Part shown: positions 1-64,000 of the stretch, one piece after another
How the letters are laid out: each line of letters opens with the position of its first letter
How positions within the stretch are numbered: the first letter of the stretch is position 1
Assembly (NCBI GenBank): GCA_039589275.1
Contig: JBDHHP010000012.1
Span: 2,573 to 66,572, forward strand
Reading direction: 5' to 3'
Source: Gemmatimonadota bacterium
GTDB lineage: Bacteria > Gemmatimonadota > Gemmatimonadetes > Gemmatimonadales > GWC2-71-9
Length of the DNA stretch: 64,000 bases
Made by a program: the position numbers and the translations under genes
Notes under the pieces: generated by a model
Told to the model about the DNA's origin: nothing
The model's input: the letters and a program-made list of their open reading frames with translations, nothing else
The model's database searches: none

Positions 1-1918
1 GCCCGGCGGCAACCCGCTGCGCCGTTGGATGTCGCCCGAGGTGTTGTCATGGGGCGAGCTGTTGTTGGCCACCCCCGTGATCCTCTGGGGTGGATTTCCC
101 TTCTTCGTGCGCGGCTGGAGATCGGTTGTCACCCGCAACCTCAACATGTTCACGCTGATCGGTCTCGGCGTTGCCGTTGCCTACGTCTTCAGCCTGGTAG
201 CCAGGCTTATGCCGGGCCTGTTCCCGGACTCGTTCCGCAACGAGGCAGGAGAGGTCGGAGTTTACTTCGAGGCGGCAGCAGTGATCGTGACCTTGGTGTT
301 GCTGGGACAGGTGCTGGAACTCAGAGCGCGGAGCCGCACGGGAGCTGCCATCAAGGCGCTGCTCGGCTTGGCTCCCAGGTTCGCTCGACGCATCGAGGCG
401 GACGGGGTCGAGCGCGACGTGCCGCTCGACCAAGTGCAGCCGGGTGACCGGTTGCGAGTGCGACCCGGCGAGAAGGTGCCGGTGGACGGGACGGTGCTCG
501 ATGGCGTCAGTTCCGTGGATGAGTCGATGATCACGGGCGAGCCGATCCCTGTCGAAAAAGTCGCCGGCGATCGCGTGGTCGGCGCGACGGTGAACGGCAC
601 CGGATCCCTGGTAATGCAGGCGGAACGCGTGGGAGGTGAGACACTGCTGGCCCAGATCGTTCGCATGGTGGCAGAGGCACAGCGCAGCCGAGCCCCGATC
701 CAGAAACTGGCGGATGTGGTGGCGTCGTATTTCGTGCCTGCCGTGGTGATCATCGCGGTAGTGACGTTCGTGATCTGGGCGCTGGCGGGTCCACAGCCGG
801 CCATGGCGTATGCCCTGATAAACGCGGTCGCGGTCCTGATAATTGCGTGTCCCTGCGCCCTTGGGTTGGCCACTCCAGTGTCCATCATGGTGGCTACGGG
901 GAAAGGGGCGGGCCTCGGTGTGCTGTTCAAGAACGCGGAAGCGATCGAGGTGTTGCGCAACGTGGACGTGCTAGTGGTTGATAAGACCGGCACGCTCACA
1001 CTGGGCAAGCCGAAACTCGTTTCGGTCGTGGGCTTGAACGGTTGGAGTGACAAGGAGCTGGTGCGCTTCGCCGCCAGTCTCGAGCGGGGCAGCGAGCATC
1101 CTCTCGCGGCAGCTATCGTCGAAGGAGCCGAAGAGCGGAGCATTCCATTGATCGACGTAGACTCGTTCGCGTCGGTGACCGGGAAGGGTGTAAAGGGCAA
1201 CGTCGGGGGTCGCGCAGTAGCTCTGGGGAACGCAGCGCTGATGGAGCAGCTCGGCGTGTCGATAGAAGTAGCCGAAAAGCGGGCGGAGTCGCTGCGGGCG
1301 GAAGGGCAGACGGCGATGTTCGTCGCCGTCGACGACCGTGTAGCCGGCATTGTTGTGGTGGCCGACCCAATCAAGTCCACGACGCCGCAGGCGATTGAGC
1401 GACTGCACCAGGAAGGTGTGAAGGTCACCATGCTTACCGGAGACAGTCGCACCACGGCCGAAGCCGTGGGCCGCGAACTCGAAATCGACGACGTGGTTGC
1501 CGAGGTGTTGCCCGATCAGAAGTCGGAGGTCCTGAAGCGACTCCAGAGCGAGGGCCACGTGGTAGCCATGGCGGGCGACGGAATCAACGACGCCCCTGCG
1601 TTGGCGCAGGCGCACGTGGGCATCGCGATGGGTACGGGCACCGACGTTGCCATGGAGAGCGCGGGTGTAACGCTCGTCAAGGGCGATCTGCGCGGAATCG
1701 TCCGGGCCAGACGACTCAGCCGCGCAACAATGCGCAACATCCGGCAGAATCTGTTTTTCGCGTTCATCTACAACAGCTTGGGCGTGCCGGTGGCCGCCGG
1801 CGTGCTGTACCCGTTCCTGGGCATTCTGTTGAGTCCAATGTTCGCCGCTGCGGCCATGAGCTTTAGCTCGGTTTCCGTGGTTGGCAACGCGCTCAGGTTG
1901 CGCGGGGCGAGGGTATGA
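1..1918 (+). CDS. copA: Cu(I)/Ag(I)-translocating P1B-type ATPase, 5-prime partial (runs off window start)
   Basis: Frame is open from nt 2 to TGA 1916-1918. Motifs: ITGEP, CPC ([13 protein letters not shown]), [13 protein letters not shown], and the P1B-1 TM7/TM8 signature (IYN..P and P-x6-MSFSS-x5-N). Confidence 0.93.
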
Positions 1919-2043
1919 GGGCGCCAGAAGAGGGCGACATCGTCCTGTACGACATCGAGTTCATGCGGCAGGGTCAGAAGTTCGAAGCGGACATCAAGGA
2001 AGACGGCGCGATCCTCGAGGAGGACGCCGCCGAGCCGGCGTGA
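1915..2043 (+). CDS. 42-aa ORF with PepSY-like half domain; start overlaps copA stop (ATGA)
   Basis: ATG 1915 overlaps TGA 1916-1918. Hand translation: [42 protein letters not shown], which resembles the Y-E/D-I-E-F..G...E..I..DG.I core of PepSY-type domains. It is below the ORF-track length cut-off. Confidence 0.35.
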
Positions 2044-2100
2044 TCTTGGTCTAGCTGGGGGATCGTTTGTCGTGAGTCGCGTGGGTTGCTGAATTCTGAA

Positions 2101-2808
2101 TCAGAACTTGATGCTGTGAATTACTACCGCTGAGGCTACGCCGACGCCTGCCCCGATGAACACATCGGAAGGGTGGTGCTTGCCTGCCGCAACCCGGAGC
2201 ACACCGACGCCCGTTGCGCCAGCCATGAGTACCCAGCGCAGCCACGGCTTGTCGTCCTCCGTGATACCGTTGCGAGTCAGCCAGTAGCTGGTAGCCAACG
2301 CAAACGCCGTGGACGTGTGACCCGAGGGCATGGATCTCTGGTTGTTGGGCCCGTCTGCTGCGCCGGGCGCCTGGTCCGTGTAAAGGACCGGGCGTTTGCG
2401 TCCAATGGCCCCTTTGGCCAAGTGGGTGATAGCCTCGGCCCAGAGTAACGACTCTACGGACGCGACGATACCGACCTGACCGGATCGACCTTCTCTCGCC
2501 AAGTCAAGCCAGCTGACCAGCGCAACTGCAGCTCTGGTTATGTCACTGGCTCTAGCTGTTACGGCCTCGGGCTCGGTGACAGCCCATCGATCGAAGAACG
2601 GAAGGTCTGCAGGATCGCACGGTGCGCAGGACGGTGGAGCTTCATGCCATCCCGAGATCCGCTCAATGCCCCACACGAGCGCTGCGCTGCTCGCAATGAT
2701 CCCGTCTTTCGCAGTGATGAGTGGAGGCAATGTCGGCTGGCCCGAGAGGTGGTGGGAGGCCAGGAGTGCCGCACACACCAGAAGCGAAGACGGTCGTATC
2801 GGAGTCAT
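2101..2808 (-). CDS. PAP2-family (type-2 phosphatidic acid phosphatase-like) phosphatase
   Basis: Motifs KRP (GRKRPVLY), PSGH (MPSGHTS) and RVAAGKHHPSDV. Start moved to ATG 2808 (MTPIRPSSLLVCAALLA, signal-like). The upstream 105 codons of ORF 2101..3123 are Arg-rich read-through. Confidence 0.85.
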   Translation of the reverse strand: MTPIRPSSLLVCAALLASHHLSGQPTLPPLITAKDGIIASSAALVWGIERISGWHEAPPSCAPCDPADLPFFDRWAVTEPEAVTARASDITRAAVALVSWLDLAREGRSGQVGIVASVESLLWAEAITHLAKGAIGRKRPVLYTDQAPGAADGPNNQRSMPSGHTSTAFALATSYWLTRNGITEDDKPWLRWVLMAGATGVGVLRVAAGKHHPSDVFIGAGVGVASAVVIHSIKF

Positions 2809-2999
2809 ACGAGTCGGCCCGGTCACTCTGTTCTGCGCCAGTGGGCTACGAAACACGATCATACTCCTCTCGAACTCGGTCGCCTGTATCGGACCGCAAC
2901 TGAGCCATACGGGGCCGTGCCGGCATCTGTTCCGAGGAGCGCAAGCAGGCCTTCCGCGTCTTGGAAGGCCTGCCCAAGTCGCATGCTGAAGCTGTTGGC

Positions 3000-3557
3000 T
3001 CAGCCGTTGTCGTCGTCCTCGACTTCTAGGTCCATACCGTCTTCGAATTCCAACTCGAACTCGACCAGCTGATCCTGAATCGCCGCGAGATCCCACACCG
3101 TTCCGTCGGGCATCTCGATCCACGCAGCCGGGCCCAGGGTGACTACTAGGTCCACGCTGCCTCCCTCAGCGATCTCCAGCGGTGGGTCGAGTTCCATCTC
3201 GACCTCGATCTCCGCTTCGAAGTAGGTCGTGAAGTCTACGGTGCTTCCGCCGGTCGGTGTGAACGCTCCCACCACCACCATGCTCGCTTCGTCGGGCCAA
3301 TCGGGGAACGCAGCCCGCACCTCAACGAGCAACGCGGCGATGAGCGCGGCGTCCGTCTGCTCCTCGTCATCGTCATCGACTTCGATGTCTTCGATCTCGA
3401 GTTCCAGCTCCTTGTATTGCCCTGCCGGTACGTTCGCAGCCGTAACGGTGACCGGAGCGCCGTCCAGCGGGACGTTGATGAATAGGTATCGCTGCTCGAA
3501 GTCGTCGCAACCAGCCCGGGCCTGCTCATCGTCATCGTCGCAGGGCCTTGCCGCCAT
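3000..3557 (-). pseudogene. Very acidic protein apparently lacking its N-terminus (abuts the IS fragment); possibly DUF4382-like
   Basis: 185-aa D/E-rich ORF with a beta-rich core (VTVTAANVPAGQYKELELEIEDIEV) and no signal peptide. Its first codons overlap, out of frame, the end of the transposase fragment. Confidence 0.4.
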
Positions 3558-3904
3558 GGATGGCTTTCATGTAGAGGGCGTGGCCGAGCACGAAGTGGAT
3601 GCCCTGGTTGCGGCAGAGATCGGCGAGCCAGTACCAGGTGAAGATGCACTCGGCGGCAGCTACTAGATCTTCCCGGTATGGAGCTACAGCTTTTAGGAAG
3701 GCATCCGGCTTTGCACGCAGGTTGCGGTGCAGCAGGGCTGTTCCAGCCTCGTCGAGGATGCAGAGGTACATGGAGCGAGCATGGAGATCGATGCCGCAGT
3801 AGTATCTGTGCTGCTTGGTGTAGAATCTCATAAAGGTCTCCTCGGTCTAATGGTTCGCGAGCCCAGAGCTTACTTCGCTAGTAAGCTCCAGAGGAGGCCT
3901 TTAT
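3532..3904 (-). mobile_element. IS110-family insertion-sequence remnant: 5-prime non-coding end plus the first ~96 codons of the DEDD transposase
   Basis: MRFYTKQHRYYCGIDLHARSMYLCILDEAG...ECIFTWYWLADL...YMKAIHGGKA matches the N-terminal RuvC-like domain of IS110-family transposases, which are normally over 300 aa. The ORF stops 3 codons after GGKA. Confidence 0.75.
3830..3904 (-). promoter_or_regulatory. Nested inverted repeat covering the SD and ATG of the transposase fragment
   Basis: 3830-3843 ATAAAGGTCTCCTC pairs with 3891-3904 GAGGAGGCCTTTAT (13 of 14). An inner perfect 9-bp stem lies at 3866-3874/3880-3888 with a 5-nt loop. Confidence 0.45.
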
Positions 3905-4237
3905 GAGTATCAAGCGCATGAACCTGTCAGGCGGCGTTAGGAGTGATTGATTTGTGCGCGTGGCAAGGACACTGAGGACCGAGAGAATGTTGCACCTCGG
4001 TGTTCAACACGTTCGTGCTCACCTATGCGCCATAGCTGCGGCAAACCCCGCTGACGTTCTTACGACCGGGGCATTTGCCCCACCATGCGGGCGGGTTCCC
4101 TACTCAGCGACCTCTTTCGCAACTTCTCGCCAGCCGTAACCACATATAGAACAGCGGCTTAGTGACCGCCTTGTCGGGGTCCGGTAAATGCACCGGCAGG
4201 GCGGAAACGAACCAGACATCCGGAGTAACAGACCGAA

Positions 4238-5518
4238 ATGGTGCAACCGTTTTTCGTCATAGCAGCCCTCGCGATGGCGCCCGTCGCGGAGGTGAGCGAG
4301 CAGTACGCCGATAGTCTCCTGCTGAACCAGGCTATCCAGCAGGCTCGGCTCGCCAACCCAATGCTTCAGGCCGCCCGCTACCGGGCCGACGCCGCCGCTG
4401 AGCGCGTGCCGCAGGCCGGGGCGCTGCCCGACCCGATGCTCTCATTCGGAATGAGGAACTGGGTCGCGCGGGACTGGAGCGCCAGCGCGCCGATGTCAGC
4501 CTGGAGCGCCAGCGCGCCGATGTCAGCCAATGTCATCCAGCTGACGCAGCGATTCCCCTGGCCCGGTAAGCTCGGGTTCAGCGAGGAGCGGGCCGAGCGA
4601 CTTGCGGAGGCCCAGTTGCTCGATGCTGCTGAGACGGAGGTGGCGCTGTATGCCCGGGTCAAATCGGTCTACTACCAGTTGGCCTACATCGACCGCTCCA
4701 TTGTGATCATGCAGAACACACGGGAACTGCTGCGCAACTTCCTCGAGGTCGCCTCCACGATGTACGCGGTGGGCTCGGGCCTACAGCAAGATGTGCTTCA
4801 GGCCCAGGTTGCCGTTGCTCAGATGACCGAAGACATCACGGTCATGGAGCAGATGCGTATCGCGATGGCCGCGCGACTGAACGCGCTGATCGGTAGGGGA
4901 GCGACGACGCCCATCGGCGGACTCGAGCTGCCGCCTGCGGGCGAAGAGCTTCCCCTGCCGGACGCCCTCGTCTCCCTCGCAGCCGAGCGCAGGCCGGCGC
5001 TCCAGGCCGCGGAGCAACGCATTCAGGCTGCGGAGGCAGGCTACAGAGCTGCACGCAGGAAGCTATATCCCGACATCGCGGTGACCGTTGGCTACGGCCA
5101 ACGTCCCGATTTCGCAGACCTGGCAACCGTTATGGTCGGGGTGAGCATCCCGATCTTTGCCGGCTCGCGCCAGCTGCCACTACGCAGGGAGATGGAAGCG
5201 GTGCGATCGCTGGAGCAGGCGCGCGCCACCGATCTCTACAACGAGACCTTCGCGCGCCTCTCCGAGCTGAGAGCCGAAGCCGAGCGCGCTCGAACACTCT
5301 CGGATCTCTACACCACGTCCGTATTACCACAGGCACGCGCTGCGGTGGAGTCGGCGCTCTCTGCGTATCGGGTAGGCGGCGTGGATTACATGACGCTGGT
5401 CGCAAATCAAATGACCGTAAATCGCTACGCAATCCAGACAGTACGACTCATCGCCGATTTCCACCGCGCGGTGGCACAGATCGAGGCGCTGGTGGGCGGT
5501 GACATAGGAGGTAACTGA
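4238..5518 (+). CDS. TolC-like outer-membrane factor of a heavy-metal RND system (CusC/CzcC-like)
   Basis: 426 aa. An in-frame TAA at 4226 fixes ATG 4238. OEP-type repeats are present (LLLNQAIQQARLANPMLQAARYRADAA...; RPALQAAEQRIQAAEAGYRAARRKLYPDI). The stop overlaps the next start (TGATG 5516-5520). Confidence 0.88.
   Translation: MVQPFFVIAALAMAPVAEVSEQYADSLLLNQAIQQARLANPMLQAARYRADAAAERVPQAGALPDPMLSFGMRNWVARDWSASAPMSAWSASAPMSANVIQLTQRFPWPGKLGFSEERAERLAEAQLLDAAETEVALYARVKSVYYQLAYIDRSIVIMQNTRELLRNFLEVASTMYAVGSGLQQDVLQAQVAVAQMTEDITVMEQMRIAMAARLNALIGRGATTPIGGLELPPAGEELPLPDALVSLAAERRPALQAAEQRIQAAEAGYRAARRKLYPDIAVTVGYGQRPDFADLATVMVGVSIPIFAGSRQLPLRREMEAVRSLEQARATDLYNETFARLSELRAEAERARTLSDLYTTSVLPQARAAVESALSAYRVGGVDYMTLVANQMTVNRYAIQTVRLIADFHRAVAQIEALVGGDIGGN
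4474..4527 (+). repeat. Perfect 27-bp tandem duplication (2 copies) inside the OMF gene
   Basis: CTGGAGCGCCAGCGCGCCGATGTCAGC occurs at 4474-4500 and again at 4501-4527. In frame it gives WSASAPMSA-WSASAPMSA. Confidence 0.97.
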
Positions 5519-6744
5519 TGAACAAGCTCTCTGCATCAATCGGGACTCTTGCCATGTTGTTCGCCGCATGCGGCGGGGAGCCGGCCGAGGAATCGCCGAT
5601 GGAGGGCATGACCGCCGAAGAACATGCCATGCACACCGGTGGTGGCGGCGGTACCACGGACAGCACCGGGGCGCTGATCCGTAATCCCGTCCACGTGACG
5701 CCCGATCAGGAGCGCGCCCTGGGAATCGTGTACACGATGGCCCGCCGTACGTCGTTGGAGCGGACGATTCGGACGGTCGGACAGATACACGCAGCCGAAC
5801 CGAACGTGGCCGACGTGACGCTCAAGGTCGACGGCTTCGTGGAACGGTTGATGGTCGCGTCGACCGGCGAGGCGGTGCGCGCAGGGCAACCGCTGCTCGA
5901 GCTATACGGCCCCAAGCTCGTCGCAGCCCAGGAAGAGCTGTTGACTGCCAGACGTCTGGTCTCGCGCGTCGACAGCTCCTCGCAAGAAGCTTGGGAGAAC
6001 GCCAACCAAATGCTCGAGGCCGCCCGCCGGCGCCTGGCTTATTGGGACATCACCTCTGAGCAGATCGACCGTATCGAGCAAACGGGAGAAGTGACCAAGA
6101 CACTGACACTGGTCTCGCCGTTCACCGGCATCGTGTTGGAGAAGAAGGTGCTGGACGGGCAGCGCGTCATGGCCGGCATGAAGCTGTACCAGATCGCGGA
6201 CCTCACCGAAGTGTGGATCGAGGGCGAGGTGTTCGAGCAGGACCTGCAGCACGTGGGCGTCGGCTGGCCAGCTCATATAGAGGTCGCTGCGTATCCGGGA
6301 CAACACATCATGGGTCGGGTCAGCTTCGTGTACCCCACCGTGGATCATGCGACCAGGACCAACCGGGTGCGGGTGACGGTGGCCAACAGGAGTCTGCGGC
6401 TCAAGCCGGGCATGTTTGCCACGCTCTTTTTCGACGTGATGATCGGGGATGACGTGCTCGTGGTACCCACCGAGGCGATCCTGGCCACAGGCGAACGCGA
6501 CTTGGTTTTCGTGCGCGAGTCCGACGGCATGCTCTACTCACGCGAGGTGGTTCTCGGATCCCGCGCCGGCGGCTTGGTGCAGGTGCTGAGCGGTCTGGAT
6601 GAAGGAGCGACTGTTGTCGGGTCGGCCAACTTCCTGATGGATGCGGAGTCGCGTCTGGCGAGCGCCGGAGCGATGGCCGGAATGGACCACGCTACCGAGG
6701 ATGTACCGCCACAGCCCCCGATGGAGCACCAACATGATCAATAA
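5518..6744 (+). CDS. RND periplasmic adaptor lipoprotein (CusB/CzcB-like) with Met/His-rich tails
   Basis: Lipobox LFAAC. Adaptor core: LVSPFTGIVLEKKVLDGQRVMAGMKLYQIADLTEVWIEGEVFEQD. N-tail EESPMEGMTAEEHAMH and C-tail AMAGMDHATEDVPPQPPMEHQHDQ. Confidence 0.9.
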   Translation: MNKLSASIGTLAMLFAACGGEPAEESPMEGMTAEEHAMHTGGGGGTTDSTGALIRNPVHVTPDQERALGIVYTMARRTSLERTIRTVGQIHAAEPNVADVTLKVDGFVERLMVASTGEAVRAGQPLLELYGPKLVAAQEELLTARRLVSRVDSSSQEAWENANQMLEAARRRLAYWDITSEQIDRIEQTGEVTKTLTLVSPFTGIVLEKKVLDGQRVMAGMKLYQIADLTEVWIEGEVFEQDLQHVGVGWPAHIEVAAYPGQHIMGRVSFVYPTVDHATRTNRVRVTVANRSLRLKPGMFATLFFDVMIGDDVLVVPTEAILATGERDLVFVRESDGMLYSREVVLGSRAGGLVQVLSGLDEGATVVGSANFLMDAESRLASAGAMAGMDHATEDVPPQPPMEHQHDQ

Positions 6745-9700
6745 GATCATTGCATGGTCGCTCCGTAATCGCTTCCTGGTTTTGCTGGGAACGGCCGCGG
6801 TGTTCGGCGCTGGTGTCTTGGCCATGCGCGCGACGCCCCTGGATGCCATTCCCGATCTGTCTGACGTACAGGTCATCATTCAAGCCGACTTCCGCGAGCA
6901 GGCACCGCAGATCGTAGAGGACCAAGTCACTTACCCGATTGCCTCGGAGATGCTCAAGGTCCCGGGAGCACGGGTAGTGAGGGGTTACTCGTTCTTCGGG
7001 CTCAGCCTGGTTTACGTGATCTTCGAGGACGGCACCGACATCTACTGGGCGCGCTCGCGGGTGCTGGAGTACCTGAACGGGATCCGGCAGAACATGCCCC
7101 CCGGCGTCGAGCCCCTGCTCGGCCCCGACGCCACGGGAGTGGGCTGGGTATACGAGTACGTGCTGGAGTCGGACAGACACGACCTGGCCGAACTGCGTTC
7201 GCTGCAAGACTGGTACATCCGCTACCAGCTCACCGCCGTTCCGGGTGTCTCCGAGGTAGCAACGGTCGGCGGTTTCGTGCGCCAGTATCAGGTCGAGGTC
7301 GACCCGGAGCGGCTACGGGCGTTCAACATCCCGGCTACCCGCGTGGCGCAGGCGATTGGGGCCCACAACGTCGACATCGGCGCCCGCGTGCTGGAGATGG
7401 GTGGCCGCGAGTACATGATACGCGGCCTCGGGTACCTCGAAGACATCGAAGACGTCGAGCAGGTAACCGTCGGAGCAACCCCTACAGGCACGCCGATACG
7501 CGTGGCGGACGTGGCATCAGTAAGCTTCGGGCCTGCCCCCCGCCGGGGCGCAGCAGACTGGAACGGCCGGGGTGAAGCAGTAGCGGGAATCGTTGTCATG
7601 CGCTTCGGGTCCGACGCCCTGCGGACCATTGAGGCCGTGAAGGACCGTCTGGTGGAAATCGAAGAAGGGCTGCCCGAAGGTGTGACCATTCGCACCGCTT
7701 ACGACAGAAGCGATCTCATCCACCGCGCAATCGAAACGCTGCAGGAAAAGCTGATCGAGGAATCCCTGATCGTAGCCGCCATTGCGGTGCTGTTCCTGCT
7801 TCACGCCCGCTCAGCGCTTGTCGCGATAGTGACGCTACCTCTCGGCATCTTGATGTCGTTCATCGTCATGCGGATGATCGGGGTGAACGCCAACATCATG
7901 AGTCTGGGCGGCATCGCGATCGCCATCGGTGCCATGGTGGACGCGGCGATCGTGATGATCGAGAACATGCACAAGCACCTGGAGCGGTCGGACGGGACTC
8001 AGGATAGGTGGGAGATCGTACTCGAGAGCGCCAAACAGGTGGGGCCGCCTCTGTTCTTCTCACTCTTGATCATCACGTTCAGCTTCCTGCCGGTGTTTGC
8101 CCTGGAGCAACAGGAAGGGCGCCTCTTCAAACCGCTTGCGTTCACCAAGACGTTCGCAATGGCGAGCTCCGCACTGCTGTCGATCACGTTGGTGCCGGTC
8201 TTGATGGGGTATCTGATCAAGGGCCGTATCAGACCGGAGGCCGGCAACCCGATTAACCGAGCACTCAGGGCGATCTATCGTCCGGTGATCGGATTCGCCA
8301 CCGGAAGTCCCTGGTCCGTCGTGGCCATCGCGGCCTTGGTGCTGGGAGCCACCGTCGTTCCCTGGCGCCAACTGGGGAGCGAGTTCATGCCACCGCTGCG
8401 CGAGGGATCGATCCTGTTCATGCCCACCACCGTACCCGGTGTGTCCATCGCGCAGGCGCGCGAGGTATTGCGACAACAGGACAGCATCCTGGTTTCCTTC
8501 CCCGAGGTCGAGACGGTGCTCGGCAAGGTCGGCCGCGCCAACACCGCCACGGACCCTGCGCCACTCGCGATGTGGGAGACGACGATAATCCTCAAGCCTG
8601 AAGAGGAGTGGCGTGCCGGGTTGAGCTACGACCAACTGATATCGGAGATGGATGCCGCGACGAGGCTGCCGGGGGTCACCAATTCCTGGACCATGCCCAT
8701 CAAGGGCCGCATCGATATGCTGGCTACCGGGATTCGCACACCCGTCGGCATCAAGATCTTCGGTCCCGATCTCGACACATTGCAGGCCCTCGGCGAACAA
8801 GTGGAGCGGATCGTTCAACAGGTGCCGGGCACGCGCAGCGCCTTCGCTGAACGGGGAGTAGCCGGGTACTACGTTGACATCGACATCGACCGCACTGAAG
8901 CCGCGCGCTACGGCCTAAATGTCGGAGACGTGCATCGGTCTGTAATGGCGACCGTCGGCGGAATCAACGCGGCGATAACCGTCGAGGGCCGTGAGCGGTA
9001 CGCGGTGAACGTGCGCTACCCGAGGGAATTGCGCGACGATGTCGACAAGATCAAGGACGTACTAATCTCGACCATGGGTAACGCACAGATTCCACTCGGG
9101 CAGCTGGCCGAGGTCGCGGTGGTCAAGGGACCGATGACGGTTAAGACCGAGAACGCGTTCCCCGTCACGACCATCTTCGTTGATATCGACGAACCTGATG
9201 TGGGCGGCTACGTACGCAACGCGCAACAGACAGTAGCGCAACAGCTCCAGCTTCCGCCGGGCTACACCTTGGTCTGGAGCGGTCAGTACGAGTTCATGCA
9301 GCGTGTAGCGGAGAAGCTCCGTCTCGTAATCCCGGTAACACTAGGAATCATCTTTCTGCTCCTGTACCTGAACTTCAGAAGCGTTGCCGAGTCGTTGATC
9401 GTGATGCTCGCACTGCCGTTCTCGTTGGTGGGCGGTATCTGGCTGCTTTGGCTGCTGAGCTACAACACCAGCGTTGCCGTATGGGTCGGCTTCATTGCCC
9501 TGGCAGGCGTGGCTGCGGAAACGGGGGTGGTGATGCTGATCTATCTCGACGAAGCGTTCCACCGGCGCAGCCTAGAGGGCAAGATGAAGACGTTCGACGA
9601 CGTTGCGGCAGCGGTGAGAGAAGGAGCCCTGGAGCGACTGAGGCCGGTCATAATGACGGTCACGGCGATCACGGCGGGCTTGGCGCCGATCATGTGGAGT

Positions 9701-9895
9701 GCCGGCACGGGAGCCGATGTCATGAAGCGAATTGCGTCTCCCATGGTAGGCGGCATGGTGAGCGCTACGCTGCTAACGCTCGTGGTAATTCCGGCCATCT
9801 ATCTCCTGTGGCGGTCTTGGCAGGTGCGCCACCGACCGGAAGCTGCCGTGCGCGGCGCTTTGCAGGACGACATGGCTCTAACTCCAGGTGATTAG
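6734..9895 (+). CDS. Heavy-metal efflux RND permease, CusA/CzcA family
   Basis: 1053 aa from ATG 6734 (MINKIIAWSLRNRFLV...), with an 11-nt overlap onto the adaptor gene. Typical RND layout with two large periplasmic loops. The first 31 codons of ORF 6641.. were discarded as overlap read-through. Confidence 0.95.
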   Translation: MINKIIAWSLRNRFLVLLGTAAVFGAGVLAMRATPLDAIPDLSDVQVIIQADFREQAPQIVEDQVTYPIASEMLKVPGARVVRGYSFFGLSLVYVIFEDGTDIYWARSRVLEYLNGIRQNMPPGVEPLLGPDATGVGWVYEYVLESDRHDLAELRSLQDWYIRYQLTAVPGVSEVATVGGFVRQYQVEVDPERLRAFNIPATRVAQAIGAHNVDIGARVLEMGGREYMIRGLGYLEDIEDVEQVTVGATPTGTPIRVADVASVSFGPAPRRGAADWNGRGEAVAGIVVMRFGSDALRTIEAVKDRLVEIEEGLPEGVTIRTAYDRSDLIHRAIETLQEKLIEESLIVAAIAVLFLLHARSALVAIVTLPLGILMSFIVMRMIGVNANIMSLGGIAIAIGAMVDAAIVMIENMHKHLERSDGTQDRWEIVLESAKQVGPPLFFSLLIITFSFLPVFALEQQEGRLFKPLAFTKTFAMASSALLSITLVPVLMGYLIKGRIRPEAGNPINRALRAIYRPVIGFATGSPWSVVAIAALVLGATVVPWRQLGSEFMPPLREGSILFMPTTVPGVSIAQAREVLRQQDSILVSFPEVETVLGKVGRANTATDPAPLAMWETTIILKPEEEWRAGLSYDQLISEMDAATRLPGVTNSWTMPIKGRIDMLATGIRTPVGIKIFGPDLDTLQALGEQVERIVQQVPGTRSAFAERGVAGYYVDIDIDRTEAARYGLNVGDVHRSVMATVGGINAAITVEGRERYAVNVRYPRELRDDVDKIKDVLISTMGNAQIPLGQLAEVAVVKGPMTVKTENAFPVTTIFVDIDEPDVGGYVRNAQQTVAQQLQLPPGYTLVWSGQYEFMQRVAEKLRLVIPVTLGIIFLLLYLNFRSVAESLIVMLALPFSLVGGIWLLWLLSYNTSVAVWVGFIALAGVAAETGVVMLIYLDEAFHRRSLEGKMKTFDDVAAAVREGALERLRPVIMTVTAITAGLAPIMWSAGTGADVMKRIASPMVGGMVSATLLTLVVIPAIYLLWRSWQVRHRPEAAVRGALQDDMALTPGD

Positions 9896-9904
9896 GACAG
9901 GACT

Positions 9905-10255
9905 ATGAACTCGATGGTCGAGATTCGCGCAGTGGTGCGCATAGAGATGCTCGATAGGGTTGTGCGGACACTCAAGGAGTCGGGTTGCCCTAGGCTCACG
10001 GTAACGCGAGTGCACGCCGTGGGTGCAGGAGCCGACCCAACCCATCCGAAGTATGGCTTTGAAGAGGGCTCGGCGTACGTGGACAAGGCTCACGTGCAGT
10101 TCATTTGCGCTGCCGAACGCTGCGACATGTTCACCGAGTTGATCGCCAACGCGGCTAAGACGGGGCAACGGGGAGACGGGATCGTCTCCGTTCATCCGGT
10201 GAGCACGGTGGTCAAGATCAGGACTGGGATAATCGGCCTGGCCGCATTGGCCTAG
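9905..10255 (+). CDS. PII (GlnB/GlnK) superfamily protein with divergent T-loop, 9 nt downstream of the RND pump
   Basis: 116 aa. AAKTGQRGDGIVSVHPVSTVVKIRTG aligns with the GlnB C-terminal TGKIGDGKIFV...VIRIRTGE. The N-terminus has a beta-alpha-beta pattern (VEIRAVVRIEMLDRVVRTLKESG). Confidence 0.8.
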   Translation: MNSMVEIRAVVRIEMLDRVVRTLKESGCPRLTVTRVHAVGAGADPTHPKYGFEEGSAYVDKAHVQFICAAERCDMFTELIANAAKTGQRGDGIVSVHPVSTVVKIRTGIIGLAALA

Positions 10256-10315
10256 AGCCCTTCGGAAAGTTGGCACGAGTTGTTCGGAGCCGGGAAGAAA
10301 CGAGGAAGGGCTGAT

Positions 10316-10774
10316 ATGAGATTTGTGAGACCTGTTTTGACGGCGTGGGCGCTCGTGGCTGTCGCGAGCGTGTATGGTTCGGCGCTCTACGCTCAAGGGC
10401 ATTCCAACGAGGCGGCGGAAGTGGTGCACGCCTTTCACGCGGCAATAGCCGCCGGCGACTCAAGTGGCGCGCTGCGATTGCTCGATCCCGACGTGGTCAT
10501 ATACGAGAGCGGCGGAGTGGAACAGTCGCGAGCCGAGTTCGAATCACATCACCTCGGCAGCGACATAGCGTTTGCGCAGAGTACTGACAGAACCATGACA
10601 GAACAGCACGCCGTCGAATCGGGGGAGTATGCCTGGTTCAGGAGCGTTTCAGAGGTGCGCGGCGAGTTCAGGGGACGCCAGATAAACTCGCGCAGCACGG
10701 AAACCGTGATCCTACGGCGCAGCGATGAGGGTTGGCGCATCGTGCACATACACTGGTCGTCGCGACCGTTGTGA
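10316..10774 (+). CDS. Secreted NTF2/SnoaL-like (DUF4440-like) protein
   Basis: ATG 10316 follows GAGGAAGGG. Signal peptide MRFVRPVLTAWALVAVASVYGSALYA. Other family cues: AAEVVHAFHAAIAAGDSSGA... and a C-terminal EGWRIVHIHWS. Confidence 0.7.
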   Translation: MRFVRPVLTAWALVAVASVYGSALYAQGHSNEAAEVVHAFHAAIAAGDSSGALRLLDPDVVIYESGGVEQSRAEFESHHLGSDIAFAQSTDRTMTEQHAVESGEYAWFRSVSEVRGEFRGRQINSRSTETVILRRSDEGWRIVHIHWSSRPL

Positions 10775-10811
10775 ACCGTACGCCAATCTCAACCAGCGTG
10801 GGGTTGGGCAA

Positions 10812-11120
10812 ATGAATGCGACAATGAAGCCCCGCATACCCGATGATGTAATGATCGCATCCGCCGAGGTGATCAAGTGCATGGGACATCCAATGCGCCT
10901 CCGTCTGCTCGAAGCGCTGGTATCCGGGGAAAAGTCGGTATCTGAACTACAGGACGATGTTGGCGGGACCCAGGTAGCGGTGTCCCAGCAGTTGACCACC
11001 CTCAAAGGCCGAGGACTGGTGGGAAGCCGGCGACAAGGCGCACACATGTATTATCGCATCACCGAGCCGAAGGTGACGTTCATCTTGAATTGCATACGAA
11101 CTAGTCCTATTGACGATTGA
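10812..11120 (+). CDS. ArsR/SmtB-family transcriptional regulator
   Basis: Winged-helix core: HPMRLRLLEALVSGEKSVSELQDDVGGTQVAVSQQLTTLKGRGLV..R.G....Y. Start at ATG 10812. Confidence 0.88.
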   Translation: MNATMKPRIPDDVMIASAEVIKCMGHPMRLRLLEALVSGEKSVSELQDDVGGTQVAVSQQLTTLKGRGLVGSRRQGAHMYYRITEPKVTFILNCIRTSPIDD

Positions 11121-11199
11121 CCAATCGTTCATTCGGCGCGGCTGCGGACGATCTGAAGACTGAGTATACAATGAGAATCCGAACAACCGGAGGTTATCA

Positions 11200-12174
11200 A
11201 TGAAGCCCTTTGCGTATTCTACGCTCTTGCTGGCCGGCCTGTTGCCAGCCGCAGTTGCGTGTGACGGCGATACAACAGCACCAAATGGAGAGTTCACGGC
11301 GCTACTGTCTGTGGCACCCACGGGCGGGACAACCGATGTTGACCCTAACACGACTGTGACGATGGAGTTCGGCGCCGCGATGCACCAGGAGATGTTTGTC
11401 GCGCTACACGGAGAAGACATGACGGGGATGTACGGACCCTTGGTCGACGGAGCTTGGAGTTGGTCGCAGGACCGCATGCGTCTGATGTTCACGCCCGACG
11501 CAGCGCTAATGCCCGCCACCCGCTACACGGTTCACGTCGGCGGTGGCATGATGGACGTCGAGGGGCACGTAATCGATCTCGGGGAGCACGGACCGGGGAT
11601 GGGCGGTCAGTGGATAACCCAGGGGATGATGCAGGGGTGTGCCATGCAGGTGTGTGGCGGGATGATGGGACAAGGATGGACGCATCCGGACAACGGCAGC
11701 TTCGGCATGGGGTTCACGTTCACCACCGCGGCGGCGCCGGCCCTCTTGACCGTCACGCCGGGGGGCGGGACCATGGACGTGGACCCCAACACCAACATCG
11801 ATCTAGAGTTCAGTCACGCCATGCACGGTGAAATGCATGCGGCGCTGCACCAGCAAGACCACACCGGCCGCTACGGCCCGCTCGTGATGGGCACCTGGAG
11901 CTGGTCGGCCGACAGTACACACCTCAGGTTCATGCCTGATTCGCCGCTCGATCCAAACACTGATTACACGATTCACATCGGCGGTGGCATGATGGACGCC
12001 GAGGGGCACGTGATCGATCTCGAGGAACACGGACCGGGAATGGGCGGTCAGTGGATAACCCAGGGGATGATGCAGGGGTGCATGATGCAGGTATGCGGTG
12101 GCATGATGGGAAAGGGTTGGATGCATCCGGAGAACGGAAGCTTCGGGATGGGGTTCACCTTCACCACTAGATGA
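11200..12174 (+). CDS. Met-rich lipoprotein built from two tandem Ig-like (Big_5/SbsA-like) domains, each followed by a Met/Gly/Cys tail; putative Cu(I)/Ag(I)-binding protein
   Basis: SD GGAGG lies upstream. Signal/lipobox: MKPFAYSTLLLAGLLPAAVAC. About 34 of 324 residues are Met. Motif GGGMMD.EGHVIDL.EHGPGMGGQWITQGMMQGC.MQVCGGMMG.GW occurs twice. Confidence 0.8.
   Translation: MKPFAYSTLLLAGLLPAAVACDGDTTAPNGEFTALLSVAPTGGTTDVDPNTTVTMEFGAAMHQEMFVALHGEDMTGMYGPLVDGAWSWSQDRMRLMFTPDAALMPATRYTVHVGGGMMDVEGHVIDLGEHGPGMGGQWITQGMMQGCAMQVCGGMMGQGWTHPDNGSFGMGFTFTTAAAPALLTVTPGGGTMDVDPNTNIDLEFSHAMHGEMHAALHQQDHTGRYGPLVMGTWSWSADSTHLRFMPDSPLDPNTDYTIHIGGGMMDAEGHVIDLEEHGPGMGGQWITQGMMQGCMMQVCGGMMGKGWMHPENGSFGMGFTFTTR
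11293..12171 (+). repeat. Intragenic tandem duplication, two 441-bp (147-codon) units
   Basis: Unit 1 is about 11293-11733 and unit 2 about 11734-12171. The 3-prime ~180 nt of each unit (from GGCGGTGGCATGATGGAC at 11539 and 11980) are near-identical at DNA level. Confidence 0.9.
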
Positions 12175-12310
12175 CGGCTGAGGGCCTCGCCGCCTGACTT
12201 CGCCACGGCCTCCGTGTCTCTGAACGGGATGCGGGGGCCGCTCAGCTGTTACCTTGGACGGTGTCCCGATGTCCCCGCGATAGGTAGCTGACGATCTATG
12301 GAGCCCGCTC

Positions 12311-12814
12311 ATGACCGACGCTCGATTGACCGAGATACTCGCTGTACTCGATCCGAAGCCTGGTAAACCGCTGTGGCACGGTGGCGCCAGTCCCCTCGGA
12401 TCATTGCGCGGCGTCTCCCCGGAACTGGCCGCGTGGAAGCCCTACCGCGGGGGGCACAGCATCTGGGAGTTCACGCTGCACATCGCCTATTGGAAGTATG
12501 CGGTGAGAAGAAGGCTCGAGGACTCGGCAGTCGGAGGGTTTCCACGCTCGCCGGCGGATTGGCCCGCGATGCCGAAGGGTCGGGACGACAAATCATGGCG
12601 CAGCGACCGATCGTTGCTTCGTGAGGAACACGAAACCCTCATAGCGGCAATTCGGAGCTTCGATCCCAAGAGGCTCGATGAGAAGGCGTCGGGAAGGAAG
12701 GTGTACCGCTATCTGGATCTGCTCCATGGTGTGGTGATGCATGACACCTACCATGTGGGTCAGGTGCAGTTGCTCAAGCGGATGTATCGAGCCAGAAAGA
12801 GCAAGGCAAAGTGA
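12311..12814 (+). CDS. DinB-superfamily (DinB_2-like) protein
   Basis: 167 aa with a four-helix His pattern: HSIWEFTLHIAYWKYAV ... VMHDTYHVGQVQLLKRMY. Confidence 0.75.
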   Translation: MTDARLTEILAVLDPKPGKPLWHGGASPLGSLRGVSPELAAWKPYRGGHSIWEFTLHIAYWKYAVRRRLEDSAVGGFPRSPADWPAMPKGRDDKSWRSDRSLLREEHETLIAAIRSFDPKRLDEKASGRKVYRYLDLLHGVVMHDTYHVGQVQLLKRMYRARKSKAK

Positions 12815-13251
12815 TCTCGCAGTCGTGGACCGTTTCTCTCGCCACGGCGCTGCTGCTGGGGTGCAGTCAACCCCACGTCGGCAGTTCGCGCGAGGCAGCG
12901 GTGCTGGCGGCTGACAGCGCGCGCATTGTGGCAATGCTGTCGGACGATACTGTGGCACTGGACTCCCTCCTACATAGCGAACTCATCTACACCCACTCAA
13001 ACGGCGTGATCGATTCCAAGCAGTCCCTCTTAGAGGGCCTCATGAGTGGCCGTGTGGACTACCGCTCAATCGAAGTGGAAAGTGCCGTGGTGCGCATCCA
13101 TGGTGACGCCGCGGTCGTGACTGGGCGGGTCCGAATGGAGGTTGCAGCCGGCGAAGCGGTGCACCATCTGCTGAGCAACTACACGACGGTCTATTGGTGG
13201 GAGGAAGGTCGGTGGCAGATGGTAGCGTATCAGTCGTGCGCGGCGGCTTGA
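12811..13251 (+). CDS. NTF2-like (DUF4440/SnoaL-like) lipoprotein
   Basis: GTG 12811 overlaps the previous stop (GTGA). Lipobox LLLGC. Other cues: LHSELIYTHSNGVIDSKQSLLEGL...TTVYWWEEGRWQMVAYQS. Confidence 0.7.
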   Translation: MISQSWTVSLATALLLGCSQPHVGSSREAAVLAADSARIVAMLSDDTVALDSLLHSELIYTHSNGVIDSKQSLLEGLMSGRVDYRSIEVESAVVRIHGDAAVVTGRVRMEVAAGEAVHHLLSNYTTVYWWEEGRWQMVAYQSCAAA

Positions 13252-13279
13252 CCGTCCTACTCCGTACTGGACCGTCTTC

Positions 13280-14095
13280 CTATTCTCCGGCGAGGTCTTC
13301 CGGAGTCTGCGGCCGCTCAATCGTCTTCCTCCCCCTTGCCCTAAACGCCGCTATCGCCTTAGACGTGTAATCCGACAGTACGAGTCGCGCACTGGTCTCG
13401 GCGCGCTCGGTGAGTAGTGCGTCCCAGTTGTCGGTCCCGCGCCAGCACATGCGCTTGATGTCCGCGGCGGCATCGGGGTTGCGCTGAGCGAGTTCTGCGG
13501 CGAGCGTCGTGACCGCTTGGTCCAACTCGGCCACCGTTGAAACCAGCTTAGTGTAGAGGCCGTGGGAATGAGCCCAAGCTGCGTCGCGCCAGTCAGCGTC
13601 AATCGACATTGCCTGAAATGCCGCACGACCGATTCTTCGTTCCACGGCGAGTCCGATTACGAATGGTCCGATCCCAATCGCGAACTCGCTCAACTTGACC
13701 GATGCATTGTCGATGGCAATTACGTAGTCGGAAGTCGACATCAATCCCAATGCTCCACCAACGCCTTTTCCGTGCACCCGACAGATGATGAACTTGGGGC
13801 AGCGCTTCATCGCGAGAATCACTCGCGCAAAACCGAGAAAGAACTCCCTACCGACTCCGACGTTCTCGATCGTCAGCAGCTCATCAAACGACGCTCCCGC
13901 GCAGAAGGGGCCGTCACCCCTGCTCTGAATCACCACGACTCTCGCGTTGTCGTCAACACCAACCCTGTCGATGGCTGCTGCAAGCCGGCGCAGCAGCGTG
14001 CCCGGCAGCGAGTTCTTCTTGGGATGGAAGAACGTGACGGTGGCGATTCCGTTAGTGATATCGACCTCAATCGACCCCGCATCGACGTCGTTCAT
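13280..14095 (-). CDS. Enoyl-CoA hydratase/isomerase (crotonase) family protein, last gene of the paa cluster (PaaF-like?)
   Basis: Start at ATG 14095 overlaps the paaZ stop (ATGA). Crotonase motifs: VVVIQSRGDGPFCAGASFDEL and GKGVGGALGLMSTSDYVIA. Confidence 0.85.
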   Translation of the reverse strand: MNDVDAGSIEVDITNGIATVTFFHPKKNSLPGTLLRRLAAAIDRVGVDDNARVVVIQSRGDGPFCAGASFDELLTIENVGVGREFFLGFARVILAMKRCPKFIICRVHGKGVGGALGLMSTSDYVIAIDNASVKLSEFAIGIGPFVIGLAVERRIGRAAFQAMSIDADWRDAAWAHSHGLYTKLVSTVAELDQAVTTLAAELAQRNPDAAADIKRMCWRGTDNWDALLTERAETSARLVLSDYTSKAIAAFRARGRKTIERPQTPEDLAGE

Positions 14096-16149
14096 GCCTG
14101 CATCTCCGGTGTGCGCGCGACTAACGTGAGTAGCGTGTAGTTTGCGACCAACATGTCGTCTTGATTGATCACGTCCACGTTCCACGCCACGGTGCCCTGT
14201 GGCACCTCGTCTTCCCGAGGTGGGCGAGTGGCTTTCTGTTTGCAGGTGAGCTTCACTTGAATAGTGTCGCCCGCGTAGACGGGTTCGATGAAACGTAGGT
14301 TATCCAGTCCGTAGTTGGCGATCACGGGCCCGGGCGCCGGGTGCACGAACAACCCGGCTGCAGCAGACAAGACGAAGTAGCCGTGCGCTACTCGCCTCTC
14401 GAACATCGATTCCTTGGCAGCGATCTCATCCATGTGGGCATAGAAGTAGTCGCCGCTCACGCCGGCGAAGTTCACGATGTCCGCTTCGGTGACAGTGCGG
14501 CGATGAGTTACCAGCGTGTCGCCGATCTGAAGCTCGTCGAAGTACTTCTGAAACGGGTGGATGCGGTCGGTGGGACGCGCCGCGCCGGGCATCCACTCGC
14601 CCGACACACGAGTGAGAGTGGTCGGTGAGCCTTGGAGCGCCACACGCTGCATGAAGTGGAGCACTCCACGGACTCCACCCATCTCCTCGCCGCCGCCCGC
14701 GCGACCCGGACCCCCGTGGGTCAGATGCGGCAAGGGTGAACCATGGCCGGTTGATTCCTTGGCGCAGTCACGGTTGATCAACATCAGTCTACCGTGATGG
14801 GGACCGATGCCCAGCACGATTTGCCGCGCCACCGCATCGTCGGCGGTGAACAGTGAACCGCACAGGCTGCCCCTACCGAGTGCGGCGAGCTGGATTGACT
14901 CATCGACCGACTTATAAGGCATGATCGTGTTGACGGGCCCGAAGGCCTCCACGTCGTGAGGAGCCTTCTTGTCGAACGGGGTGCTGCAATACAGTAGAGT
15001 CGTGGGGTAGAACGCGCCCTTCTCGCGGTCACCGCCCACGATGTCGAAGCTTGCTTCGTCGCCGTAGATCAGCTCGGCGTCGTTTCTCAACGCGGCAACG
15101 CGCTCGGATACCTCCTTGGTCTGGGCGCGGCCGGCCAACGGGCCCATGCGGACCTCGTCCCTCGCTGGGTCACCGATCTTGACCTTGTCGAGGCGCTGCT
15201 TGAGCGCTTCGACGACGGCTTCCGACAGCGAGTCCGGTACGATCGTGCGGCGAATGGCCGTGCATTTCTGACCCGCTTTCACCGTCATCTCTTTGGCCAC
15301 TTCCTTGACGAACAGATTGAACTCGTCAGTGCCGGGCTCTGCGTCTGGGCCCAAGATGGAGCAGTTGAGTGAGTCAGCCTCCAAGTTGAAGCGGATCGAG
15401 TTCTCGACCACGTTGGGATGGCTCTTGAGCATGCGCCCGGTCGATGCCGAGCCCGTAAAAGTCACCACGTCTTGACTGGTGAAGTGGTCGAACAGATCGC
15501 CCACGCTACCACAAATGAGCTGTAGTGCACCCTGCGGCAGGATGTTCGACTCGATCATCGCCCGCACCATCTTCTCGGTGAGGTAACAGGTTAGCGTGGC
15601 CGGTTTGACGATCGCCGGCATACCGGCGAGGAACGTGGGCGCCAGTTTCTCGAGCATCCCCCAACAAGGGAAGTTGAAGGCGTTGATGTGCACCGCCGCC
15701 CCCTCTAGCGGAACACACACGTGGCGACCGACGAAGGTTCCTTCACGCGAGAGCTGTTCCATGCCACCGTCCACGTAGACGATGTCGTCCGGCATCTCGC
15801 GCCGCCCCTTGCCTGAGTACACGAAGAAAGTACTGATGCCTCCCTCGATATCGATCCAAGAGTCCATCCTCGTGGCGCCGGTCCACGCCGAGTCGACGTA
15901 GAACTCATCCTTCCTATCAGTGAGGTACTTGGCGAGCTCCTTGAGCATCAGAGCGCGTTGGTGAAATGTCAGCTTGTGCAGGTTGGGACCTCCGATGTTG
16001 CGTGCATAACCCAGCATGCCGGCAAAATCGAGTCCCGCACTGGAGACCTCACCGATCTTGCTACCGTCGACCGCGTCCAGCAACTCCTTGGCGTTGCCGT
16101 TCCCGGCGTGCCACTTTCCTTCTGCGTAACTCTCGATCTTTCTGCTCAC
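14092..16149 (-). CDS. paaZ: Bifunctional oxepin-CoA hydrolase / 3-oxo-5,6-dehydrosuberyl-CoA semialdehyde dehydrogenase
   Basis: 685 aa: an N-terminal aldehyde dehydrogenase domain plus a C-terminal MaoC-like hot-dog domain (similar in length to E. coli PaaZ, as recalled). GTG start overlaps the paaY stop (GTGA). Confidence 0.9.
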   Translation of the reverse strand: MSRKIESYAEGKWHAGNGNAKELLDAVDGSKIGEVSSAGLDFAGMLGYARNIGGPNLHKLTFHQRALMLKELAKYLTDRKDEFYVDSAWTGATRMDSWIDIEGGISTFFVYSGKGRREMPDDIVYVDGGMEQLSREGTFVGRHVCVPLEGAAVHINAFNFPCWGMLEKLAPTFLAGMPAIVKPATLTCYLTEKMVRAMIESNILPQGALQLICGSVGDLFDHFTSQDVVTFTGSASTGRMLKSHPNVVENSIRFNLEADSLNCSILGPDAEPGTDEFNLFVKEVAKEMTVKAGQKCTAIRRTIVPDSLSEAVVEALKQRLDKVKIGDPARDEVRMGPLAGRAQTKEVSERVAALRNDAELIYGDEASFDIVGGDREKGAFYPTTLLYCSTPFDKKAPHDVEAFGPVNTIMPYKSVDESIQLAALGRGSLCGSLFTADDAVARQIVLGIGPHHGRLMLINRDCAKESTGHGSPLPHLTHGGPGRAGGGEEMGGVRGVLHFMQRVALQGSPTTLTRVSGEWMPGAARPTDRIHPFQKYFDELQIGDTLVTHRRTVTEADIVNFAGVSGDYFYAHMDEIAAKESMFERRVAHGYFVLSAAAGLFVHPAPGPVIANYGLDNLRFIEPVYAGDTIQVKLTCKQKATRPPREDEVPQGTVAWNVDVINQDDMLVANYTLLTLVARTPEMQA

Positions 16150-16760
16150 TGCTTTCGCCTCTCCTGCTGAGTTTGCTTCCAGGTCTTGTAGCCCGTGGTC
16201 ATCACAGGTAGGTCTTCCGGGACTTCACGTAACGGCTCGCACGGCTCGAGTGTCTCATGCAGTTGTTGCGGCAGTCGCTGATACAGCGCGGTTCCCGCGG
16301 TCTTCCACGCCAGCATCTCATCGCTCACGTCCTTTGCGATCCTGGCCGGGTTGCCCACGACGATCTTGCGCGGTGGAATCTCGGTCCCCTCGGGTACAAA
16401 GCAGAGTGCCCCAACAATGCAGCCGTCGCCAATGACCGCGTTGTCCATCACGACTGCGTTCATGCCGACCAGCGCGTTGCGGCCGATGTGGGCGCCGTGA
16501 ATCACTGCCCCGTGGCCGATATGAGCGGCCTCCTCGAGCCGGACGGTAACGCCGGGGAACATGTGGACCGTGCAACTCTCCTGCACGTTGCAGCCGTCCT
16601 CGATGATGATCTGGCCCCAGTCTCCCCGTATGGTGGCCCCGGGGGCGACGTAGACATCGCGTCCGATGATCACGTTGCCAGTTACAGTCGCGTTTGGATG
16701 GATAAACGCGCTCTCGTGAATCACCGGTCGGTAGCCCCTGTACGCGAAGATGTTTGCCAT
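16146..16760 (-). CDS. paaY: Phenylacetate degradation protein PaaY (hexapeptide-repeat, gamma-carbonic-anhydrase-like)
   Basis: Left-handed beta-helix repeats. HIGHGAVIHGAHIGRNALVGMNAVVMDNAVIG closely parallels E. coli PaaY. Confidence 0.88.
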   Translation of the reverse strand: MANIFAYRGYRPVIHESAFIHPNATVTGNVIIGRDVYVAPGATIRGDWGQIIIEDGCNVQESCTVHMFPGVTVRLEEAAHIGHGAVIHGAHIGRNALVGMNAVVMDNAVIGDGCIVGALCFVPEGTEIPPRKIVVGNPARIAKDVSDEMLAWKTAGTALYQRLPQQLHETLEPCEPLREVPEDLPVMTTGYKTWKQTQQERRKQ

Positions 16761-16778
16761 TGTCAGCCTACTCGTCGG

Positions 16779-17222
16779 TCACGAGTCTTCAATCTCCTCG
16801 GGAATCAACATCTGCTTTGTGCGGTACACTGTTCCCCGAAAGAGTCCCACGGTGGCGCCGTCTTGTTTGGTCACAATGATGTTGTAAGTGGCCGCTCTAC
16901 CACCCAGGTTCATCTCCTCGGCCGTGGCGGTCAACAAGTCGCCCTCCAAGATCTTCGCGGGATACGTGATGTTGGCGTCTAACGCCAAGCTCAGTCTGCC
17001 GTGCGAGTTGGAGGCGAACGCCAGCGCTGTGTCCGCGAACGAGAACGGGATGCCCCCGTGGCAAACGCCAAAGCAATTCATCATCTCGCCGCGCACTGTC
17101 ATGCGCAATGTGACCGCACCCGGACTCACGGCAACTACCTCGATACCGAGCCATTGGCTGAAGGCGTCATCCCGCAGCATGCGTGCAGCGACCTGTTCGG
17201 CCTGGGCTTGTTTTCCGGTCAT
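16779..17222 (-). CDS. paaI: Hydroxyphenylacetyl-CoA thioesterase PaaI (hot-dog fold)
   Basis: Motif: DAFSQWLGIEVVAVSPGAVTLRMTVRGEMMNCFGVCHGGIPFSFADTA. ATG overlaps the paaH stop (ATGA). Confidence 0.88.
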   Translation of the reverse strand: MTGKQAQAEQVAARMLRDDAFSQWLGIEVVAVSPGAVTLRMTVRGEMMNCFGVCHGGIPFSFADTALAFASNSHGRLSLALDANITYPAKILEGDLLTATAEEMNLGGRAATYNIIVTKQDGATVGLFRGTVYRTKQMLIPEEIEDS

Positions 17223-18460
17223 AGTGAGCCGGCGTCCTGGCCCTCGCCATAGAACGACATTCCCGCGCGCGCCATACGCCTGATGAGCGGGTTGGGTCGG
17301 TACCGATCCTCGCCGAACTCTGCCTGCAGTGCCTCGAGGCGCCCGAGCACGGTCTCGATCCCGATCTCATCCGCCCACGCGAGGAGGCCCTTGGGGTAGT
17401 TGACACCCTTGGTCATCGCGAGGTCCACGTCTTCCGCTGTTGCTACCCGCATGAACACCGCATCTGCGGCCTCGTTGATCAGCATTGCGACGATGCGCTC
17501 GACGATCGCAGTGCCAATTGTCACGTCGGTAGTTGGCTCCGGGTTGGTTGCTCCTTCACGATGGTCGTAATATCCCGTTCCGGTCTTACGACCCAGCCGG
17601 CCCGCCTCGACCATGCGTTGCTGGGTAAAGGCGGGCTTGAATCGAGGATCGTAGAAGAAGGCCTCGAAGACGGTTTCGGTGACCTTCAGATTGACGTCAT
17701 TGCCGATTAGGTCCATCAGCTCGAACGGACCCATGCGGAAGTGGCCGATCTCGCGCATCGCCCAGTCGATGGTCGCTGCGTCGGCGAACCCCTCCTCTAG
17801 CATGCGGAGCGCTTCGCCGTAGTAGGGTCGTGCTACACGGTTCACGATGAAACCAGGCGTGTCCTTTGCAACGACCGCTGTCTTGCCCCAGCAGTCACGC
17901 ACCAACGCCACCACCGCGTCGCGCACGGGCGTCGTCGTCGCGAGGCCAGGCACTACCTCCACGAGCGGCATCAACGGCGCTGGGTTGAAGAAGTGCAGTC
18001 CGACGACCCGGGAGGGATCTTCGCAGGCAGACGCGATGGCGGTGACGGACAGCGATGATGTGTTGGTGGCAATCACGGCGTCGCTGCGCTGCGACATGCG
18101 TTCGAGCTGCGCAAACGCGTGTTTCTTCACCGTCAGATCTTCCACTATGGCCTCGACCACCAATCCAGCGTCAGCCAGAGCCGCAATGTCGTCGCTGTAC
18201 CGGATGCGACAGAGCATGCCATCAGCCTCGACGCGCTCGATACGACCCTTCTCCACCAGGCGAGCGAAAACCTGCTCCATCCGCGCGCTCGCGCAGTCAA
18301 GGGCTTCTCGGCTCGAATCACATACTCGCACGTCATGGCCGGCAGCCGCCGCAACCTGCGCGATGCCGCTGCCCATGGTGCCGGAACCGAGTACGCCGAC
18401 GGGGAATTCAGCCACCGTCGGTACGGAGTCGAGCCACTGAAACTGCGTGGGAGTCGTCAC
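17219..18460 (-). CDS. paaH: 3-hydroxyadipyl-CoA (3-hydroxyacyl-CoA) dehydrogenase
   Basis: Rossmann motif VGVLGSGTMGSGIAQVAA, followed by 3HCDH N- and C-terminal domains and an extra C-terminal repeat. GTG start at 18460. Confidence 0.87.
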   Translation of the reverse strand: MTTPTQFQWLDSVPTVAEFPVGVLGSGTMGSGIAQVAAAAGHDVRVCDSSREALDCASARMEQVFARLVEKGRIERVEADGMLCRIRYSDDIAALADAGLVVEAIVEDLTVKKHAFAQLERMSQRSDAVIATNTSSLSVTAIASACEDPSRVVGLHFFNPAPLMPLVEVVPGLATTTPVRDAVVALVRDCWGKTAVVAKDTPGFIVNRVARPYYGEALRMLEEGFADAATIDWAMREIGHFRMGPFELMDLIGNDVNLKVTETVFEAFFYDPRFKPAFTQQRMVEAGRLGRKTGTGYYDHREGATNPEPTTDVTIGTAIVERIVAMLINEAADAVFMRVATAEDVDLAMTKGVNYPKGLLAWADEIGIETVLGRLEALQAEFGEDRYRPNPLIRRMARAGMSFYGEGQDAGSL

Positions 18461-18464
18461 CTGG

Positions 18465-19253
18465 TCAGTCGCCCCTGAATTCCGGTTTCCGCTTCTCTAG
18501 GAATGCCTGAACGCCTTCCTTGTAGTCGCGCGTGTTTCCGGCCGCCGCCTGAAGTTCGCGCTCGACTTCGAGCTGCACATTTAGGTCGTTTCCCACGGAT
18601 CGATGCAATGCCTGCTTGATGAGTCCGAGTCCCTTGGTTGGCTGCGTCGCGAGATAGCGGGCGAGCTTGGTCGATTCGTCGGACAGTGAATTGGCTGGCA
18701 CGACCTTGTATATCATGCCCATCTCGAATGCCTGGTTGGCATCGACGTTGTCGCCCAACAGCGTGAGAGCCTTGGCTCGTGCCATTCCCACCAGGCGCGG
18801 CAGGAAGAAAGTGCCACCGCTGTCCGGGACCAGTCCGATCTTGCAGAACGCCTGAAGGAAAGTGGCGTTGTCAGCGGCTACCACGAGGTCACATGCCAGA
18901 GCTATGTTCGCACCGGCTCCAGCCGCCACGCCATTCACTGCGCAGACGACGGGCTTTTCCATCGACGTGATGCCACGGACAATGGGGTTGTAGGTCCGGG
19001 CTACTGCGTCTCCAAGATCAAATTCGTCCGCCCCCGGTCCCGCTGCTTCGGCGAGATCCTGGCCGGCGCAGAAAGCACGTCCCGCTCCGGTGAGCAGCAC
19101 GCAGCGCACAGCGGCAGACTGCGCCGATTCGGCGAGGGCCACCTGCACTTCTTGACCCATAGCCGCGTTGAAGCTGTTCAGTACTTCCGGCCGGTCGAGA
19201 GTGACGGTGGCGACACCCTCGGTAACATCGTAGGAAATGAATGTGTAACTCAT
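18465..19253 (-). CDS. paaG: 1,2-epoxyphenylacetyl-CoA isomerase (crotonase family)
   Basis: 262 aa, collinear with E. coli PaaG: RPEVLNSFN...LLTGAGRAFCAGQDL...AVNGVAAGAGANIALACD...YKEGVQAFLEKRKPEF. Confidence 0.9.
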   Translation of the reverse strand: MSYTFISYDVTEGVATVTLDRPEVLNSFNAAMGQEVQVALAESAQSAAVRCVLLTGAGRAFCAGQDLAEAAGPGADEFDLGDAVARTYNPIVRGITSMEKPVVCAVNGVAAGAGANIALACDLVVAADNATFLQAFCKIGLVPDSGGTFFLPRLVGMARAKALTLLGDNVDANQAFEMGMIYKVVPANSLSDESTKLARYLATQPTKGLGLIKQALHRSVGNDLNVQLEVERELQAAAGNTRDYKEGVQAFLEKRKPEFRGD

Positions 19254-19306
19254 GTTTTTCCAGCGCTACGTCGTAGTTTTACTGACTGGCGTGCCTCCCC
19301 GCCCGC

Positions 19307-19780
19307 TCAGAGGCACTTGAAGTGCTCGAACGGCTGCCGGCAGTCGTTGCAGAAGTAGAGCGATTTACACGCGGTGGAGCCGAACTCCGCTCTCAACTCC
19401 GTGTCCCCGGACTCACACGAAGGGCACTCGACACCGGCGGGGGCAACTTCGCCCTGCGAACCACGCAACGGCGGAGCGATGCCGTACTGCTTGAGCTTTG
19501 ATCTAGCCTCGTCCGTCATCCAGTCAGTGGTCCAGGCTTCGGCGAACGAGGTCTTCACTGACACGTTCTTGTAGCCCTTTTCCGCTAGCGTCTGCACGAT
19601 GCGCTGCTCGATCACGTGCATAGCGGGACAGCCGGAGTAGGTGGGTGTAATCACGACCTGGACGCTGTCTGCCACGAGTTCAACATCGCGCACGATCCCC
19701 ATCTCGACCACGTTGAGCACGGGCACCTCGGGGTCCTGCACCTGGGTCAGGTGAGCGAAGATCTCGTCGCGAGCCGTCAT
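19307..19780 (-). CDS. paaD: 1,2-phenylacetyl-CoA epoxidase subunit D
   Basis: Motifs DPEVPVLNVVEMGIVRDV and a C-terminal Cys cluster (CPSC...CKSLYFCNDCRQPFEHFKCL). Start is ambiguous: ATG 19780 was chosen over GTG 19813. Confidence 0.85.
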   Translation of the reverse strand: MTARDEIFAHLTQVQDPEVPVLNVVEMGIVRDVELVADSVQVVITPTYSGCPAMHVIEQRIVQTLAEKGYKNVSVKTSFAEAWTTDWMTDEARSKLKQYGIAPPLRGSQGEVAPAGVECPSCESGDTELRAEFGSTACKSLYFCNDCRQPFEHFKCL

Positions 19781-19799
19781 CGCCAAGACTCGGGCCTGT

Positions 19800-20570
19800 C
19801 TACCAAGTCGCACCAGGGTGTGACCGCGGCAGAACCTGCATCTGTGCTAGCATGTGACCGAGGTGCTCGGTGTGCCTACCGAATCGGCCCCCCGTGATCA
19901 TGTATTGATCCTGCGGAACCGTCAGAGTGGCTTCCTCCATTGCATCAGTGACGCTCTTGCGCCATACCGATTCAGGCCTGGGCTGCTCAGGAATCACGCC
20001 CTCTGCGATCAAGGCGTCTTCCGGATCATTTGCCTCGAACAGCTCGCCCGTGTACATCCACAGGTCATCGATGGCCTGCTGCAGCCGCCGGTGACTTTCC
20101 TCGGTTCCGTCGCCCAGGCGCAGCACCCACTGATGGCTATGCCTCAGGTGATAGCGTGACTCCTTGAGCGCTTTGGCTGCGATCCCGGCGAGTTCAGCAT
20201 GTGAGGACTGCTGCAGCACCTTCAACTGGTTCACGGCGAAACTGGAAAAGAGGAACTGACGAGCAATTGTGAAACCGAAGTCACCCTTCGGCAGCTCGAC
20301 AATCGTCAGGTTGCGGTAGTCCATCTCATCACGGGAGTATGTGAGATCGTCCGCGCTGCGGCCTCTGCTCTCGGTCTCGCCCGCGAGGCTCAACAGGTTG
20401 TTTGCCTGGCCGATGCAATCGAGAGCCATATTGGCGAGTGCGATGTCTTCCTCGAGTATCGGCGCGTGGCCACACCACTCGGACAGCCGATGACCCAGTA
20501 CCAGTCGATCGTCTCCGAGTTGCAGCAGGTATTCGAACAGGGCCCTGTCGGCTGTGGTATCAGATTTCAC
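19800..20570 (-). CDS. paaC: 1,2-phenylacetyl-CoA epoxidase subunit C
   Basis: LGDDRLVLGHRLSEWCGHAPILEEDIALANMALDCIGQ is collinear with E. coli PaaC. GTG 20570 was chosen (11-nt overlap with paaB). The 57 upstream codons of ORF 19800..20741 are read-through. Confidence 0.85.
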   Translation of the reverse strand: MKSDTTADRALFEYLLQLGDDRLVLGHRLSEWCGHAPILEEDIALANMALDCIGQANNLLSLAGETESRGRSADDLTYSRDEMDYRNLTIVELPKGDFGFTIARQFLFSSFAVNQLKVLQQSSHAELAGIAAKALKESRYHLRHSHQWVLRLGDGTEESHRRLQQAIDDLWMYTGELFEANDPEDALIAEGVIPEQPRPESVWRKSVTDAMEEATLTVPQDQYMITGGRFGRHTEHLGHMLAQMQVLPRSHPGATW

Positions 20571-20886
20571 CTTCGCGCTCGCTGATCTGCTTGATTGCGC
20601 GGGGGACCTTGTAGAACTGCGGGTGCCTATAGACCTTGTCGGCAGTTGGCCCGAAGAACGACGGATTGTCGTCGGGAGTCGACGCCACGATGTGCTGCGA
20701 TTGCACCACCCAGATACTCGTGGCTTTGCCACGCCGCGCATATACGTCGCGAGCGTTCTGCAGCGCCATCTCGCCGTCTGGGGCGTGGAGGCTGCCGGCG
20801 TGTTCGTGGGGCGCGCCGGTCTTCTCCTGCACGAAGACCTCCCAAATGGGCCATTGGTTGTCCGAGCCGGCTTGGTCTTGCTGCAT
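20560..20886 (-). CDS. paaB: 1,2-phenylacetyl-CoA epoxidase subunit B
   Basis: WPIWEVFVQEKTGAPHEHAGSLHAPDGEMALQNARDVYARR...KVYRHPQFY matches PaaB. Start at ATG 20886. Confidence 0.88.
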   Translation of the reverse strand: MQQDQAGSDNQWPIWEVFVQEKTGAPHEHAGSLHAPDGEMALQNARDVYARRGKATSIWVVQSQHIVASTPDDNPSFFGPTADKVYRHPQFYKVPRAIKQISEREGEI

Positions 20887-20896
20887 CAATCGTCTT

Positions 20897-21865
20897 TCAA
20901 CTCGCCCTAACGACAGTGCTGTGCTTCTCCGCAAATGCATCTGCGGCCTCGCGCACCCAAGCGCCATCTTCGTGCGCTTTGCGGCGCGCGCGCATGCGCT
21001 CGCGATTGCACGGTCCGTCGCCCTTGATCACGCGGTAGAACTCATCCCAATCGATCTTACCGAAACTGTAATCGCCGGTCTCCTCGTTCAACTTCAGCTC
21101 CGGATCGGGGAGACTGAGGTTGATGGTCTCCGCCTGCTTCGCTGTCAGGTTGACGAATCGCTGACGTAGAGCGTCGTTGCTCTGCAGCTTCACCTTCCAC
21201 TTCAGGAGTTCGCCCGAATTTGGCGAATTAGCATCGTGCGGCCCGAACATCATGAGTGTCGGCCACCACCACCTGTCAACGGCGTCTTGCACCATTCGGC
21301 GCTGTTCGGGTGTGCCGCTCGCCATCGTGGCCACGATCTCGTAGCCCTGTTGCTTGTGAAAGTTCTCTTCTTTGCAGATGCGCAGTAGAGAGCGTGCGTA
21401 CGGTCCGTAGGACCCCTTGGCCAGCATGGTCTGGTTCACGATTGCCGCGCCGTCCACGAACCAACCGATCACACCGATGTCAGCCCAGGTTAGAGAGGGG
21501 TAGTTGAAGATGCTGGCGTACTTCGCGGTGCCGTACAAGAGCTGATCGATCAGCTCCGATCGATCGACACCGAGCGTTTCGGCTGCGCAATAGAGATACA
21601 GGCCGTGACCAGCCTCATCCTGGACCTTGGCTAACAACGCCATCTTGCGACGCAGAGTCGGCGCTCGCGTGATCCAGTTTCCTTCCGGCAGCATGCCTAC
21701 AATCTCAGAGTGCGCGTGCTGCGAGATCATTCGCACGAGCTGCGATCGATAACGCTCGGGCATCCAGTCCTTCGGTTCGATCGACTCGCCGCCGGCGATC
21801 TTCGCCTCGAACCGATGGAGCTTAGCTACCTCATCGGGATTGTCGTATCGTCGGGTGTTTTTCAT
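20897..21865 (-). CDS. paaA: 1,2-phenylacetyl-CoA epoxidase catalytic subunit A (di-iron)
   Basis: 322 aa with ferritin-like di-iron motifs: QHAHSEIVG and DEAGHGLY. Confidence 0.92.
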
Positions 21866-21979
21866 GAGCCATGCACTATATCCCCGCGTGTTTGGCTGCG
21901 CAACGGGCGCGCTCTACGGGCGGTGCCAGTATCCGGGCACTTGACTGTCGGTAGGCTCGGTCACAGTCTTGATCCTCCT

Positions 21980-24055
21980 ATGAGCGACAACGGTCTCCCC
22001 ACAGCACTGGAATGCCCGATCAACTGGCCGGAAGTGGCCAGGATGATCCTGCTCTCACGCCAAATCGACGAGCTGGAGATGGGCAAACTCACTCCTGAGG
22101 GCAAGATCCTGTACCAGTTCTCGTCCTCGGGCCATGAGCTGGCCGAGGTGTTACCCGGTTTGGCTTTGGACCACCCGCATGACGCCGCCGCGGTCTACTA
22201 CAGGTCACGGCCGTTCATGCTTGCGAGCGGTATGACGCCCGCCGAGGCGCTGGCGGCCGGTATGGCACGGGGCGGGCTGCCAAGCGACGGGCGCGACGTT
22301 GGCGTCTGCTACAGCCTGCCGCGCCGTTCGCGAGCGCTGGTGCTGCCAATGTCGGGTGGGGTGGGAGCGCAGTACACGCCAGCCGTCGGCTGGGCGCAGG
22401 CGATCACCTATCGCCAGAGAGTCTTGCGAGAAAAGGAGTGGTCAGGCGCGATCGCCATTGCGGTGGGAGGTGACGGCAGTGTTGCCACCAACGGATTCTG
22501 GTCCGCACTGAACATAGCGACAACCCAGAAGCTACCGCTGTTGCTTCTGATAGTGGACAACGCGTTCGGACTATCGGTACCGTCCGACTTCCAGACTCCC
22601 AATGGTGACATCGCTGCCAATCTGGCCAGTTACGGCAATCTGAGGGTCACGAGCGGAGACGGCACTGATCCGCCGGAGGCGTGGCGGCTGGTGTGCGAGG
22701 CCATTGCCCACGTGCGCTCCGGGGAAGGACCCGGCTTGCTGCGTCTATGTGTGCCCAGAATCGCCGGCCACACCTACGTGGATGACCAGTCGTACAAAGC
22801 GCCGGAGGTCCGCGCGGACGACGCTGGGCGCGATCCGGTGCCTCGCATGCGCGGTCACCTCATGTCACTGGGATTCACGGAGCAGGATTGGGATCAGCTG
22901 GTGGATGCGGTGACCGCAGAGCTGCGCGATGCGTTGGCCGAGGCTGAGTCATGGTCAGATCCAGAGCCGGAGGATGTGCAGAGTCATCTGTTCTACGGCG
23001 GGATGGCGCCGGAGCAGGGCGGCTTGCGGTCCGAGGGAGCGGCGATTCCGCTGGGCCCGAATGCTCCTGAGCCAAGCGGCCCCCGTATCAACTTCCTCGA
23101 CGCAGTGCGGCGGGCGCTGACAGCCGAGATGAAACTCAACTCCCGCATCCTCGTGTTCGGCGAAGATGTGGGGGCCAAGGGCGGGGTCCACGGTGCCACG
23201 CTCGACATGCAGTCGGAATTCGGTACTGATCGCGTGTTCGATACGTCACTGTCCGAAGAGGGGATCATCGGTAGAGCAGCTGGAATGGCCTTCGCGTCGC
23301 TGCTACCGGTTCCCGAGATCCAGTTCCGCAAGTATGCAGAACCAGCCCAAGAGCAGCTTTCGGACTTGGGGACCGTGCGGTGGCGCACAGGAGGGCGGTT
23401 TGCGGCCCCGGTAGTGGTTCGCATGCCGGTTGGGTTCGGCAAGACCACCGGCGATCCATGGCACAGCGTGACCGGCGAGGCCATCTTCGCGCACATGACC
23501 GGTTGGCGCATTGCGTTTCCATCCAATGCCGCTGATGCCGTCGGGCTGCTGCGCACCGCGTTGCGGGGAGATGATCCCACTTTCTTCCTGGAGCACAGGG
23601 CGCTATTGGATAGCTCTTTGGGTCGTCGGCCGTACCCCGGCGACGATTATTGTCTGCCGTTCGGTCGCGCGGCTTCCGTGACTGAGGGTGACGAACTCGC
23701 CGTGGTGAGTTGGGGAGCGATGGTGCACCGATGCGTCGAAGCGGCGGAGCGTTTCTCGGGTAAGGTGGCCGTCATAGACCTGCGGACAATCGTTCCGTGG
23801 GATCAGGAGACCGTTCTGTCCAGTGTTCGCAAGACCGGAAAGGTGCTTGTGGTCCACGAGGACTCAGTCACGGCGGGATTTGCCGGCGAGATCCTGGCGG
23901 TGATCGGCGATCAGGCGTTCGAGTTCCTGGACGCACCCCTCAGCAGGTTGGCCGTGCCCGATATCCCAATCGCGTACAACCGGTGGCCGACTGCAGATCC
24001 AGCCGCTGTAAGACGCCGAGGTGGTTCACGACGGGGGCTGTTTCGAGCTTGGTGA
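21980..24055 (+). CDS. TPP-dependent 2-oxoacid dehydrogenase E1 component, fused alpha+beta subunits; C-terminal ~25 codons look non-native
   Basis: Start at ATG 21980 (MSDNGLPTALE...). TPP motif GGDGSVATNGFWSALNIATTQKLPLLLLIVDNAFG. The beta half (INFLDAV...FGEDVG...) runs to DIPIAYNR, after which the tail has low GC3 and is Arg-rich. Confidence 0.85.
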   Translation: MSDNGLPTALECPINWPEVARMILLSRQIDELEMGKLTPEGKILYQFSSSGHELAEVLPGLALDHPHDAAAVYYRSRPFMLASGMTPAEALAAGMARGGLPSDGRDVGVCYSLPRRSRALVLPMSGGVGAQYTPAVGWAQAITYRQRVLREKEWSGAIAIAVGGDGSVATNGFWSALNIATTQKLPLLLLIVDNAFGLSVPSDFQTPNGDIAANLASYGNLRVTSGDGTDPPEAWRLVCEAIAHVRSGEGPGLLRLCVPRIAGHTYVDDQSYKAPEVRADDAGRDPVPRMRGHLMSLGFTEQDWDQLVDAVTAELRDALAEAESWSDPEPEDVQSHLFYGGMAPEQGGLRSEGAAIPLGPNAPEPSGPRINFLDAVRRALTAEMKLNSRILVFGEDVGAKGGVHGATLDMQSEFGTDRVFDTSLSEEGIIGRAAGMAFASLLPVPEIQFRKYAEPAQEQLSDLGTVRWRTGGRFAAPVVVRMPVGFGKTTGDPWHSVTGEAIFAHMTGWRIAFPSNAADAVGLLRTALRGDDPTFFLEHRALLDSSLGRRPYPGDDYCLPFGRAASVTEGDELAVVSWGAMVHRCVEAAERFSGKVAVIDLRTIVPWDQETVLSSVRKTGKVLVVHEDSVTAGFAGEILAVIGDQAFEFLDAPLSRLAVPDIPIAYNRWPTADPAAVRRRGGSRRGLFRAW

Positions 24056-24650
24056 GTCTGGCGATTTGGTCCGCCATACGCATCGCCGATTTGTTGATTA
24101 CCCCCACCGATTCGCGCTGATCCTCGCTGAGAGTCTCGCTATCAGCCACTAGCAGTTGGCTCTCCGCGACTACGGCAGTGAGCGCGTTGTTGATCTCGTG
24201 CTCGATCGCGAGAGCCAGTTGCCCGATGGCAGCCATCCGCTCGTTTTCGATTGCCTTTCGGTAGTGCTCATGGAGGTCGTCGGAGAGCCGGCCCACACTG
24301 ATTGCGATGGCGCCGTACGCCATGTATATCGGGACGGTGACGCGCCAGTCGTCTGGAGTGAAGTTGAGCGCCACTACCATTTGAACGACTATGAACAACG
24401 CGGTTCCCATGACCACGGCGGCGAATGCCCCGCGGAGACCGTAGTGCACGGACAGCATGAAAGCTGGCACCAGCGTCACCAGCCAGATGAGTTCGTCGGT
24501 CTTTGCTGGATCCTCGGGGAACCCTACCTGCACTGCCACCGGCATCAGATATGCAACTGCGGAGTAGATCCAGAATCGCTGGGACAGTGGTGGGCGGTGT
24601 GCCAGAGGTTCGAATCCCAGGCTATGCAGGATTCGCCGCATTGTCGCCAT
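23940..24650 (-). CDS. Membrane sensor histidine-kinase fragment (about 4 TM helices plus DHp/H-box, no HATPase domain), probably 3-prime truncated
   Basis: H-box: MAAIGQLALAIEHEINNALTAV. There is no N/G1/G2 box. The last 13 codons have low GC3, and the gene overlaps the convergent E1 gene by 116 nt. Confidence 0.55.
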   Translation of the reverse strand: MATMRRILHSLGFEPLAHRPPLSQRFWIYSAVAYLMPVAVQVGFPEDPAKTDELIWLVTLVPAFMLSVHYGLRGAFAAVVMGTALFIVVQMVVALNFTPDDWRVTVPIYMAYGAIAISVGRLSDDLHEHYRKAIENERMAAIGQLALAIEHEINNALTAVVAESQLLVADSETLSEDQRESVGVINKSAMRMADQIARLTKLETAPVVNHLGVLQRLDLQSATGCTRLGYRARPTC

Positions 24651-24735
24651 TGACGACCTCCGTCGTACTGCTCATGTGTCCAAGGTTGTACCCCATCCCA
24701 GGGCACGCTAAACGTGCCATGGGTGGGTCTTCAGG

Positions 24736-26636
24736 CTACTGATCCAGCGCGTCCCTTATCCGCCGAACGAGTTCTGTGACTGTCCATGGCTTGTATATGA
24801 AGCGCGCCTTGGGGTCGATCCGGCCACTCATTGAGAGATGTTTGGCAGCGTGTCCGCTCATGAATACGAACTTCGTTGCTGGGGACTCAGCTTGAACTGC
24901 CTCGTAGAGTTCCGCACCGCCCAATCTCGGCATCACGACGTCCGAAAGCACTAGAGCTATCTCGGACCTTTGGTCTCGGAAGACCTCCAGTCCCTCCTGG
25001 CCATCCTCCGCCGTGAGCACGGTGTAACCGCTCCGTTCCAGCACCCGCTTCGCCGCACGCCTAATGGGGGCCTCATCCTCTGCAACCAGAATCGTTTCCG
25101 TGCCGCCAAACTCGTCTGGTTTCTGCCTGTCTGAAGCTGGCGTTTCCGACCGCGGTGCCTGCTCACTCGTAATCGGGAAATAGAGCTTGATGGTCGATCC
25201 TTCTCCCAACTCACTGTAGATGTGAACGAATCCTCGAAGTTGCTTAACCAGGCCGTAGATCATCGACATGCCAAGCCCCGTTCCCTGCCCAGGTGGCTTA
25301 GTAGTGAAGAACGGATCGAACAGCCGCTGCTTCGTTGTATCGTCCATGCCTTCGCCGGTGTCGCTTACCATGAGGCAAGCATATTCGCCCGGGCGTTGGT
25401 CGCGAGATTGAACAGTATCTGCTCGACGGCATGCCGATCGGCGGAAATCGCGCCGACCAGTTCTGCGGGGTGAATTTCGATTTCGACGTTCTCAGGCAGC
25501 AGACGTCGCAATGTCGACGAGAGCCCGCCGACGAACTGTGTCAAATCGAGTGGTTCCAGCGACAAGTCCTCGGTGCGGCTGAACGCCATTAGCTTCTTGA
25601 TGAGTTTCGTCCCGCTCAGCGTCGCCATCTGCGCCTCACCCAATTCGGTCGCTAGCTGGTCGGAGCCGGCGGGAAGTTCGTGCGCCATGAGGCCCAAGTT
25701 GGCCTGAATCACAGTGAGAATGTTGTTGAAGTCGTGCGCGATCCCTCCCGTCAACTGCCAGAGCGCCTCCATCTTTTGCGCCTGTTTGAGTTGAGCCGCC
25801 ACCTGCAACCGTTCGGTGACGTCCTCTGCGATGAACTCGAAGCCTTGAGGATCGCCCTCCGGACTTGGCACGGCGCGCCCGCTCAAACGCACAGTGATTT
25901 GGCTCCCATTCTTGGTGACCCACTCGACTTCGAGCCCCTCGATCCGGTCGGCTTCTCGCAATCGATCGATCAGGCTGGTGAACCCCCCGCGGTCCAGGAA
26001 GACATCGTTGGCGAAATCAACGGCCAGCAACTCATCAGTCGATCCGTGGCCGAGTATCTTCGCCAGCGCCGGGTTGACTGCGACGAACTTGCCGTCGGCT
26101 GTTGATCGCCAGATTCCGTAGGTAGCGTGTTCGACCAGGGCGCCATACTCAGCTTCCGACCGCTGTAAGGCCTCTTCGGCGGATCTCAGCTGGCTGATGT
26201 CTTCACAGGTCGTCACAAGGCCAAGTGGCTCACCTGCCTCATCGGTTACTACATCCGACCTGAGCAAGACCGGAAAAACACTGCCGTCTTTCCTGGCGTT
26301 GACGCTCTCGCGTTTCCAGCTAGACAGATCTCTGAGCTGTTGAACTGTGAGTGGCTTGCGGCGTCCGGCTGGTGCGAGGATCCCTACGTCTCTTCCCATC
26401 AGCTCGTCGACCGAGCGGTTGTGCATTTTCGCGTCGGCGTCATTGACGTAGACGATTCGCCCGCCCACATCCGTGATGGTGACTCCGAGCTGCATGGTAT
26501 CGAGGCCTTTTTCCAACCCTCGAAGCACGTCCTCGATGGCGTTGCGCTTGGCCTCGACTTCACGCAACGCCGCTAGCTCGGCGCGCAGAGCCTTCAACTC
26601 CTGCTCGAGCTGCTGTCGGTTCTTCTCAGTGGTCAT
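24736..26636 (-). pseudogene. Hybrid sensor histidine kinase (coiled coil, 2 PAS, HisKA, HATPase, receiver) disrupted by a frameshifting internal deletion in the ATPase domain
   Basis: ORF 25365..26636 ends just after the N-box (EQILFNLATNAR-ANMLASW*). ORF 24736..25371 begins at the G1 box (VSDTGEGM) and continues with G2 (GTGLGMSMIYG) and a receiver domain (ILVAEDE...LSDVVMP...KPW). In its frame the upstream sequence reads PGEYACLMVSDTG. Confidence 0.6.
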
Positions 26637-26869
26637 GTGACGGTCTCCGACAGACTTTGCCCGCGCCCGGTTGACCTGGAGTTACCAGTCGCGCGGGAGT
26701 CGAGCTGGCACCTGCGAGATGCAGAGGGTGGCAGGCGCAGCGATACTGCGCTTGACACAGTAGGGAATTGCCGCTAGCGGAGCAAGTGTTCTGTGGTTGA
26801 TGTCGTCCAGCTATCGCCCAAGTGAGTGACGCTGGGAGAATCGTTATCCGGGGCGTCGCGGTGATGTGA

Positions 26870-27418
26870 TCACTGTTGCTTCAGCTTGTCCATGAATTGC
26901 TTGCGCAACTTTGCTACTTTTGGTGCTATCACTGCCTGGCAGTACGGTTGATTGGGATTGCGCTCGTAGTAGTCGTTGTGGTAGTCCTCAGCCGGATAGA
27001 ATGTATCGAGCGGCACGAGTTCGGTCACAATCGGATCATCCCACACTCCCGACTCTGTCAAGCTGGCGATCACCTCCTCTGCCACGACTTGCTGTTCCTC
27101 GGAGTGGTAGAAGATCGCGGAGCGGTATTGCGATCCCACATCGGCGCCCTGTCGATTGAGCGTGGTTGGATCGTGCATTGTGAAGAAGACGCTCAGCAGA
27201 TCCCCATATGAGATAGCTGCAGGGTCAAACGTGATCTGCACGACTTCCGCGTGGCCGGTGCCGCCTGCGCACACCAACTCGTATGATGGATCGGGCACGT
27301 TTCCTCCGGCATATCCGGACACGGCACTCTCCACTCCCTTCAGCTGGCTGAACGCCGCTTCGAGACACCAGAAACACCCGCCAGCTAGAGTTGCCGCCTG
27401 AGCGTGGTCTGAGGGCAT
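26870..27418 (-). CDS. msrA: Peptide-methionine (S)-S-oxide reductase
   Basis: GGCFWCLEAAF active site and GHAEVVQITFDP. Start at ATG 27418. Confidence 0.93.
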   Translation of the reverse strand: MPSDHAQAATLAGGCFWCLEAAFSQLKGVESAVSGYAGGNVPDPSYELVCAGGTGHAEVVQITFDPAAISYGDLLSVFFTMHDPTTLNRQGADVGSQYRSAIFYHSEEQQVVAEEVIASLTESGVWDDPIVTELVPLDTFYPAEDYHNDYYERNPNQPYCQAVIAPKVAKLRKQFMDKLKQQ

Positions 27419-27758
27419 CGATTGCTCCGTTTTGTTGGTTGCTAGCACTGCTGATACAACAACCGCGCTGTCAGGCCTGTTCCGGTGGCATGCGGATGTG
27501 TCCAATATGACCCACAGTTCCAGATATTCACGTCGGTTGCGGCCCAGGCACGACGATCCTGCGTCGCATCCGGGACTAGCTCGACCAAGTCAGGAGGGAA
27601 CGGGACGTAATAGCCCATGGTTGCCGCAATCACCTAATCGCTTGTAGGACAATAAATTACGCAGCAAGTGCGGTAGTCGTTGGGCACGCCACAACTAGTG
27701 CGAACCAGTAAAAACAATATAGATTATATGCATATCTGATATATTGATCTGACACGGT

Positions 27759-27778
27759 CGCTGTTCACCATAACAGCG
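27759..27778 (+). promoter_or_regulatory. Small hairpin in the leader of the ABC transporter operon
   Basis: CGCTGTT (27759-27765) pairs with AACAGCG (27772-27778), 6-nt loop, 36 nt upstream of ATG 27814. An AT-rich tract containing the 10-bp palindrome ATATGCATAT (27726-27735) lies just upstream. Confidence 0.25.
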
Positions 27779-27813
27779 GGTTACGAGGGACTTCTTGGTC
27801 GGGGAGTGCGCCG

Positions 27814-28737
27814 ATGAACGCAGTCGAGATCGACCGAATAACCAAGACGTTCGGGCCGGTAACCGCGGTCGACGGCCTGAGCCTGAACGTGCCGGAACGG
27901 AGTGTCTACGGCTTCATCGGTCCCAACGGATCGGGCAAGACCACTACGCTCAGGATGATCATGAACATTCTCTACCCGGACGCTGGCTCGATTCGGGTAT
28001 TGGGAGACCAACTCCGCGGTGCTTGCACCGACCGGATCGGCTATATGCCGGAGGAGCGAGGGCTCTACAAGAAGATGAAGGTGCGAGACATACTCGAGTT
28101 CTACGGAGGTCTCAAAAACGGTGTCGACGTGCGGGCAGAAGTCGATTGCTGGCTCGAGCGGCTCGACCTGTCGGATTGGGCCGGTAAAAAGGTTGAGGCG
28201 CTCAGCAAGGGAATGAGCCAGAAAGTGCAGTTCATTGCCACCGTCGTGTCGCGGCCGGAGTTGGTGATTCTGGATGAGCCGTTTACCGGTCTCGACCCGG
28301 TCAACACGGACGTGATCAGAGACGCGATGCTGGAACTGCGCGAAAGAGGAACCACGGTGATCCTCAGCACTCATGACATGAGCACAGCGGAACGAATGTG
28401 CGATTTCATATTCATGATCTTTAAGGGCAAGAAGGTGTTGGATGGGACGCTCGCGGCAATCCAGGACAGCTATGGTAATGACACCATGAGGATCAGGACC
28501 GAGAACCGAGCCGAGGCGCTACATGGTATAGCCGGAGTCGAGAAGGTCACCGACTTCGGTCAGGTACAAGAACTGAGAATCGGACGCACTGAGGATCCTC
28601 AGGCGATTGTGGCTGAGATAATGCGGCGAACTCGGGTGCGCAGCTTCGAAATCAGTAAGCCGTCGCTGCACGACATCTTCGTGCGAATCGCCGGCCCCGA
28701 TGCGGAGCGGGAGGACGAAGATGCGCAAGGCGTTTAG
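27814..28737 (+). CDS. ABC transporter ATP-binding protein (ABC-2/NatA-like with C-terminal accessory domain)
   Basis: Walker A GPNGSGKTT, signature LSKGMSQK, Walker B LVILDEP. Confidence 0.92.
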   Translation: MNAVEIDRITKTFGPVTAVDGLSLNVPERSVYGFIGPNGSGKTTTLRMIMNILYPDAGSIRVLGDQLRGACTDRIGYMPEERGLYKKMKVRDILEFYGGLKNGVDVRAEVDCWLERLDLSDWAGKKVEALSKGMSQKVQFIATVVSRPELVILDEPFTGLDPVNTDVIRDAMLELRERGTTVILSTHDMSTAERMCDFIFMIFKGKKVLDGTLAAIQDSYGNDTMRIRTENRAEALHGIAGVEKVTDFGQVQELRIGRTEDPQAIVAEIMRRTRVRSFEISKPSLHDIFVRIAGPDAEREDEDAQGV

Positions 28738-30034
28738 GATCGCTCAACGGGAGTACAGGGCCACGGTGAAGACCAAAGGATTCATCATAGGTTTGGTGTT
28801 GGCCCCGGTGGTCATGGGCGGCAGCGGCATAGCCATGGCCCTGCTCGAAGATCGAGTCGATCACGAGGACAAGATGATCGCTGTGGTCGATCGATCGGGT
28901 TTGCTGGCAGAGTCCCTGGTGCGCGCAGCAGCCGTTAGGACAGAGAGAGACGTATACGATGCGGAATCTGGGGAGCAACTGAGGGCCGCGTACGGGATTC
29001 AAGTAGTCCAACCGGCAAGGGACTACGACGTGCAGTTGCTGGGGCTCTCGGACCGTGTCCAGAGCGGTGATCTGCACGCGATAGTGGAGATCAGTGAAGG
29101 GGTGCTGCACCCTCGGCGGGATGGTGCGGCTGCGCGAATAGGATACTATGCGCAGAATCCTGCGATGGATGACGTCCGCAATTGGGTTGGGAGGCAGCTG
29201 AACGATGAACTTCGACGCCTGAGGCTAGACCACGCCGGCGTGGACCAGAGTGCGCTGCCGGACCTGTTCGATTGGATCCAGCCAGAGCCGCTGCGGCCCG
29301 TGTCCATTGACCCCGAAACGGGTGCGATCGGTGATGCAGAGCGCAGCAGTGAGCTGGAGGCGTTGCTCATTCCCATCATTCCAACCGTGTTGATGTTCTT
29401 GATGCTCATGATGGGTGCAGTTCCGCAGCTGCAAGCGGTGACCGAAGAAAAGGCGCAGCGGATTGCCGAGGTGATGCTCGGCTCGGTACGGCCGTTCGAG
29501 TTCATGTTGGGCAAGCTGATGGGCGGGGTCGGTGTCTCGCTCACAGCAGCAACTGTGTATGTGGTGGGAGGCGTGGCTGCAATCCGGTTCATGGAGTTGG
29601 GGCAGTACATCCCCTATCACGTGCTCCCGTGGTTCTTCGTCTACGTAGTGGCGGCAGTGTTCATGGTCGGAGCCCTCCAGGCGGCGTTGGGTTCTGCGTG
29701 CAACGATGCGTCGGAGGCACAGTCGGTGGCGTTCGTCGCGATGTTGCCGCTGATGATCCCCATGTTTGTGTTGGTGCCCATAGCCGTCCAGCCTGAAAGC
29801 GGATTCGCAACGGGAATGTCGTTGTTCCCGCTGTTCACGCCGTTCCTCATGTTGTTGCGGCAAGCGGGACCGGCGGGAGTCGCCCCGTGGCAACCCTGGG
29901 TAGGCTTAGTCGGTATGGCGGCGTTCACTGCGCTGCTCGTCTGGGTTGGCGGGAGGATCTTCAGAGTGGGAATCATGATGCAGGGTACCCCACCCAGACT
30001 GGGCAACATTCTGCGCTGGGCAATCCGCGGTTGA
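28721..30034 (+). CDS. ABC-2 family permease (NatB-like) with a large extracytoplasmic loop after TM1
   Basis: ATG 28721 follows GGGAGGACGAAG, with a 17-nt overlap onto the ATPase gene. One N-terminal TM helix, a ~170-aa loop, then 5 C-terminal TM helices. Confidence 0.85.
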   Translation: MRKAFRIAQREYRATVKTKGFIIGLVLAPVVMGGSGIAMALLEDRVDHEDKMIAVVDRSGLLAESLVRAAAVRTERDVYDAESGEQLRAAYGIQVVQPARDYDVQLLGLSDRVQSGDLHAIVEISEGVLHPRRDGAAARIGYYAQNPAMDDVRNWVGRQLNDELRRLRLDHAGVDQSALPDLFDWIQPEPLRPVSIDPETGAIGDAERSSELEALLIPIIPTVLMFLMLMMGAVPQLQAVTEEKAQRIAEVMLGSVRPFEFMLGKLMGGVGVSLTAATVYVVGGVAAIRFMELGQYIPYHVLPWFFVYVVAAVFMVGALQAALGSACNDASEAQSVAFVAMLPLMIPMFVLVPIAVQPESGFATGMSLFPLFTPFLMLLRQAGPAGVAPWQPWVGLVGMAAFTALLVWVGGRIFRVGIMMQGTPPRLGNILRWAIRG

Positions 30035-30373
30035 ACCCACATTGGATGATGCAAATGTGACCGTGTCCGCACTAGTCATCGGTCCGCGCCGGTGCCGAGT
30101 GGCAAGCAGTAGTGATTGTACCAACGACGTTTCTGCCTGAAACCACTCCGGGACACTCGCCGTAGTATCTCTCAACCTGGTTCTTCAATCCCACCCTCCC
30201 AAGATATGAGGAGGCTGGAGTCCTGGCGCATGTCTCTCGACAACGCTGGCGTGGATTCGGCAAATTGCTGCTCAGCGTCCCGGCACACCGGAGCTTAAGG
30301 TGTGTATCACCGAGACGAGACTAACCGAACCAGCGAGTTTCCCGACATCAGGGACCGCAGCCGTCGCGGCCAC

Positions 30374-33019
30374 ATGGCTGCGCGCAGGTGTCAGCGCGTG
30401 ATTGACCTACACCAGCGATTGAGGTCGACGCTGTCCGACCGCTATGTCATCGAGCGCGAGCTTGGCAGCGGTGGCATGGCCGTTGTCTATCTCGCCCAGG
30501 ATCTCAAGCACCATCGTCAGGTGGCTATCAAGGTCTTGCGGCCAGAGGTGGCCGGGGTGATCGGCGCAGCGAGATTCCTGCGCGAGATCCAGATTGCTGC
30601 GCAACTGACCCACCCGCGGGTTGTTCCCCTGTATGACTCTGGTCGGGTCGATGGACTGCTGTACTATGTGATGCCCTTCATTGATGGGGAGTCGCTGCGC
30701 AGTCGATTGAACGGGGACGGGCCACTTCCGCTGGAGGAGGCGCTCGACATCACTCTGGCCGTTGCAGCGGCGCTTTCGAAAGCACACGAACACAACATCA
30801 TTCATCGCGACATCAAGCCGGAGAACATCCTGTTCTCCGGCGGAGAAGTTGTAGTGGCTGACTTCGGCATTGCCCGCGCAATCAGTGCCGCTGGCGGCGA
30901 AGCGGTGAGTCAGTCCGACATACCCATCGGCACGGTTGGGTACATGAGTCCCGAGCAGGCGATGGGAAGCCGGGATCTGGATGGCCGGACCGATCTCTAC
31001 AGTCTGGCCTGTGTGCTCTATGAGATGGTGGTGGGCAAGCCGCCGGGTCTCTGGTTCGATGAGATCAGGGCCGAGGTGATCGGAGCGGGACGGAAACCGG
31101 AGTGGCAGCGGACACTAGAGGGGAGACTCCCTGAGACCGAGACAGCGGCGCTCGTGAAGGCGCTGTCGCTCTACCCCTGGGACAGGCATGAGACGGTGGA
31201 TCAGTTCGCACTTGCCCTGAAGGCGGGTGTGAGGCAGTCAGGTGTTGGGCCGGCCGTGAGCCGGCAGAGTCGCAGGTTCTCCACCGGTGTGCTGGCGGGA
31301 GCGGCGATGGCGGTGCTGCTCATCGGTGGCGGATTGGGGATGTGGATCAAGGGAGCCGACGCCGCCGCAAGCGAGCAACCGAGGGTAGCGGTGATGTCGT
31401 TTTCTGACAGGAGCCAGGCGGCCGATCAGTACCTGGCGGACGGAGTGGCGCAGGCCATTCGCAATCGGCTTGCAGGGCTGTCGGGCCTCTCGGTCATCGC
31501 CTTCTACGGATCCGACGAGTATCAGGTAACAGGAAAGACCATCTCAGACATAGGTGAAGAACTCGGTGCGGAATTCTTGTTGAGGGGTACCGTCCAGCAG
31601 GGAATTCGACCGGATGGGATTGATGTCGTGCGTGTTAACTCGGAGTTGGTCCGGGTCAGGAACGCGACACTCCTCTGGGCTGACTCGTACGAGGTACCCC
31701 TGTCCGGAATACTCAAACTGCAGGCGAGCATCGCCGAAGAAATTGCCCAGGCGTTGGACGTTGCCGTCTTGGGACCGGAACGCCAGATGCTTGCAGCGGT
31801 TCCGACGGATAGTCCGAGTGCGTGGGCGCGCTATGTCCAGGGAGCGCACTTCTATCAACGTAGCTCGATGCTGGACGACAACAGGCGGGCTCTCGCTCTC
31901 TTCGAGCAAGCCGTGGGAATCGACTCCACGTTTGCGCTGGCTTGGGCCTTTATCGCGACCGCGCACGCCGCGGTCTATGCCACGGGCGGGGCCACGCCGG
32001 TACATCTCGAGCTGGCTCAGGAGGCCGCAGACCGGGCCTTGAGCCTGGAGCCGGGTCTTCCTGCTGGCGTTCTGGCCCAGGTGATGATCCACTTCGCGCG
32101 ACGAGAGTTCGAAGCGGCCCGCGACCTGGCCGTCGAGGCGCTCCAAGGCAGGCCCAACGACTACGACATGCTCTACATATTGGCGCATAATCAGTTGAGG
32201 CTGGGGAACTGGGGAGAGTCGATCGCCGCGTTCAGCGCGGCAGCAGAGCTGAACCCGCGCCGCCGCCCACCAGTGGTGATGCTGGCTCAAGCTCACCTTC
32301 GCTTGGGGGACCACGACAAGGCCGAACGACTTCTAGACCAAGCGGTCCGGCTCGGTCCTGACATGGCAGATGCGTGGGCCCACAAGGCCTGGCTTGCGCT
32401 GATTCGCGAGGGAGACGTTGCGGCTGCCGAGCAAATACTGCGCGAAGCTGCCAATCTTTGTAGCCTGACGGACGTGATCCGGCAGCTATTGTTGCTTGAG
32501 CCGGTCCAGCCGATGATGGCCCTGGTCGACGGCGAGATCCGTGGCGCTCTGTTCGAGCTGCCGCGCAACGTAATCGGCGCAGTGCCTGAGTCGTACTACT
32601 TATCGCGCGCCGTTGCTCATGAGGCAATCGGCCAGCGGCAGGCGGCGCTTGCCTACTACGATTCGCTGCGGGTGATCGCTGAAGAGCACTTGGAGTCTGA
32701 ACCGGACTATGCGTTATGGCACGGACTGCGTGGCAGGGCGCTTGCGGGTCTGGGGCAAATGGAGGCGGCCGTCGCGGAAGGCGTTGTGGCTGCAGAGCTC
32801 AGCAGCTTGGCGCAAGACGCCTGGGACGGGACCGACGTACTTGGTCTACTGGCTCAGATCTACGTATATGCGGGTGATTACGAGGCGGCGGTTGACCGGT
32901 TAGAGACGCTGGTCAGGGTACCGTCCCGGTATTCAAATCAGTGGCTCCGGCTACATCCGAGTTGGGCACCCCTGAGGGACCACCCTCGTTTCCAACGATT
33001 GGTGGGCGGTGGGCGATAA
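30374..33019 (+). CDS. Ser/Thr protein kinase with TM helix, periplasmic TolB-N/CsgG-like module and TPR repeats
   Basis: Hanks motifs GSGGMAVVY, AIKVL, HRDIKPENIL, DFGIA, GTVGYMSPE. TM helix GVLAGAAMAVLLIGGGLGMWI. The C-terminal half is TPR-like. Confidence 0.9.
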   Translation: MAARRCQRVIDLHQRLRSTLSDRYVIERELGSGGMAVVYLAQDLKHHRQVAIKVLRPEVAGVIGAARFLREIQIAAQLTHPRVVPLYDSGRVDGLLYYVMPFIDGESLRSRLNGDGPLPLEEALDITLAVAAALSKAHEHNIIHRDIKPENILFSGGEVVVADFGIARAISAAGGEAVSQSDIPIGTVGYMSPEQAMGSRDLDGRTDLYSLACVLYEMVVGKPPGLWFDEIRAEVIGAGRKPEWQRTLEGRLPETETAALVKALSLYPWDRHETVDQFALALKAGVRQSGVGPAVSRQSRRFSTGVLAGAAMAVLLIGGGLGMWIKGADAAASEQPRVAVMSFSDRSQAADQYLADGVAQAIRNRLAGLSGLSVIAFYGSDEYQVTGKTISDIGEELGAEFLLRGTVQQGIRPDGIDVVRVNSELVRVRNATLLWADSYEVPLSGILKLQASIAEEIAQALDVAVLGPERQMLAAVPTDSPSAWARYVQGAHFYQRSSMLDDNRRALALFEQAVGIDSTFALAWAFIATAHAAVYATGGATPVHLELAQEAADRALSLEPGLPAGVLAQVMIHFARREFEAARDLAVEALQGRPNDYDMLYILAHNQLRLGNWGESIAAFSAAAELNPRRRPPVVMLAQAHLRLGDHDKAERLLDQAVRLGPDMADAWAHKAWLALIREGDVAAAEQILREAANLCSLTDVIRQLLLLEPVQPMMALVDGEIRGALFELPRNVIGAVPESYYLSRAVAHEAIGQRQAALAYYDSLRVIAEEHLESEPDYALWHGLRGRALAGLGQMEAAVAEGVVAAELSSLAQDAWDGTDVLGLLAQIYVYAGDYEAAVDRLETLVRVPSRYSNQWLRLHPSWAPLRDHPRFQRLVGGGR

Positions 33020-33050
33020 GACGTAGTCCTGCGGCACCCTGTGGGCGGCG

Positions 33051-33440
33051 TCAGTTGTCCGTGATCTTGATCTTGCCCTGAACCAGGTCCTTGTCGAGCG
33101 CCACATCCACGAGGTTGGCCATCCGCTTCGCCTCGGCGGCCGCCACCGCACGGCCAAACGGGGTCAACTTGTAGTAGCGACGCCGCTGATCGTCCAACTC
33201 GGGCGCAGGTCGCTTGTCCGATTCCGCGATCAAGCCGGATTCGAGTAGTCTCTGCGCCGCCAGATAGAGCGGTCCGGTTGCTGTCGTCATGCGCCCTTTG
33301 GTTCGGCGCTCGATTTCCTTCATGATCCCGTAGCCGTGTCGCTCGCTGTCGACCAGAGCCAGCAGGATCTGGAAGGAAAGCGGAGTCAGCGGCAACAGCG
33401 CCTCAACTTCGCGTGCGGTAAACTTGGTCTTGTCCGCCAT
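33051..33440 (-). CDS. PadR-family transcriptional regulator
   Basis: Motif: LSFQILLALVDSERHGYGIMKEIERRTKGRMTTATGPLYLAAQRLLESGLI. Start at ATG 33440 (GTG 33446 is also possible). Confidence 0.88.
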   Translation of the reverse strand: MADKTKFTAREVEALLPLTPLSFQILLALVDSERHGYGIMKEIERRTKGRMTTATGPLYLAAQRLLESGLIAESDKRPAPELDDQRRRYYKLTPFGRAVAAAEAKRMANLVDVALDKDLVQGKIKITDN

Positions 33441-33465
33441 AAGCACCTTTGTTGTCTAGCGGTCG

Positions 33466-33615
33466 TATATATATAGCTAACACTGACCGCCGGCTCAATC
33501 AAACCCAAGGTTGCTATCTCATTGCCCCGTAGTGGCTTGCGGGACAAGGATGTCAAGACGATGAGCTTCCCAATATTCCATATACTATATATACATATTA
33601 CAACTATCTAATTGC
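33466..33615. promoter_or_regulatory. AT-rich divergent intergenic region with alternating TA tracts (probable promoters/operators)
   Basis: (TA)5 at 33466-33475 lies 26-35 nt upstream of the padR ATG. A second tract, CAATATTCCATATACTATATATACATATTACAACTATCTAATT, is at about 33571-33613. Confidence 0.3.
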
Positions 33616-33765
33616 AGTCCCCTTTTGCTGTCATTGGATCAGCAAGGCGCGTGCGCAGCCACAGGCTTCAACCTGGGCCGGTCTCTGACCCGGTGTCATA
33701 TTGCGACAACGGAGGGTCGTGTTAGCGATGGGATGAAGGGCGACCACTGCAGCCTCGGAGGCAAC

Positions 33766-33972
33766 ATGAACGAAGAGAACTTCAATCTCTCCCTGAGGAA
33801 GTTCCTCAAGACCTTTGGAATTGCCGCGCAGCGGGAAATCGAGAAAGCAGTAGATGAAGCCCAACGCAGCGGTGATTTGAAGGGGGCCAAAGTGCTGCGG
33901 GCGCGCGCCAAACTGGAAATCGATGGGTTGCCGCTCGACAAGGTGGTCGAGGGTGACATCGAGCTAGAGTAG
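33766..33972 (+). CDS. Small conserved hypothetical protein (68 aa; DUF6494-like, family assignment from memory only)
   Basis: SD GGAGG lies 5 nt upstream of ATG 33766. Sequence begins MNEENFNLSLRKFLKTFGIAAQREIEKAV... Confidence 0.55.
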   Translation: MNEENFNLSLRKFLKTFGIAAQREIEKAVDEAQRSGDLKGAKVLRARAKLEIDGLPLDKVVEGDIELE

Positions 33973-33975
33973 GCG

Positions 33976-34323
33976 GTGGCCTCAGCATCGACCTACAATC
34001 GCATCTACTCTGTGGTTAGGCGCATTCCCAGGGGGCGGGTCGCCACTTATGGACAAGTGGCGCAGCTTGCCGGCGCGCCGGGTCATGCGCGCCAGGTCGG
34101 CTACGCGCTGCATGCTTTGTCGGAAGGGACCAGCCTGCCGTGGCATCGGGTGATCAACGCTCGAGGTCAGGTGAGCCTCCGTTCCGGTGAGGACGAACAC
34201 CACGTTCAGCGCTGCCTGCTCGAGGCGGAAGGCGTTGAGTTTGATCGAACCGACAGAGTCCTGCTTACGAAATACCGCTGGAAGCCGCGCGGATTGGTTC
34301 GCGCAGTTGATCGAGAGCCCTAG
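33976..34323 (+). CDS. Alkyltransferase-like (ATL/MGMT-family, non-catalytic) DNA-binding protein
   Basis: Motifs IPRGRVATYGQVA and PWHRV in place of the catalytic PCHRV. GTG start at 33976. Confidence 0.82.
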   Translation: MASASTYNRIYSVVRRIPRGRVATYGQVAQLAGAPGHARQVGYALHALSEGTSLPWHRVINARGQVSLRSGEDEHHVQRCLLEAEGVEFDRTDRVLLTKYRWKPRGLVRAVDREP

Positions 34324-34493
34324 GAAGGCCACTAACCGGGGTCTTCGAGGACACCGCACACACTCCGAGGTTAGATTAGAGGTCACCAGATGTGTCAAAG
34401 GGGCGACCATGCGTAACAGGTATCAGGTACCAGCAGCGCCCAGAATTCTCCCTAAGAACGCTCGCCCGGGGATCTTTGCTCCACCCAACCGAG

Positions 34494-34519
34494 CTCGCTA
34501 GGCGCTAGGCGCCAGCGAG
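34494..34519 (+). terminator. GC-rich hairpin between the ATL gene and lat (terminator or leader structure)
   Basis: CTCGCT-A-GGCGC-TAG-GCGCC-AGCGAG: 11 paired positions with one bulged A, followed by TCGTCTCGTT. Confidence 0.3.
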
Positions 34520-34615
34520 TCGTCTCGTTCGCTCCCGGGGACTCAATGTCTCTGTACGCGGTTGCCCGGCCAATGCGAGCGTCGGTCCCATGACCACAAA
34601 GAGGTGGAGGTTGAC

Positions 34616-35920
34616 ATGCCCCGCATAGATGTGCCCGCTGACCGGGTCCTCCCAATTCTCGAGGACAACATCCTGGTCGACGGCTTTCATATAGTCATCG
34701 ATCTCGAGAAATCACACGGTTCATACATGGTCGATGCTCGAGACGGGAAGGAGTACCTCGACTGTTATTGTTACTTCGCGTCCCTTCCGATCGGTCACAA
34801 TCATCCGAAAATGCGAGATGAGCAGTTCCTGCACTCCCTCGCGGTAGCGGCGCTGTCCAATCCGGCCAACGCTGATGTTTACAGCCGCGAGTATGCTGGA
34901 TTCGTTGACACGTTCCGCCGAATCGCGGTACCGGAAGAGTTCCCCTATCTGTTCTTTGTTGCAGGTGGCGCCCTGGCCGTGGCGAACGCGATGAAGGCGG
35001 CGTTCGACTGGAAGGTTCAGCTGAACCGCTCCAGGGGAATTGCGAGCGGGGGAGACAAGATCCTACACTTCCGCGAGGCCTTTCATGGCCGCAGCGGGTA
35101 CACCCTCTCGGTCACGAATACTGAGCCTACCAAGGTGCGCGATTTCCCGAAGTTCAACTGGCCCCGGATCTCCAATCCGAAGATCCACTTCCCGATGGAC
35201 GAAGCCGCGGTGGTGGTCGCTGAGCAACAGTCTGTACGTGAAATCGAGGAGGCGTTCGGCGCAGATCCGCACGGAATCGCAGCGATACTGATCGAGCCAA
35301 TCCAAGGCGAGGGAGGTGACAACCACTTCAGGCCTGAGTTCTTCAGGGAACTGAGACGACTCGCTGACGAGCACGATGCATTGTTGATCTACGACGAAGT
35401 ACAGACCGGAGTGGGCGCCACCGGAACGATGTGGGCTTATCAGCAGCTGGATGCGACGCCGGACATCATCGCATTCGGGAAGAAGACCCAGGTCTGTGGC
35501 ATCATGAGCAGCAAGCGGATCGATTCCGTGCCGGACAACGTGTTCCACGTGTCATCGCGCATCAATTCGACCTGGGGCGGCAACTTGGTTGACATGGTTC
35601 GGTCTGCGCGATACCTGCAGATAATTGAGGAAGAGAACCTGGTCGACAACGCGGCCAAGGTCGGTGCCTCATTCAAGCAGGGCCTACACCAGCTGAGCTC
35701 CGCGTTGCCGCAGGTCACCAACGTCAGAGGCCGTGGCCTGATGATCGCATTCGACCTGCCCGACGGCGATACGAGAGGCCAGGTATGGCAGGGCTGCTGG
35801 GACAGTGGTTTGGCTGTCCTGATCTGCGGTCCGCGATCGATCAGGTTCCGCCCTTCTCTGGCGTTCAAGCAGGAGGAGGTCGACTTGGCCCTGGGGATCT
35901 TGCGCCAGGTTCTGGCCTAG
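34616..35920 (+). CDS. lat: L-lysine 6-transaminase (class-III aminotransferase)
   Basis: GGAGG lies upstream of ATG 34616. Motifs: ILVDGFHIVIDLEKSHGSYMVDARDGKEYLDCYCYFASLPIGHNHPKM and IYDEVQTGVGATG. Confidence 0.85.
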   Translation: MPRIDVPADRVLPILEDNILVDGFHIVIDLEKSHGSYMVDARDGKEYLDCYCYFASLPIGHNHPKMRDEQFLHSLAVAALSNPANADVYSREYAGFVDTFRRIAVPEEFPYLFFVAGGALAVANAMKAAFDWKVQLNRSRGIASGGDKILHFREAFHGRSGYTLSVTNTEPTKVRDFPKFNWPRISNPKIHFPMDEAAVVVAEQQSVREIEEAFGADPHGIAAILIEPIQGEGGDNHFRPEFFRELRRLADEHDALLIYDEVQTGVGATGTMWAYQQLDATPDIIAFGKKTQVCGIMSSKRIDSVPDNVFHVSSRINSTWGGNLVDMVRSARYLQIIEEENLVDNAAKVGASFKQGLHQLSSALPQVTNVRGRGLMIAFDLPDGDTRGQVWQGCWDSGLAVLICGPRSIRFRPSLAFKQEEVDLALGILRQVLA

Positions 35921-36176
35921 AGTCTCACTCTCCTGGAGGATTCCTGCCCACCTCGGCGGGTACTCACACCCGATGCAGGATGGGAACGTCGCCTTATTGC
36001 TGGCGTAAAGGCTATCTTCACATATTCTTCACGGACTGCCAGTGATCTTCTAGACGTTGGTCTTCGACCTCGCTTTTTGCGGTACGGGACCTTGCCCTAC
36101 AGGGCGCCGTGTGGGCCTGGCGCTGTGGTCAATTGGGAATCGTGGGTGGGGCGTGTTCGAGAAAGGAGTACGATTT

Positions 36177-37673
36177 ATGAGGTTTGAGCGGAAGCTGCTC
36201 TGGAGCATCACGGCCCTGGCAGTGGTCGGAGTGGTGGGAGCGTGTGACGACGAAGATGATGATGGATTTATCGTCGAGCCGGAGGACGATCCGCCCACCA
36301 TTCAGTTGGCTGCCCCGAATGGAGGCGAAGCCATCCAGCCGGGTGCCGATGTCGAGATCTCTTGGACCGCGAGCGACGACAACCAGGTCGTCGGTGTGGA
36401 TCTCTACTACGTCGTTGGGGGAAACGAGGCCGCCATTGCGACGGACGTTACCGGCTCCAGCTATACGTGGACTGTTCCGAACACGAACGTCTTCGGTGTC
36501 ACTGTCAAGGCCGTTGCTTCGGACGATGCGGCACAGACCGGCGAAGATGCTAGTGATGCGGTATTTGCTATCATTGGACACTCGATGCGGGGCTACGTGG
36601 GGAGTCAGACCTGTCGCAACTGCCACGTGGAATACCACAATGACATGCTGGCCTCGGGTCATCCCTACAAGCTGAACAAGGTAGTGAATGGGCAGCCACC
36701 CACCTATCCGAGCAGCTCGGTTCCCACACCTCCACCAGGAGCTTCGCGCGACGCGTGGAGCGACGTCGCGTATGTCATTGGGGGATACGGTTGGAAAGCA
36801 CGCTTCATCACGGCCGATTCCGGCTGGATAATGACCGACGCGATGGACTTAGTGAACGTGCAGTACAACCTACCGCGCGCCGACATCGGAGGTGGGCTCG
36901 CTGCCGAGTGGGTTTCGTACCACTCGACCGACACGGAACGCAAACCCTATGACTGCGGTAGTTGCCATACGACGGGTTGGCAGAGTTTCGCAGATAACGG
37001 TGGGGTGAATCAGGATGGTCTCGCAGGCATTCTTGGCACTTGGGAGGAGACGGGCATTACATGTGAGGAGTGTCACGAACCTGGTGCGGATCACGTGGCC
37101 AGCCAATCTGCGTCTGACATGACTGTTGACAACAGCTCCGCGCTGTGTGGTAGTTGCCATATACGCGGTGATGCAGCGACGATCCCCGCCAGTGGCGGCT
37201 TCATCCGCCACCACGAGCAATACAATGAACTGTTGGCCGGAGCGCACACAGGTGGCAGCATGGATGTCGGATGCAACGATTGCCACGATCCGCACGTTGG
37301 TGTGTTGTATGGCAACGACGTAGCGGGCGGCATAGTGGCTACGTGCGAGAGCTGCCATCCGGATCAGGTGGCGAACAACAGCCACAACAATCTGCCGACC
37401 TGCATCGACTGCCACATGCCGAGGGCAACCAAATCGGCAAGGGCGAATCACAGATTTGAGGGTGACGTTCGCACGCACCTGTTCGCCATAAGCACCGACA
37501 CCACGGCGAACATGTTTAATGCGGATACAACGTTCGTCGATAAAGGGTACGTGACCCTCGATTTCGCATGTTACTCATGCCACACCGATCCGGTTACCCT
37601 GGAGGGCGGCGGGTTCACCGAGCAGAGCTTGACGGCATTGGCGACCGAGGCCGACGGCATCCACACTCCCTGA
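36177..37673 (+). CDS. Octahaem c-type cytochrome lipoprotein with N-terminal acidic linker and Ig-like domain
   Basis: AAAGGAG lies upstream of ATG 36177. Lipobox VVGAC. Eight CxxCH motifs (CRNCH, CGSCH, CEECH, CGSCH, CNDCH, CESCH, CIDCH, CYSCH). Confidence 0.9.
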   Translation: MRFERKLLWSITALAVVGVVGACDDEDDDGFIVEPEDDPPTIQLAAPNGGEAIQPGADVEISWTASDDNQVVGVDLYYVVGGNEAAIATDVTGSSYTWTVPNTNVFGVTVKAVASDDAAQTGEDASDAVFAIIGHSMRGYVGSQTCRNCHVEYHNDMLASGHPYKLNKVVNGQPPTYPSSSVPTPPPGASRDAWSDVAYVIGGYGWKARFITADSGWIMTDAMDLVNVQYNLPRADIGGGLAAEWVSYHSTDTERKPYDCGSCHTTGWQSFADNGGVNQDGLAGILGTWEETGITCEECHEPGADHVASQSASDMTVDNSSALCGSCHIRGDAATIPASGGFIRHHEQYNELLAGAHTGGSMDVGCNDCHDPHVGVLYGNDVAGGIVATCESCHPDQVANNSHNNLPTCIDCHMPRATKSARANHRFEGDVRTHLFAISTDTTANMFNADTTFVDKGYVTLDFACYSCHTDPVTLEGGGFTEQSLTALATEADGIHTP

Positions 37674-37717
37674 ACCAGGATCCAGGTTCTTGCCGGCGTC
37701 GATGGTGTTCCATAACC

Positions 37718-37750
37718 AGGGCGACCCTCACTTGGGGTCGCCCTCCTATT
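37718..37750 (+). terminator. Rho-independent-type hairpin after the octahaem gene
   Basis: AGGGCGACCC (37718-37727) pairs with GGGTCGCCCT (37735-37744), 7-nt loop, followed by CCTATTT. Confidence 0.5.
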
Positions 37751-37768
37751 TCACGTACGAATGATCCC

Positions 37769-38566
37769 ATGCTGCGACACGCTTCACGTTGTGGCGCGCC
37801 CGCCCTAGCCTTTCTGCTCCTGCTATCGGCGTGCACTCAGCGGATTGAATCCAGTCGGACGGAAGAGAGAAACGGCCTTGTCTGCCAGACTAGCTCCATT
37901 GAGCCATTCACGGGGGTTGTCTACTCGCCGTTCGAGGCCTCGGGCCAGGACTCAGCTACAGTTTCTTATCGCGACGGATCGAGGCACGGGCCCTCTCGCC
38001 GGTACTCGAGGAATGGTAAGGACCTGAGCCTAACCAACTACGTGCGCGGTGAGAGGGAAGGGGAGAGTGTTGAGTGGTTCGAAGACGGTCAGGTGAGGCG
38101 CAGTGAGGAGTTCGTCGCAGGTCGCAGCGAGGGAACGTTGCGCGAGTGGGCGGCGGACGGGCAGCTGCTCAGGGAGCAGGGCATGAGCGGTGGCAAGCCA
38201 CACGGCCTTTCACGTGTCTGGTTCCCCGGAGGCGCAAAGAAGCGAGAGGCCAGGTATCGGGACGGCGCCCTACAGGGGCAATTCGTGGAATGGTACGAAA
38301 ACGGTCGGAAGAAGGTCGAGCGTTCGTATCGCGGTGGATTTCTGGATGGGTCGGTAGCTGAGTGGTACGAGTCGGGCGCAAGACGAAGCGAAGCACGCTG
38401 GGAGTCAGGAGAGCCGGACGGCTCAATCACCGAGTGGTTCGAAAACGGTAACAAGCGCGTCGAAGGTTTCTATGAGAGCGGGGAGGCGGTGGAACTCAGG
38501 ATATGGGATGAGAAAGGCAACCCGGTGGCCTCCCCGAAGCACATGAGGCCGGGGCGGGGGACATGA
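37769..38566 (+). CDS. MORN-repeat (MORN_2/YwqK-type) lipoprotein
   Basis: Start at ATG 37769. Lipobox LLLSAC. Repeated G...EW(F/Y)E(N/D/S)G modules (VEWFEDGQ, REWAADGQ, VEWYENGR, AEWYESGA, TEWFENGN). Confidence 0.82.
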   Translation: MLRHASRCGAPALAFLLLLSACTQRIESSRTEERNGLVCQTSSIEPFTGVVYSPFEASGQDSATVSYRDGSRHGPSRRYSRNGKDLSLTNYVRGEREGESVEWFEDGQVRRSEEFVAGRSEGTLREWAADGQLLREQGMSGGKPHGLSRVWFPGGAKKREARYRDGALQGQFVEWYENGRKKVERSYRGGFLDGSVAEWYESGARRSEARWESGEPDGSITEWFENGNKRVEGFYESGEAVELRIWDEKGNPVASPKHMRPGRGT

Positions 38567-38729
38567 TTGCTCGCGCTGGCTAAACAGAGGCTGAAGAAGC
38601 CTTAAGGGAAAGGAGCACCACTTGCTCTCAACCTTCATAATTAGGATACTAGTGAAAGGGAGTACTCTCATTCGCTTGTCCTCGAGGTTGACCGTGCAGA
38701 CTCACTCGTTGCCTTCGCATGGCTTGCTC

Positions 38730-40196
38730 ATGGTTGCCCTGGCCTCGGTCGCGCTCGGCACGGCCTGTTCCAATGACGACATCGTCTATGACGACATGGA
38801 ACTATTCAATCCGCCGCCGGACGGGGGGTCGGCCTTCATGGGCTACTACGTGACGGAGGAGAAACAGACTGTTTGTGGCAACTGCCATGCTGACAAACAG
38901 GTCTCTTGGATTGAGACAGCGCACGCGGATGCGTGGGCCGGTCTCCAGAGTTCTGACCACGCAGAATCATTCTGCGAACCGTGCCACACCGTGAATGAGC
39001 TGGGTAACTCTACGACTGCCGCCAGCGGACACAATGTTGTGGCGGACCCCTCCTATCACGACGTACAATGTGAGTCGTGTCACGGCCCGGGGATCGACCA
39101 TCTGGGTGATCCGGCAAGAGCCAAGCCACTCGCGTCTATCGCGGCTGCCGAAGATGCATCGAATGGGTGCGGAGAGTGTCACAATGGGGAACACCATCCG
39201 TTCGTGGAACAGTGGGCGGAGTCTGCTCACGGTAACGTGGACTCCTATCCGCAGGGCCGGGATGACTGCAAGGAGTGTCATGAAGGGCAAACGGCTCTCG
39301 AGGTTCAGTTCGGCGTGACATCTGACAACGCCGAAAAGGCCAGCGGTGAGCTGATGGACATCACTTGCGCAGTCTGCCATGATCCGCACGGAGGTCCGTA
39401 TCCGAGCCAGCTTCGTGCACCTGTAGCTGCGGCAGACGAGAACAACCTTTGTGTCAAGTGCCACAACAACCGGGCGGCTCCGGAGGTCGCCTCCACTCGC
39501 GGCGCACACGCTGCTCAGGGACCACTGGTGTTCGGTGAAGGTGTGGGCTGGATACCTGCGGGGTTCGAGGCCCTGGACGGCCTCACGGGGGCCCATGGAA
39601 ACCCACAGGCCAATCCAGGACTCTGTGCCACGTGCCATGTGGCTCCTTTCGCAGTGACGCAGCCTGAGTTTTTCCAGAGCGTCGGGCACAGCTTCGAGGC
39701 GATTCCGTGTCTGGATGTGGACGGCATTCCTGAGCCGGGTCCCTGCAACAACGACGAACGCAGCTTCGTTGCGTGTACGGCCTGCCATGGCAGCGAGGCC
39801 AACTCGCAGGCGATTTATGAGGGCTTCATTGAGGAAATCGGGGAGCTGCTGGCCCAAATCTGGGTCGACTTGAATGGAGACGCACATATCGATCCCGCTC
39901 CCACAGACGCGGGATTGCTGGCCGAGGTCATTGCATCCGCGGGCGCGGGAGAGTTGGATGCGTCTGACTCGGTGATCACGTATGCCGAGGGCGTGCTCTT
40001 CAACGCGCAGTTGGCAGCAACCGATGAAACGCCGCGGTTCTGGGATACGCATGTTGTGGTTGCGCCTGACGACACCGTGAACATCACTGCGCATGCCGCC
40101 AGTGGGAACGGAGTGCACAACCCACCTTTCTTGGAGGCATTGCTGAGGGCGTCGATCACTGCCGGTGCGGACCACTATGGGGTCGCGCCTAGATAG
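38730..40196 (+). CDS. Nonahaem c-type cytochrome, lipoprotein-like (start ambiguous within 38622-38730)
   Basis: Nine CxxCH motifs (CGNCH, CEPCH, CESCH, CGECH, CKECH, CAVCH, CVKCH, CATCH, CTACH). Lipobox-like LGTAC after MVALASVA. A ~130-aa haem-free C-terminal domain. Confidence 0.88.
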   Translation: MVALASVALGTACSNDDIVYDDMELFNPPPDGGSAFMGYYVTEEKQTVCGNCHADKQVSWIETAHADAWAGLQSSDHAESFCEPCHTVNELGNSTTAASGHNVVADPSYHDVQCESCHGPGIDHLGDPARAKPLASIAAAEDASNGCGECHNGEHHPFVEQWAESAHGNVDSYPQGRDDCKECHEGQTALEVQFGVTSDNAEKASGELMDITCAVCHDPHGGPYPSQLRAPVAAADENNLCVKCHNNRAAPEVASTRGAHAAQGPLVFGEGVGWIPAGFEALDGLTGAHGNPQANPGLCATCHVAPFAVTQPEFFQSVGHSFEAIPCLDVDGIPEPGPCNNDERSFVACTACHGSEANSQAIYEGFIEEIGELLAQIWVDLNGDAHIDPAPTDAGLLAEVIASAGAGELDASDSVITYAEGVLFNAQLAATDETPRFWDTHVVVAPDDTVNITAHAASGNGVHNPPFLEALLRASITAGADHYGVAPR

Positions 40197-40377
40197 TCGA
40201 ATCGACAGACGTGGGCGATCCGGTGCCGCCGAATAGAGGCACCGACGTAGGGCAGGGATTGAAGTAATCGGGCCCCGTCCGATAACCAGGCGGGGTCCTC
40301 AACGTAGAGGGCCTCGATGCTCACGGAGTCCGTCCAGCGCGAGACAAGGTCATGAAGCGGGTGTGCGCGAGGGTGCA

Positions 40378-43224
40378 ATGATGCGAGAGGTGCTGTACGT
40401 GGTCCTGGGGGCGCTTGGCGTGAGTGCTCTGGTGGGAGAGATCGCGTCTGCACAGGAGAGCGACACGTGTCTCATGTGCCATGGGAACGCGTCGATGTTC
40501 CAGGGTGCCCAGGCTGCACGAATGGTCATCTCCGAAGAGACGCATCTGGGCTCCGCACACGGTGCCGCGGGAATGCAGTGTACAACCTGCCACATGGGAC
40601 TGGAGTTTCCCCATCCGGAGGGTCGGTTCAAAGTCGAGTGTGGCATGTGCCACGCCGAGCAGGGCAGGCAACACGAGGAGTCGCTTCACGGTCAGGCCGC
40701 CGCCCGGGGCGATGTCCTTGCGCCGAGTTGTCAGGATTGCCACGGGACCCATGGCGTTCTGTCTCACACCAATCCCCGGTCGCGTACCCGTGTAATGAAC
40801 ATTCCCTTCCTGTGTGGTGAATGCCACAAGGAGGGGGCTCCAGTCGCTCGCTCTCGAAACATCCCTCAGGACTCAATCCTTACGCACTACTCTCAGTCCA
40901 TTCATGGTGAAGGGCTGTTCAGACAGGGACTTACTGTTACGGCCGTGTGTACCTCGTGTCACACTTCGCACTTCATCCTGCCACACACTGACGCGCGGTC
41001 CAGCATCCATCGAACCAAGGTCGCCATGACTTGCGAGCAGTGTCACGCTCAGATCGAGGAGGTGCACCGCCAGGTAATCGAGGGAAGGCTTTGGCGGGAG
41101 CGACCTGATGTGATACCCGTTTGTGTCGACTGCCATGCTCCTCACGAGGTGCGCGGAGTGCTCTACGAGGCGGGCGCCGCGAACCAGGACTGCTTCCGCT
41201 GCCACAGCGACCCTGGGCTGAGGGGTGTGGCAATGGGGGACACCGTCTCGCTCTATGTGGACGAGGAGGTGTACAACTCGACTGCGCACTCCGGTACAGC
41301 CTGCGCGCAGTGTCACACGGACGCTAGCTCGACGCTGACTCGACCCTGTGCTACCATCTCCTCGCCGGTTGACTGTGGTATCTGCCACGCGGAGCGGGTC
41401 GCGGAGCACAGCGCCAGCATACATGGCCGACTGGCGGCCGATGGCGATCCGGATGCGCCGACTTGCCTCGACTGTCACGGCCAGCACGGAATACAGAAGA
41501 GGGTGGTGCCGACTTCGCCCACCTTCCCTCGCAATGTCCCTGATCTGTGTGCGAACTGCCATCGACAAGGGGAAACAGCGGCGGCCCGGGTCGAATCGAA
41601 TCACCTGGCTAGGCGTCTAGACCAGACCGCCCTTGATCCGCTGGCAGCCCTGGAGGAGGCGCTGGAATCAGCGCCGCCCGTGGAGAGTTACGGGATGAGC
41701 ATCCACGGCAAGGGGCTTTACGAGAGCGGCCTCCTGGTCACTGCCACATGTCCGAGTTGCCATTTGGCGCACGCGGTGCAGCCGCGTACTGACCCCACAT
41801 CGTCGATTCACAGGTCCAACATCTCCGCCACCTGCGGCGCCTGTCATCACGGCATAGCCGAAGTGTTCATGACCAGTGTTCACTGGGTTGATGATGGAGA
41901 GAACGGCGACGACGGTGACAAGCCGACCTGCGAGAGCTGCCACACGTCACACAGTATCAGCCGCACCGACCTAGGCGACTTCCGCCTCACGATGATGAGT
42001 CAGTGTGGCAACTGCCACATCGAGGAAGCGGAGACCTTCTTCGACACATTCCATGGTAAGGTCTCGCGGCTAGGCGATGAGGGTGCCGCCAAATGCTACG
42101 ACTGCCATGGGACCCACGACATCCATCCGACTGCGGATCCGCGATCGCTTTTGAGCCGACGCAACGTGGTCGGCACCTGCGCCAAATGCCACCCCGGTGC
42201 CAACCGTAGATTCACCGGATATCTCACCCATGCCACGCACCACGACCCGGACAGGTATCCGTTCCTATTCTGGGCCTTCTGGGGCATGACTTCGCTCTTG
42301 GTGGGCACGTTGACCTTCGCCACCGTCCACACACTGGCATGGTTGTGGCGGCTATGGCGATCGCCAGGTGATTGGAGGAGACACAAGTCCCTGCCTGGTG
42401 AGGCGCTGTACAAGCGATTCACCACCTTCCAGCGCAGTCTTCACCTCGTGATGCTTCTGGCGTTCTTCACTCTGGCCATCACCGGAATGGTGCTGAAGTT
42501 CTCCTACGCGGTTTGGGCCCAGACTGTCTCATCGGTGCTCGGTGGGTTCACCACCACTGGGTTCCTCCACCGGTTAGGCGCGGTGGCATTGATCGTAGTG
42601 TTCGTTATCCACCTAGGCGACGCGTGGCGCCAGCGCAGGGAATCGGGTAAGAGATGGCTCCAATTCATCTTTGCCGAGAATTCGCTGATCTTCAACAAGA
42701 ACGATTTGAAGGAGCTTGGCGCCTCCTTGAAGTGGTTCTTGGGTAGGGGCCCTCGGCCCCTGTACGGGCGTTACACCTACTGGGAGAAGTTTGACTACTT
42801 CGCCGTTTTTTGGGGGATGATAGTGATCGGTTCGACGGGATTGGTGTTATGGTTCCCCGTGTTCTTCACGAATGTGATCCCGGGTTGGTGGGTGAACGTG
42901 GCTACCATCATACACAGCGACGAGGCGTTGCTGGCGGTGGGCTTCATCTTCACGGTCCACTTCTTCAATACCCACTTCCGGCCCGACAAATTTCCGATGG
43001 ATCCGGTGATCTTCACCGGCCGCGTGCCTGTCGAAGAACTCAAGGTCGACAAACCACGGGAGTACGCGGAACTGGTGAAGGACGGCACACTGGAGGAGCA
43101 CCTAGTGCACCCTTACCCGCGGAAGCTGGAGCTGTTTTTCAAGGTCTTCGGCTTTGCAGCACTGGGGGTTGGGCTGACGTTGATAGCCTTGATCCTGTAT
43201 GCTATGCTGTTTGGCTATAGATGA
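40378..43224 (+). CDS. 19-haem c-type cytochrome fused to a C-terminal b-type-cytochrome-like membrane domain (CbcL-like architecture)
   Basis: Signal peptide MMREVLYVVLGALGVSALVGEIASA. 19 CxxCH motifs counted. The C-terminal ~330 aa has 5-6 TM helices with conserved-looking His (ATVHTLAW, RSLHLVMLL, FLHRLGAVALIVVFVIHL, IIHSDEALLAVGFIFTVHFF). Confidence 0.9.
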   Translation: MMREVLYVVLGALGVSALVGEIASAQESDTCLMCHGNASMFQGAQAARMVISEETHLGSAHGAAGMQCTTCHMGLEFPHPEGRFKVECGMCHAEQGRQHEESLHGQAAARGDVLAPSCQDCHGTHGVLSHTNPRSRTRVMNIPFLCGECHKEGAPVARSRNIPQDSILTHYSQSIHGEGLFRQGLTVTAVCTSCHTSHFILPHTDARSSIHRTKVAMTCEQCHAQIEEVHRQVIEGRLWRERPDVIPVCVDCHAPHEVRGVLYEAGAANQDCFRCHSDPGLRGVAMGDTVSLYVDEEVYNSTAHSGTACAQCHTDASSTLTRPCATISSPVDCGICHAERVAEHSASIHGRLAADGDPDAPTCLDCHGQHGIQKRVVPTSPTFPRNVPDLCANCHRQGETAAARVESNHLARRLDQTALDPLAALEEALESAPPVESYGMSIHGKGLYESGLLVTATCPSCHLAHAVQPRTDPTSSIHRSNISATCGACHHGIAEVFMTSVHWVDDGENGDDGDKPTCESCHTSHSISRTDLGDFRLTMMSQCGNCHIEEAETFFDTFHGKVSRLGDEGAAKCYDCHGTHDIHPTADPRSLLSRRNVVGTCAKCHPGANRRFTGYLTHATHHDPDRYPFLFWAFWGMTSLLVGTLTFATVHTLAWLWRLWRSPGDWRRHKSLPGEALYKRFTTFQRSLHLVMLLAFFTLAITGMVLKFSYAVWAQTVSSVLGGFTTTGFLHRLGAVALIVVFVIHLGDAWRQRRESGKRWLQFIFAENSLIFNKNDLKELGASLKWFLGRGPRPLYGRYTYWEKFDYFAVFWGMIVIGSTGLVLWFPVFFTNVIPGWWVNVATIIHSDEALLAVGFIFTVHFFNTHFRPDKFPMDPVIFTGRVPVEELKVDKPREYAELVKDGTLEEHLVHPYPRKLELFFKVFGFAALGVGLTLIALILYAMLFGYR

Positions 43225-44813
43225 GTGTTAAGTTCGAGGGCCCCGGTGCCACCCGCCGGGCTACTGACCTACCGCGATCGCTTCAAATGCGGGGAGGCTT
43301 CATGAGGGCATCTAGGCTGGTTGTTACCTTGGCCGCGGGGGCTTTGGTGTGGGCAACACCGCTGTCCGGTCAAGGCTACCGCGTGCGGTTGGATGCACGG
43401 TATCAGGGTGTATCCTATCGCGGAGTCATGCTCGACAGCATCCCGATTGACGCAGCAGTGCTGAGCGGCGACGGATCTTACTTCACGTCTGACGGCTTCG
43501 CGGCAAATTGTCCGCAAGCTGCCGAGTACTGCACGTACTTCCGGTCGGGCCCCGAGTTGAGGGGTCATCCCATCGTTACCACCGTGGCTGCGGATGTCTG
43601 GGGCTTTGGTGTGCAGGGTCTGCGATTCAGCTCCAAGGCTCGTGTGGGCACCGACCTAGCCAGCGGGGACATTTGGCCCGGCGTAAATCCCGAGCTGCAG
43701 CTGCTGGAGGGGTTTCTGGAATACTCGGCGGGTCCGGTAGTCGCGCAGGCGGGCAGGACTCATGTCACGTCACGGCTCGGCTGGACTGGCTTTGATGGAG
43801 CCAAGGCCGAGGTCCGACCGTTGGGTCGCAAGCTGAAACTGCTTGGATACGGCGGTTGGGGCCTGGCGCGCGGCGTGGCGTTGCCCGTCACGAGCAGCGC
43901 CCTGAACCCGCTGGACGATCTCCAGCCTCGGGACCGTCAAATCATAGTGGGCGCCGGCGCCGGATGGGCGGTGACGGGCGTGTTCGGTCAGGCGGTTTGG
44001 CAGCGGGAGATAGATCCGGGTTCCGACGACCTGGTGTCCGACTACCTCAACTTCGATGTGGACTTCAGGCCATCCGACAACCTTAACGTTACAGGCGGGG
44101 CATACTACGATCTGGCGGCTGGCCTGTGGGGAACGGCGAACGCTCAGGCTACCTACATTGCCCCACGCGGCATGGGTCGGTTGACTCTGGGGGCGAGGCG
44201 ATATCGTCCGCGGTTCGACCTGTGGACCATTTGGGGTGCATTCAGCCCGGTGGCATACAACGCGGGATTCGGGTCTCTGTCGCTTTCTCCGGTGGGTGGA
44301 TTGGAGCTGCGAACGTCAGGAGAGATCTACGAGTTCGATGACGCTGAGGCGGACCGCCGCTTCACGCAGATCGAATCGGATGGGTGGCGTTGGACCCTCG
44401 GGGCAAGCTACAACGGGATGGAGGCTTGGCGGTTCCACAGCAACTACTGGGTAGACAGGGGACCGGGGTCCCGCTCCGTCGGAGTTGATGCACTGGCGAC
44501 TTTCATTCCGGTCGATGACTTGTACGTGACGGCTCAAGTCGAGCGGCTGGTCCGACCTCTCGAGTTTCGATTCAACGAAGCGGACGTTTGGTCGGCTGGC
44601 CTTCGGCTCGACTACGAGACAGCACAAGGGGTTCGCATCAACGCAGAGCTGCGTCGCTACGAGGAGGTCCGCGAGCGGCTGGATGCATCCTACGTGAATT
44701 GGGATCAGTGGCGCCTCAACCTAGGACTGTCCTTCGCGTTTGGAACAGACACGCGGGGAGGTGGTCTCCACCCGGCAATCCTCCGCATTCCGACGGGGAG
44801 GGGGATACGATGA
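43221..44813 (+). CDS. Predicted outer-membrane beta-barrel protein (porin-like partner of the cytochromes)
   Basis: ATG 43221 overlaps the upstream stop (ATGA). Internal signal peptide MRASRLVVTLAAGALVWATPLSGQG. Alternating hydrophobic, aromatic/Gly-rich strands throughout. Barrel-closing-like LNLGLSFAF lies near the C-terminus. Confidence 0.7.
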   Translation: MSVKFEGPGATRRATDLPRSLQMRGGFMRASRLVVTLAAGALVWATPLSGQGYRVRLDARYQGVSYRGVMLDSIPIDAAVLSGDGSYFTSDGFAANCPQAAEYCTYFRSGPELRGHPIVTTVAADVWGFGVQGLRFSSKARVGTDLASGDIWPGVNPELQLLEGFLEYSAGPVVAQAGRTHVTSRLGWTGFDGAKAEVRPLGRKLKLLGYGGWGLARGVALPVTSSALNPLDDLQPRDRQIIVGAGAGWAVTGVFGQAVWQREIDPGSDDLVSDYLNFDVDFRPSDNLNVTGGAYYDLAAGLWGTANAQATYIAPRGMGRLTLGARRYRPRFDLWTIWGAFSPVAYNAGFGSLSLSPVGGLELRTSGEIYEFDDAEADRRFTQIESDGWRWTLGASYNGMEAWRFHSNYWVDRGPGSRSVGVDALATFIPVDDLYVTAQVERLVRPLEFRFNEADVWSAGLRLDYETAQGVRINAELRRYEEVRERLDASYVNWDQWRLNLGLSFAFGTDTRGGGLHPAILRIPTGRGIR

Positions 44814-45724
44814 GATCGATCACTCTCTTGGCCCTTCCGGCCCTGGCCGCCGTGGCACTCGGCGCAGCGTGGGAGCCGGTGCGCTCCTCCAATTCGAGCA
44901 AGCAGTTCCCGCACGAAAAGCACATGGACCTGTTTCCATGCAGCGCATGTCACGGAGGACTGACCCAATCGGGTGGTGCGCCGTATCCGCAACCGACTTT
45001 TTGTGCCGCCTGCCACGACGGCAACATACAGGTAGAAATTGACTGGACTCCTCCGGAAGCCCGGCCGCAGTCCAACCCGCGCTTTGAGCACGCCACTCAC
45101 CTCGAGTTGGCAGGCAATGAGTGCTCGGACTGTCACGTTGTGACCGGAGAGCTGCCGGTTGCCGAACAATGCCGCGACTGCCATAGCCGGTCAGAATCGC
45201 TCAGTAACGCCTCGGTAGTCCACGGTACGGAGTTCCGTAACCGCCACGCTTCAGACGCGGCTGCTGCACCCGAGAATTGCGCATCGTGCCACCTGCGTGC
45301 CGACTGCCTCGACTGCCACCGCCCAGGTGCTGCGTCAGGGTCGCCAGGATACCATCCTGCGAACTTCCTTTCCGAACACCCGACAGCCGCATACTCTCGG
45401 TCACAGTCTTGCAGTGACTGCCACAACGTGCGTTCGTACTGCGCGGCGTGTCACGCTCAAGCTGGGCTCACTGCAGCAGGAGCCATAGGAGACGGGTATC
45501 ACGACGCCAAGCAGAACTTCGTCTTGGGCCACGGACAGGCCGCGCGGCAGAGTCTGGAGTCGTGTGTCGCGTGCCATTCGCAGGACGACTGCCTACGGTG
45601 CCATTCGGCGCTCACGGGACGGATCAACCCCCACGGACCGGGTTTCGACGCCGATGATCTGCGGGAAAGGACTCCGTCGATGTGTGCGGTGTGCCATGGA
45701 TCCACGATTCCAGGAGGCGGGTAA
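44810..45724 (+). CDS. Undecahaem c-type cytochrome (c3/c7-like repeats), secreted
   Basis: ATG 44810 overlaps the barrel-gene stop (ATGA). Signal peptide MRSITLLALPALAAVALGAA. 11 CxxCH motifs in 304 aa. Confidence 0.9.
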   Translation: MRSITLLALPALAAVALGAAWEPVRSSNSSKQFPHEKHMDLFPCSACHGGLTQSGGAPYPQPTFCAACHDGNIQVEIDWTPPEARPQSNPRFEHATHLELAGNECSDCHVVTGELPVAEQCRDCHSRSESLSNASVVHGTEFRNRHASDAAAAPENCASCHLRADCLDCHRPGAASGSPGYHPANFLSEHPTAAYSRSQSCSDCHNVRSYCAACHAQAGLTAAGAIGDGYHDAKQNFVLGHGQAARQSLESCVACHSQDDCLRCHSALTGRINPHGPGFDADDLRERTPSMCAVCHGSTIPGGG

Positions 45725-45760
45725 GTCGGCTTAAGGACCCGACGTTGTAGCGGTCCAAAG

Positions 45761-45778
45761 TGTCCTACAAATAGGACA
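45761..45778. promoter_or_regulatory. Perfect palindrome TGTCCTA-CAAA-TAGGACA upstream of the tetrahaem gene
   Basis: 7-bp arms with a 4-nt spacer, 212 nt upstream of ATG 45990 and 37 nt after the stop of the 11-haem gene. Confidence 0.25.
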
Positions 45779-45989
45779 ACCGGCCGGCCGGGTCGGGGCG
45801 AATTATGCCCATGGAGGGATCTCTAGGGGCCAAGTTCGGTACAAAACTGGCCGATTATCGCTTTGTCGTGCGACCTCCGGATCTCAGGTATGGTCTTTGA
45901 CCTTCCCTTTCGATGCGGTAACCGCTTGAGCGATGCGTGAAAAACAAGAGTGTTGCACCATATCAGCTACCGAACCTGGAGATTGAACT

Positions 45990-46403
45990 ATGAATAGTCG
46001 CCGTAACTTCGCCCTCGCTGGCGCCGTCGTGCTGGTGACTCTGTGGTCTACGCCGGTGCTGGCTCAGGGCCGGCCGAAGCCGACCAGCCACGACATCGCT
46101 GGGCGAGAACAGTGCTTGATGTGTCACCGGGCCGGTGCTATGGAACCGGTGCCCGACGCTCCTGCCGACCACGAGAATAGACCCAACGAGACATGCCAGT
46201 GGTGTCACGCACCGGACTCACCAATGCTGACGGGCGACGCGACCTCGATGCCCCACCCTAACGAGGGACGGGAGCAGTGCATGATGTGCCATAAGGCTGG
46301 CGCGATGGAGCCGGTGCCCGACGCGCCAGCGAGTCACGAAGGCAGGGACACCGCATTCTGCACGTTGTGCCACAAGCCCGCCGGCTCGGTAAGTCCCAAC
46401 TGA
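45990..46403 (+). CDS. Tetrahaem c-type cytochrome made of two NapB-like dihaem repeats
   Basis: Signal peptide MNSRRNFALAGAVVLVTLWSTPVLAQG. The module H..x.GREQC(L/M)MCH(R/K)AGAMEPVPDAPA.HE.R....C..CH occurs twice, 55 aa apart. Confidence 0.88.
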   Translation: MNSRRNFALAGAVVLVTLWSTPVLAQGRPKPTSHDIAGREQCLMCHRAGAMEPVPDAPADHENRPNETCQWCHAPDSPMLTGDATSMPHPNEGREQCMMCHKAGAMEPVPDAPASHEGRDTAFCTLCHKPAGSVSPN

Positions 46404-46486
46404 CGGAATGCAGCGGGTGGGGGGCATCCTCCGCCCGTGTGCGTTGGCCCCAGTGCGGGATAGGGGCTTGGCTGTGTGCCCTGCCC

Positions 46487-47104
46487 CTACGTCCCGAGTG
46501 GATGCCCCCGCTTGAACTGCACGTAGACCCAAGACATTGGGACTATGAGCACCCCGGCGGCGACGAGTGAGAGCGCGATAAAGACTGCCGCGAACAACTG
46601 CGACCGCGAGCTCCGCGCGGCCACCCGTACAAGTGCCGAGTCTTGGCGCGCTGTGAGTACGATCATTGCCGCGCGGCCCCTAATGCCCAGCTCCGGACCC
46701 CAACTCTCTGCATCGGCGGGTTGCCTCAGGTCTTCCAACACCTGACCGATCAGCCTTCGATCCAGGGAATTCGTAACCTGTTCCTGCAACTGAGCAAGCT
46801 GTCCCGACAACGCTATCTGAATACTGTCACGGATCCGGCCCTGCTCGGAGAACTGCTCGGGCGTGACCGCCATCTTACGCCACACTTCCAACGCCGCGTT
46901 GTAGGAGTGAATGGCTCTGATAGTGCGGCCGCCTTCCTCCACTGCGGCGCGTGATCTGCCGAGGTTTACGATGTGAATAACCCCGATCAGGATGGCCAGC
47001 AGTAGGGCGACCGCGGCAATTGTGAGGGCGATCCCCGGCCGAATTCCACCGGCCGCCTTGTAATCTTCCATCGCCAGCGCAAACGACGAGCGTGGTTGTG
47101 ACAT
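46487..47104 (-). CDS. Hypothetical membrane protein: two TM helices flanking a ~130-aa helical extracytoplasmic domain, no output domain
   Basis: 205 aa. TM helices at IALTIAAVALLLAILIGVIHIV and LFAAVFIALSLVAAGVLIVPM. Good GC3 bias. Confidence 0.55.
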   Translation of the reverse strand: MSQPRSSFALAMEDYKAAGGIRPGIALTIAAVALLLAILIGVIHIVNLGRSRAAVEEGGRTIRAIHSYNAALEVWRKMAVTPEQFSEQGRIRDSIQIALSGQLAQLQEQVTNSLDRRLIGQVLEDLRQPADAESWGPELGIRGRAAMIVLTARQDSALVRVAARSSRSQLFAAVFIALSLVAAGVLIVPMSWVYVQFKRGHPLGT

Positions 47105-47197
47105 GTCGATCGGGTCCTAGTTAGAACAGATGGTCGTGTTGGGCGCCGCTATGGTATCTCCTCAGTTCGGGAGGAGCAAGGGTCTGCAGACCGTTGA

Positions 47198-47956
47198 TCA
47201 CGATCCACCGCTCACGGCCTGCTCCGCTTCAGACTTGAAGCTCGCGATGAGTCTACTGTGCACATCGTACTCCCAGCGCTGAGCCGAGATCTCGGTGTTG
47301 TACCGCTCCAGGAACTCCAGGTATCCGCGACTCACGAAGCTGTCGTCACCCGTCATTCGGCCGACCCTTTGTTGTAGCAGCGGTGCGAACAGGTGACTCG
47401 GAACGAGGGCCTCGATCGAATCGGCGCGATCGAGGATAGCTTGATGATCACCGGTTATCTGGTGCAACAGGCCGATGTGGAAATGCGCATCGGCATCCAG
47501 CCCGTCGAGCAAGCTGTACGCCCTCAGGGCCATCTGGCCTGAGAACGACGCTGTGGCCGAATCTCCGCCCTCGAAAGCCGTCATTGCCTGGTCAAAGAGG
47601 GCGTCTGCCTCTCCGCGCGGGGTAGCGGCAGCAGGCGTGACTCCCTGAGATGTGAAAGCCGCCGGAAGCGCAGTGGGCGGTGGTGAAGGCATGAGGGTTA
47701 CCGCGACTACTATGACTAGAACGATGGCGGCCAACGCCAATGCGATCCACGGAAGCTTAGAACTGAGAGCTGATCCCCCACCTAACTGGCGTGAACAGTT
47801 GTGGCAAAAGCGGGCACCAGGTTGAAGCTGAGCGCCGCAAGCGGGACAGGTGGCTCCCTTCAGGGGAGTCCCACAACTCGAGCAGAACTTTCCGCTGCCC
47901 GGTTGTCCGCAGTTGGAGCAGTAGCCCTGTTGCTTGCTCTTGGATTTGCCCGTCAT
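47198..47956 (-). CDS. Double zinc-ribbon / TM / TPR-like hypothetical protein
   Basis: Start at ATG 47956. Zinc-ribbon sequence YCSNCGQPGSGKFCSSCGTPLKGATCPACGAQLQPGARFCHNCS, followed by TM helix LPWIALALAAIVLVIVVAVTL. Confidence 0.7.
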   Translation of the reverse strand: MTGKSKSKQQGYCSNCGQPGSGKFCSSCGTPLKGATCPACGAQLQPGARFCHNCSRQLGGGSALSSKLPWIALALAAIVLVIVVAVTLMPSPPPTALPAAFTSQGVTPAAATPRGEADALFDQAMTAFEGGDSATASFSGQMALRAYSLLDGLDADAHFHIGLLHQITGDHQAILDRADSIEALVPSHLFAPLLQQRVGRMTGDDSFVSRGYLEFLERYNTEISAQRWEYDVHSRLIASFKSEAEQAVSGGS

Positions 47957-48161
47957 CTCCACTCCGTCGAGCTTTTCTGGACGGCTCTGTAATCGCTCCG
48001 TTGAACGAAGCAAACAAAGCATGAGATCTCCGTGAAGTCCAGACAAGCGGAAAGGCTGGCTTCGCGCAGCCGCGCGCCTTGCGATTGACGATAGACATCC
48101 GACGGGCGACGATTAGCTGAGATCGAAACACCCTCCGTTTGCTCTGAAGGTGGAACCTCTC

Positions 48162-48674
48162 ATGCAACTGCAGCTCGACACCTGCGCCGTGCGGTCGTGG
48201 CGGGCCTCCGACGACGAATCGGTTGCCGAACACGCCAACAACCGCAAGATCTGGATCAACCTGCGGGATGCATTTCCCAATCCGTACACGCTCGCCGACG
48301 CTCGGCAGTTCATCCGCCTGGCCATGGAGATGGATCCCGAGACGTACTTCGCGATCGCGGTTGGTGACCGGGCAATCGGCTCGATCGGATTCCGCTTGCG
48401 TAAAGACGTCGAGCGCTGCTCCGCAGAGATTGGCTGCTGGGTGGCCGAGGGACACTGGGGTAGGGGTATTGGTACAGATGCGCTACGTGGAGTGACCGAG
48501 TTCGCCCTTGACGCTCACCGACTTAACAGGATGTACGCGGTGCCATACGAGTGGAACGTGGCATCATGTCGAATCCTCGAGAAGTCCGGCTATGTATTAG
48601 AGGGGCGAATGAGAAAGAGCGCAATCAAGGACGGGAAGGTGATCGACCAGTTCTTGTACGCGTACGTGCGCTGA
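48162..48674 (+). CDS. GNAT-family N-acetyltransferase (RimJ/RimL-like)
   Basis: Motif: [38 protein letters not shown]. Start at ATG 48162 after GAAGGTGG. Confidence 0.82.
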
Positions 48675-48685
48675 GGGTAGACTAC

Positions 48686-49207
48686 ATGAGACCAAGCATG
48701 GAGCCATTATCGATGGTAGTCTTTGAGACGAATTACGGACCTATAACGATCGAGTTGTTCGACGATGCCGCGCCTGTAACCGTTGAGAACTTCCTTGCCT
48801 ACGTGGACGATGGATTCCTCGACGGCACGGTGTTTCATCGTGTGATTCCGGGCTTCGTGATCCAGGGGGGAGGGTTCACTGAGGACATGCAGCAGAAGAA
48901 GACCCGGCCTCCAATCACCAACGAGGCAGATAACGGACTCAAGAACGAACGCGGCACATTGTCCATGGCCCGGACGAAGGACATCAACAGTGCCACATCC
49001 CAGTTCTTCGTCAACCTGCAGGACAACGCGGTCCTAGACCACGGTGCTCGTGACTTCGGATATGCTGTGTTTGCCAAGGTCGTCGCGGGAATGGATGTGG
49101 TCGACCGCATCGCTGGGGCTGCCACAGCCACGCGCGGTATGTATCGGGATGTGCCGGTGGAGCCAGTGGTGATCGAGTCGGCGTCCCGGCAGGCCGCAGG
49201 CGACTAG
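48686..49207 (+). CDS. Cyclophilin-type peptidyl-prolyl cis-trans isomerase
   Basis: Motifs: [29 protein letters not shown]. Confidence 0.9.
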
Positions 49208-49234
49208 ACCGATTGTCGCTGAGCTGGCGCGACC

Positions 49235-50542
49235 GTGACGCCTCGTTTGAAGCGCGAAGTGGGGTTGTGGGGTGCCGTGCTGCTAGGCCTGGGCTCGATC
49301 CTCGGTACCGGTGTGTTCGTGAGTATCGGAATCGCCGCCGATGTTGCGGGCCCTGCCGTGGTGCTGGCTGTCGTGCTGGCGGCCGTTGTTGCGGCATGCA
49401 ATGCGCTGTCGAGTGCCCAGCTCGCGGCCAGCCATCCGGTCAGCGGCGGCTCTTATGAGTACGGGTACCTACACGTTGCTCCGGCGGTGGGCTTCTCGGC
49501 CGGATGGATGTTCCTGCTCGCCAAGTCGGCCTCGGCCGCCGCCGCAGCTCTCGGTTTCTCCGCGTATCTGCTGAATACCGCGGGCGTGACCGACAGTGGT
49601 GCTCGCACGGCGGTCGCGCTGTTGGCTGTGGCTGGTGTGACCGTGCTGGTGATTGGAGGAATGCGGCGGTCGAACACAGCCAACGCTGTCGTGGTTTCGA
49701 TCACGCTGGCGGTTCTGGCTGCGTTCGTCCTGGCGGGCCTGCCGCAGCTAGCGGCCTCCGGAGGAGAAAACCTTATTCCTTTCTTTGAGCACGGCGACGG
49801 TGGTGGCTTGGGCGCGGCGCGGGCCACTCTTCACGCCACGGCTCTCATGTTCGTGGCGTATACGGGTTACGGCCGAGTGGCCACATTGGGTGAGGAAATA
49901 CGGGATCCGCACCGTAACATCCCGCGGGCGATCGTAGCTACTCTACTCGTCTCTCTCATGGTCTACGTAGGCGTCGCCCTGGTGGGGGTAGGTTCCGTTG
50001 GCACTGACCGGTTTGCGGCGGCGACGGAAGAAGCAGCCGCTCCGCTCGAAGTGGTTGCCCGGCAGTTCGGAACACCGGGGCTGCCGCAGCTGGTGGCACT
50101 GGGCGCCGTGTCGGCCATGCTGGGCGTGCTGCTGAACTTGATTCTGGGTCTGTCGAGGGTAGTCCTGGCCATGGGCCGTCGCGGCGACATGCCCAAGAGC
50201 TTGGCCAAGGTCAGCCGTGACGGTGCTACGCCCGCGGCCGCAGTGGCCTTGACCGGGGTGGTTGTGGGAGCAATCGTCCTGAACGGCGACATACGAGTCG
50301 CCTGGTCATTCAGCGCATTCACTGTACTGGTCTATTACGCCATTACCAACCTCGCTGCACTTCGCATGCCTCGGGGAGAGCGGCTGTATCCACGATTCGT
50401 GGCGCAATTGGGGCTGGTAGCATGTCTCTCACTGGCGTTCTTTGTGGAGCGACGTGTTTGGCTCGTCGGATTGAGCATTCTGATTGTGGGACTCGTATGG
50501 CATTTTCTGGCGCAAAGGCGCCGCAGCAGTAATGGAAACTAG
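49235..50542 (+). CDS. APC-superfamily amino-acid permease
   Basis: 435 aa, about 12 TM helices. N-terminal GLWGAVLLGLGSILGTGVF. GTG start. Confidence 0.85.
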   Translation: MTPRLKREVGLWGAVLLGLGSILGTGVFVSIGIAADVAGPAVVLAVVLAAVVAACNALSSAQLAASHPVSGGSYEYGYLHVAPAVGFSAGWMFLLAKSASAAAAALGFSAYLLNTAGVTDSGARTAVALLAVAGVTVLVIGGMRRSNTANAVVVSITLAVLAAFVLAGLPQLAASGGENLIPFFEHGDGGGLGAARATLHATALMFVAYTGYGRVATLGEEIRDPHRNIPRAIVATLLVSLMVYVGVALVGVGSVGTDRFAAATEEAAAPLEVVARQFGTPGLPQLVALGAVSAMLGVLLNLILGLSRVVLAMGRRGDMPKSLAKVSRDGATPAAAVALTGVVVGAIVLNGDIRVAWSFSAFTVLVYYAITNLAALRMPRGERLYPRFVAQLGLVACLSLAFFVERRVWLVGLSILIVGLVWHFLAQRRRSSNGN

Positions 50543-50587
50543 GATGCTTCAGGGTACGATGCGGCACCGGGAGCAAGACCTCGCGAG

Positions 50588-50776
50588 GTGGTGAAAATGG
50601 TGGATCTAAGACAAGCGCAGGACATCGATCCGATTTGCCCTCATTGTTCGGCTGAGGTCAGAGAAGTGCTCTTTCAGGGGATACGCGGCTTCCTGGGTAG
50701 GCGGTTCATATACTTCTGCTCCGAGTGCAGAGCGGTGTTAGGCGTGTCCCATCGCAAGGGGTTCTGGATGGGGTAA
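50588..50776 (+). CDS. Small CxxC...CxxC zinc-ribbon-like hypothetical protein (59-62 aa)
   Basis: CPHC...CSEC motifs. Stop TAA overlaps the next ATG (TAATG at 50774-50778). Confidence 0.45.
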   Translation: MVKMVDLRQAQDIDPICPHCSAEVREVLFQGIRGFLGRRFIYFCSECRAVLGVSHRKGFWMG

Positions 50777-51702
50777 TGCGCGCGCGCCAATCGCTCGATG
50801 TCGATGCCGGGTTCTTGGCCGCTGCATTCGGCGCCGTATACGCGGCTGTGGTTGCTTTGGCCCGCGGCGGTTTCCCAGGGCGGATGTCCGGAGTCGCGTT
50901 TGCTGTCCTGGTTGCCGTGTTCGCCATCGCCGGAATGAGTGTGGGCAGCGTGATTGCCGGGAGACCGGATTTCGGTCCGACCAAGCGGGCCGCACTCGTT
51001 CGCGGTTTCGTGGCTGCGATTCCCGTCTACGCAGCCGGAGGTCTGCTCTTCCTGTCCCCTGAGCGATGGTTTACCCTGATACCCGTCGTGAGTGTGGTAG
51101 CGGCCGCCATCGTTGGCCCGCCTATCGGCATATTCATGTATCGGCTGCACCGTCGTGTGGATTCTCCCGAGTCACCGGTTGCCCCGGACGGACAGCTGGC
51201 CTGGCTCAAGGGCGAGTTGGTCGGGAGCTGGCTCCCACTTCTGTTCAGTATCGCTCTGCTCGCGGCGTTGGGAGTCGGCATGCGGGCGGTACCGACCGTC
51301 GATCCGACGGCGGTGTCGCCGAGGACTCCAGTGGCGGTGATAGAGCAACTGCCTGATCTCTATCGATCGGTCGAGGTCGATTCCGCCGACCCGAGAGCGC
51401 GGCACGCCCTGGGAGTGGCGCTGACCAGCCTGGGCGGGTTTACCGCCGCCACACGGCATTTGGTGGTAGCGGCAAGCTTGGACTCCAGCAACGCCGAATA
51501 CTGGCGGGCCCTTGGACGGGCCAGGTATTTCGGGGCGGACTACCCGGGCGCAACTGAGGCGTACTGGAATGCGATCAGGCTGGACCCCAGCGCGGTCCGA
51601 GGAGGTGGGATAGACCGTGCGGCAATTGATGCTGCGCTGACTCTGATGTTGCGCCAGCGGAATGAGGCGGATTCCCAGCGCACCACCAATCAGCCGAGAT
51701 GA
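50776..51702 (+). CDS. Membrane protein (4-5 TM helices) with C-terminal TPR-like domain
   Basis: Start at ATG 50776. Hydrophobic N-terminal half. C-terminal ARHALGVALTSLGGFTAATRHLVVAASLDSSNAEYWRALGRARYFGADYPGATEAYWNAIRLDP. Confidence 0.65.
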   Translation: MRARQSLDVDAGFLAAAFGAVYAAVVALARGGFPGRMSGVAFAVLVAVFAIAGMSVGSVIAGRPDFGPTKRAALVRGFVAAIPVYAAGGLLFLSPERWFTLIPVVSVVAAAIVGPPIGIFMYRLHRRVDSPESPVAPDGQLAWLKGELVGSWLPLLFSIALLAALGVGMRAVPTVDPTAVSPRTPVAVIEQLPDLYRSVEVDSADPRARHALGVALTSLGGFTAATRHLVVAASLDSSNAEYWRALGRARYFGADYPGATEAYWNAIRLDPSAVRGGGIDRAAIDAALTLMLRQRNEADSQRTTNQPR

Positions 51703-51717
51703 GGGAGAATCGGGCGT

Positions 51718-52740
51718 ATGAAACTGGGTTTTGAGACAATTGCCTGGGGTCCATCCGGTGGCGTGAGGTTCCTCGACCAGACGCTGCTGCCGGAGCGGGA
51801 GGTCTACGTCGAGGTGGATTCGATAGCGGAGATGGTCGAAGCCATCCAGGCCCTCCGAGTTCGGGGTGCGCCGCTGATCGGGATATCGGCTGCAATGGGC
51901 CTGGTGGCGGCGGCCGGCCAGCAGGCTTCGCGAGTCACCCCGGAGTGGATCCGGAGGGCAGTGTCCGACCTCGGCACGGCGCGCCCGACTGCGGTGAATC
52001 TGGTGTGGGCATTGGACCGAATGCAGTCGGTGGCCGAAGAGTCGTTCCGGAGTGGAGCCGGACCGGACGAGGTGATCGCGTCGTTGCGGTCCGAAGCTCA
52101 GCAGATCTGGGACGAAGACGTTCGCATGTGCGAGGCCATCGGCGCGGCCGGTGAGACGCTCGTCCCGGACGGCGCAACCGTGATGACCCACTGTAACGCC
52201 GGAGCGCTTGCTACTGGTGGGATTGGGACCGCCCTCGCCGTCATCTACGCCGCCAAAATGGCGGGTAAAAACGTCCGTGTGGTCTCCAACGAGACCAGGC
52301 CACTGCGGCAGGGGGCACGGCTCACGTCTTGGGAATTGGCGCGGGCCGGTATTCCGGTAACGTCGATTGTGGATGGTGCGTCGGCTGCAGTCATGGCCAG
52401 AGGCGAGGTGGATTTCGTTATCACAGGTGCGGACCGGATTGCCGCAAACGGTGATGCAGCGAACAAGATCGGTACTTACGGGGTGGCCGTTTTGGCGGAG
52501 GCGCACCGCATTCCTTTTTATGTAGCAGCCCCGTCAAGCACCTTTGATTTGTCCCTTACCGCGGGCGATGAGATCCCTATTGAGGTGCGCGCGGGGGAAG
52601 AGATCGGGGCGGCACCGGGGGCAGACACGTTCAACCCGGCTTTTGACGTGACGCCGGCGCGTTACATAGCTGCTATCGTAACCGATCGCGGTGTGTTGCA
52701 CCGACCATATCGCAAGAGCATCACCGAGGCACTCACATAG
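51718..52740 (+). CDS. mtnA: S-methyl-5-thioribose-1-phosphate isomerase
   Basis: Motifs: VRFLDQTLLPERE...RVRGAPLIGISAAMG...TRPTAVNL...THCNAGALAT...ETRPLRQGARLT...GADRIAANGD. Confidence 0.9.
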   Translation: MKLGFETIAWGPSGGVRFLDQTLLPEREVYVEVDSIAEMVEAIQALRVRGAPLIGISAAMGLVAAAGQQASRVTPEWIRRAVSDLGTARPTAVNLVWALDRMQSVAEESFRSGAGPDEVIASLRSEAQQIWDEDVRMCEAIGAAGETLVPDGATVMTHCNAGALATGGIGTALAVIYAAKMAGKNVRVVSNETRPLRQGARLTSWELARAGIPVTSIVDGASAAVMARGEVDFVITGADRIAANGDAANKIGTYGVAVLAEAHRIPFYVAAPSSTFDLSLTAGDEIPIEVRAGEEIGAAPGADTFNPAFDVTPARYIAAIVTDRGVLHRPYRKSITEALT

Positions 52741-52749
52741 GACCGAGGC

Positions 52750-54228
52750 GTGAAGAGCGTACTTGCACTGGATCAGGGTACAACAGGATCGACGGCTATC
52801 ATCTTCTCTCATGAAGGGGAGATCATTGGACGTGGTTACAGGGAGTTTACTCAGCACTTCCCGCAGCCCGGCTGGGTGGAACACGACCCGCTCGACATTT
52901 GGCGAGTCACGTTGGAAGCGGCGAAAGAAGCGTTAAGTCAAGCTGGATCGATACCTGAAGCCATCGGCATCACAAACCAACGTGAGACTGTGGTTGCGTG
53001 GGATCGGGCCAGCGGTGAGCCGCTTCACAATGCGATCGTGTGGCAGGATCGGCGAACCGCTGACCGCTGTCAGGAACTACGCGAAGAGTGCGGCGATGCC
53101 TACATAAGGTCTAAGACGGGCCTCGTTTGGGATCCGTATTTCTCCGGAACCAAGATCGAATGGCTCATCAAGCATGTGCCGGGGCTAGCCGAACGAATGC
53201 GAACCGGTGATGTCCTGTTTGGCACGATCGACAGTTGGTTGATTTTCCAGTTGACGTCGGGTAGGAGCTTCGTGACGGATCACAGCAACGCTTCTCGCAC
53301 GCTGCTCTACAGTATCGACCAGTACTGCTGGGATGAGGAGCTGCTGCGGCTTTTCGGGGTGCCACGCGAGTGCCTGCCCGAGGTTGGGGAATCCAGCGGC
53401 GTCGTTGGGATGGCTGACTCGCGGCACTTGGGCGCGGAGATTCCCATCTCAGGCGTGGCTGGTGACCAGCAGGCTGCCCTCTTCGGACAAGGTTGCTGGC
53501 AATCTGGCGACGCCAAATGCACATATGGGACTGGCGCGTTTCTTCTAATGAACGTGGGGAAAGAGCGGCACTCGTCAGGTTCAGGATCGGGTGTGCTCAC
53601 CACAGTGGCCTGCGATCGCAATGGCAAACCCGCGTTCGCGCTGGAGGGCTCTATTTTCATTGCTGGCGCTGCGGTGCAGTGGCTCAGAGACGGACTTGGG
53701 TTGATCACGCGGGCGGCCGAGACAGAGGCACTGGCGGCGAGCGTGGCGGACAGCGGCGGTGTCTACTTCGTGCCAGCGTTGGTGGGCCTGGGGGCGCCGC
53801 ACTGGGAGCCCCGGGCTCGCGGGACGATCGTAGGGTTGACCAGAGGTACGAGTAGGGCGCACTTGGTTCGGGCGACTCTGGAGTCAATGGCGTACAGCAC
53901 CCGGGACGTTGTGGAGGCCATGGAGCACGCGTCCGGTGTGAGCCTGAGCGACCTGAGGGTCGACGGCGGTGCCGCCAAGAACGACTGGCTCATGCAGTTC
54001 CAATCCGATGTGCTGGGAGTGCCTGTTGCTCGGCCAGAGATCGTTGAGACCACGGCCCTGGGCGCAGCCGGCCTGGCAGGTCTGGCGGTCGGAGTCTGGC
54101 GCGACCCGGATCACTTCGCCCACAGCCAGGCCTTCACACGATTCGACCCCGGTGGTCTGGATGAGCACCACTACGCCGGCTGGCGCCTGGCGGTGGCCAC
54201 GGCCCTAAACTGGGCGCAAGCGAAGTGA
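52750..54228 (+). CDS. glpK: Glycerol kinase
   Basis: Motifs: LALDQGTTGSTAIIF...FPQPGWVEHDP...GITNQRETVVAWD...IVWQDRRT. GTG start. Confidence 0.93.
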   Translation: MKSVLALDQGTTGSTAIIFSHEGEIIGRGYREFTQHFPQPGWVEHDPLDIWRVTLEAAKEALSQAGSIPEAIGITNQRETVVAWDRASGEPLHNAIVWQDRRTADRCQELREECGDAYIRSKTGLVWDPYFSGTKIEWLIKHVPGLAERMRTGDVLFGTIDSWLIFQLTSGRSFVTDHSNASRTLLYSIDQYCWDEELLRLFGVPRECLPEVGESSGVVGMADSRHLGAEIPISGVAGDQQAALFGQGCWQSGDAKCTYGTGAFLLMNVGKERHSSGSGSGVLTTVACDRNGKPAFALEGSIFIAGAAVQWLRDGLGLITRAAETEALAASVADSGGVYFVPALVGLGAPHWEPRARGTIVGLTRGTSRAHLVRATLESMAYSTRDVVEAMEHASGVSLSDLRVDGGAAKNDWLMQFQSDVLGVPVARPEIVETTALGAAGLAGLAVGVWRDPDHFAHSQAFTRFDPGGLDEHHYAGWRLAVATALNWAQAK

Positions 54229-54332
54229 AGGTACCTTAATCCTCAGATTGTCGGTTATTGGGGTCCAAAGAGCGACCTTTTTGGGGGCCCCGGAGTACTC
54301 TATATTCTAGGCGGACCACATGGAGACCACGT

Positions 54333-54737
54333 ATGAGAGCTAGGACCAAATTCTTGGCCGGCGCTGCTTTGGTGACCGTAAGTGTAGGCTATCTAATGGC
54401 TTCCGGCATCAAGGACACCGGCGTCTATTTTGTGACCCCAGCCGAATTGGCGTCGCGGGTCTCGGCCGATCCCTCGTTCATGGACGTCGGGGTGCGCATG
54501 GGCGCGCGGGTGGTGAGCGGTAGCATCGAGCGAGACGTCGCGTCTCAGACTGTTGCCTTTGAGGTGACCGACGGCGTCGAGACCTATCCTGTTGTGTACC
54601 ACGGCATCGCCCCAGACACGTTCGATGACGACGTTGATGTGGTGGTGGAGGGTAGGCTGATGACGGACGGCACGTTCAGGGCGACGACTCTGCTCGCGAA
54701 ATGCGGATCGCGCTACGAAGCCGAGCCTACGGCGTGA
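54333..54737 (+). CDS. ccmE: Cytochrome c maturation haem chaperone CcmE, CXXXY variant
   Basis: N-terminal TM anchor, OB-fold core (VRMGARVVSGSIE...VAFEVTDG...VVYHGIAPDTFDDDVDVVVEGRL). LLAKCGSRYE replaces the canonical LAKHDENY; the Cys codon TGC is at 54702-54704. Confidence 0.88.
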   Translation: MRARTKFLAGAALVTVSVGYLMASGIKDTGVYFVTPAELASRVSADPSFMDVGVRMGARVVSGSIERDVASQTVAFEVTDGVETYPVVYHGIAPDTFDDDVDVVVEGRLMTDGTFRATTLLAKCGSRYEAEPTA

Positions 54738-54741
54738 ACCC

Positions 54742-56787
54742 ATGACAACACTCGGACAATTGGCGCTGTGGCTGGCGCTGCTGATCGCAGCGTGGGGCAG
54801 CGCAGTCGGTGTTTACGGAGGGCTGACTACTCGCCCCGAGTTGATACAGAGCGCCCGCCGCAGTAGCTACGCCCTGTTCGGCATCGTCTCCGTGGCCTCG
54901 GTTTGCCTGATAGTCGCGCTGCTCCGTCACGACTTCAACGTCCAATACGTGTGGTCGTACACCAGTCGCAATCTCCCGACCCCTTATGTGCTCTCGGCCT
55001 TTTATGGCGGACAGTCGGGCAGCTTGCTGTTCTGGGCGTTCGTACTGACCATGTTTGCGGCTGCCGCGCAATGGCTCACTCCGAGGCGATACGACCATCT
55101 AATGCCGTATGTCGCGGCCGTCACCTCTGCGGTAACGCTGTTCTTTGTGGCGGTTGTGCTGTTCGCGTCCAATCCGTTCGAGCGTCTGCCCTTCACGCCT
55201 CCCGACGGCAACGGTCTCAACCCGCAATTGCAGAACCCTGGAATGGTGGTGCACCCGCCGATGCTGTACCTGGGTTATATCAGCATCACAATTCCATTCG
55301 CGTTTGCGGTTGCCGCTCTCATCACGAAGCGGCTTGATACGGGATGGCTGCACGCCATCCGACGCTGGACACTCGTCTCCTGGATATTCCTTTCGGTCGG
55401 AATCGTTCTCGGCATGTGGTGGGCTTATGTGGAGCTGGGTTGGGGCGGCTACTGGGCCTGGGATCCGGTGGAGAATGCCAGCTTCCTGCCCTGGCTCACC
55501 ATGACTGCCTTTCTCCATTCGGTCATGATTCAGGAGAAGCGCGGCATGCTGAAGAAGTGGAACATGGTTCTCATAGTCTTGAGTTTCATGTTGTCAATCT
55601 TCGGTACCTTCATCACACGCAGCGGGATCATCTCCAGCGTGCATTCGTTCGCGCAGTCGTCGGTCGGATACTTCTTCTTGGTCTTCCTGGTGGCATCCGC
55701 GATCGCCCTCGCGTGGCTGATCTGGTCCCGACTACCATACCTCGAACCGGAAGCTCAGCTCGAGAGCATGGTGTCGCGCGAGGCGAGCTTCCTGTTCAAC
55801 AACCTACTGTTGGTTGGAATGGCTTTTTCGGTGCTGTGGGGCACCCTGTTTCCGATCATATCTGAGCTGGTTCGGGGATCTCAGGTGACCGTCGGGCCGC
55901 CATTCTTCAACCAGGTCAACATACCGATAGGGTTGGCTTTGCTGGGGTTAACCGGAGTGGGACCGCTAATTGCCTGGCGCAAGGCAAGTACGAGGAACCT
56001 GCAACGCCAGTTCACTGGACCGGTGCTCGGTGCGCTGGTTGTGGTCGCGATACTCATGGCCATTGGCCTGCGTGATTTCTACGCGACGATAGCGCTTGCG
56101 CTTTGCGCCTTCGTGACAACCACGGTCAGTCAGGAGTTCCTGCGTGGGGTAGGTGCGCGGCACCGGTTGCACGGTGAGAACTACGCTGTTGCCCTTGCCC
56201 GGCTAGTGGGCCGCAACAGACGACGCTATGGAGGTTATATCGTCCACGTTGGGATCGTGATCATGTTCGTGGGCTTCACTGGTGCCGCGTTCAAGAAGGA
56301 GATGGAGGCGTCGCTCAGACCGGGGGAGTCGGTGACGCTGCGGTCGGCGTTCGGTTACGACTATACCTTCACTCACGTCGGCGTATCTCAATACGAACAG
56401 CTAAACCGGTTTGTGTCTGCCGCGAGTGTCGAAGTGGCTCGCGGTGATTCGCGGCTCGGCATCATGACGAGTGAGAAGCGCCAATACTGGAACTCGTTCC
56501 AAGAACCGACGTTCCAACCGGCCACTGAGGCTGCGATTGAAAGCGGCTTAAGGGAGGACGTGTACATTGTGTTCGCCGGCGCGGTCGAAGGTACGGAGGA
56601 GGCAGTCTACAGGTTCACACTGAATCCGCTGGTGTGGTGGCTGTGGTTTGGTGGTGTCGTGTTGGTCATCGGTGGCGTTGTAACGATGTGGCCCGGAGGA
56701 GGTCCCACTCGCGCTTCACTGCGGCGGGCTGGTGTAGGCGGCTACCAGGTTCAATTGGTCGACAGAGAGGCCAAGGCGAGTGTCTGA
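54742..56787 (+). CDS. ccmF: Cytochrome c-type biogenesis protein CcmF (haem lyase/handling)
   Basis: 681 aa, polytopic. WWD motif GWGGYWAWDPVENASFLPWL. Confidence 0.93.
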   Translation: MTTLGQLALWLALLIAAWGSAVGVYGGLTTRPELIQSARRSSYALFGIVSVASVCLIVALLRHDFNVQYVWSYTSRNLPTPYVLSAFYGGQSGSLLFWAFVLTMFAAAAQWLTPRRYDHLMPYVAAVTSAVTLFFVAVVLFASNPFERLPFTPPDGNGLNPQLQNPGMVVHPPMLYLGYISITIPFAFAVAALITKRLDTGWLHAIRRWTLVSWIFLSVGIVLGMWWAYVELGWGGYWAWDPVENASFLPWLTMTAFLHSVMIQEKRGMLKKWNMVLIVLSFMLSIFGTFITRSGIISSVHSFAQSSVGYFFLVFLVASAIALAWLIWSRLPYLEPEAQLESMVSREASFLFNNLLLVGMAFSVLWGTLFPIISELVRGSQVTVGPPFFNQVNIPIGLALLGLTGVGPLIAWRKASTRNLQRQFTGPVLGALVVVAILMAIGLRDFYATIALALCAFVTTTVSQEFLRGVGARHRLHGENYAVALARLVGRNRRRYGGYIVHVGIVIMFVGFTGAAFKKEMEASLRPGESVTLRSAFGYDYTFTHVGVSQYEQLNRFVSAASVEVARGDSRLGIMTSEKRQYWNSFQEPTFQPATEAAIESGLREDVYIVFAGAVEGTEEAVYRFTLNPLVWWLWFGGVVLVIGGVVTMWPGGGPTRASLRRAGVGGYQVQLVDREAKASV

Positions 56788-57364
56788 CCTCGATTCCGTA
56801 TCGCGCCGGGACCTGCTGGCACTTGCAGCGGCGTTCTTGCCGTCGTCGCTGACTCAGGGCACGGGGCAAGGCGATTCCGGGATCGGCAGGCTGCCGCGGC
56901 CAGGTATGGCGGGGATGTCCCGGGAACGCATCACAGATTATGAGAATGATCCTCTCATAATCGGAATCGAGGAGCGGTTGCGGTGCACCTGCGGCTGCAA
57001 CCTCGATGTGTATACCTGTAGGACCACCGACTTCACTTGCCAGACCTCGCCGGCGATGCACCGTGAGGTAGTGGGTCTCGTTGAGCAGGGCCTGAGCTCT
57101 CAAGAGGTGCTCGACGAGTTCGTTGCGCGTCACGGTGAGCTTGTATTGATGGCGCCGCGCAAAGAAGGGTTCAATATCCTTGGTTACGTTCTGCCGGGCA
57201 CGGCCATTTCGGCGGTTGGAATAGCTATGCTGTGGATCTTGGCCCGACGTACCAGGTATGGGAATCCGATCGTGGCCGATGGTGCCCGTGAGACAGACGG
57301 GCTCAACATGTCGAGCGGCGATGCTGAAAGGCTGAAGGCTGAGCTGGCTGACTTGGACAATTGA
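56780..57364 (+). CDS. CcmH-like protein with atypical Cys motif and Tat-like signal
   Basis: GTG start overlaps the ccmF end. N-terminal SRRDLLALAAAF. LRCTCGCNLDVYTC replaces the canonical LRCxxC. CcmH-like EVVGLVEQGLSSQEVLDEFVARHGELVLMAP is followed by a TM helix. Confidence 0.7.
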   Translation: MSDLDSVSRRDLLALAAAFLPSSLTQGTGQGDSGIGRLPRPGMAGMSRERITDYENDPLIIGIEERLRCTCGCNLDVYTCRTTDFTCQTSPAMHREVVGLVEQGLSSQEVLDEFVARHGELVLMAPRKEGFNILGYVLPGTAISAVGIAMLWILARRTRYGNPIVADGARETDGLNMSSGDAERLKAELADLDN

Positions 57365-57367
57365 GAA

Positions 57368-57811
57368 ATGGCTGAACTACTAGCCGGGATCTTTGTTGCA
57401 CTGGCGGCGTTGGCTTTGGTTCTGGAGCCGCTCCTCAGGCCGGCGCGGGCATACGCCGCGCATGGACAGCCGTCTGTGCTTGATGATATCGACTTCACGG
57501 ACCCGCAGGAATCCGATTCCCCTAAGGTCCGGGCACTGATGGCCCTCAAAGAGATTGAGTTCGACCGGGCCACGGGCAAGCTGTCTGATGACGATTACGC
57601 CACCCTCAAGGCGAGATACTCAGCAGTGGCGTTGGCAGCCATAAAGGCAGAGGATGAGATAAACGAACCGGACGCCCGCCCGGAGCAAGACCCCGCCGAA
57701 GCCGCCATCGAACGAGCGCGCGGTCAGGCCAAGTATTGCCCCGAGTGCGGCACCAAGCTGCCAGCGGTCGCAAGGTTCTGCGGCGAATGCGGTACAAAGG
57801 CGGGTCAGTAG
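57368..57811 (+). CDS. CcmI-N-terminal-like membrane protein with C-terminal zinc ribbon
   Basis: N-terminal TM helix (LLAGIFVALAALALVLEPLL), then EIEFDRATGKLSDDDYATLKARY typical of the CcmI/CycH N-domain, and a C-terminal YCPECGTKLPAVARFCGECGTK. Confidence 0.6.
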   Translation: MAELLAGIFVALAALALVLEPLLRPARAYAAHGQPSVLDDIDFTDPQESDSPKVRALMALKEIEFDRATGKLSDDDYATLKARYSAVALAAIKAEDEINEPDARPEQDPAEAAIERARGQAKYCPECGTKLPAVARFCGECGTKAGQ

Positions 57812-58025
57812 GCTCACAATCACTGACCCTCGTGCCCGTGATCCCGCGCACGTCATCACGCTGGTTCCCATCACAGAAAAGCCTCTCGCCTCCCCTTAGG
57901 TTGTCTGTCGTATCAAGACCTACGCTCGTGTCCGTGTGTGATCCTGGTCACAGTTCTAGCGTCGGCGCTTCGGCGCGCAGGCCACGCGAGCATCGTAGCG
58001 ACGGGATTCTGAACTGGAGGAGACA

Positions 58026-58988
58026 ATGCTGAGTAGACGTCTAGCTGCAGTGCTCGCCGCCGGAGTGTTTGGCATAACGGCTTGCAGCGACAGCCTTGGG
58101 CCGGGTAACGCGTCAGAAGAGGAGCGGCAGGAAATCCTCAGCCTACTCGATGAGTCAGGCTTCTTCGCGGACGACTTCGGACTGACAGGTGCCAATGACG
58201 GGTCGACCGCAGCGAGCGCATCGATGGCCTTGGTCGCCGAGCCCGGTGCGGCCGAGGTTGCTGCGCCGAGGATTTGGGGTCGCCGACGTGGGATGCCGGT
58301 GAGCCGCGTGATAACTGTTGACGTAGACAGGCAAACGAGTATCGCAACAGCCTCCAAAGAGGTTTCGTTTGAAGGCCGTTTCTTGCTCGACATCACGGCG
58401 GATGAGCAGGTGAATCCCACTGGAAAGTCACTAGAGGAAACGCTGGTTCAGTATGCGACCTTCCGTCGCGTACCAGCAGACCAGGCTGACCAACAGGGCC
58501 GACGCTGGCGCCTGATCGATATTTCGCCAGCCGAGTGGATGATGACGGCAGAGGCAAAGCGTACTGTCAACCTGACCAAGGTCGAAGTGTGGGTCAACGA
58601 AGAACTACAACTAGAGGTGACCGACCCGAGCGCCCTGCTTGACCTGGACACGAGAATCCCGCAACTGGAGCTTGAGAACTACGTGACGGTGCGGGCGTGG
58701 GTCGAAAACAGTCTGGACAATGAGAACGTGCCCGACACGTTCGTCTTCCTGCATTTGTTCCACGCGAGCCCGAACGCACGCGGGTGGTTAAGGTTGCCAA
58801 TGGAACAGGTGGAAGGTGACATGGGTGTGTACTACGAGCGTTCCTGGATGGTGCGCCACGCCGGAAGATCCCGTATCTCCGTGGATGCCATTGACGCTCA
58901 GGCCTTCTCTACGGACTCAGGAGATGACTACAGGGCCAGCATATGGGGCATCCCGTATCGCATCAACAATCCTCTGGCGGCGCAGTAG
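58026..58988 (+). CDS. Hypothetical lipoprotein
   Basis: GGAGGAGACA lies upstream of ATG 58026. Lipobox GITAC. 320 aa with no recognisable motifs. Confidence 0.65.
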   Translation: MLSRRLAAVLAAGVFGITACSDSLGPGNASEEERQEILSLLDESGFFADDFGLTGANDGSTAASASMALVAEPGAAEVAAPRIWGRRRGMPVSRVITVDVDRQTSIATASKEVSFEGRFLLDITADEQVNPTGKSLEETLVQYATFRRVPADQADQQGRRWRLIDISPAEWMMTAEAKRTVNLTKVEVWVNEELQLEVTDPSALLDLDTRIPQLELENYVTVRAWVENSLDNENVPDTFVFLHLFHASPNARGWLRLPMEQVEGDMGVYYERSWMVRHAGRSRISVDAIDAQAFSTDSGDDYRASIWGIPYRINNPLAAQ

Positions 58989-59085
58989 CGAGCCCTGATT
59001 GGGGAGACATTTCAACAAAACGAGCCGGGGCAGCGCATGCAGCTCCGGCTCTCCTTTATGGTGGTTTGAGACGCTTGCGTGGTGG

Positions 59086-60771
59086 TCAGAACTCGAACTG
59101 CTCCATGCGGCGGAGTCCCACTCTGAGCGGGATCACTGTGGCGGCGAGGCAGATCAGCGCAGCAGCTGCGAACGACAACAGCATTCTGGCGTCGATACTG
59201 ACTGTCTCGCCTTGGAAAACGCCCCGCAAGTAGACGGACACAGGTATCGCCTCAACGACGATCACCACTGCCAACAAGGCGATGGTGGACATCATGAAGA
59301 CGAGTCCGCCATACGAGGTGGGTATTTGGGCTGCGTTTTCCGTTTCGAACTGCGGGTAGATCGCGCCGAAGCCCAGTGCCATCGCGCCGATGGCAAGGGT
59401 AAGCAGGATGATGGTCACGACTCCTACACCCATCATGAACGGGGAGACCTTGAGTAATACGTTCGTGAATACCGTGATCCCGAGGGCGAGGACCAATAGC
59501 GGCACAGTACCGATCCAGTACTTGGACCACAGTAGCGCTCGAAGATCCAAAGGACTGGAGCGCAGCAACCACATCTGCCGCCCTTCGAGCGAGATCGACG
59601 GGAATATGAAACGAGCGGCTATCGACGCCAGGACGAAGCCCGCCAAACCGAGATTCAGGAACGAGATCACTGTGACCATAACGAATGGGACTCGCTCTCC
59701 GGAGAACAGAGGCAGTGCCCTGATGTTGAACAAGTAGATCACCACTAGGACTGCGAGGAGGATCAGCTGGCTCCACTGAGTCGTGTCCCGGAAGAACAGC
59801 TTCAGATCCTTCACAACAAATTCACGTCTGGCAATGGACATCCCCTTGAATACTGGATCGAAAAGGACACGCCAGATCCACCCCTTCACGAACCGCTCCG
59901 ATCCCTCCTGAGCTCGAGTGAATCCCCGCGGATACAAACCACGGTGCACAAGGGCTCCTGCCACGACGAACGCAGCCGCAGTGCTCCAGAGCATGATGAG
60001 TGGAAAGCCGTCGTTGGGTCCCACCAAGAACCCCATCAAGCAGTCGGTTGCCCATTCGCTTGGCAGGTACGGCGCCGTTGGAGTGCGTAGTAGCGTGATG
60101 AAGTCCAACAGGTTGGTAAAACCTTCTGGGCGGGCCAGTTGCTCAGGGCGCACCATCCTGAACAGGAGCACCAACACGCCTGCCGCACCAACAGCAATTA
60201 CCGACAGCAGATCCCGGGTTCGCCGCGCCGGGAAGACGTTGACCAGAATCAACGTAGTTGCGCTCCCGACCACCGCTGGCACCACGAGTAACGGCGCAAA
60301 GACCAATACGGTGAAGAACGGGAACAACCAGCCGCCATCATATATCGTTCCGTAGGCGGCAAAGATCGGCACGGCCATCAGCGCTACCATCCAGGAACTG
60401 TGGACCAGAGTCTCGCCGAGCTTGCTCAGGTATAGGTCAAGCCAATCGACCGGAGAGGATACGAGTAGGTCCAGGTCCTTCGCCAGAAAAAAGGATGACA
60501 GCGCGGTGATGACGTTGGAGAGCAATAGGATCGAGAGGAACGACAGCAGAACCAGCCCTAGGAGTTTTCCAGCCAGAAGCGGACCGATCTCCTCGACACC
60601 TCGGAAGTAACGCAGGATCCGATACACGACCCCGAACACACCGAGCCAGAAGATCAGACCGACGCTCGCCATGATCAGCGCGCGGGACCCGCTAGTGCTG
60701 CGCTCTTGCCTGAGCCGAGCAAGCGCGCTGCGCCACTTGGGCGTGAGTATGAGTACGAGCGGCCTGATCAA
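59086..60771 (-). CDS. Polytopic putative ABC-exporter permease
   Basis: 561 aa with at least 10 hydrophobic helices. TTG start overlaps the stop of the upstream ATPase gene (TTGA). Confidence 0.75.
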   Translation of the reverse strand: MIRPLVLILTPKWRSALARLRQERSTSGSRALIMASVGLIFWLGVFGVVYRILRYFRGVEEIGPLLAGKLLGLVLLSFLSILLLSNVITALSSFFLAKDLDLLVSSPVDWLDLYLSKLGETLVHSSWMVALMAVPIFAAYGTIYDGGWLFPFFTVLVFAPLLVVPAVVGSATTLILVNVFPARRTRDLLSVIAVGAAGVLVLLFRMVRPEQLARPEGFTNLLDFITLLRTPTAPYLPSEWATDCLMGFLVGPNDGFPLIMLWSTAAAFVVAGALVHRGLYPRGFTRAQEGSERFVKGWIWRVLFDPVFKGMSIARREFVVKDLKLFFRDTTQWSQLILLAVLVVIYLFNIRALPLFSGERVPFVMVTVISFLNLGLAGFVLASIAARFIFPSISLEGRQMWLLRSSPLDLRALLWSKYWIGTVPLLVLALGITVFTNVLLKVSPFMMGVGVVTIILLTLAIGAMALGFGAIYPQFETENAAQIPTSYGGLVFMMSTIALLAVVIVVEAIPVSVYLRGVFQGETVSIDARMLLSFAAAALICLAATVIPLRVGLRRMEQFEF

Positions 60772-61526
60772 TCCCCTAGCACGGCCGTGAGTTCTCGCAC
60801 GGCCGTCCCTCCGGTGAGCTTCAGGAACAACTCCTCGAGCGAGACGTCACCAGCGGCTGTCTGCCGACGTAGCTCCTCCATCGACCCACACGCAACAATG
60901 TTGCCCTCCTGGATGATTCCGATGCGGTCGCACATCGCCTCGGCAACTTCGAGTGTATGAGTACTCATCAATACAGTGCCGCCGCGGTCGACAAAGCTAC
61001 GGAAGATATCCTTGAGAAGCCGAGCGCCTTTTGGATCGAGACCCACCATGGGCTCGTCCACTACTATGCACTCAGGTCGGTGAATGAGAGCACTGGATAT
61101 TATGAGCTTCTGGCGCATGCCGTGACTGTAGGACTCTACGAGCTCATCCTTCCAGACCGTTAACTCAAACAGATCTAGCAGCTCGTCGATTCTCGATTCA
61201 ACCTTGCTGCCATCTTGATTGTAGAGGCCTGCCACGAATCGAAGAAACTCCGCGCCTGTGAGCTTCTCGTATATGAAGGGCCGGTCCGGTATGAAGCCGA
61301 GCCGCGTCTTCGCCGACATCGGGTCGGTGATCAAGTCGTCCCCGCCAATCCAGATGCGTCCTTGTGTCGGCCGGAGTATGCCTGCAATCATGCGTAGCGT
61401 CGTGGTCTTGCCTGCTCCATTGGGGCCGAGAAACCCGAACAGCTCTCCCCGCGGCACGTGCAGATCGATGTGGTTCACAGCCACGAACTTGCCGTAGGCT
61501 TTGGTCAGTTTCTCAAGTTTGATCAT
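60768..61526 (-). CDS. ABC transporter ATP-binding protein
   Basis: ATG 61526 overlaps the upstream stop (ATGA). Walker A GPNGAGKTT, signature YSHGMRQK, Walker B CIVVDEP. Confidence 0.9.
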   Translation of the reverse strand: MIKLEKLTKAYGKFVAVNHIDLHVPRGELFGFLGPNGAGKTTTLRMIAGILRPTQGRIWIGGDDLITDPMSAKTRLGFIPDRPFIYEKLTGAEFLRFVAGLYNQDGSKVESRIDELLDLFELTVWKDELVESYSHGMRQKLIISSALIHRPECIVVDEPMVGLDPKGARLLKDIFRSFVDRGGTVLMSTHTLEVAEAMCDRIGIIQEGNIVACGSMEELRRQTAAGDVSLEELFLKLTGGTAVRELTAVLGD

Positions 61527-63070
61527 CGCTGTCCGTCCGTCACGATCACTTCCAGTCCGAGGCGTCCTATGAGTCGCAGCAGTTCGACCTGGCGCGCAAG
61601 GCCTCCAGTCGTGAAACGTAAGTGGGAGGCGTCGGCTGGGAACTGCCCGAACGTAGGATCCACGGCCACCCACCCGTTCAGGTACACTTCCGGCCAAGCG
61701 TGATAGTAGAACTGGCCTTCGACGTACACTAGACCCGCCGCCGTCCTCGTGGGCAGGCCGGCAGCACGTGCCAGCGCAACGTACAAAACCGTATGCTCAT
61801 TGCAGTCGCCGCGGCGGCTGTCTAGAACCTCGAGCGCGCTCGGCACACTCAGGGTGATGCGCTTCTCGATGTTCTCGTGTACCCACTCGTTCAGCAGCTC
61901 TGCGGACCGTACCGGGTTCCGCGTCCGGCCCAAAATGCGGCGTGCCTGTGCCTGGATGCGGGCGTCACGGCTCTGCACCAGAAGCTCCGGCTGCAAGAAC
62001 TCGCCCAGTTCCCGTGTTCGCTCCGGAGAGAAGCGCCCGGGATCAGGAGACAGCTGATCGTCCGATTCCCGTCGGACGATCAGCGTGTCACCCTGCAGGG
62101 TCTGGCGTCCTCCGCCCAAGTCGAAGCCCTCGAGTCGGACGCCCGACAGCACGACTCGTAGCTCAGCAAGGTCATTCGTTTGAAGCGGGGCATTTGACGC
62201 CACTGCGGTCTGCCTGATGATGTCTCCGCCCAGCTGCCCCGCCTGAGATGCGCCGCCATGCCGCTGGAAGTTCTCGAACGCGATTTCGAAGGCGGTGCGT
62301 CGCATGCTGAAGCCAACGGGGGAGTCCGCCTCGATCACCTGACCCAACTCGTCAATCCATGCCTCAAGCGACACGCCGCTCACGTTCTGAGCGATGCGCC
62401 AGGCGTGGAGGGTATCCCACCTGGCCGGTACCCACCGCGCGGTTACCGAGTCGAAGGCCGCTGAGTCCGGCACAATCAGAGTCGACTCCGCGGTCACCGA
62501 GACGTCGACGTCCCGCTCCCGCAGGCTCAAAGGGTCGAACAGCCGAATGGCGTAGGTTGCACCGACCTGCGGTTCAGCTCCGAACACGAGGTGCAGCGGT
62601 AACAGGGCCGGTAGCACGATATCCCGTTCGAGGGGGATCTCGACAGTCTGCTGGTTGTCAGCCGTTTCCACGGAAACCGTGAGAAGTGTGTCTCCCGAGA
62701 CCTCGCCGCGCGCGCCGAACCGGACCCCATCTCCTCGCATGACTGCCTGGAAGCTCCTCAACTGCAGGGCCCTTGTGAGCACGGCCTCGGTGCGCGCCTC
62801 GACCCGTTGTACGGTCCCGAGTGCGGGTATCTCGAGCAGCATCACGTCTTGTACCTGGATCGCGTCGGGTAGGGTGTCGACCATGTTGGACGCGAAACCG
62901 ACTTGCTGACCGCCGAGCTCCAGGGTGAAGTATGTCGCGCCCGGCGGTATCCTGAGAGCAGCATCAGCAAGCAGATCCGATCGCGGACGCAAGTACTCAC
63001 GCTTGACGAGCCAGCCGAGTGCGGCCAACCACGCTAGAATTATCGCTATGGCCAGCGTGCTCCGGTTCAC
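61523..63070 (-). CDS. Membrane-anchored transglutaminase-like cysteine-protease-fold protein
   Basis: N-terminal TM helix (LAIAIILAWLAALGWLV). C-terminal core RRGDCNEHTVLYVALARAAGLPTR...YYHAWPEVYLNGWVAVDPT (Cys-His-Asp). GTG start overlaps the macro-gene stop. Confidence 0.85.
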   Translation of the reverse strand: MNRSTLAIAIILAWLAALGWLVKREYLRPRSDLLADAALRIPPGATYFTLELGGQQVGFASNMVDTLPDAIQVQDVMLLEIPALGTVQRVEARTEAVLTRALQLRSFQAVMRGDGVRFGARGEVSGDTLLTVSVETADNQQTVEIPLERDIVLPALLPLHLVFGAEPQVGATYAIRLFDPLSLRERDVDVSVTAESTLIVPDSAAFDSVTARWVPARWDTLHAWRIAQNVSGVSLEAWIDELGQVIEADSPVGFSMRRTAFEIAFENFQRHGGASQAGQLGGDIIRQTAVASNAPLQTNDLAELRVVLSGVRLEGFDLGGGRQTLQGDTLIVRRESDDQLSPDPGRFSPERTRELGEFLQPELLVQSRDARIQAQARRILGRTRNPVRSAELLNEWVHENIEKRITLSVPSALEVLDSRRGDCNEHTVLYVALARAAGLPTRTAAGLVYVEGQFYYHAWPEVYLNGWVAVDPTFGQFPADASHLRFTTGGLARQVELLRLIGRLGLEVIVTDGQR

Positions 63071-63570
63071 TGTGGCAGCCTCTTTAGGTATGCCTGAAAA
63101 ACGGCCCGGTCCTCCTCAGTGTCTACTACTATACGCACTTCCCTGGGATAAATGGCCGTTGCCATAGCCCTCCCCAGCACGTCCACCATAGCCTCTGCTG
63201 CGACGTCCACATCCAGATTGCCTGCCCCGGTGCCCATTGGCGGTATCACAACCGAGGCCAGCTGCCAGTCTCCGGCGCGCTGCAGGGCACTGGTAAGCGC
63301 TCGTCTGACGCTGTCTGCGGTCACTGGCTGCAATGCGCTGCAAATCACTGCGTGCACCACGAATTCTGCAGTCAGGTCTCCTGCTCCCGTGACTACAGCA
63401 GAGCCTACCGCGAGTTCCTGATGGGTCGCCAGCTGGTTCCAGAGTGTGGGGCCTCCGACTTGCTCGAGGCGGCTGAGAGATGCCGATGTTGGCTCGAGGG
63501 AGGCGGTGGCTGGACGGATCACCGCGTCCGCGGACACGAACGCGAGGTCGTCCACCACAACACGTATCAC
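63067..63570 (-). CDS. Divergent macro-domain protein
   Basis: Macro-like pattern: DDLAFVSADAVIRPA...GSAVVTGAGDLTAEFVVHAVI...VVIPPMGTGAGNL. It lacks the canonical NAAN and GGG(V) motifs. GTG start overlaps the upstream stop (GTGA). Confidence 0.7.
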   Translation of the reverse strand: MIRVVVDDLAFVSADAVIRPATASLEPTSASLSRLEQVGGPTLWNQLATHQELAVGSAVVTGAGDLTAEFVVHAVICSALQPVTADSVRRALTSALQRAGDWQLASVVIPPMGTGAGNLDVDVAAEAMVDVLGRAMATAIYPREVRIVVDTEEDRAVFQAYLKRLPQ

Positions 63571-64000
63571 CGCCCGGATACCTCCCGGGAACGACGGTAC
63601 ATCTGTGCTGCGTCGTCGGGCCGGTTCAGTCTGTCCAGGACTATGCCCAGCCCGTAAAAGGCCTCGGGGTTGGTGGGCTGCAGTTCGGCGGCCCGCTGGT
63701 AGGCCTGCTGTGCACCTTCGAGATCATCGATGTGGTTCAGAGCCTCGGCCAGGTAGAAGTGTGCCGCCGCAAGACCGGCATCCAGTTCGACTGCACGGCG
63801 TAGGTATGGTACCGCATCGGCCCAGAGGCCTCTTCTTACCACCACCAGCCCCAGATTCAAATGTGCCTCTGCGTTTACCGGTTCCTGCCTTAGAACGGCT
63901 CGCAGGTCACGTTCGGCGTCTCGGTAGCGACCACCGCTAGCATTGATGGCGCCACGGCTGACCAAGGCCCGCGTGTTCCCGGGGTCTTCATCGATGCAGC
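63567..64000 (-). CDS. TPR-repeat protein, 5-prime partial (frame open to window end)
   Basis: TPR consensus: AEAHLNLGLVVVRRGLWADAVPYLRRAVELDAGLAAAHFYLAEAL...YQRAAELQPTNPEAFYGLGIVL. The reading frame continues to nt 64000. Confidence 0.8.
   Translation of the reverse strand, partial: CIDEDPGNTRALVSRGAINASGGRYRDAERDLRAVLRQEPVNAEAHLNLGLVVVRRGLWADAVPYLRRAVELDAGLAAAHFYLAEALNHIDDLEGAQQAYQRAAELQPTNPEAFYGLGIVLDRLNRPDDAAQMYRRSREVSGR

Follow-up and report, generated by a model that had tools for sequence, protein, structure and literature searches.

The window, the 64,000-nucleotide stretch of Gemmatimonadota DNA analysed here, contains a copper-export gene cluster on the forward strand (Table 1). 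The cluster comprises a P1B ATPase at the window edge, an outer-membrane factor, a periplasmic adaptor and an RND pump. The pump is of the CusA type: among PDB entries, E. coli CusA scores highest against it (1142 bits, versus 549 for ZneA), and the Cu(I) triad of that protein (Met573, Met623 and Met672) aligns with Met residues in the window protein. The translated CusB-like adaptor has Met/His-rich N- and C-termini. Three genes lie between cusA and a gene for a Met-rich lipoprotein, whose relatives we surveyed in 80 species-representative genomes or loci carrying the family gene. In other loci, too, a P-II-like gene separates cusA from the family gene, and homologues of the SnoaL_3/DUF4440-like protein occur in 12 of the 80, with only a 3' remnant in L089, the locus of the closest relative (81% identical). 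A compositional island was ruled out, as GC content ranges from 0.57 to 0.64 over the whole window and does not shift at the copper cluster.

Table 1. Features of the copper cluster and of the lipoprotein gene, in window coordinates
Feature	Position	Strand	Basis or remark
Cu-type P1B ATPase, CPC motif, at window edge	29..1918	+	TIGR01511, CopA NF007952; CPC read in translation
Outer-membrane factor (CusC-like) of efflux operon	4238..5518	+	TolC/NodT family matches
CusB-like periplasmic adaptor lipoprotein	5518..6744	+	HlyD_D23 'CusB' E=6e-75, NCBIfam
CusA-type heavy-metal RND pump	6734..9895	+	TIGR00914, 1156 bits
P-II-like small protein after cusA	9905..10255	+	Pfam P-II E=7e-13
Secreted SnoaL_3/DUF4440-like protein	10280..10774	+	Pfam
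ArsR/SmtB-family regulator gene, immediately upstream of lipoprotein gene	10812..11120	+	HTH_5 E=6e-8; NF033788 77.6 bits (cut-off 55)
Shine-Dalgarno-like GGAGG	11189..11193	+	6 nt before ATG at 11200; direct sequence reading
Met-rich lipoprotein gene	11200..12174	+	324 aa; stop codon 12172-12174
Signal peptide and lipobox (…AVAC, Cys21)	11200..11262	+	Sequence, conserved Cys column
Unit 1, aa 30-177: Big_5 Ig-like domain and Met/Gly/Trp-rich C-terminal part	11287..11730	+	Pfam, alignments, full-length AF2 model
Gene-conversion tract, unit 1 copy, codons 114-146 (GGGMMD…QGMMQG)	11539..11637	+	94.9% nt identity to 11980-12078
Unit 2, aa 178-324: architecture as unit 1	11731..12171	+	Pfam, AF2, column conservation
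Gene-conversion tract, unit 2 copy, codons 261-293	11980..12078	+	94.9% nt identity to 11539-11637

The first-pass annotation described the lipoprotein gene as lying under an ArsR-family gene. That upstream gene is real, as its HTH_5 and NF033788 matches indicate, with an uncertain start (in-frame ATGs at 10725, 10812 and 10824), but the pairing is not conserved: an ArsR homologue occurs near the family gene in only three of the 80 loci and is absent in L089. The 79-nt spacer between the two genes contains no operator-like inverted repeat and no promoter match, and scans for promoters, terminators and inverted repeats around both genes returned nothing above chance and no ArsR-type operator. 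Regulation of the lipoprotein gene by the ArsR-family protein in the window's genome is possible.

The public gene call for the lipoprotein (P0001, 270 aa) begins at Met55; we favour the start at 11200 because of the GGAGG sequence that precedes it. The resulting N-terminus, MKPFAYSTLLLAGLLPAAVAC, contains a lipobox reading …LLPAAVAC. In an alignment of 101 relatives, at least 90% keep the lipobox Cys, and 110 of the 122 family sequences have a lipobox-like motif; the product is predicted to be a bacterial lipoprotein. Residues 1–29 have pLDDT values below 50 in the full-length AF2 model. The protein contains 34 Met (10.5%, compared with a mean of 2.8% in ten long ORFs of the window), 52 Gly (16%), 16 His and five Cys, the last being the lipobox Cys and the pairs C147/C152 and C294/C299. 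The earlier description of a 324-aa lipoprotein with about 34 Met (about 10%) is thus borne out in its reading frame, lipobox and count.

Two Ig-like units with a shared tract

The mature protein is built from two units of 147/148 aa with a start-to-start spacing of 441 nt. Pfam Big_5 (PF13205) matches two stretches with 77 bits and E=2.2e-21, well above the gathering score of 23.6 bits, and the better of the two covers aa 178–270; the two Ig-like (Big_5) units that had been read from the sequence are confirmed by this match. The AF2 model of unit 2 is an Ig-like sandwich (pLDDT 90, pTM 0.86), and the full-length model has a mean pLDDT of 83.8, with values below 50 only in the signal peptide and linker; the lipoprotein is therefore predicted to be structured. 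In these models the Met-rich C-terminal part is predicted to fold back onto the sandwich, which its final strand joins. The first reading had treated each unit as an Ig domain followed by a Met/Gly/Cys tail that begins with GGGMMD.EGHVIDL. This segment instead falls within the Big_5 match and, by the strand order of the model, would form the F–G loop and G strand, while the remainder of the supposed tail is predicted, in a model with a pLDDT of 90, to be folded as an addition to the Ig domain.

The DNA of the two units is about 60% identical over the Ig part and 87% identical over the distal part, a value that is high largely because Met and Trp have single codons. The 3' part of each unit had been called nearly identical, which holds for codons 114–146 versus 261–293 (about 99 nt) and not for the rest of the distal part. 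Within this tract, synonymous codons are identical at 22 of 25 positions, against a fraction of 0.45 expected from codon usage (P ~1e-5), and the two paralogous copies resemble each other more than either resembles its orthologous unit in L089 (82% and 77%). Outside the tract, over the Ig part as well as the distal tail, the orthologous L089 units are closer than the paralogous ones, which rules out recent duplication. Of the two origins first proposed for the near-identity, recent duplication or gene conversion, only the second survives: judged from these comparisons, the unit duplication is old, and recent gene conversion is confined to the short tract of about 99 nt.

Conservation and genomic setting of the family

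The lipoprotein has about 130 relatives, most of them single units of about 180 aa, with at least 16 double-unit proteins and at least one triple. Their median Met content is 9%. In unit numbering, H40, H82, M87, W108, M113, W130 and M140 are kept in 99–100 of 101 sequences, M104 in 90 and M114 in 93. The conserved positions of the window protein are H70, H112, M117, M134, W138, M143/M144, W160 and M170 in unit 1 and H217, H259, M264, M281, W285, M290/M291, W307 and M317 in unit 2. The Cx4C pair noted earlier in each unit is present (C147/C152 and C294/C299) but is not a feature of the family; it is found only in the nine closest relatives, and was rejected as a family metal site.

Pfam matches the lipoprotein to Big_5 only, with nothing for the Met-rich part, no NCBIfam model matches it, and a literature search retrieved no paper describing a Met-rich Big_5 lipoprotein family. 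Matches in a PDB sequence search with the family profile are generic Ig domains only (the TssM and Sap Ig domains), none of which extends to the Met-rich part. When the unit alignment was used for an exhaustive profile search, giant multi-Big_5 surface proteins that match the Ig part only dominated the top list, with P0148 and P0221 as its only true members, and the result gives no guide to the size of the family; a search with the tail alone retrieved just one 81-aa fragment, probably owing to the low complexity of the query. By Pfam, NCBIfam, PDB and literature, the Met-rich part belongs to no described family, in agreement with the first-pass view that the architecture lies outside the known Met-rich copper families. 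Generic Big_5 proteins of S-layers and surfaces (SbsC, Sap, the TssM Ig domain) are genuine sequence-level relatives of the lipoprotein. They differ from it in being giant, multi-repeat surface proteins, and lack both the H-x-GGGMM loop and the extension of about 50 Met/Gly/Trp-rich residues ending in NGS[FY]GMxFxFTT.

The family gene adjoins copper and silver export genes in Gemmatimonadota and Acidobacteriota. Association of homologues with metal-resistance genes, on which the first-pass annotation had staked its reading, is found in the survey: a Cu-linked gene is present in 51 of the 80 loci, within 1.5 kb in 38, and in 29 of the 40 loci that have at least 5 kb on both flanks. CusA-type genes (at least 55% identity) occur in 35 loci, OEP homologues in 31 and P1B ATPases in 21. 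The commonest position is directly 3' of cusA on the same strand (23/80), and cusA is also followed directly by the family gene in L089; in six loci the family gene lies directly 5' of the OEP gene of a cusCBA cluster. Among Pfam-annotated contigs, the gene order is OEP–CusB–CusA–PII–CsoR–family gene in one and OEP–CusB–CusA–PII–family gene in others, while one reads PCYCGC–x–family gene–multicopper oxidase–CopB and in another the family gene is followed by YHS. Neighbours other than cusCBA genes include P1B ATPases, multicopper oxidase/CopB, a CsoR-family repressor, YHS and PCYCGC proteins. Where the neighbour is multicopper oxidase/CopB or an ATPase, the arrangement suits a general buffer no less than a chaperone specific to CusB.

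In the remaining 29 loci no Cu gene was recognised; many of these loci lie on short contigs, though several have full flanks, and greedy ORF calling was too noisy in this high-GC DNA to define their neighbours. In one locus scored as lacking a Cu gene, a fragment of the ACR_tran (RND) family abuts the family gene, and on one long contig only cytochrome c and methyltransferase genes adjoin it. The conserved co-location and co-orientation with CusA-type genes, judged from sequence, is the arrangement expected of a component with a CusF-like role.

The setting also bears on whether the protein handles copper at all. It could be a structural Ig-like envelope lipoprotein of the S-layer or adhesin kind, with an incidental position among metal genes, or a binder of another soft metal (Hg, Au or Cd). 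Big_5 domains occur overwhelmingly in giant surface proteins, L008 has MerR/MerT genes near the family gene, in L042 a MerR homologue lies at a distance of about 2.5 kb, and the window's own regulator is of the ArsR/SmtB type. Linkage to CusA-type pumps with a Cu(I) Met triad is however far above the ~6% per random 20-kb window that we take as a rough estimate, not a measured control, and what the family conserves specifically is Met, His and Trp rather than the thiols expected for Hg or Cd, making either version very improbable. Scarcely credible, in our judgement, is a sacrificial Met-rich sink for hypochlorite or ROS that is repaired by a periplasmic methionine sulfoxide reductase and binds no metal. 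The very high Met content would suit such a protein, and Met-rich periplasmic scavengers, such as MrpX of Azospira, are known. Periplasmic Met proteins such as CusF are oxidised under copper stress, according to PMC9302797. The neighbours, however, are copper export genes and not msr genes, and a sink would require neither invariant His and Trp residues nor a defined fold.

A candidate periplasmic copper and silver carrier

Most of what is understood about periplasmic copper handling comes from a small set of proteobacterial chaperones: CusF, CopC/PcoC, CopK and PcoE/SilE. The lipoprotein resembles E. coli CusF of the CusCFBA system (PDB 2VB2) in being a small periplasmic accessory encoded within a cusCBA operon or at its border, in an expected ligand set of the His/Met/Trp type, and in its likely partner CusB, which has a Met-rich N-terminus. 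The scaffolds are different. CusF is an OB-like five-stranded barrel with an H36/M47/M49/W44 site, whereas the lipoprotein is predicted to be an Ig-like Big_5 sandwich; CusF is soluble, whereas the family protein is predicted to be lipid-anchored and is, here, multi-unit; and the gene order is C-F-B-A for CusF versus C-B-A-(PII)-family gene. The lipoprotein does not belong to the CusF family, with no Pfam match to it and an hhalign probability of 0.45% against the 2VB2 sequence. A tblastn search of 1.4 Mb of loci and the window with one CusF sequence, a weak test, found no CusF homologue.

The fold itself invites comparison with CopC/PcoC (PDB 1M42, 1LYQ, 2C9R), an Ig-like β-sandwich with Met-rich elements, as is predicted here. 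Foldseek places CopC/PcoC among its top matches to the predicted model (E 2e-5 to 1e-4, TM 0.65–0.75 normalised to CopC/PcoC), although generic Ig domains score equally well, and the model has a β-sandwich of the CopC type in this sense. The family protein could then be a CopC/PcoC-like partner of multicopper oxidase/CopB that supplies Cu(I) to be oxidised or moves copper between the oxidase and membrane proteins. As with CopC/PcoC, the family gene sometimes adjoins multicopper oxidase and CopB genes, lying immediately upstream of both in a Longimicrobiales clade (L018, L021, L026), and one source names the homologue P0007 CopC. We consider this reading quite improbable. The CopC/PcoC profile (PF04234) gives no match at E up to 1 and hhalign a probability of 2.6% against the 1M42 sequence; the mature lipoprotein would start with the lipobox Cys, predicted to be lipidated, followed by DGD, and the family has no conserved N-terminal His corresponding to His1 of the CopC Cu(II) site. 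The majority of the conserved Met and Trp residues lie in the F–G loop and the C-terminal fold-back segment rather than in the CopC Met loop, the exception being M31/M33 of the family B–C loop, which hhalign aligns to that loop without significance. Linkage to multicopper oxidase is found in 6–8 of the 80 loci, versus 35 for cusA, and genuine CopC homologues adjoin the family gene in L010 and L012, suggesting that other chaperones may coexist with it.

We think it reasonably probable that the protein is held in the periplasm by a lipid anchor, binds Cu(I)/Ag(I) there and passes the metal to CusB and CusA. Sets of His, Met and Trp ligands bind Cu(I)/Ag(I) in the oxidising periplasm. The sandwich-end loops and the folded-back C-terminal segment of each unit would display the invariant His, Met and Trp residues; from these positions and the genomic context we infer Cu(I)/Ag(I) binding, and from the Ig topology alone, as modelled, that the ligand residues cluster. 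The protein would take up Cu(I)/Ag(I) from the periplasm or metal that the P1B ATPase releases, and deliver it to CusB, at its Met-rich N-terminus, and then to CusA for export. It would thereby do the job of CusF in E. coli on an unrelated scaffold, with tandem units giving more sites per molecule. The first-pass suggestion of an uncharacterised periplasmic Cu/Ag buffer or chaperone is supported by the Cu-linked loci and the lack of a prior family, with metal binding as its putative element.

A buffer in the stricter sense would be a high-capacity 'sponge' for Cu(I)/Ag(I), with many Met sites and no specific partner, as in PcoE/SilE or CopM. Like these proteins, the lipoprotein is periplasmic, high in Met and linked to Cu/Ag resistance clusters. 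Each unit contains several MM/GM motifs, units have multiplied repeatedly (the doubles and triple, with near-identical units in P0007), and different Cu systems (cusCBA, P1B ATPase, multicopper oxidase/CopB) adjoin the gene in different genomes. The fixed position after cusA on the same strand is instead typical of a dedicated accessory component. The known sponges are disordered or helical and lack an Ig domain; the lipoprotein has few invariant ligand positions and a confidently predicted fold, unlike the disordered apo proteins with MxxM/HxxM repeats of the PcoE/SilE type, and has no match to the PcoE/SilE/CopM families at E up to 1. We regard the sponge as unlikely, if still worth entertaining.

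More tentatively, and with somewhat more doubt than belief, we propose that CusF is missing from Gemmatimonadota and Vicinamibacteria and that the Ig-fold lipoprotein is their dedicated CusCBA metallochaperone, with a novel H-x-GGGMM/fold-back Met/Trp site for Cu(I)/Ag(I) and a unit number (1–3) that tunes capacity. If the family binds these metals, it is an independent scaffold, an Ig-like domain that carries its own Met/His/Trp elaboration, which would explain how CusCBA works in phyla without CusF. It would also allow more than 150 loci, at present annotated as 'Ig-like domain-containing' or 'hypothetical', to be named, and would serve as a marker of copper and silver resistance clusters in soil and sediment metagenomes, an incremental rather than a conceptual advance. 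By analogy with CusF, the invariant Trp of the proposed site possibly caps the metal through a cation–π interaction.

Domain organization and conserved residues

The Met-rich gene encodes 324 residues, including 34 Met (10.5%, the average over ten long ORFs of the same window being 2.8%), 52 Gly, 16 His, 8 Trp and 5 Cys, arranged in two units (residues 30–177 and 178–324; period 441 nt). The first-pass annotation had described just such a two-unit lipoprotein with about 34 Met. The N-terminus, MKPFAYSTLLLAGLLPAAVAC, looks like a lipoprotein signal peptide that ends at Cys21, and GGAGG lies six nt 5′ of the ATG. In the public annotation the protein (P0001, 270 aa) begins only at Met55, so that signal peptide, lipobox and the initial strands of unit 1 are missing. 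An 81%-identical relative (P0002) retains the signal peptide and Cys, as do most other relatives, which makes 11200 preferable as the start; the public start is, on sequence grounds, likely mis-called. Pfam matches Big_5 twice (E=2.2e-21) and offers nothing credible for the rest of the protein.

A homologue search yielded 129 proteins and a scan of species-representative genomes 152 loci, almost all from Gemmatimonadota (Longimicrobiales, Gemmatimonadales, Palauibacterales), with some from Acidobacteriota/Vicinamibacteria. Single-unit proteins of ~180 aa predominate, alongside at least 16 doubles and at least one triple. The family had been suggested to be uncharacterised, and apart from the Big_5 match we found no description of it, whether in Pfam, NCBIfam, the PDB or the literature searched. 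Its members are named ‘Ig-like domain-containing protein’ or ‘hypothetical’, and once ‘CopC’.

Among 101 aligned sequences (unit-2 numbering), H40, H82, M87 and W130 are kept in 100, W108, M113 and M140 in 99, M114 in 93, M104 in 90, M33 in 89, M31 in 87 and M126 in 86; G84–G86 and G105–G106 are also invariant or almost so. The median Met content is 9%. A role with another metal or a structural role appears very improbable, and an oxidant sink more remote still. The Cx4C pair noted earlier in each unit is present in the window protein but is not a family feature, since it is limited to the nine closest relatives. In about 37–40 of the 101 members, Cys replaces both W56 and F67 (…MNCAWS…TLTCTP…; alignment columns W56, F67 and G54; e.g. 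P0083, P0096, P0120). This pair marks a distinct subclade and is probably a disulfide across neighbouring strands.

An AlphaFold2 model of unit 2, computed with the 101 aligned relatives, has a mean pLDDT of 90 and a pTM of 0.86. It contains a six-stranded Ig sandwich whose G region covers GGGMMD.EGHVIDL, followed by a short strand (GQW), two short Met-lined helices (QGMM and MQVCGGMM; pLDDT ~72) and a final strand, GMGFTFT, that joins the sandwich. What was first described as a Met/Gly/Cys tail behind the Ig domain is thus predicted to fold as an extension of that domain and not to hang free. Ig topology puts the B–C loop (AM..GM) and F–G loop (H-x-GGGMM) together at one end of the sandwich, where they would make up a single His/Met cluster. 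In the full-length model (pLDDT 83.8, pTM 0.63), two beads of this kind follow a low-confidence signal peptide and linker. Foldseek against the PDB returned generic bacterial Ig domains (TssM, SbsC, L,D-transpeptidase), with CopC/PcoC ranking equal to them (E 2e-5 to 1e-4, TM 0.65–0.75 on target). Neither CopC (hhalign probability 2.6%) nor CusF (0.45%) is related to the window protein at the sequence level; both reference sequences were verified beforehand against PDB 1M42 and 2VB2.

Age of the two units

The window units (W1, W2) were compared with those (R1, R2) of L089, the locus of the closest relative. Identities for W1–R1, W2–R2 and W1–W2 are 72%, 81% and 60% in the Ig part and 89%, 80% and 78.5% in the distal tail. 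In both regions each unit is closer to its orthologue than to its paralogue, and the duplication is therefore older than the split of the two organisms. Between codons 114–146 and 261–293 the corresponding values are 82%, 77% and 94.9%: here each window copy resembles the other more than its own orthologue, and 22/25 degenerate identical residues use the same codon versus 0.45 expected from codon usage (P ~1e-5). The stretch is a gene-conversion tract of ~99 nt in the window's lineage. Of the two origins first suggested, recent duplication falls away and conversion applies to this tract only; the tail's high DNA identity outside it is due to strong conservation of the protein and to Met and Trp each having a single codon. 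Near-identical units occur in some other double members (P0007) and old, diverged units in others, so unit multiplication has recurred.

Linkage to copper genes

The window CusA scores 1142 bits against E. coli CusA versus 549 against ZneA, and retains the E. coli Cu(I) triad M573/M623/M672. Gene order is given in the table below.

Features of the window, in gene order, and of homologous loci (L numbers) in species-representative genomes
Feature	Location	Strand
P1B Cu-ATPase, CPC motif		
PAP2 phosphatase gene	2101-3123	-
Acidic 185-aa ORF	3000-3557	-
IS110-like 99-aa ORF	3532-3831	-
OEP (CusC-like outer-membrane factor) gene, tandem duplication	4474-4528	+
CusB-like adaptor	5518-6744	+
CusA		
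P-II-like (GlnB-fold) protein	9905-10255	+
SnoaL_3/DUF4440-like protein, secreted	10280-10774	+
ArsR/SmtB regulator	10812-11120	+
Met-rich gene	11200-12174	+
Part missing from P0001	11200-11361	
Conversion tract, unit 1 copy	11539-11637	
Conversion tract, unit 2 copy	11980-12078	
DinB_2-family gene	12311-12814	+
SnoaL_3/DUF4440-like protein, secreted	12811-13251	+
P-II-like gene	L001 6239-6580	
P-II-like gene	L008 9119-9490	
P-II-like gene	L092 5320-5661	
DinB_2 gene	L004 9071-9613	
Longimicrobiales-type operon	L001 9000-13702	
SnoaL 3′ remnant	L089 1528-1647	
CopC homologue	L010 ~10747-10869	
CopC homologue	L012 ~10589-10822	

Eighty genome loci were surveyed by tblastn with the window's own proteins and those of annotated contigs. 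A CusA-type gene (at least 55% identity) is found in 35, CusB in 34, a P1B ATPase in 21, a PCYCGC protein in 12, a YHS protein in 7 and a multicopper oxidase in 6–8. The metal-resistance neighbourhood anticipated by the first-pass annotation is borne out: 51/80 loci contain at least one of these genes, 38 of them within 1.5 kb. Since many contigs are short, these counts are minima; of the 40 loci flanked on each side by at least 5 kb, 29 are Cu-linked. An ACR_tran-family (RND) fragment abuts the family gene in one locus scored negative, and one long contig has no copper gene near it. By our rough estimate, which is not a measured control, a few percent of random 20-kb windows would overlap an HME-RND gene.

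The family gene lies directly 3′ of cusA on the same strand in 23/80 loci and directly 5′ of the OEP gene of a cusCBA cluster in six. Pfam-annotated contigs bear out this pattern, with the orders OEP-CusB-CusA-PII-CsoR-family gene-SnoaL (one contig), OEP-CusB-CusA-PII-family gene (further contigs) and DinB_2-family gene-YHS. On the reading that we find best supported, the protein is, with reasonable likelihood, a lipid-anchored periplasmic accessory of CusCBA-type export that binds Cu(I)/Ag(I) in service of export; specific hand-over of metal to CusB is a less secure proposal. Set beside these arrangements, a non-specific Cu/Ag buffer seems rather unlikely. A tblastn search of the window and 1.4 Mb of loci detected no CusF homologue. 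The family protein would act in the manner of CusF, with an unrelated Ig scaffold. As a putative new scaffold for a well-known task, the family is moderately interesting for copper-homeostasis research and useful for annotation.

A CopC-like partnership with multicopper oxidase/CopB is suggested by one Pfam-annotated contig with the order two-component system/PCYCGC-x-family gene-multicopper oxidase-CopB. Genuine CopC homologues lie directly downstream of the family gene, after cusCBA, in L010 and L012 (tblastn E 1e-6 and 1e-3), so both protein types coexist, and we regard such a partnership as improbable.

The ArsR gene and other neighbours

The upstream gene earlier assigned to the ArsR family is a bona fide ArsR/SmtB member, but the pairing is not family-wide: an ArsR homologue is near the family gene in only 3/80 loci. 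In L089 (CusA 90% identical) the family gene starts 120 nt after cusA, and the spacer holds only the 3′ remnant of a SnoaL gene, with no P-II, ArsR or intact SnoaL. At the sequence level this remnant indicates either deletion of P-II, SnoaL and ArsR or insertion in the window's lineage. Another genome has a CsoR-family gene in the ArsR position. ArsR control is not a family property and may hold in the window's genome, in which the spacer before the gene yielded neither an operator-like repeat nor a promoter match. The regulator contains two Cys (in VIKCMGHP and ILNCIRT), scores below threshold with the BigR model and presumably lacks the canonical α3N or α5 metal sites.

The P-II-like gene, which directly follows cusA in the window, recurs between cusA and the Met-rich gene in 17/80 loci (tblastn), and SnoaL_3/DUF4440-like genes lie beside the family gene in 12/80. 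DinB_2 is the immediate upstream neighbour in Palauibacterales-type loci (L004), in which a 50-aa YHS protein follows the family gene. The Longimicrobiales operon type (L001; also L018, L021, L026, L056) begins with a divergent two-component system, followed by a PCYCGC protein, a 140-aa protein with weak dihaem-cytochrome/magnetochrome-like matches, the Met-rich gene, multicopper oxidase and CopB.

The PAP2 gene and the adjoining extremely acidic (Asp/Glu-rich) ORF, which has no Pfam match, are located between the ATPase gene and the cus operon. The 99-aa ORF in this interval is similar to the N-terminal region of IS110-family transposases (DEDD_Tnp_IS110, E=1.9e-4, short of the Pfam cut-off) and looks like a mobile-element remnant; GC content reveals no island. 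The CusB-like adaptor is by appearance a lipoprotein (…LFAAC) with Met/His-rich N- (MEGMTAEEHAMH) and C-termini (AGAMAGMDH…MEHQHDQ), which could plausibly be metal-receiving segments. The OEP gene contains a perfect 27-nt tandem duplication (2.0 copies, 100% match) that is recent and in-frame, encoding WSASAPMSA-WSASAPMSA.

Follow-up and report, generated by a model that had tools for sequence, protein, structure and literature searches.

Seven co-oriented genes from an uncultured marine Gemmatimonadota MAG on balance probably encode a Gemmatimonadota-type porin–cytochrome conduit, which would connect the inner-membrane quinone pool with the outside of the outer membrane. The genes occupy positions 36177–46403 of the 64-kb stretch of DNA that we analysed (the window; Table 1), all on the + strand as a first-pass annotation had described them, and our machine count of CxxCH motifs returned the same 51 that it had counted by eye (8 in g1, 9 in g3, 19 in g4, 11 in g6 and 4 in g7). 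Composition predicts 0.08 such motifs in these five ORFs (2416 residues), and outside the cluster the six frames of the window contained 5, every one in a non-coding frame. This density, which is far above chance, supports the conduit reading. No CxxCK or CX3-4CH motif was present in the cluster ORFs, and ccmE, ccmF and ccmH are located 8 kb downstream. Counting against a conduit, intergenic gaps of 77–265 nt separate genes of the cluster, and no promoter or terminator pattern was detectable.

Table 1. Predicted features of the multihaem cytochrome cluster, in window coordinates
Feature	Position	Strand	Description
g1	36177..37673	+	498 aa, lipoprotein-type precursor, 8 CxxCH
g2	37769..38566	+	265 aa, lipoprotein with MORN-variant repeats, without haem motifs; Cys22 in lipobox LSAC
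g3	38622..40196	+	lipoprotein, 9 CxxCH; start 38622, 38652, 38694 or 38730
g4	40378..43224	+	948 aa, CbcL/MtrH/MtoC-type inner-membrane protein, 19 CxxCH
g4 signal peptide	40378-40452	+	hydrophobic segment
g4 19-haem c domain	about 40468-42192	+	~31 aa per haem
g4 cytochrome b domain	42262-43209	+	six helices, FdnI/HydC type
Shine-Dalgarno-like GGGGAGG	43291..43297	+	4 nt 5' of ATG 43302
g5	43302..44813	+	503 aa, outer-membrane beta-barrel, ~24 strands
g6	44810..45724	+	304 aa, secreted, without lipobox, 11 CxxCH
g7	45990..46403	+	137 aa, secreted tetrahaem cytochrome, 4 CxxCH

The motif count and a C-terminal Ni_hydr_CYTB match (31.4 bits; cut-off, 30.1) agree with the earlier description of g4 as a 19-haem protein fused to a His-bearing membrane domain; a match to TIGR01583 FdnI (E = 6.7e-11) fell under the family cut-off. 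Across 23 homologues, all 19 CxxCH motifs and 19 further His residues of the c domain were invariant, and 19 invariant non-motif His residues for 19 haems fit bis-His electron transfer rather than catalysis. His651, 689, 731, 745, 846, 861 and 866 of the membrane domain were invariant in the same 23 homologues and are candidate haem b ligands. On this sequence evidence, we propose for g4 the role of a quinol:cytochrome oxidoreductase that would double as a wire through the periplasm. The protein has the defining architecture of CbcL and fits the CbcL/MtrH/MtoC family, members of which have 3–23 haems and 416–1034 aa (PMC6295460). A table published in 2018 lists a Gemmatimonadetes member of 951 aa and 19 haems whose motifs are spaced as in g4 (PMC6295460), so the fusion was already known and, contrary to the earlier claim, does not lie outside existing models.

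AlphaFold2 predicted an all-beta structure for g5 (pLDDT 80, pTM 0.72) with 23 long strands, the first of 24 residues, and all 50 of the PDB matches listed by Foldseek were outer-membrane barrels, which confirms the barrel character of this candidate; it is predicted to be a barrel and not a soluble protein. Among the matches listed, the FimD usher came first (4e-10), MtrB (6r2q_B) scored 2e-8, and chitoporin, OccK and AlgE were also present; the TM-scores were low (0.4–0.47), so the fold indicates no more than that g5 is a large outer-membrane barrel. A PDB sequence search with g5 returned no match, and thus no similarity to MtrB or any solved structure. Pfam and NCBIfam contain no model for this family, of which at most 16 of 44 members gave weak generic OMP Pfam matches, in keeping with the barrel fold, and none matched MtrB_PioB. 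Conservation peaks outside the strands, at 44205-44255 (RPRFDLWTIWGAFSPVA) and in the C-terminal tail (44766-44792, LHPAILRIP); unlike in diffusion porins, it is therefore strongest in loops. We moved the start of g5, annotated as a 530-aa protein from ATG 43221 at the beginning of the open frame, to 43302. Homologues are ~500–505 aa long, the public record has an identical protein that starts at M28 (43302) and the GGGGAGG lies just upstream of this codon, so ATG 43221 is very probably unused. With this start, the predicted signal peptide is MRASRLVVTLAAGALVWATPLSG, cleaved before QGYRV, and g4 and g5 are 77 nt apart. Two ATGA couplings had been annotated; that between g4 and g5 (43221-43224) exists in the DNA but very probably contains no start, whereas that at 44810-44813, where the ATG of g6 overlaps the g5 stop, is real.

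The g6 protein has one haem per 27.6 aa and contains PF22113 (51.2 bits), c7 and c3 domains. All 11 CxxCH motifs and 10 further His residues were invariant in 33 homologues; with 10–11 invariant non-motif His residues for 11 haems, g6 also fits bis-His electron transfer and not catalysis. The link to the barrel is conserved: in 74 of 79 loci, the barrel stop and the downstream start share 4 nt, and a g6 homologue, a non-lipoprotein cytochrome of 7–18 haems whose length varies with the number of haem repeats, follows the barrel in all 79 informative loci (those not cut by a contig end). We propose that g6 may be a barrel-inserted wire and the functional counterpart of MtrA or OmaB; its own structure model (pLDDT 53) was too poor for comparison with an MtrA-like shape.

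Relatives of the g5 barrel occur in at least 268 GTDB species genomes. Every relative retrieved was MAG-derived, and the best 80 barrel loci all came from Gemmatimonadota MAGs except one, which was assigned to Vicinamibacterales. The conserved core runs from an inner-membrane-anchored quinol-side module (an 18/19-haem protein, or an 11-haem protein plus split cytochrome b) to the barrel and then to the 7–18-haem cytochrome. The upstream module was always of inner-membrane quinol type and took three forms: a 19-haem/cytochrome b fusion; an 11-haem protein with a separate Ni_hydr_CYTB protein; or a TM-anchored 17–21-haem protein with a NapC/NirT-like N terminus, for which the 21-haem protein exceeded the Pfam cut-off and the 18-haem protein gave a weak match. 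Distant barrel relatives (~250 bits) also lie in cytochrome–barrel–cytochrome triads. In terms of the present cluster, the conserved module is g4–g5–g6–g7, usually with a g3-type lipoprotein nearby. Homologues of g1 and g2 were found in none of the loci retrieved from other genomes; the seven genes, initially treated as one cluster, are not a single conserved unit.

Judging from its sequence, g3 belongs with lipoproteins related to cytochrome c554 and OcwA, a family found repeatedly on the 5' side of these clusters, with homologues (35–59% identity) in ~50 loci. It contains Cytochrome_C554, Paired_CXXCH and c7 domains, shows similarity to OcwA (6.9e-6) and, weakly, to c554 (0.012) and HAO, and has a candidate lipid-anchor Cys (codon 38766-38768) immediately before SNDD; its relatives have a canonical lipobox and, after the Cys, a conserved T-[DTSN]-E-K-I-V-[FY]-R-D-R. 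The g1 lipobox is VGAC (Cys23 at 36243-36245, then DDEDDD). Downstream of it are an Ig-like Big_7 domain (36294-36488, E = 1.8e-7) and a multihaem region (36591-37187, residues 139–337) homologous to OcwA (6i5b, E = 1.5e-11), a cell-surface terminal reductase (PMC6703420); g1 also matched MtrC/MtrF domain II/IV (PF22113, 50.4 bits; cut-off, 30). In g2, a gene also called in the public record, we found MORN_2 repeats (E = 8.7e-16); its similarity to the LIC20035 adhesin (1e-9) was weak and fell well short of the cut-off. The Ig-like domain and MORN repeats of the first-pass annotation were thus both recovered, and its signal and lipoprotein peptides are visible in the sequences, with lipoboxes conserved among the g3 relatives. 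Lipoboxes and the acidic residues after the Cys suggest that g1 and g3 are at the cell surface. We propose that g1 may be a lineage-specific accessory surface cytochrome; g2 is possibly a lineage-specific accessory adhesin or scaffold. Two diheme repeats (GREQC[LM]MCH[RK]AGAMEPVPDAP, twice) make up g7, which has its own GGAG ribosome-binding site, starts 265 nt after g6 and is proposed to be a periplasmic shuttle or adaptor; its homologues are near the barrel in ~20 loci, mostly with the 19-haem fusion and usually directly after the g6-like gene.

Given the observed motifs, domains, barrel fold and conserved gene linkage, we infer where the proteins lie, that they form a complex and how electrons flow through it. 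The inner-membrane anchor of g4, a predicted FdnI/HydC/CbcL-type cytochrome b domain with two haems, would exchange electrons with (mena)quinol and pass them along 19 bis-His c-type haems far into the periplasm. In the outer membrane, g5 would form a ~24-strand barrel, and the haem-dense g6, made 1:1 with g5 by translational coupling, would be an insulated wire inside it. The lipoprotein cytochromes g3 and g1 (OcwA-like) would be terminal redox partners at the cell surface, with g7 as a small periplasmic tetrahaem adaptor and g2 as a lineage-specific add-on. Against this scheme, relatives of OcwA also reduce soluble substrates, so the terminal step might instead be a periplasmic or soluble reaction.

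Quite improbable, in our view, is that no electrons cross the outer membrane and that the cytochromes form a periplasmic network, for respiration or electron storage, that would serve a soluble acceptor (for example nitrite, hydroxylamine, sulfur oxyanions or chelated metals), with g5 as the substrate-specific porin admitting that compound. OcwA-type cytochromes, relatives of NrfA/OTR-type soluble-substrate reductases, have in vitro activity on soluble substrates, which they reduce (PMC6703420), and the c554 and HAO resemblance of g3, the substrate porins among the Foldseek matches of g5 and its lack of a sequence link to MtrB are consistent with such a network. However, we found no catalytic signature: CxxCK is absent, and no catalytic family (NrfA, HAO, OTR or MccA) exceeded its cut-off in profile searches. 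The His counts of g4 and g6 fit bis-His haems, the ~24 strands of g5 exceed the 16–18 of specific porins and lipoprotein cytochromes go with the cluster; moreover, near-universal translational coupling of the porin to a haem-dense 7–18-haem cytochrome, together with highly conserved loops, is hard to square with a diffusion channel. A role for g5 as an usher-like export or assembly device, secreting or polymerising g6 as extracellular filaments or matrix cytochromes, is very improbable, as its 503 aa are essentially all barrel with no space for the plug or the N- and C-terminal domains of an usher, and conserved neighbouring genes include none that is chaperone-like. The top structural matches are indeed 24-strand FimD barrels, and the downstream cytochrome has no lipobox and varies in length by haem repeats, but the FimD match (TM 0.44–0.47, 7–9% identity) is as expected from strand number alone.

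For the conduit itself, we lean weakly towards outward flow, with Fe(III)/Mn(IV) minerals, humics or partner cells respired by a sediment heterotroph. The same hardware run inward, for electron uptake or metal oxidation (Fe(II), Mn(II), reduced minerals, cathodes or partner cells), is unlikely but far from negligible; g4 would then either reduce quinone, as has been suggested for the MtoC of Fe(II) oxidisers, or donate to periplasmic cytochromes and oxidases. Fe(III) reducers and Fe(II) oxidisers alike have homologues of CbcL/MtrH/MtoC, with no sequence feature separating the two groups (PMC6295460), and the study from which the MAG originates likewise could not separate iron oxidation from reduction (PMC11316326). 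Inward flow is also favoured by the petB-like cytochrome b genes, some after a small Rieske-like ORF, that adjoin the cluster in many relatives; Fe(II) oxidisers reportedly show a similar association at their PCC4 clusters (PMC5566968, PMC13264449). By contrast, the relation of g1 to a terminal reductase speaks against it, as does the window, a small sample of the genome that contains heterotrophic catabolism genes (a PaaZ-like enzyme, 2-oxoacid dehydrogenase E1 and aminotransferases) and neither carbon-fixation nor bc-type genes.

The combination of quinol module, barrel and multihaem cytochromes thus supports the original reading of a porin–cytochrome-like, non-Mtr conduit, whereas the statement that its gene order matches no known model was too strong. 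The cluster is not Mtr, as MtrB/PioB models do not match g5. Geobacter-type Pcc clusters have the same gene order, in which a cytochrome that is not a lipoprotein comes after the barrel (PMC4245776). Within the literature searchable, neither the barrel family nor the complete cluster appears to have been described: the kind of system is known, and what is apparently new is its Gemmatimonadota version, present in at least 268 species.

The region 36177–46403 contains seven co-oriented open reading frames on the + strand, which we call g1–g7 (see table). A script count of the haem-binding motif CxxCH in the five haem-protein ORFs (g1, g3, g4, g6 and g7) gave exactly the 51 motifs reported in the first-pass annotation (8 + 9 + 19 + 11 + 4). 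This number is not a product of chance, as the composition of the window predicts 0.08 motifs in the 2,416 residues of these ORFs. Five further CxxCH motifs were found outside the cluster when the whole window was read in six frames, every one in a non-coding frame. CxxCK and CX3-4CH variants were absent from the five haem ORFs. We considered the catalytic families NrfA, HAO, OTR and MccA and rejected them, because the proteins lack CxxCK and none of these families gave a match above cut-off.

The first-pass annotation had also placed ATGA stop/start joins on both sides of g5. The join between g5 and g6 at 44810–44813 is a genuine overlap of stop and start codons, but the ATGA at 43221–43224, although present in the DNA, very probably joins no two genes. 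Relatives of g5 are 500–505 amino acids long, an identical protein in the public record begins at Met28, and GGGGAGG lies 4 nt upstream of the ATG at 43302. These observations indicate that g5 starts at 43302, which leaves a gap of 77 nt between g4 and g5. A scan for promoters and terminators returned a number of sites not above that in shuffled sequence, and no tRNAs or Rfam families were found in the window. The DNA of the window is also deposited as a contig of a Gemmatimonadota MAG, GCA_039587895.1, whose nearest relatives bear isolate names of the 2024 marine-sediment survey of Gemmatimonadota (PMC11316326). The G+C content is even along the window, and nothing suggests a recent insertion of the region.

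Coordinates of the cluster genes, of sites within them and of neighbouring features
Feature	Coordinates	Strand	Length (aa)	CxxCH motifs	Description
P-type ATPase	29–1918				first gene of metal-efflux-type island 29–10255
RND pump	within 4238–9895				AcrB family, metal-efflux-type island
P-II-like protein	9905–10255				end of metal-efflux-type island
Minus-strand run	14092–20741	-			run of genes
PaaZ-like gene	14092–16149	-			aldehyde dehydrogenase/MaoC fusion, first gene of the run
PAS-domain sensor	25365–26636	-			upstream of kinase
Ser/Thr protein kinase	30302–33019		905		C-terminal TPR array
g1	36177–37673	+	498	8	lipoprotein cytochrome, Big_7 Ig-like domain
g1 lipid-anchor site	36243–36266	+			Cys then DDEDDD
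g2	37769–38566	+			MORN-variant repeat lipoprotein
g3	38622–40196	+		9	lipoprotein cytochrome
g3 lipid-anchor site	38766–38780	+			Cys then SNDD
g4	40378–43224	+	948	19	cytochrome c/b fusion
g4, public gene call	about 40573–43224	+	883		locus L001 7272–9923
g5	43302–44813	+	503		predicted outer-membrane barrel
g5 residues 302–318	44205–44255	+			loop and short helix
g5 residues 489–497	44766–44792	+			C-terminal tail
g6	44810–45724	+	304	11	multihaem cytochrome without lipobox
g7	45990–46403	+		4	secreted tetrahaem protein
Membrane protein	46487–47104	-	205		no Pfam match
DZR membrane protein	47198–48046	-	282		double zinc ribbon
ccmE	54258–54737				cytochrome c maturation
ccmF	54742–56787				cytochrome c maturation
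ccmH	56780–57364				cytochrome c maturation
Zinc-ribbon protein	57368–57811				small membrane protein, end of ccm stretch 54258–57811

The g4 protein begins with a signal peptide, carries its haem motifs within about 585 residues and continues into six hydrophobic helices (629–647, 688–706, 728–746, 808–826 and 926–944, with a weaker segment at about 840–862). Its membrane part passes the Pfam cut-off for Ni_hydr_CYTB (31.4 bits against 30.1) and matches TIGR01583 (FdnI) at 6.7e-11, under the equivalog cut-off. In 23 homologues with a mean identity of 68%, all 19 motifs are invariant, as are 19 extra histidines of the c domain and His651, His689, His731, His745, His846, His861 and His866 of the membrane domain. 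This pattern fits bis-His electron-transfer haems followed by a dihaem cytochrome b. Because g4 has both the architecture of the CbcL/MtrH/MtoC family (a multihaem c domain with 3–23 CX2CH motifs, then about six transmembrane helices) and its HydC/FdnI-type cytochrome b domain with conserved His ligands, it is, as judged from its sequence, a member of that family. Known members have 3–23 haems and 416–1,034 amino acids (Zhong and Shi, PMC6295460). In Table S2 of that study there is a Gemmatimonadetes protein of 951 aa that has 19 motifs at a spacing close to that of g4 and 6 transmembrane helices, and the 19-haem form is also entered for Bacteroidetes, Ignavibacteria, Handelsmanbacteria and Syntrophaceae (PMC6295460). 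At roughly 31 residues per haem, and being anchored in the membrane, g4 alone might, speculatively, span much of the periplasm. PDB sequence searches with the whole protein or with its membrane domain alone gave no usable match. The public call for g4 in this MAG, on the locus numbered L001, is about 65 codons shorter than ours, leaving out the signal peptide together with the first of the haem motifs. A separate database entry (P0121) has the 948-aa form.

The g5 protein has no Pfam or NCBIfam match. An AlphaFold2 model built on a 44-sequence alignment was all-beta (pLDDT 80, pTM 0.72), with 23 long DSSP strands of which the first is 24 residues long, and suggests a barrel of about 24 strands. 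Comparison of this model with the PDB by Foldseek yielded 397 matches at E<=0.001, and the 50 matches listed were all outer-membrane barrels. The top match was the 24-strand FimD usher (E 4e-10, TM 0.44–0.47), porins came next, and MtrB of the Mtr complex ranked 16th (E 2e-8, TM 0.40). Up to 16 of the 44 family members have weak matches to generic outer-membrane protein models in Pfam (OMP_b-brl 16, Porin_4 7). The signal peptide and an AQ/GQ-GYR junction are conserved across relatives, and the last strand ends in ...LSFAF, followed by a conserved tail. With a signal peptide, a closed all-beta barrel and a terminal strand bearing an aromatic beta-signal, g5 has the marks of an outer-membrane barrel, and the model and fold search spoke against a soluble or non-barrel protein, in line with the first-pass call. 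MtrB/PioB models (PF11854, TIGR03509) gave no match at E<=1 for g5 or any of the 44 family members, and a search of the family profile against PDB sequences returned nothing at E<=10, MtrB (6R2Q_B) included. The rank of FimD had suggested an usher-like secretion role, which we rejected as the main reading since g5 leaves no space for the accessory domains of ushers.

Conservation in g5 is as high in non-strand segments (0.62) as in strands (0.61), which is unusual in a porin, and its three most conserved stretches are loops: residues 302–318 RPRFDLWTIWGAFSPVA, 419–426 and 188–213. The first of these forms a loop and short helix (RPxFDLWTIWGAFSPV) that is retained in relatives scoring only about 250 bits. 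A disordered conserved tail, LHPAILRIP, extends past the last strand, and Cys70 and Cys77 form a nearly invariant pair. We regard the conserved loop, the tail and the Cys pair as candidate contact sites for a cytochrome.

The g6 protein has 27.6 residues per haem motif and 10 extra invariant histidines. Its AlphaFold2 model from a 33-sequence alignment (pLDDT 53, pTM 0.37) was too poor for a fold search, and a PDB sequence search gave no usable match. The pentahaem domain II/IV of MtrC/MtrF (PF22113) is matched above its Pfam cut-off by both g1 and g6. In g1, a lipobox (VGAC) and the residues DDEDDD precede the Ig-like domain, and residues 139–337 align with residues 15–202 of the nonahaem cytochrome OcwA (6I5B; E 1.5e-11, 46.9 bits), covering the first haem motifs. 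This establishes homology to OcwA, with only a weak alignment in the C-terminal half of g1. The g3 protein, whose start codon is ambiguous, combines cytochrome c554-like with OcwA-like stretches (OcwA match 6.9e-6), and its relatives at loci L015–L080 have a canonical lipobox, with C-T-[DTSN]-E-K-I-V-[FY]-R-D-R retained from the anchor Cys onward. After their putative lipid-anchor Cys, g1 and g3 carry acidic residues at +3/+4 that resemble the signal for surface export in lipoproteins of Bacteroidota, a phylum of the same superphylum as Gemmatimonadota, and that offer a lead. The g7 protein consists of two diheme repeats. We observed an internal duplication in it, with two near-identical 27-residue segments (GREQC[LM]MCH[RK]AGAMEPVPDAP[AS][DH]...) each opening a diheme unit.

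The barrel family is large: clustering at 90% gives more than 935 relatives, clustering at 50% gives 529 clusters, and 268 GTDB species-representative genomes have members. All of the best 80 loci come from Gemmatimonadota MAGs, bar one assigned to Vicinamibacterales, and their habitats include marine sediment, soil, groundwater and reactors. Of the 81 loci onto which we mapped the proteins g1–g7, 79 provided the figures for the gene downstream of the barrel. In every one of these 79 loci a non-lipoprotein multihaem cytochrome lies 3' of the barrel gene, and in 74 of them its start overlaps the barrel stop by 4 nt. The cytochrome carries 16 haems in 44 loci, 14 in 10, 9 in 10, 11 in five, 12 in five, 7 in three, and 15 and 18 in one each. 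Upstream of the barrel we found three kinds of gene. In 13 loci it is the 19-haem/cytochrome b fusion, and most of these loci also have a homologue of g7; in 38 it encodes an 18-haem protein that has N-terminal helices and whose first haem region is weakly NapC/NirT-like; and in 21 it encodes a haem-free protein. Where examined, the haem-free protein was a 283-aa cytochrome b (Ni_hydr_CYTB, 2.7e-9) preceded by an 11-haem cytochrome, a pair that amounts to the g4-type fusion in split form. Lipoproteins of the g3 type flank about 50 clusters, whereas g1 and g2 had no homologues in other genomes among the mapped loci. The seven genes are therefore not conserved as one unit; what is conserved is an inner-membrane multihaem module on the quinol side together with the barrel and its coupled cytochrome. 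Distant barrels (about 250 bits) retain the order cytochrome-barrel-cytochrome with overlapping genes; a cluster look-up of these relatives returned 'hypothetical protein' or no name, and their G+C content is high. Two further protein entries, P0285 and P0270, had appeared to be Rosetta-stone fusions of barrel and cytochrome and were discarded, as both resemble gene calls affected by a frameshift or by read-through.

In many relatives (loci L028, L030, L052, L013, L035, L064, L002 and L007) the barrel sits in a larger cytochrome island with more than 60 haem motifs per 12 kb or so. These islands contain a 21-haem protein with a NapC/NirT-like N terminus, 9-haem and 11-haem cytochromes, the latter with a split cytochrome b, and petB-like genes; some have, in addition, a small Rieske-like ORF ahead of the petB-like gene and, downstream, a second cytochrome b gene. 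In the window, two minus-strand genes for membrane proteins lie just past g7. The DZR protein has homologues within a few kilobases of the cluster, on one flank or the other, at no fewer than 13 further Gemmatimonadota loci (among them L002, L003, L010, L046, L051, L054 and L057), and it could be a regulator or simply part of a conserved neighbourhood. Cytochrome c maturation genes begin 8 kb downstream of the cluster, with the small zinc-ribbon protein after ccmH, and a CcmF-like N terminus lies near the cluster at locus L072. The metal-efflux-type island also encodes an outer-membrane efflux protein and a CusB/HlyD-type adaptor. The gene for the Ser/Thr kinase is located 3 kb upstream of g1–g7. 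The minus-strand run that opens with the PaaZ-like gene looks like phenylacetate/aromatic acyl-CoA catabolism, with only this first gene checked against Pfam.

What the analysis shows is the haem motifs with their domains, the fold of the barrel and a gene coupling that is tight and conserved; from this we infer a porin-cytochrome conduit across the cell envelope, which is the best reading of g1–g7 and, in our estimate, somewhat more probable than not. In such a conduit, the b haems of g4 would pass electrons to or from the quinone pool and its 19 c haems would conduct them onward; g6, whose synthesis would keep pace with that of the barrel, would be threaded through g5, with the lipoproteins g3 and g1 as outer partners and g7 as a periplasmic adaptor. 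We count the heterotrophic genes in the window and the OcwA-like g1 in favour of outward flow. In favour of inward flow through the same machine, which we consider rather unlikely, we count the bc-type genes that often lie near the cluster in relatives and the presence of the CbcL/MtoC family in Fe(II) oxidisers (PMC6295460). Quite improbable, in our view, is a cytochrome network confined to the periplasm with g5 as a substrate porin, since the conserved loops of g5 argue for a specific protein partner rather than for diffusion.

Beyond the conduit itself, we put forward a bolder proposal that we hold to be doubtful: the genes may represent a third independent porin-cytochrome lineage beside Mtr and Pcc, phylum-wide in Gemmatimonadota and largely vertical, that works without a soluble shuttle. 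Its 18/19-haem inner-membrane quinol oxidoreductase would span the periplasm and dock on an approximately 24-strand barrel whose conserved loops grip a 7–18-haem insert. Gemmatimonadota are among the most abundant phyla of soil and sediment and, to our knowledge, are not regarded as electroactive. If this third lineage were real, they would have a large unrecognised share in mineral, humic or interspecies electron transfer.

We found no description of the cluster or the barrel family in Gemmatimonadota in the openly searchable full-text literature. The source study of these MAGs gives only FeGenie matches, namely homologues of 'Cyc2 and DFE_461-465' together with three MtrABC operons, and states that iron reduction could not be distinguished from oxidation (PMC11316326). 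According to a 2026 karst study, new PCC variants are now commonly found in MAGs, which tempers surprise at this cluster. The feature is real and strongly conserved, with g4 already catalogued and the barrel family unnamed; the cluster is useful and testable, not categorically new. If the conduit prediction holds, a concrete marker of extracellular electron transfer in Gemmatimonadota would be the barrel family, with YRPxFDLWTIW and LHPAILRIP as its invariant motifs, in combination with the overlapping cytochrome gene. Current tools, such as Pfam, NCBIfam, FeGenie and the HMMs for Mtr and Pcc, miss it. Given its presence in 268 species-level genomes from marine sediment, soil, groundwater and wastewater, recognition of the barrel would shift the attribution of iron, manganese and humic cycling in metagenomes. 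The four-gene module g4–g7 also offers a test of whether a 19-haem membrane-anchored wire can replace soluble periplasmic shuttles, and bears on the evolution of barrel-cytochrome pairs outside Proteobacteria and Desulfobacterota.

Among known systems, DFE_448-451 and DFE_461-465 of Desulfovibrio ferrophilus, the FeGenie category to which the homologues in these MAGs had been assigned, encode 12–14-haem cytochromes, both periplasmic and extracellular, that are proposed to traverse the outer membrane (PMC5815863). They resemble our cluster in embedding a non-haem repeat protein, an NHL propeller there and the MORN lipoprotein here, but they have no beta-barrel, whereas here the barrel is invariant and the MORN protein is not conserved. 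We rejected membership of DFE_0461-0465 given its NHL beta-propellers and lack of a barrel. OcwA is a cell-surface nonahaem terminal reductase of Thermincola potens that carries out the final step in extracellular electron transfer (PMC6703420). Its host is Gram-positive and has no barrel, and g1 differs in its eight haems, N-terminal lipid anchor and Ig-like domain.

The genome-predicted and uncharacterised PCC3 and PCC4 systems are similar in that a porin occurs together with large multihaem cytochromes and with an inner-membrane protein of the dihaem b type, and some adjoin bc1-type genes (PMC5566968), as do many Gemmatimonadota relatives. Their inner-membrane protein is separate, with about 300 residues, five helices and two WX3HX13H motifs (He et al. 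2017, PMC5566968). Here the module is of the six-helix FdnI/HydC type, fused or split, and g4 has H-x13-H (His731/His745) and H-x14-H (His846/His861) outside any WX3H context, so it does not belong with PCC3/PCC4. PCC3 porins have up to 42 strands, the extracellular cytochromes a median of 34 haems, and the hosts of PCC3/4 are mainly Proteobacteria (PMC5566968). CbcL, still to be characterised in 2018 (PMC6295460), shares the architecture of g4 but has 9 haems rather than 19. In some species a c/b fusion of the MtrH/MtoC type shares a cluster with a barrel, and the barrels sought beside CbcL/MtrH/MtoC genes in that study were of the MtrB/MtoB type only (PMC6295460).

MtrCAB, MtoAB and PioAB follow the logic proposed for our cluster, with the barrel as a sheath, a haem-dense wire inserted in it and a lipoprotein cytochrome at the surface. 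They differ in having 26 strands, against about 24 in g5, and in placing the cytochrome gene before the barrel rather than after it. The decahaem MtrA/DmsE model (TIGR03508) did not match g6 and scored 48 bits for g3 and 68 bits for g4 against a cut-off of 192, and the only match to the decahaem MtrC/OmcA model (TIGR03507) was g7 at 16 bits. As there was no match to MtrB/PioB and none to MtrA/DmsE above cut-off, we rejected membership of the Mtr group; the likeness of g5 to MtrB is at the level of fold only. Reports of true MtrCAB in Gemmatimonadota are sporadic and comprise a single MAG, in a placement read as horizontal transfer (Baker et al., PMC8805035), and three MtrABC operons in marine MAGs (PMC11316326).

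The Geobacter-type Pcc systems (OmbB-OmaB-OmcB; Ext) also pair a barrel with a following non-lipoprotein multihaem cytochrome and include lipoprotein multihaem cytochromes. We found the Pcc gene order (Shi et al. 2014) in g5 and g6, with the 4-nt overlap; no OmbB/OmaB-type Pfam or NCBIfam model was among the matches of the cluster. We liken the pair to OmbB/OmaB by gene order and haem range, and the novelty of the barrel is provisional. Pcc periplasmic cytochromes have 5–14 haems, and IALB_1838 of Ignavibacterium album (400 aa, 14 haems; PMC4245776) resembles the 14-haem g6 variants of about 395 aa in relatives. Two-gene Pcc forms occur in Anaeromyxobacter and Kuenenia, and the 2014 survey had no Gemmatimonadetes member (PMC4245776). 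Pcc barrels have 18–22 predicted strands against about 24 in g5, numbers that are not strictly comparable because the prediction methods differ. In contrast to Pcc, the quinol module is here encoded directly upstream of the barrel, the partner cytochrome reaches 16–18 haems in g6 relatives, the lipoprotein cytochromes of the cluster are OcwA/c554-like and lie upstream, and atypical CX3-15CH motifs are absent.

Follow-up and report, generated by a model that had tools for sequence, protein, structure and literature searches.

A 19-haem cytochrome c fused to an FdnI-type cytochrome b in a Gemmatimonadota gene cluster, a likely link between the quinone pool and a porin-cytochrome conduit

The window analysed here is a stretch of 64,000 nucleotides from a Gemmatimonadota bacterium, and the gene under study lies at positions 40378–43224 on the forward strand, as do all features given below with exact nucleotide coordinates. 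The reading frame is open throughout and its translation is a 948 aa protein, which by its motifs and its Pfam and NCBIfam matches is a 19-haem cytochrome c joined to an FdnI-type cytochrome b. An alternative GTG start at 40363 is possible; public gene calls start at 40378, and the identical call is present in two public assemblies. The first 25 residues (40378–40452) form a signal peptide with a hydropathy peak at residues 4–27, and cleavage is predicted after A-S-A, before Q26. The initial annotation had described 19 CxxCH motifs in the N-terminal part, arranged in recurring modules that implied an internal duplication, and each of these observations is borne out. Exactly 19 motifs are counted between residues 31 and 601, while shuffles of the 620 N-terminal residues yield a mean of 0.19 motifs by chance and a maximum of 3; a motif scan for the CxxxCH, CxxxxCH and CxxCK variants found none in the protein. 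The C.DCHG.H module, with C..CH 28 aa further on, occurs three times (118/146, 363/391 and 573/601), and the longer module SIHG.GL...VTA.C.SCH...SSIHR...TC..CH is present in two copies (174–223 and 441–490).

The repeat units were defined by our own Smith-Waterman self-alignment, in which residues 23–264 and 265–530 align with 35% identity and a score of 408, when compared to 89 ± 16 for shuffles with every CxxCH kept in place (z ~20). With the same motif-preserving shuffles, the tail (residues 531–610) aligns with both units (z ~9), while BLASTP of the protein against itself returned no off-diagonal matches. An internal duplication gives the haem domain its 8 + 8 + 3 haems: unit 1 covers residues 23–264 (haems 1–8; 40444–41169), unit 2 residues 265–530 (haems 9–16; 41170–41967) and a partial third repeat, related to haems 3–5 and 11–13, residues 531–610 (haems 17–19; 41968–42207). 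All 19 motifs are kept in 116 of 120 close homologues, and at least 19 invariant histidines outside the motifs are available as distal ligands. The variable element is the linker between haems 13 and 14 in unit 2, which is 67 aa long here and in a minority of close relatives and 45 aa long in most relatives. AlphaFold2 models the haem domain with moderate confidence (pLDDT 35–85), and at a whole-protein pTM of 0.46 the inter-domain geometry, on which the suggested span of much of the periplasm by this protein alone would depend, is not confident.

The sole cysteine outside the CxxCH motifs is Cys324 (codon 41347–41349), which stands out by conservation and by repeat register. It is invariant in close relatives (120/120) as well as in cross-phylum relatives (79/79), and in the register of the self-alignment it occupies in unit 2 the position held by His79 in unit 1; the 11-haem paralogues are without it. 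This invariance seems to be unreported. On the strength of its conservation and position Cys324 may be a haem ligand; when conserved histidines are set against the haem count, the invariant histidines suffice without it, provided that H618, H621 or H622 serve.

Residues 626–948 (42253–43221) make up the membrane domain, delimited by PF01292, by the FdnI profile and fold and by topology. The initial annotation had expected 5–6 transmembrane helices in the C-terminal ~330 aa and histidines placed as in the FdnI/HydC-type cytochromes, and had proposed a PF01292 search and a topology prediction as checks; all four points hold, the profile match narrowly. Six hydrophobic helices are present in the C-terminal part (~320 aa) and are helical in the AlphaFold2 model (pLDDT ~70–90), and TM2–TM5 form an FdnI-like four-helix di-haem b core with one extra helix on either side. 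PF01292 scores 31.4 bits with the full protein, a marginal match against the gathering cutoff of 30.1, and 36.8 bits with the isolated domain, and it is matched in 30 of 30 cross-phylum relatives (best E 1e-11). E. coli FdnI (1kqf_C, E 8e-5) is the sole PDB sequence match of the membrane-domain profile, while a PDB sequence search with the whole protein missed it and gave weak multihaem matches alone (28pb_A, NrfB). The same chain is the single significant Foldseek match of the AlphaFold2 model (probability 1.00; TM-score 0.78 normalised to FdnI, rmsd 3.7 Å, identity ~18%). Among seven invariant histidines of the domain, four align in the profile with residues that are reportedly the haem b ligands in the FdnI structure of Jormakka et al. 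2002: His689 (codon 42442–42444) with His18 and His861 (42958–42960) with His169 on the cytoplasmic side, and His731 (42568–42570) with His57 and His846 (42913–42915) with His155 on the periplasmic side. The cytoplasmic loops carry 7, 12 and 9 Lys plus Arg and the periplasmic loops 0 and 0; because of these positive-inside loop charges and the signal peptide, the haem c domain is placed in the periplasm.

Homology supports the assignment of the protein to the inner-membrane multihaem cytochromes bc of the CbcL/MtrH/MtoC family, whose members have 3–23 CX2CH motifs, 28.6–100% identity, typically six transmembrane helices and a membrane domain resembling HydC/FdnI b-type cytochromes (PMC6295460). 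The relationship to the CbcL class, proposed at the outset, could be traced to direct homology, at 37% identity with a CbcL-type protein (E 8e-105) and 33% with an MtoC/MtrH-type protein (E 3e-98), both comparators being picked by their motif-map fingerprint in Table S2 of the 2018 survey and the former not being G. sulfurreducens GSU0274 itself. The sequence clusters of these comparators comprise environmental proteins, among them entries from Magnetococcales MAGs. The implication that a 19-haem version would be unusual had to be given up: that survey already tabulates the same architecture across many bacterial phyla, and its Table S2 holds ~20 proteins with 19 haems, including the Gemmatimonadetes protein MAF27600.1 (PMC6295460), which has the same motif map as our protein. 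The 19-haem architecture is already known, and the picture of the family is unchanged by the present finding. In the survey, the 19-haem members are known from tabulated sequences alone (PMC6295460). A literature search on '19-haem' cytochromes found nothing specific, and the gene is discussed in neither of two Gemmatimonadota genome papers (PMC10469786; PMC11316326). At least 581 species genomes, from Gemmatimonadota, Acidobacteriota, Woeseiaceae, Zixibacteria, Ignavibacteria and others, encode a relative, and the 19-haem class is a widespread and strongly conserved form, not an oddity.

The gene directly downstream (43302–44813) encodes a 503 aa outer-membrane beta-barrel with a signal peptide and ~23–24 strands, assigned by AlphaFold2, Foldseek and synteny. 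Its model is all-beta (pLDDT 80, pTM 0.72) and matches outer-membrane barrels in Foldseek, with the best query coverage for the 24-strand FimD usher; MtrB was also matched, at rank 37 among hundreds of generic barrel matches. The barrel belongs to no Pfam or NCBIfam family. It is followed by a 304 aa 11-haem cytochrome c with a signal peptide (44810–45724), recognised by its haem count and by matches to PF22113 (MtrC/MtrF domain II/IV) and cytochrome c7, and the start codon of this gene overlaps the barrel stop codon. Both genes are co-conserved. Of 19 related loci with this barrel, 17 have it immediately after the 19-haem gene, and 17 related loci keep the succession of 19-haem gene, barrel gene and 11-haem gene. 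Sequence-level homology to MtrB, MtrA, OmbB or OmaB was found for neither protein, and the 11-haem protein stays below the threshold of the DmsE/MtrA decahaem model. The pair offers a large barrel (at least 20 strands) and an adjacent multihaem cytochrome small enough to fit inside it, and so, as far as the models indicate, it would work like a PCC outside the Mtr/Pcc sequence families.

Further cytochromes lie on both sides. A 137 aa tetrahaem cytochrome c (45990–46403; domain matches, haem count and 17 related loci) is a candidate periplasmic carrier. Upstream, a 524 aa 9-haem cytochrome c with a lipobox-like N-terminus, LGTAC (38622–40196), and a 498 aa 8-haem cytochrome c with the lipobox VVGAC and an Ig-like Big_7 domain (36177–37673) were identified by domain matches and haem count, the latter also by its gene call, and both proteins have MtrC-like domain matches. 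Homologues of the 9-haem protein (38–48% identity) are found close to the 19-haem gene in ~14 related loci, while the 8-haem protein is not conserved in other loci, generic multihaem similarity aside. Between these two genes lies a 265 aa MORN-repeat protein (37769–38566; PF07661, gene call) with the lipobox LLSAC, which was not found in other loci. CcmF-like genes are located at 54.7–57.8 kb of the window, and a promoter and terminator scan of the cluster gave counts no better than shuffles. In many other phyla the 19-haem gene stands alone or beside an 11-haem paralogue; because the barrel is missing beside the gene there, the link to the porin is lineage-specific and not intrinsic to the protein.

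Inner-membrane quinol dehydrogenases are the starting point of extracellular electron transfer, and few of them have been studied (CymA, ImcH, CbcL, CbcBA). The 19-haem protein likely functions as a link between the quinone pool and the porin-cytochrome conduit to the cell surface. Following Sec export and signal cleavage, Ccm would attach 19 c-type haems in the periplasm, and the six C-terminal helices would anchor the protein in the inner membrane. The central bundle would hold two b haems stacked across the membrane, one bound by H731 and H846 towards the periplasm and one by H689 and H861 towards the cytoplasm, and the site of (mena)quinol oxidation would, as in FdnI, lie close to the latter. 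The two b haems would then carry the electrons across the membrane to the 19-haem chain, itself the product of a tandem duplication of an 8-haem unit. From this chain the electrons would pass, directly or through the tetrahaem protein, to the MtrAB-style conduit of barrel and 11-haem cytochrome. The conduit would hand them to the lipoprotein multihaem cytochromes and these to extracellular acceptors, for example Fe(III) or Mn(IV) minerals. The same logic has been put forward in a preprint on CbcL, in which reduction of the periplasmic cytochrome is coupled to proton release in the cytoplasm (10.1101/2022.08.31.506072). As a complete explanation of the locus, we consider this outward link from the quinone pool to the surface through the barrel conduit to be, on balance, probable.

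Automatic annotations of some relatives lead elsewhere, namely to a gamma (cytochrome b) subunit of a formate dehydrogenase or hydrogenase; many homologues bear the JGI name 'cytochrome b subunit of formate dehydrogenase', and both the FdnI fold and a weak TIGR01583 match are in line with it. However, the model has a cutoff of 115.85 bits and the match reaches 42.6, genes for the catalytic subunits of a formate dehydrogenase or hydrogenase are absent around the cluster in the window, and the domain stands out by its fusion to 19 c-haems and by two additional transmembrane helices. Such a role is highly improbable. Given the sub-threshold equivalog score and the missing partner genes, identity as a formate dehydrogenase cytochrome b subunit was rejected and the labels are regarded as misnomers. 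Electrons could also flow inward, as proposed for MtoC: the conduit would be fed by extracellular Fe(II) or Mn(II), by reduced minerals or by a partner cell, and the di-haem b would pass the electrons on from the 19 haems to reduce quinone at the cytoplasmic face, which with an FdnI-like geometry would build a proton-motive force in redox-loop fashion. FdnI, the structural template, does run inward, and the 19-haem protein is about equally similar to proteins of MtoC/MtrH and of CbcL architecture, but the cluster showed neither carbon-fixation nor Cyc2-type genes. At neutral pH, moreover, reduction of menaquinone by Fe(II) is thermodynamically uphill unless a high-potential quinone is available. 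The family contains both proposed quinol oxidases (CbcL, MtrH) and proposed quinone reductases (MtoC of Fe(II) oxidisers) and no feature or motif that tells them apart (PMC6295460), so the direction of flow is not readable from the sequence; annotation likewise cannot separate iron oxidation from iron reduction in marine Gemmatimonadota (PMC11316326). In a comparable survey, however, most PCC-bearing MAGs were heterotrophs and inferred electron exporters (PMC13264449). We regard inward flow as possible, with a modest chance of being correct.

The third alternative takes the protein out of extracellular electron transfer altogether and makes it a general periplasmic hub or buffer, in which quinol is oxidised, the 19 haems act as a capacitor feeding soluble periplasmic reductases of nitrite, N2O or sulfur compounds, and the barrel and its cytochromes form a separate module. 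The absence of multihaem and barrel neighbours in many Acidobacteriota, Woeseiaceae and other loci (L028, L029, L047, L062, L068) would suit such a role, as would the presence of the family in some lineages without known metal respiration among its at least 581 species genomes, and nitrate, nitrite and N2O respiration is common in Gemmatimonadota MAGs (PMC10469786; PMC11316326). In Gemmatimonadota, though, the 19-haem gene is immediately followed by the barrel and 11-haem genes in 17 related loci, where the junctions are short or overlap, and the cluster holds no periplasmic reductase gene; the characterised relatives CbcL, MtrH and MtoC are, besides, all tied to extracellular electron transfer (PMC6295460). 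A hub of this kind seems to us unlikely. A more specific version of the outward link can also be drawn, in which the 19-haem domain, as an extended and rigid wire, bridges the periplasm and docks on the barrel/11-haem pair, giving a shuttle-free chain of ~30 c-haems from the quinone pool to the surface, encoded by three adjacent genes. Cys324 would give a haem of the second repeat His/Cys ligation and make it a low-potential gate, by which the ambient redox potential would turn the wire on or off, comparable to the potential-dependent inactivation reported for CbcL. Haem count, gene adjacency and the invariance of the cysteine are what this picture rests on. It is speculative, and we would not expect it to hold.

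In marine-sediment Gemmatimonadota the 19-haem gene is part of a conserved cluster that also encodes an 11-haem cytochrome and a member of an uncharacterised family of outer-membrane barrels. This cluster is a concrete candidate pathway for metal or mineral respiration, or for taking up electrons, in a phylum that is abundant, mostly uncultured and represented in published genome surveys by generic iron-gene matches only.

The closest known counterparts are the 19-haem homologues in Table S2 of PMC6295460 (for example MAF27600.1, Caldithrix abyssi Cabys_319 and Ignavibacteria OGU58019), which like our protein have 19 CX2CH motifs followed by six transmembrane helices within 906–952 aa. Their spacing of [37,23,30,28,45,28,30,23,37,24,30,28,45,28,30,25,30,28] represents an essentially identical architecture and differs only in the haem 13–14 linker (45 aa versus 67 aa). 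FdnI (1KQF chain C) shares the four-helix di-haem b bundle with four aligned ligand histidines, but it is a separate 217 aa subunit fed by an Fe-S subunit, while our bundle shares one polypeptide with a multihaem c domain and is flanked by an additional helix on each side. The neighbouring genes resemble the MtrCAB/Pcc conduits in placing a large outer-membrane barrel beside a ~300 aa cytochrome with 10–11 haems, together with putative lipoprotein multihaem cytochromes; there is no family-level sequence match, and the barrel has ~24 strands when compared to the 26 of MtrB. In MtoC/MtrH of Dechloromonas, Gallionella and Rhodoferax we find the same family and membrane domain, the same spacing of the last five haems ([31,25,30,28]) and genes that likewise lie in clusters encoding an outer-membrane barrel together with a multihaem cytochrome of the periplasm (mtoAB/mtrAB). 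These proteins have 9 haems in contrast to 19, and their partners are true MtrA/MtrB homologues, unlike our barrel and 11-haem protein, which have no detectable sequence homology to them. CbcL of Geobacter sulfurreducens (GSU0274) also has 9 haems, with a spacing of [23,25,23,24,29,28,43,28] that differs from our 8 + 8 + 3 arrangement; the region containing Cys324 is missing from it, and the CbcL-type comparator has Val in place of His745, which does not vary within the 19-haem class. In both CbcL and the 19-haem protein, a periplasmic multihaem c domain is combined with a six-helix HydC/FdnI-type di-haem b (PMC6295460; 10.1101/2022.08.31.506072), without an Fe-S, flavin or molybdopterin partner, and the 37% identity to the protein with the CbcL motif map extends across the last six haems and the entire membrane domain.

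The gene at window positions 40378-43224 (forward strand) is translated without interruption into a 948 aa protein, and the identical gene call is found in two public assemblies. The initial annotation had read 19 CxxCH motifs in this protein. Exactly 19 were counted, all between residues 31 and 601 and none of them a variant motif, against a mean of 0.19 in composition-matched shuffles, and both haem modules quoted in that annotation were found at their places. The internal duplication it had suggested was recovered by self-alignment, in which the best pair joins residues 23-395 with residues 265-605. Unit 1 (residues 23-264, haems 1-8) and unit 2 (residues 265-530, haems 9-16) are 35% identical and score 408, versus 89 ± 16 in shuffles with every CxxCH held fixed (z ~20); the tail carrying haems 17-19 aligns with haems 3-5 and 11-13 (z ~9). 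The haem domain is therefore built as 8 + 8 + 3. In 120 close homologues all 38 motif cysteines are invariant together with at least 19 non-motif histidines, a set large enough to give each haem two His ligands. The linker between haems 13 and 14 (window 41575-41700, residues 400-440) is 67 aa long versus 45 aa in most relatives and 55-70 aa in a minority of close ones, and may form a helix, as predicted with low confidence. A single substitution, H313Y (window 41314-41316), separates the window from P0001, a database cluster representative recorded as 100% identical. His313 is the proximal histidine of haem 10, so that P0001 retains only 18 intact motifs; the change could stem from sequencing or assembly, or the motif could have been lost naturally.

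The sole cysteine outside the CxxCH motifs, Cys324 (window 41347-41349), lies nine residues ahead of haem 11. It is invariant in 120/120 close and 79/79 cross-phylum relatives and was kept in every 19-21-haem relative examined, from at least eight phyla, an invariance that seems not to have been reported before. In the repeat register of the self-alignment, Cys324 takes in unit 2 the position of the conserved His79 in unit 1, and the 11-haem paralogues have no counterpart. Cys324 may contribute to the His/Cys ligation of a very low-potential haem; the ligand count of the protein does not call for it as a haem ligand.

The C-terminal region had been proposed to be a b-type cytochrome of the FdnI/HydC type, and several lines of evidence agree with this assignment. 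PF01292 matches the whole protein just above its gathering score (31.4 versus 30.1 bits) and the isolated membrane domain at 36.8 bits, and it was matched in 30/30 cross-phylum relatives. When a membrane-domain profile built from 30 genomes was compared with solved structures, the only match was FdnI of E. coli formate dehydrogenase-N (1kqf_C, E 8e-5). In the profile alignment the invariant H689, H731, H846 and H861 fall on FdnI H18, H57, H155 and H169, which we take to ligate the b haems on the cytoplasmic and periplasmic sides. The AlphaFold2 model has a mean pLDDT of 67 (about 70-90 in the membrane domain), and its sole significant Foldseek match is again 1kqf_C (probability 1.00, TM-score 0.78 on FdnI, rmsd 3.7 Å), the E. 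coli Hyd-1 cytochrome b following as a much weaker one. The protein studied here has six transmembrane helices, four that make up the FdnI-like core and one more on each side. Lysines and arginines number 7, 12 and 9 in the predicted cytoplasmic loops and 0 in the periplasmic ones, a pattern seen family-wide; together with the N-terminal signal peptide, this charge distribution assigns the 19-haem domain to the periplasm. Neither a lack of b-type similarity nor a cytoplasmic CxxCH domain, the two outcomes that the initial annotation had set against its own reading, was borne out by the data; its observation is confirmed and its interpretation supported.

The gene is part of a same-strand run (36177-46403) that begins with an 8-haem lipoprotein with an Ig-like domain (36177-37673), a MORN-repeat lipoprotein (37769-38566) and a 9-haem cytochrome (38622-40196). 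Downstream lie a 503-aa protein assigned to no family (43302-44813), a 304-aa 11-haem cytochrome (44810-45724), whose ATG overlaps the stop codon of the preceding gene, and a tetrahaem cytochrome (45990-46403). The MORN-repeat gene, which sits between two multihaem cytochrome genes, was not found in related loci. In its AlphaFold2 model, which is of good confidence (pLDDT 80, pTM 0.72), the 503-aa protein forms a barrel with some 23-24 strands; the model matches outer-membrane barrels generally, MtrB among them, with the best query coverage for the 24-strand FimD usher. Neither Pfam nor NCBIfam has a model for the barrel's family, which counts at least 593 'hypothetical proteins', the named ones coming from Gemmatimonadota. 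Farther along, at window 54742-57811, there is a haem lyase gene of the CcmF/NrfE type, which scores 434 bits against TIGR00353, under the model cutoff, and is followed by two small genes, one with a weak NrfF-like match; these genes are likely the cytochrome c maturation machinery for the haem cluster.

Of 80 related loci, 19 have homologues of the barrel and the 11-haem cytochrome, almost all of these loci being from Gemmatimonadota; in 17 of the 19 the 19-haem gene is immediately followed by the barrel gene and then the 11-haem gene, often with 9-haem and tetrahaem genes close by. Outside Gemmatimonadota the neighbourhood differs: the 19-haem gene frequently stands by itself, or else it adjoins a 620-690-aa paralogue in which 11 haems are joined to an FdnI-type cytochrome b and which is about 30% identical to the 19-haem protein. 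Such a paralogue was seen directly beside the 19-haem gene in many genomes (related loci L001:7735-9729, L013:7835-9865, L019:7589-9640, L032:12806-14680, L049:12843-14876, L078:7735-9699 on the reverse strand, and L080:6742-8712). The window holds no such paralogue. At an Ignavibacteria MAG locus (L071:6356-9220), two neighbouring ORFs encode the two domains, one of 671 aa for the 19-haem part and one of 278 aa for the cytochrome b; the gene has either split naturally or suffered a frameshift. Also present at this locus are a candidate barrel of 423 aa and genes with 14, 9, 6 and 4 haems. Larger variants carry 21 (L049 and L053), 22 (protein P0261) or 23 haems (L054), which indicates that the module expanded more than once; P0261 has the spacing vector twice over and looks like a full tandem duplication of the 11-haem domain.

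Altogether, we consider it fairly probable that the protein is a CbcL-type gate passing electrons from the quinone pool to the periplasm and feeding a porin-cytochrome-like outer-membrane conduit in this lineage, most likely outward, in which case the flow would serve mineral or metal respiration. If FdnI is a guide, and in line with the argument made for CbcL (10.1101/2022.08.31.506072), the quinone site would lie near the cytoplasmic-side b haem. With a site there, outward flow would free protons into the cytoplasm and conserve little energy, while inward flow would build proton-motive force. Electron uptake inward, as proposed for MtoC, is the less likely direction, though a real contender; a Gemmatimonadota survey gave generic FeGenie hits only and states that iron oxidation and reduction are not distinguishable (PMC11316326).

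A function with no tie to extracellular electron transfer, as a general hub or electron buffer of the periplasm, appears improbable; the solitary 19-haem genes of other phyla and the barrel-bearing Gemmatimonadota clusters bear on it from opposite sides. A formate-dehydrogenase subunit, for which the FdnI matches could speak, is effectively excluded.

The protein shares 37% identity (E 8e-105) with one that carries the motif map of Geobacter CbcL and 33% (E 3e-98) with one from Magnetococcales that carries the MtoC/MtrH map, both comparators being assigned by motif map. Judged by its sequence, it is therefore a member of the known CbcL/MtrH/MtoC family and of its known 19-haem subclass. Our searches retrieved over 4,300 homologues, the best 120 all full length and 61-83% identical, and at least 581 species-representative genomes have relatives of 51-68% identity. 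The membrane domain alone retrieves 2,393 clusters at 50% identity, whose full-length members carry 3-22 haems, 9 and 11 being commonest. Neither of two Gemmatimonadota genome surveys (PMC10469786, PMC11316326) mentions the 19-haem gene, and our literature search found no experimental work on any 19-haem member and no discussion past Table S2 of a 2018 survey (PMC6295460, Front Microbiol). That survey described homologues from 15 phyla, of 416-1034 aa with 3-23 CX2CH motifs, mostly six transmembrane helices and conserved transmembrane histidines. Its Table S2 holds about 20 proteins with 19 motifs, from Caldithrix, Ignavibacteria, Bacteroidetes, Acidobacteria, Handelsmanbacteria, Syntrophaceae and others. 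Since the architecture, a Gemmatimonadetes example included, was thus already catalogued, the novelty of the protein is low; added here are the residue-level FdnI support, the 8 + 8 + 3 repeat model, the conserved Gemmatimonadota gene cluster with its new barrel family, and the invariant Cys324. The 19-haem spacing vector is nearly invariant between phyla, and the Gemmatimonadetes protein of Table S2 (MAF27600.1, 951 aa) has the same motif and transmembrane map as ours, one linker excepted. Relative to this spacing, the 11-haem class of Opitutus and Lacunisphaera is less one 8-haem unit, while a 23-haem protein has an additional 4-haem block.
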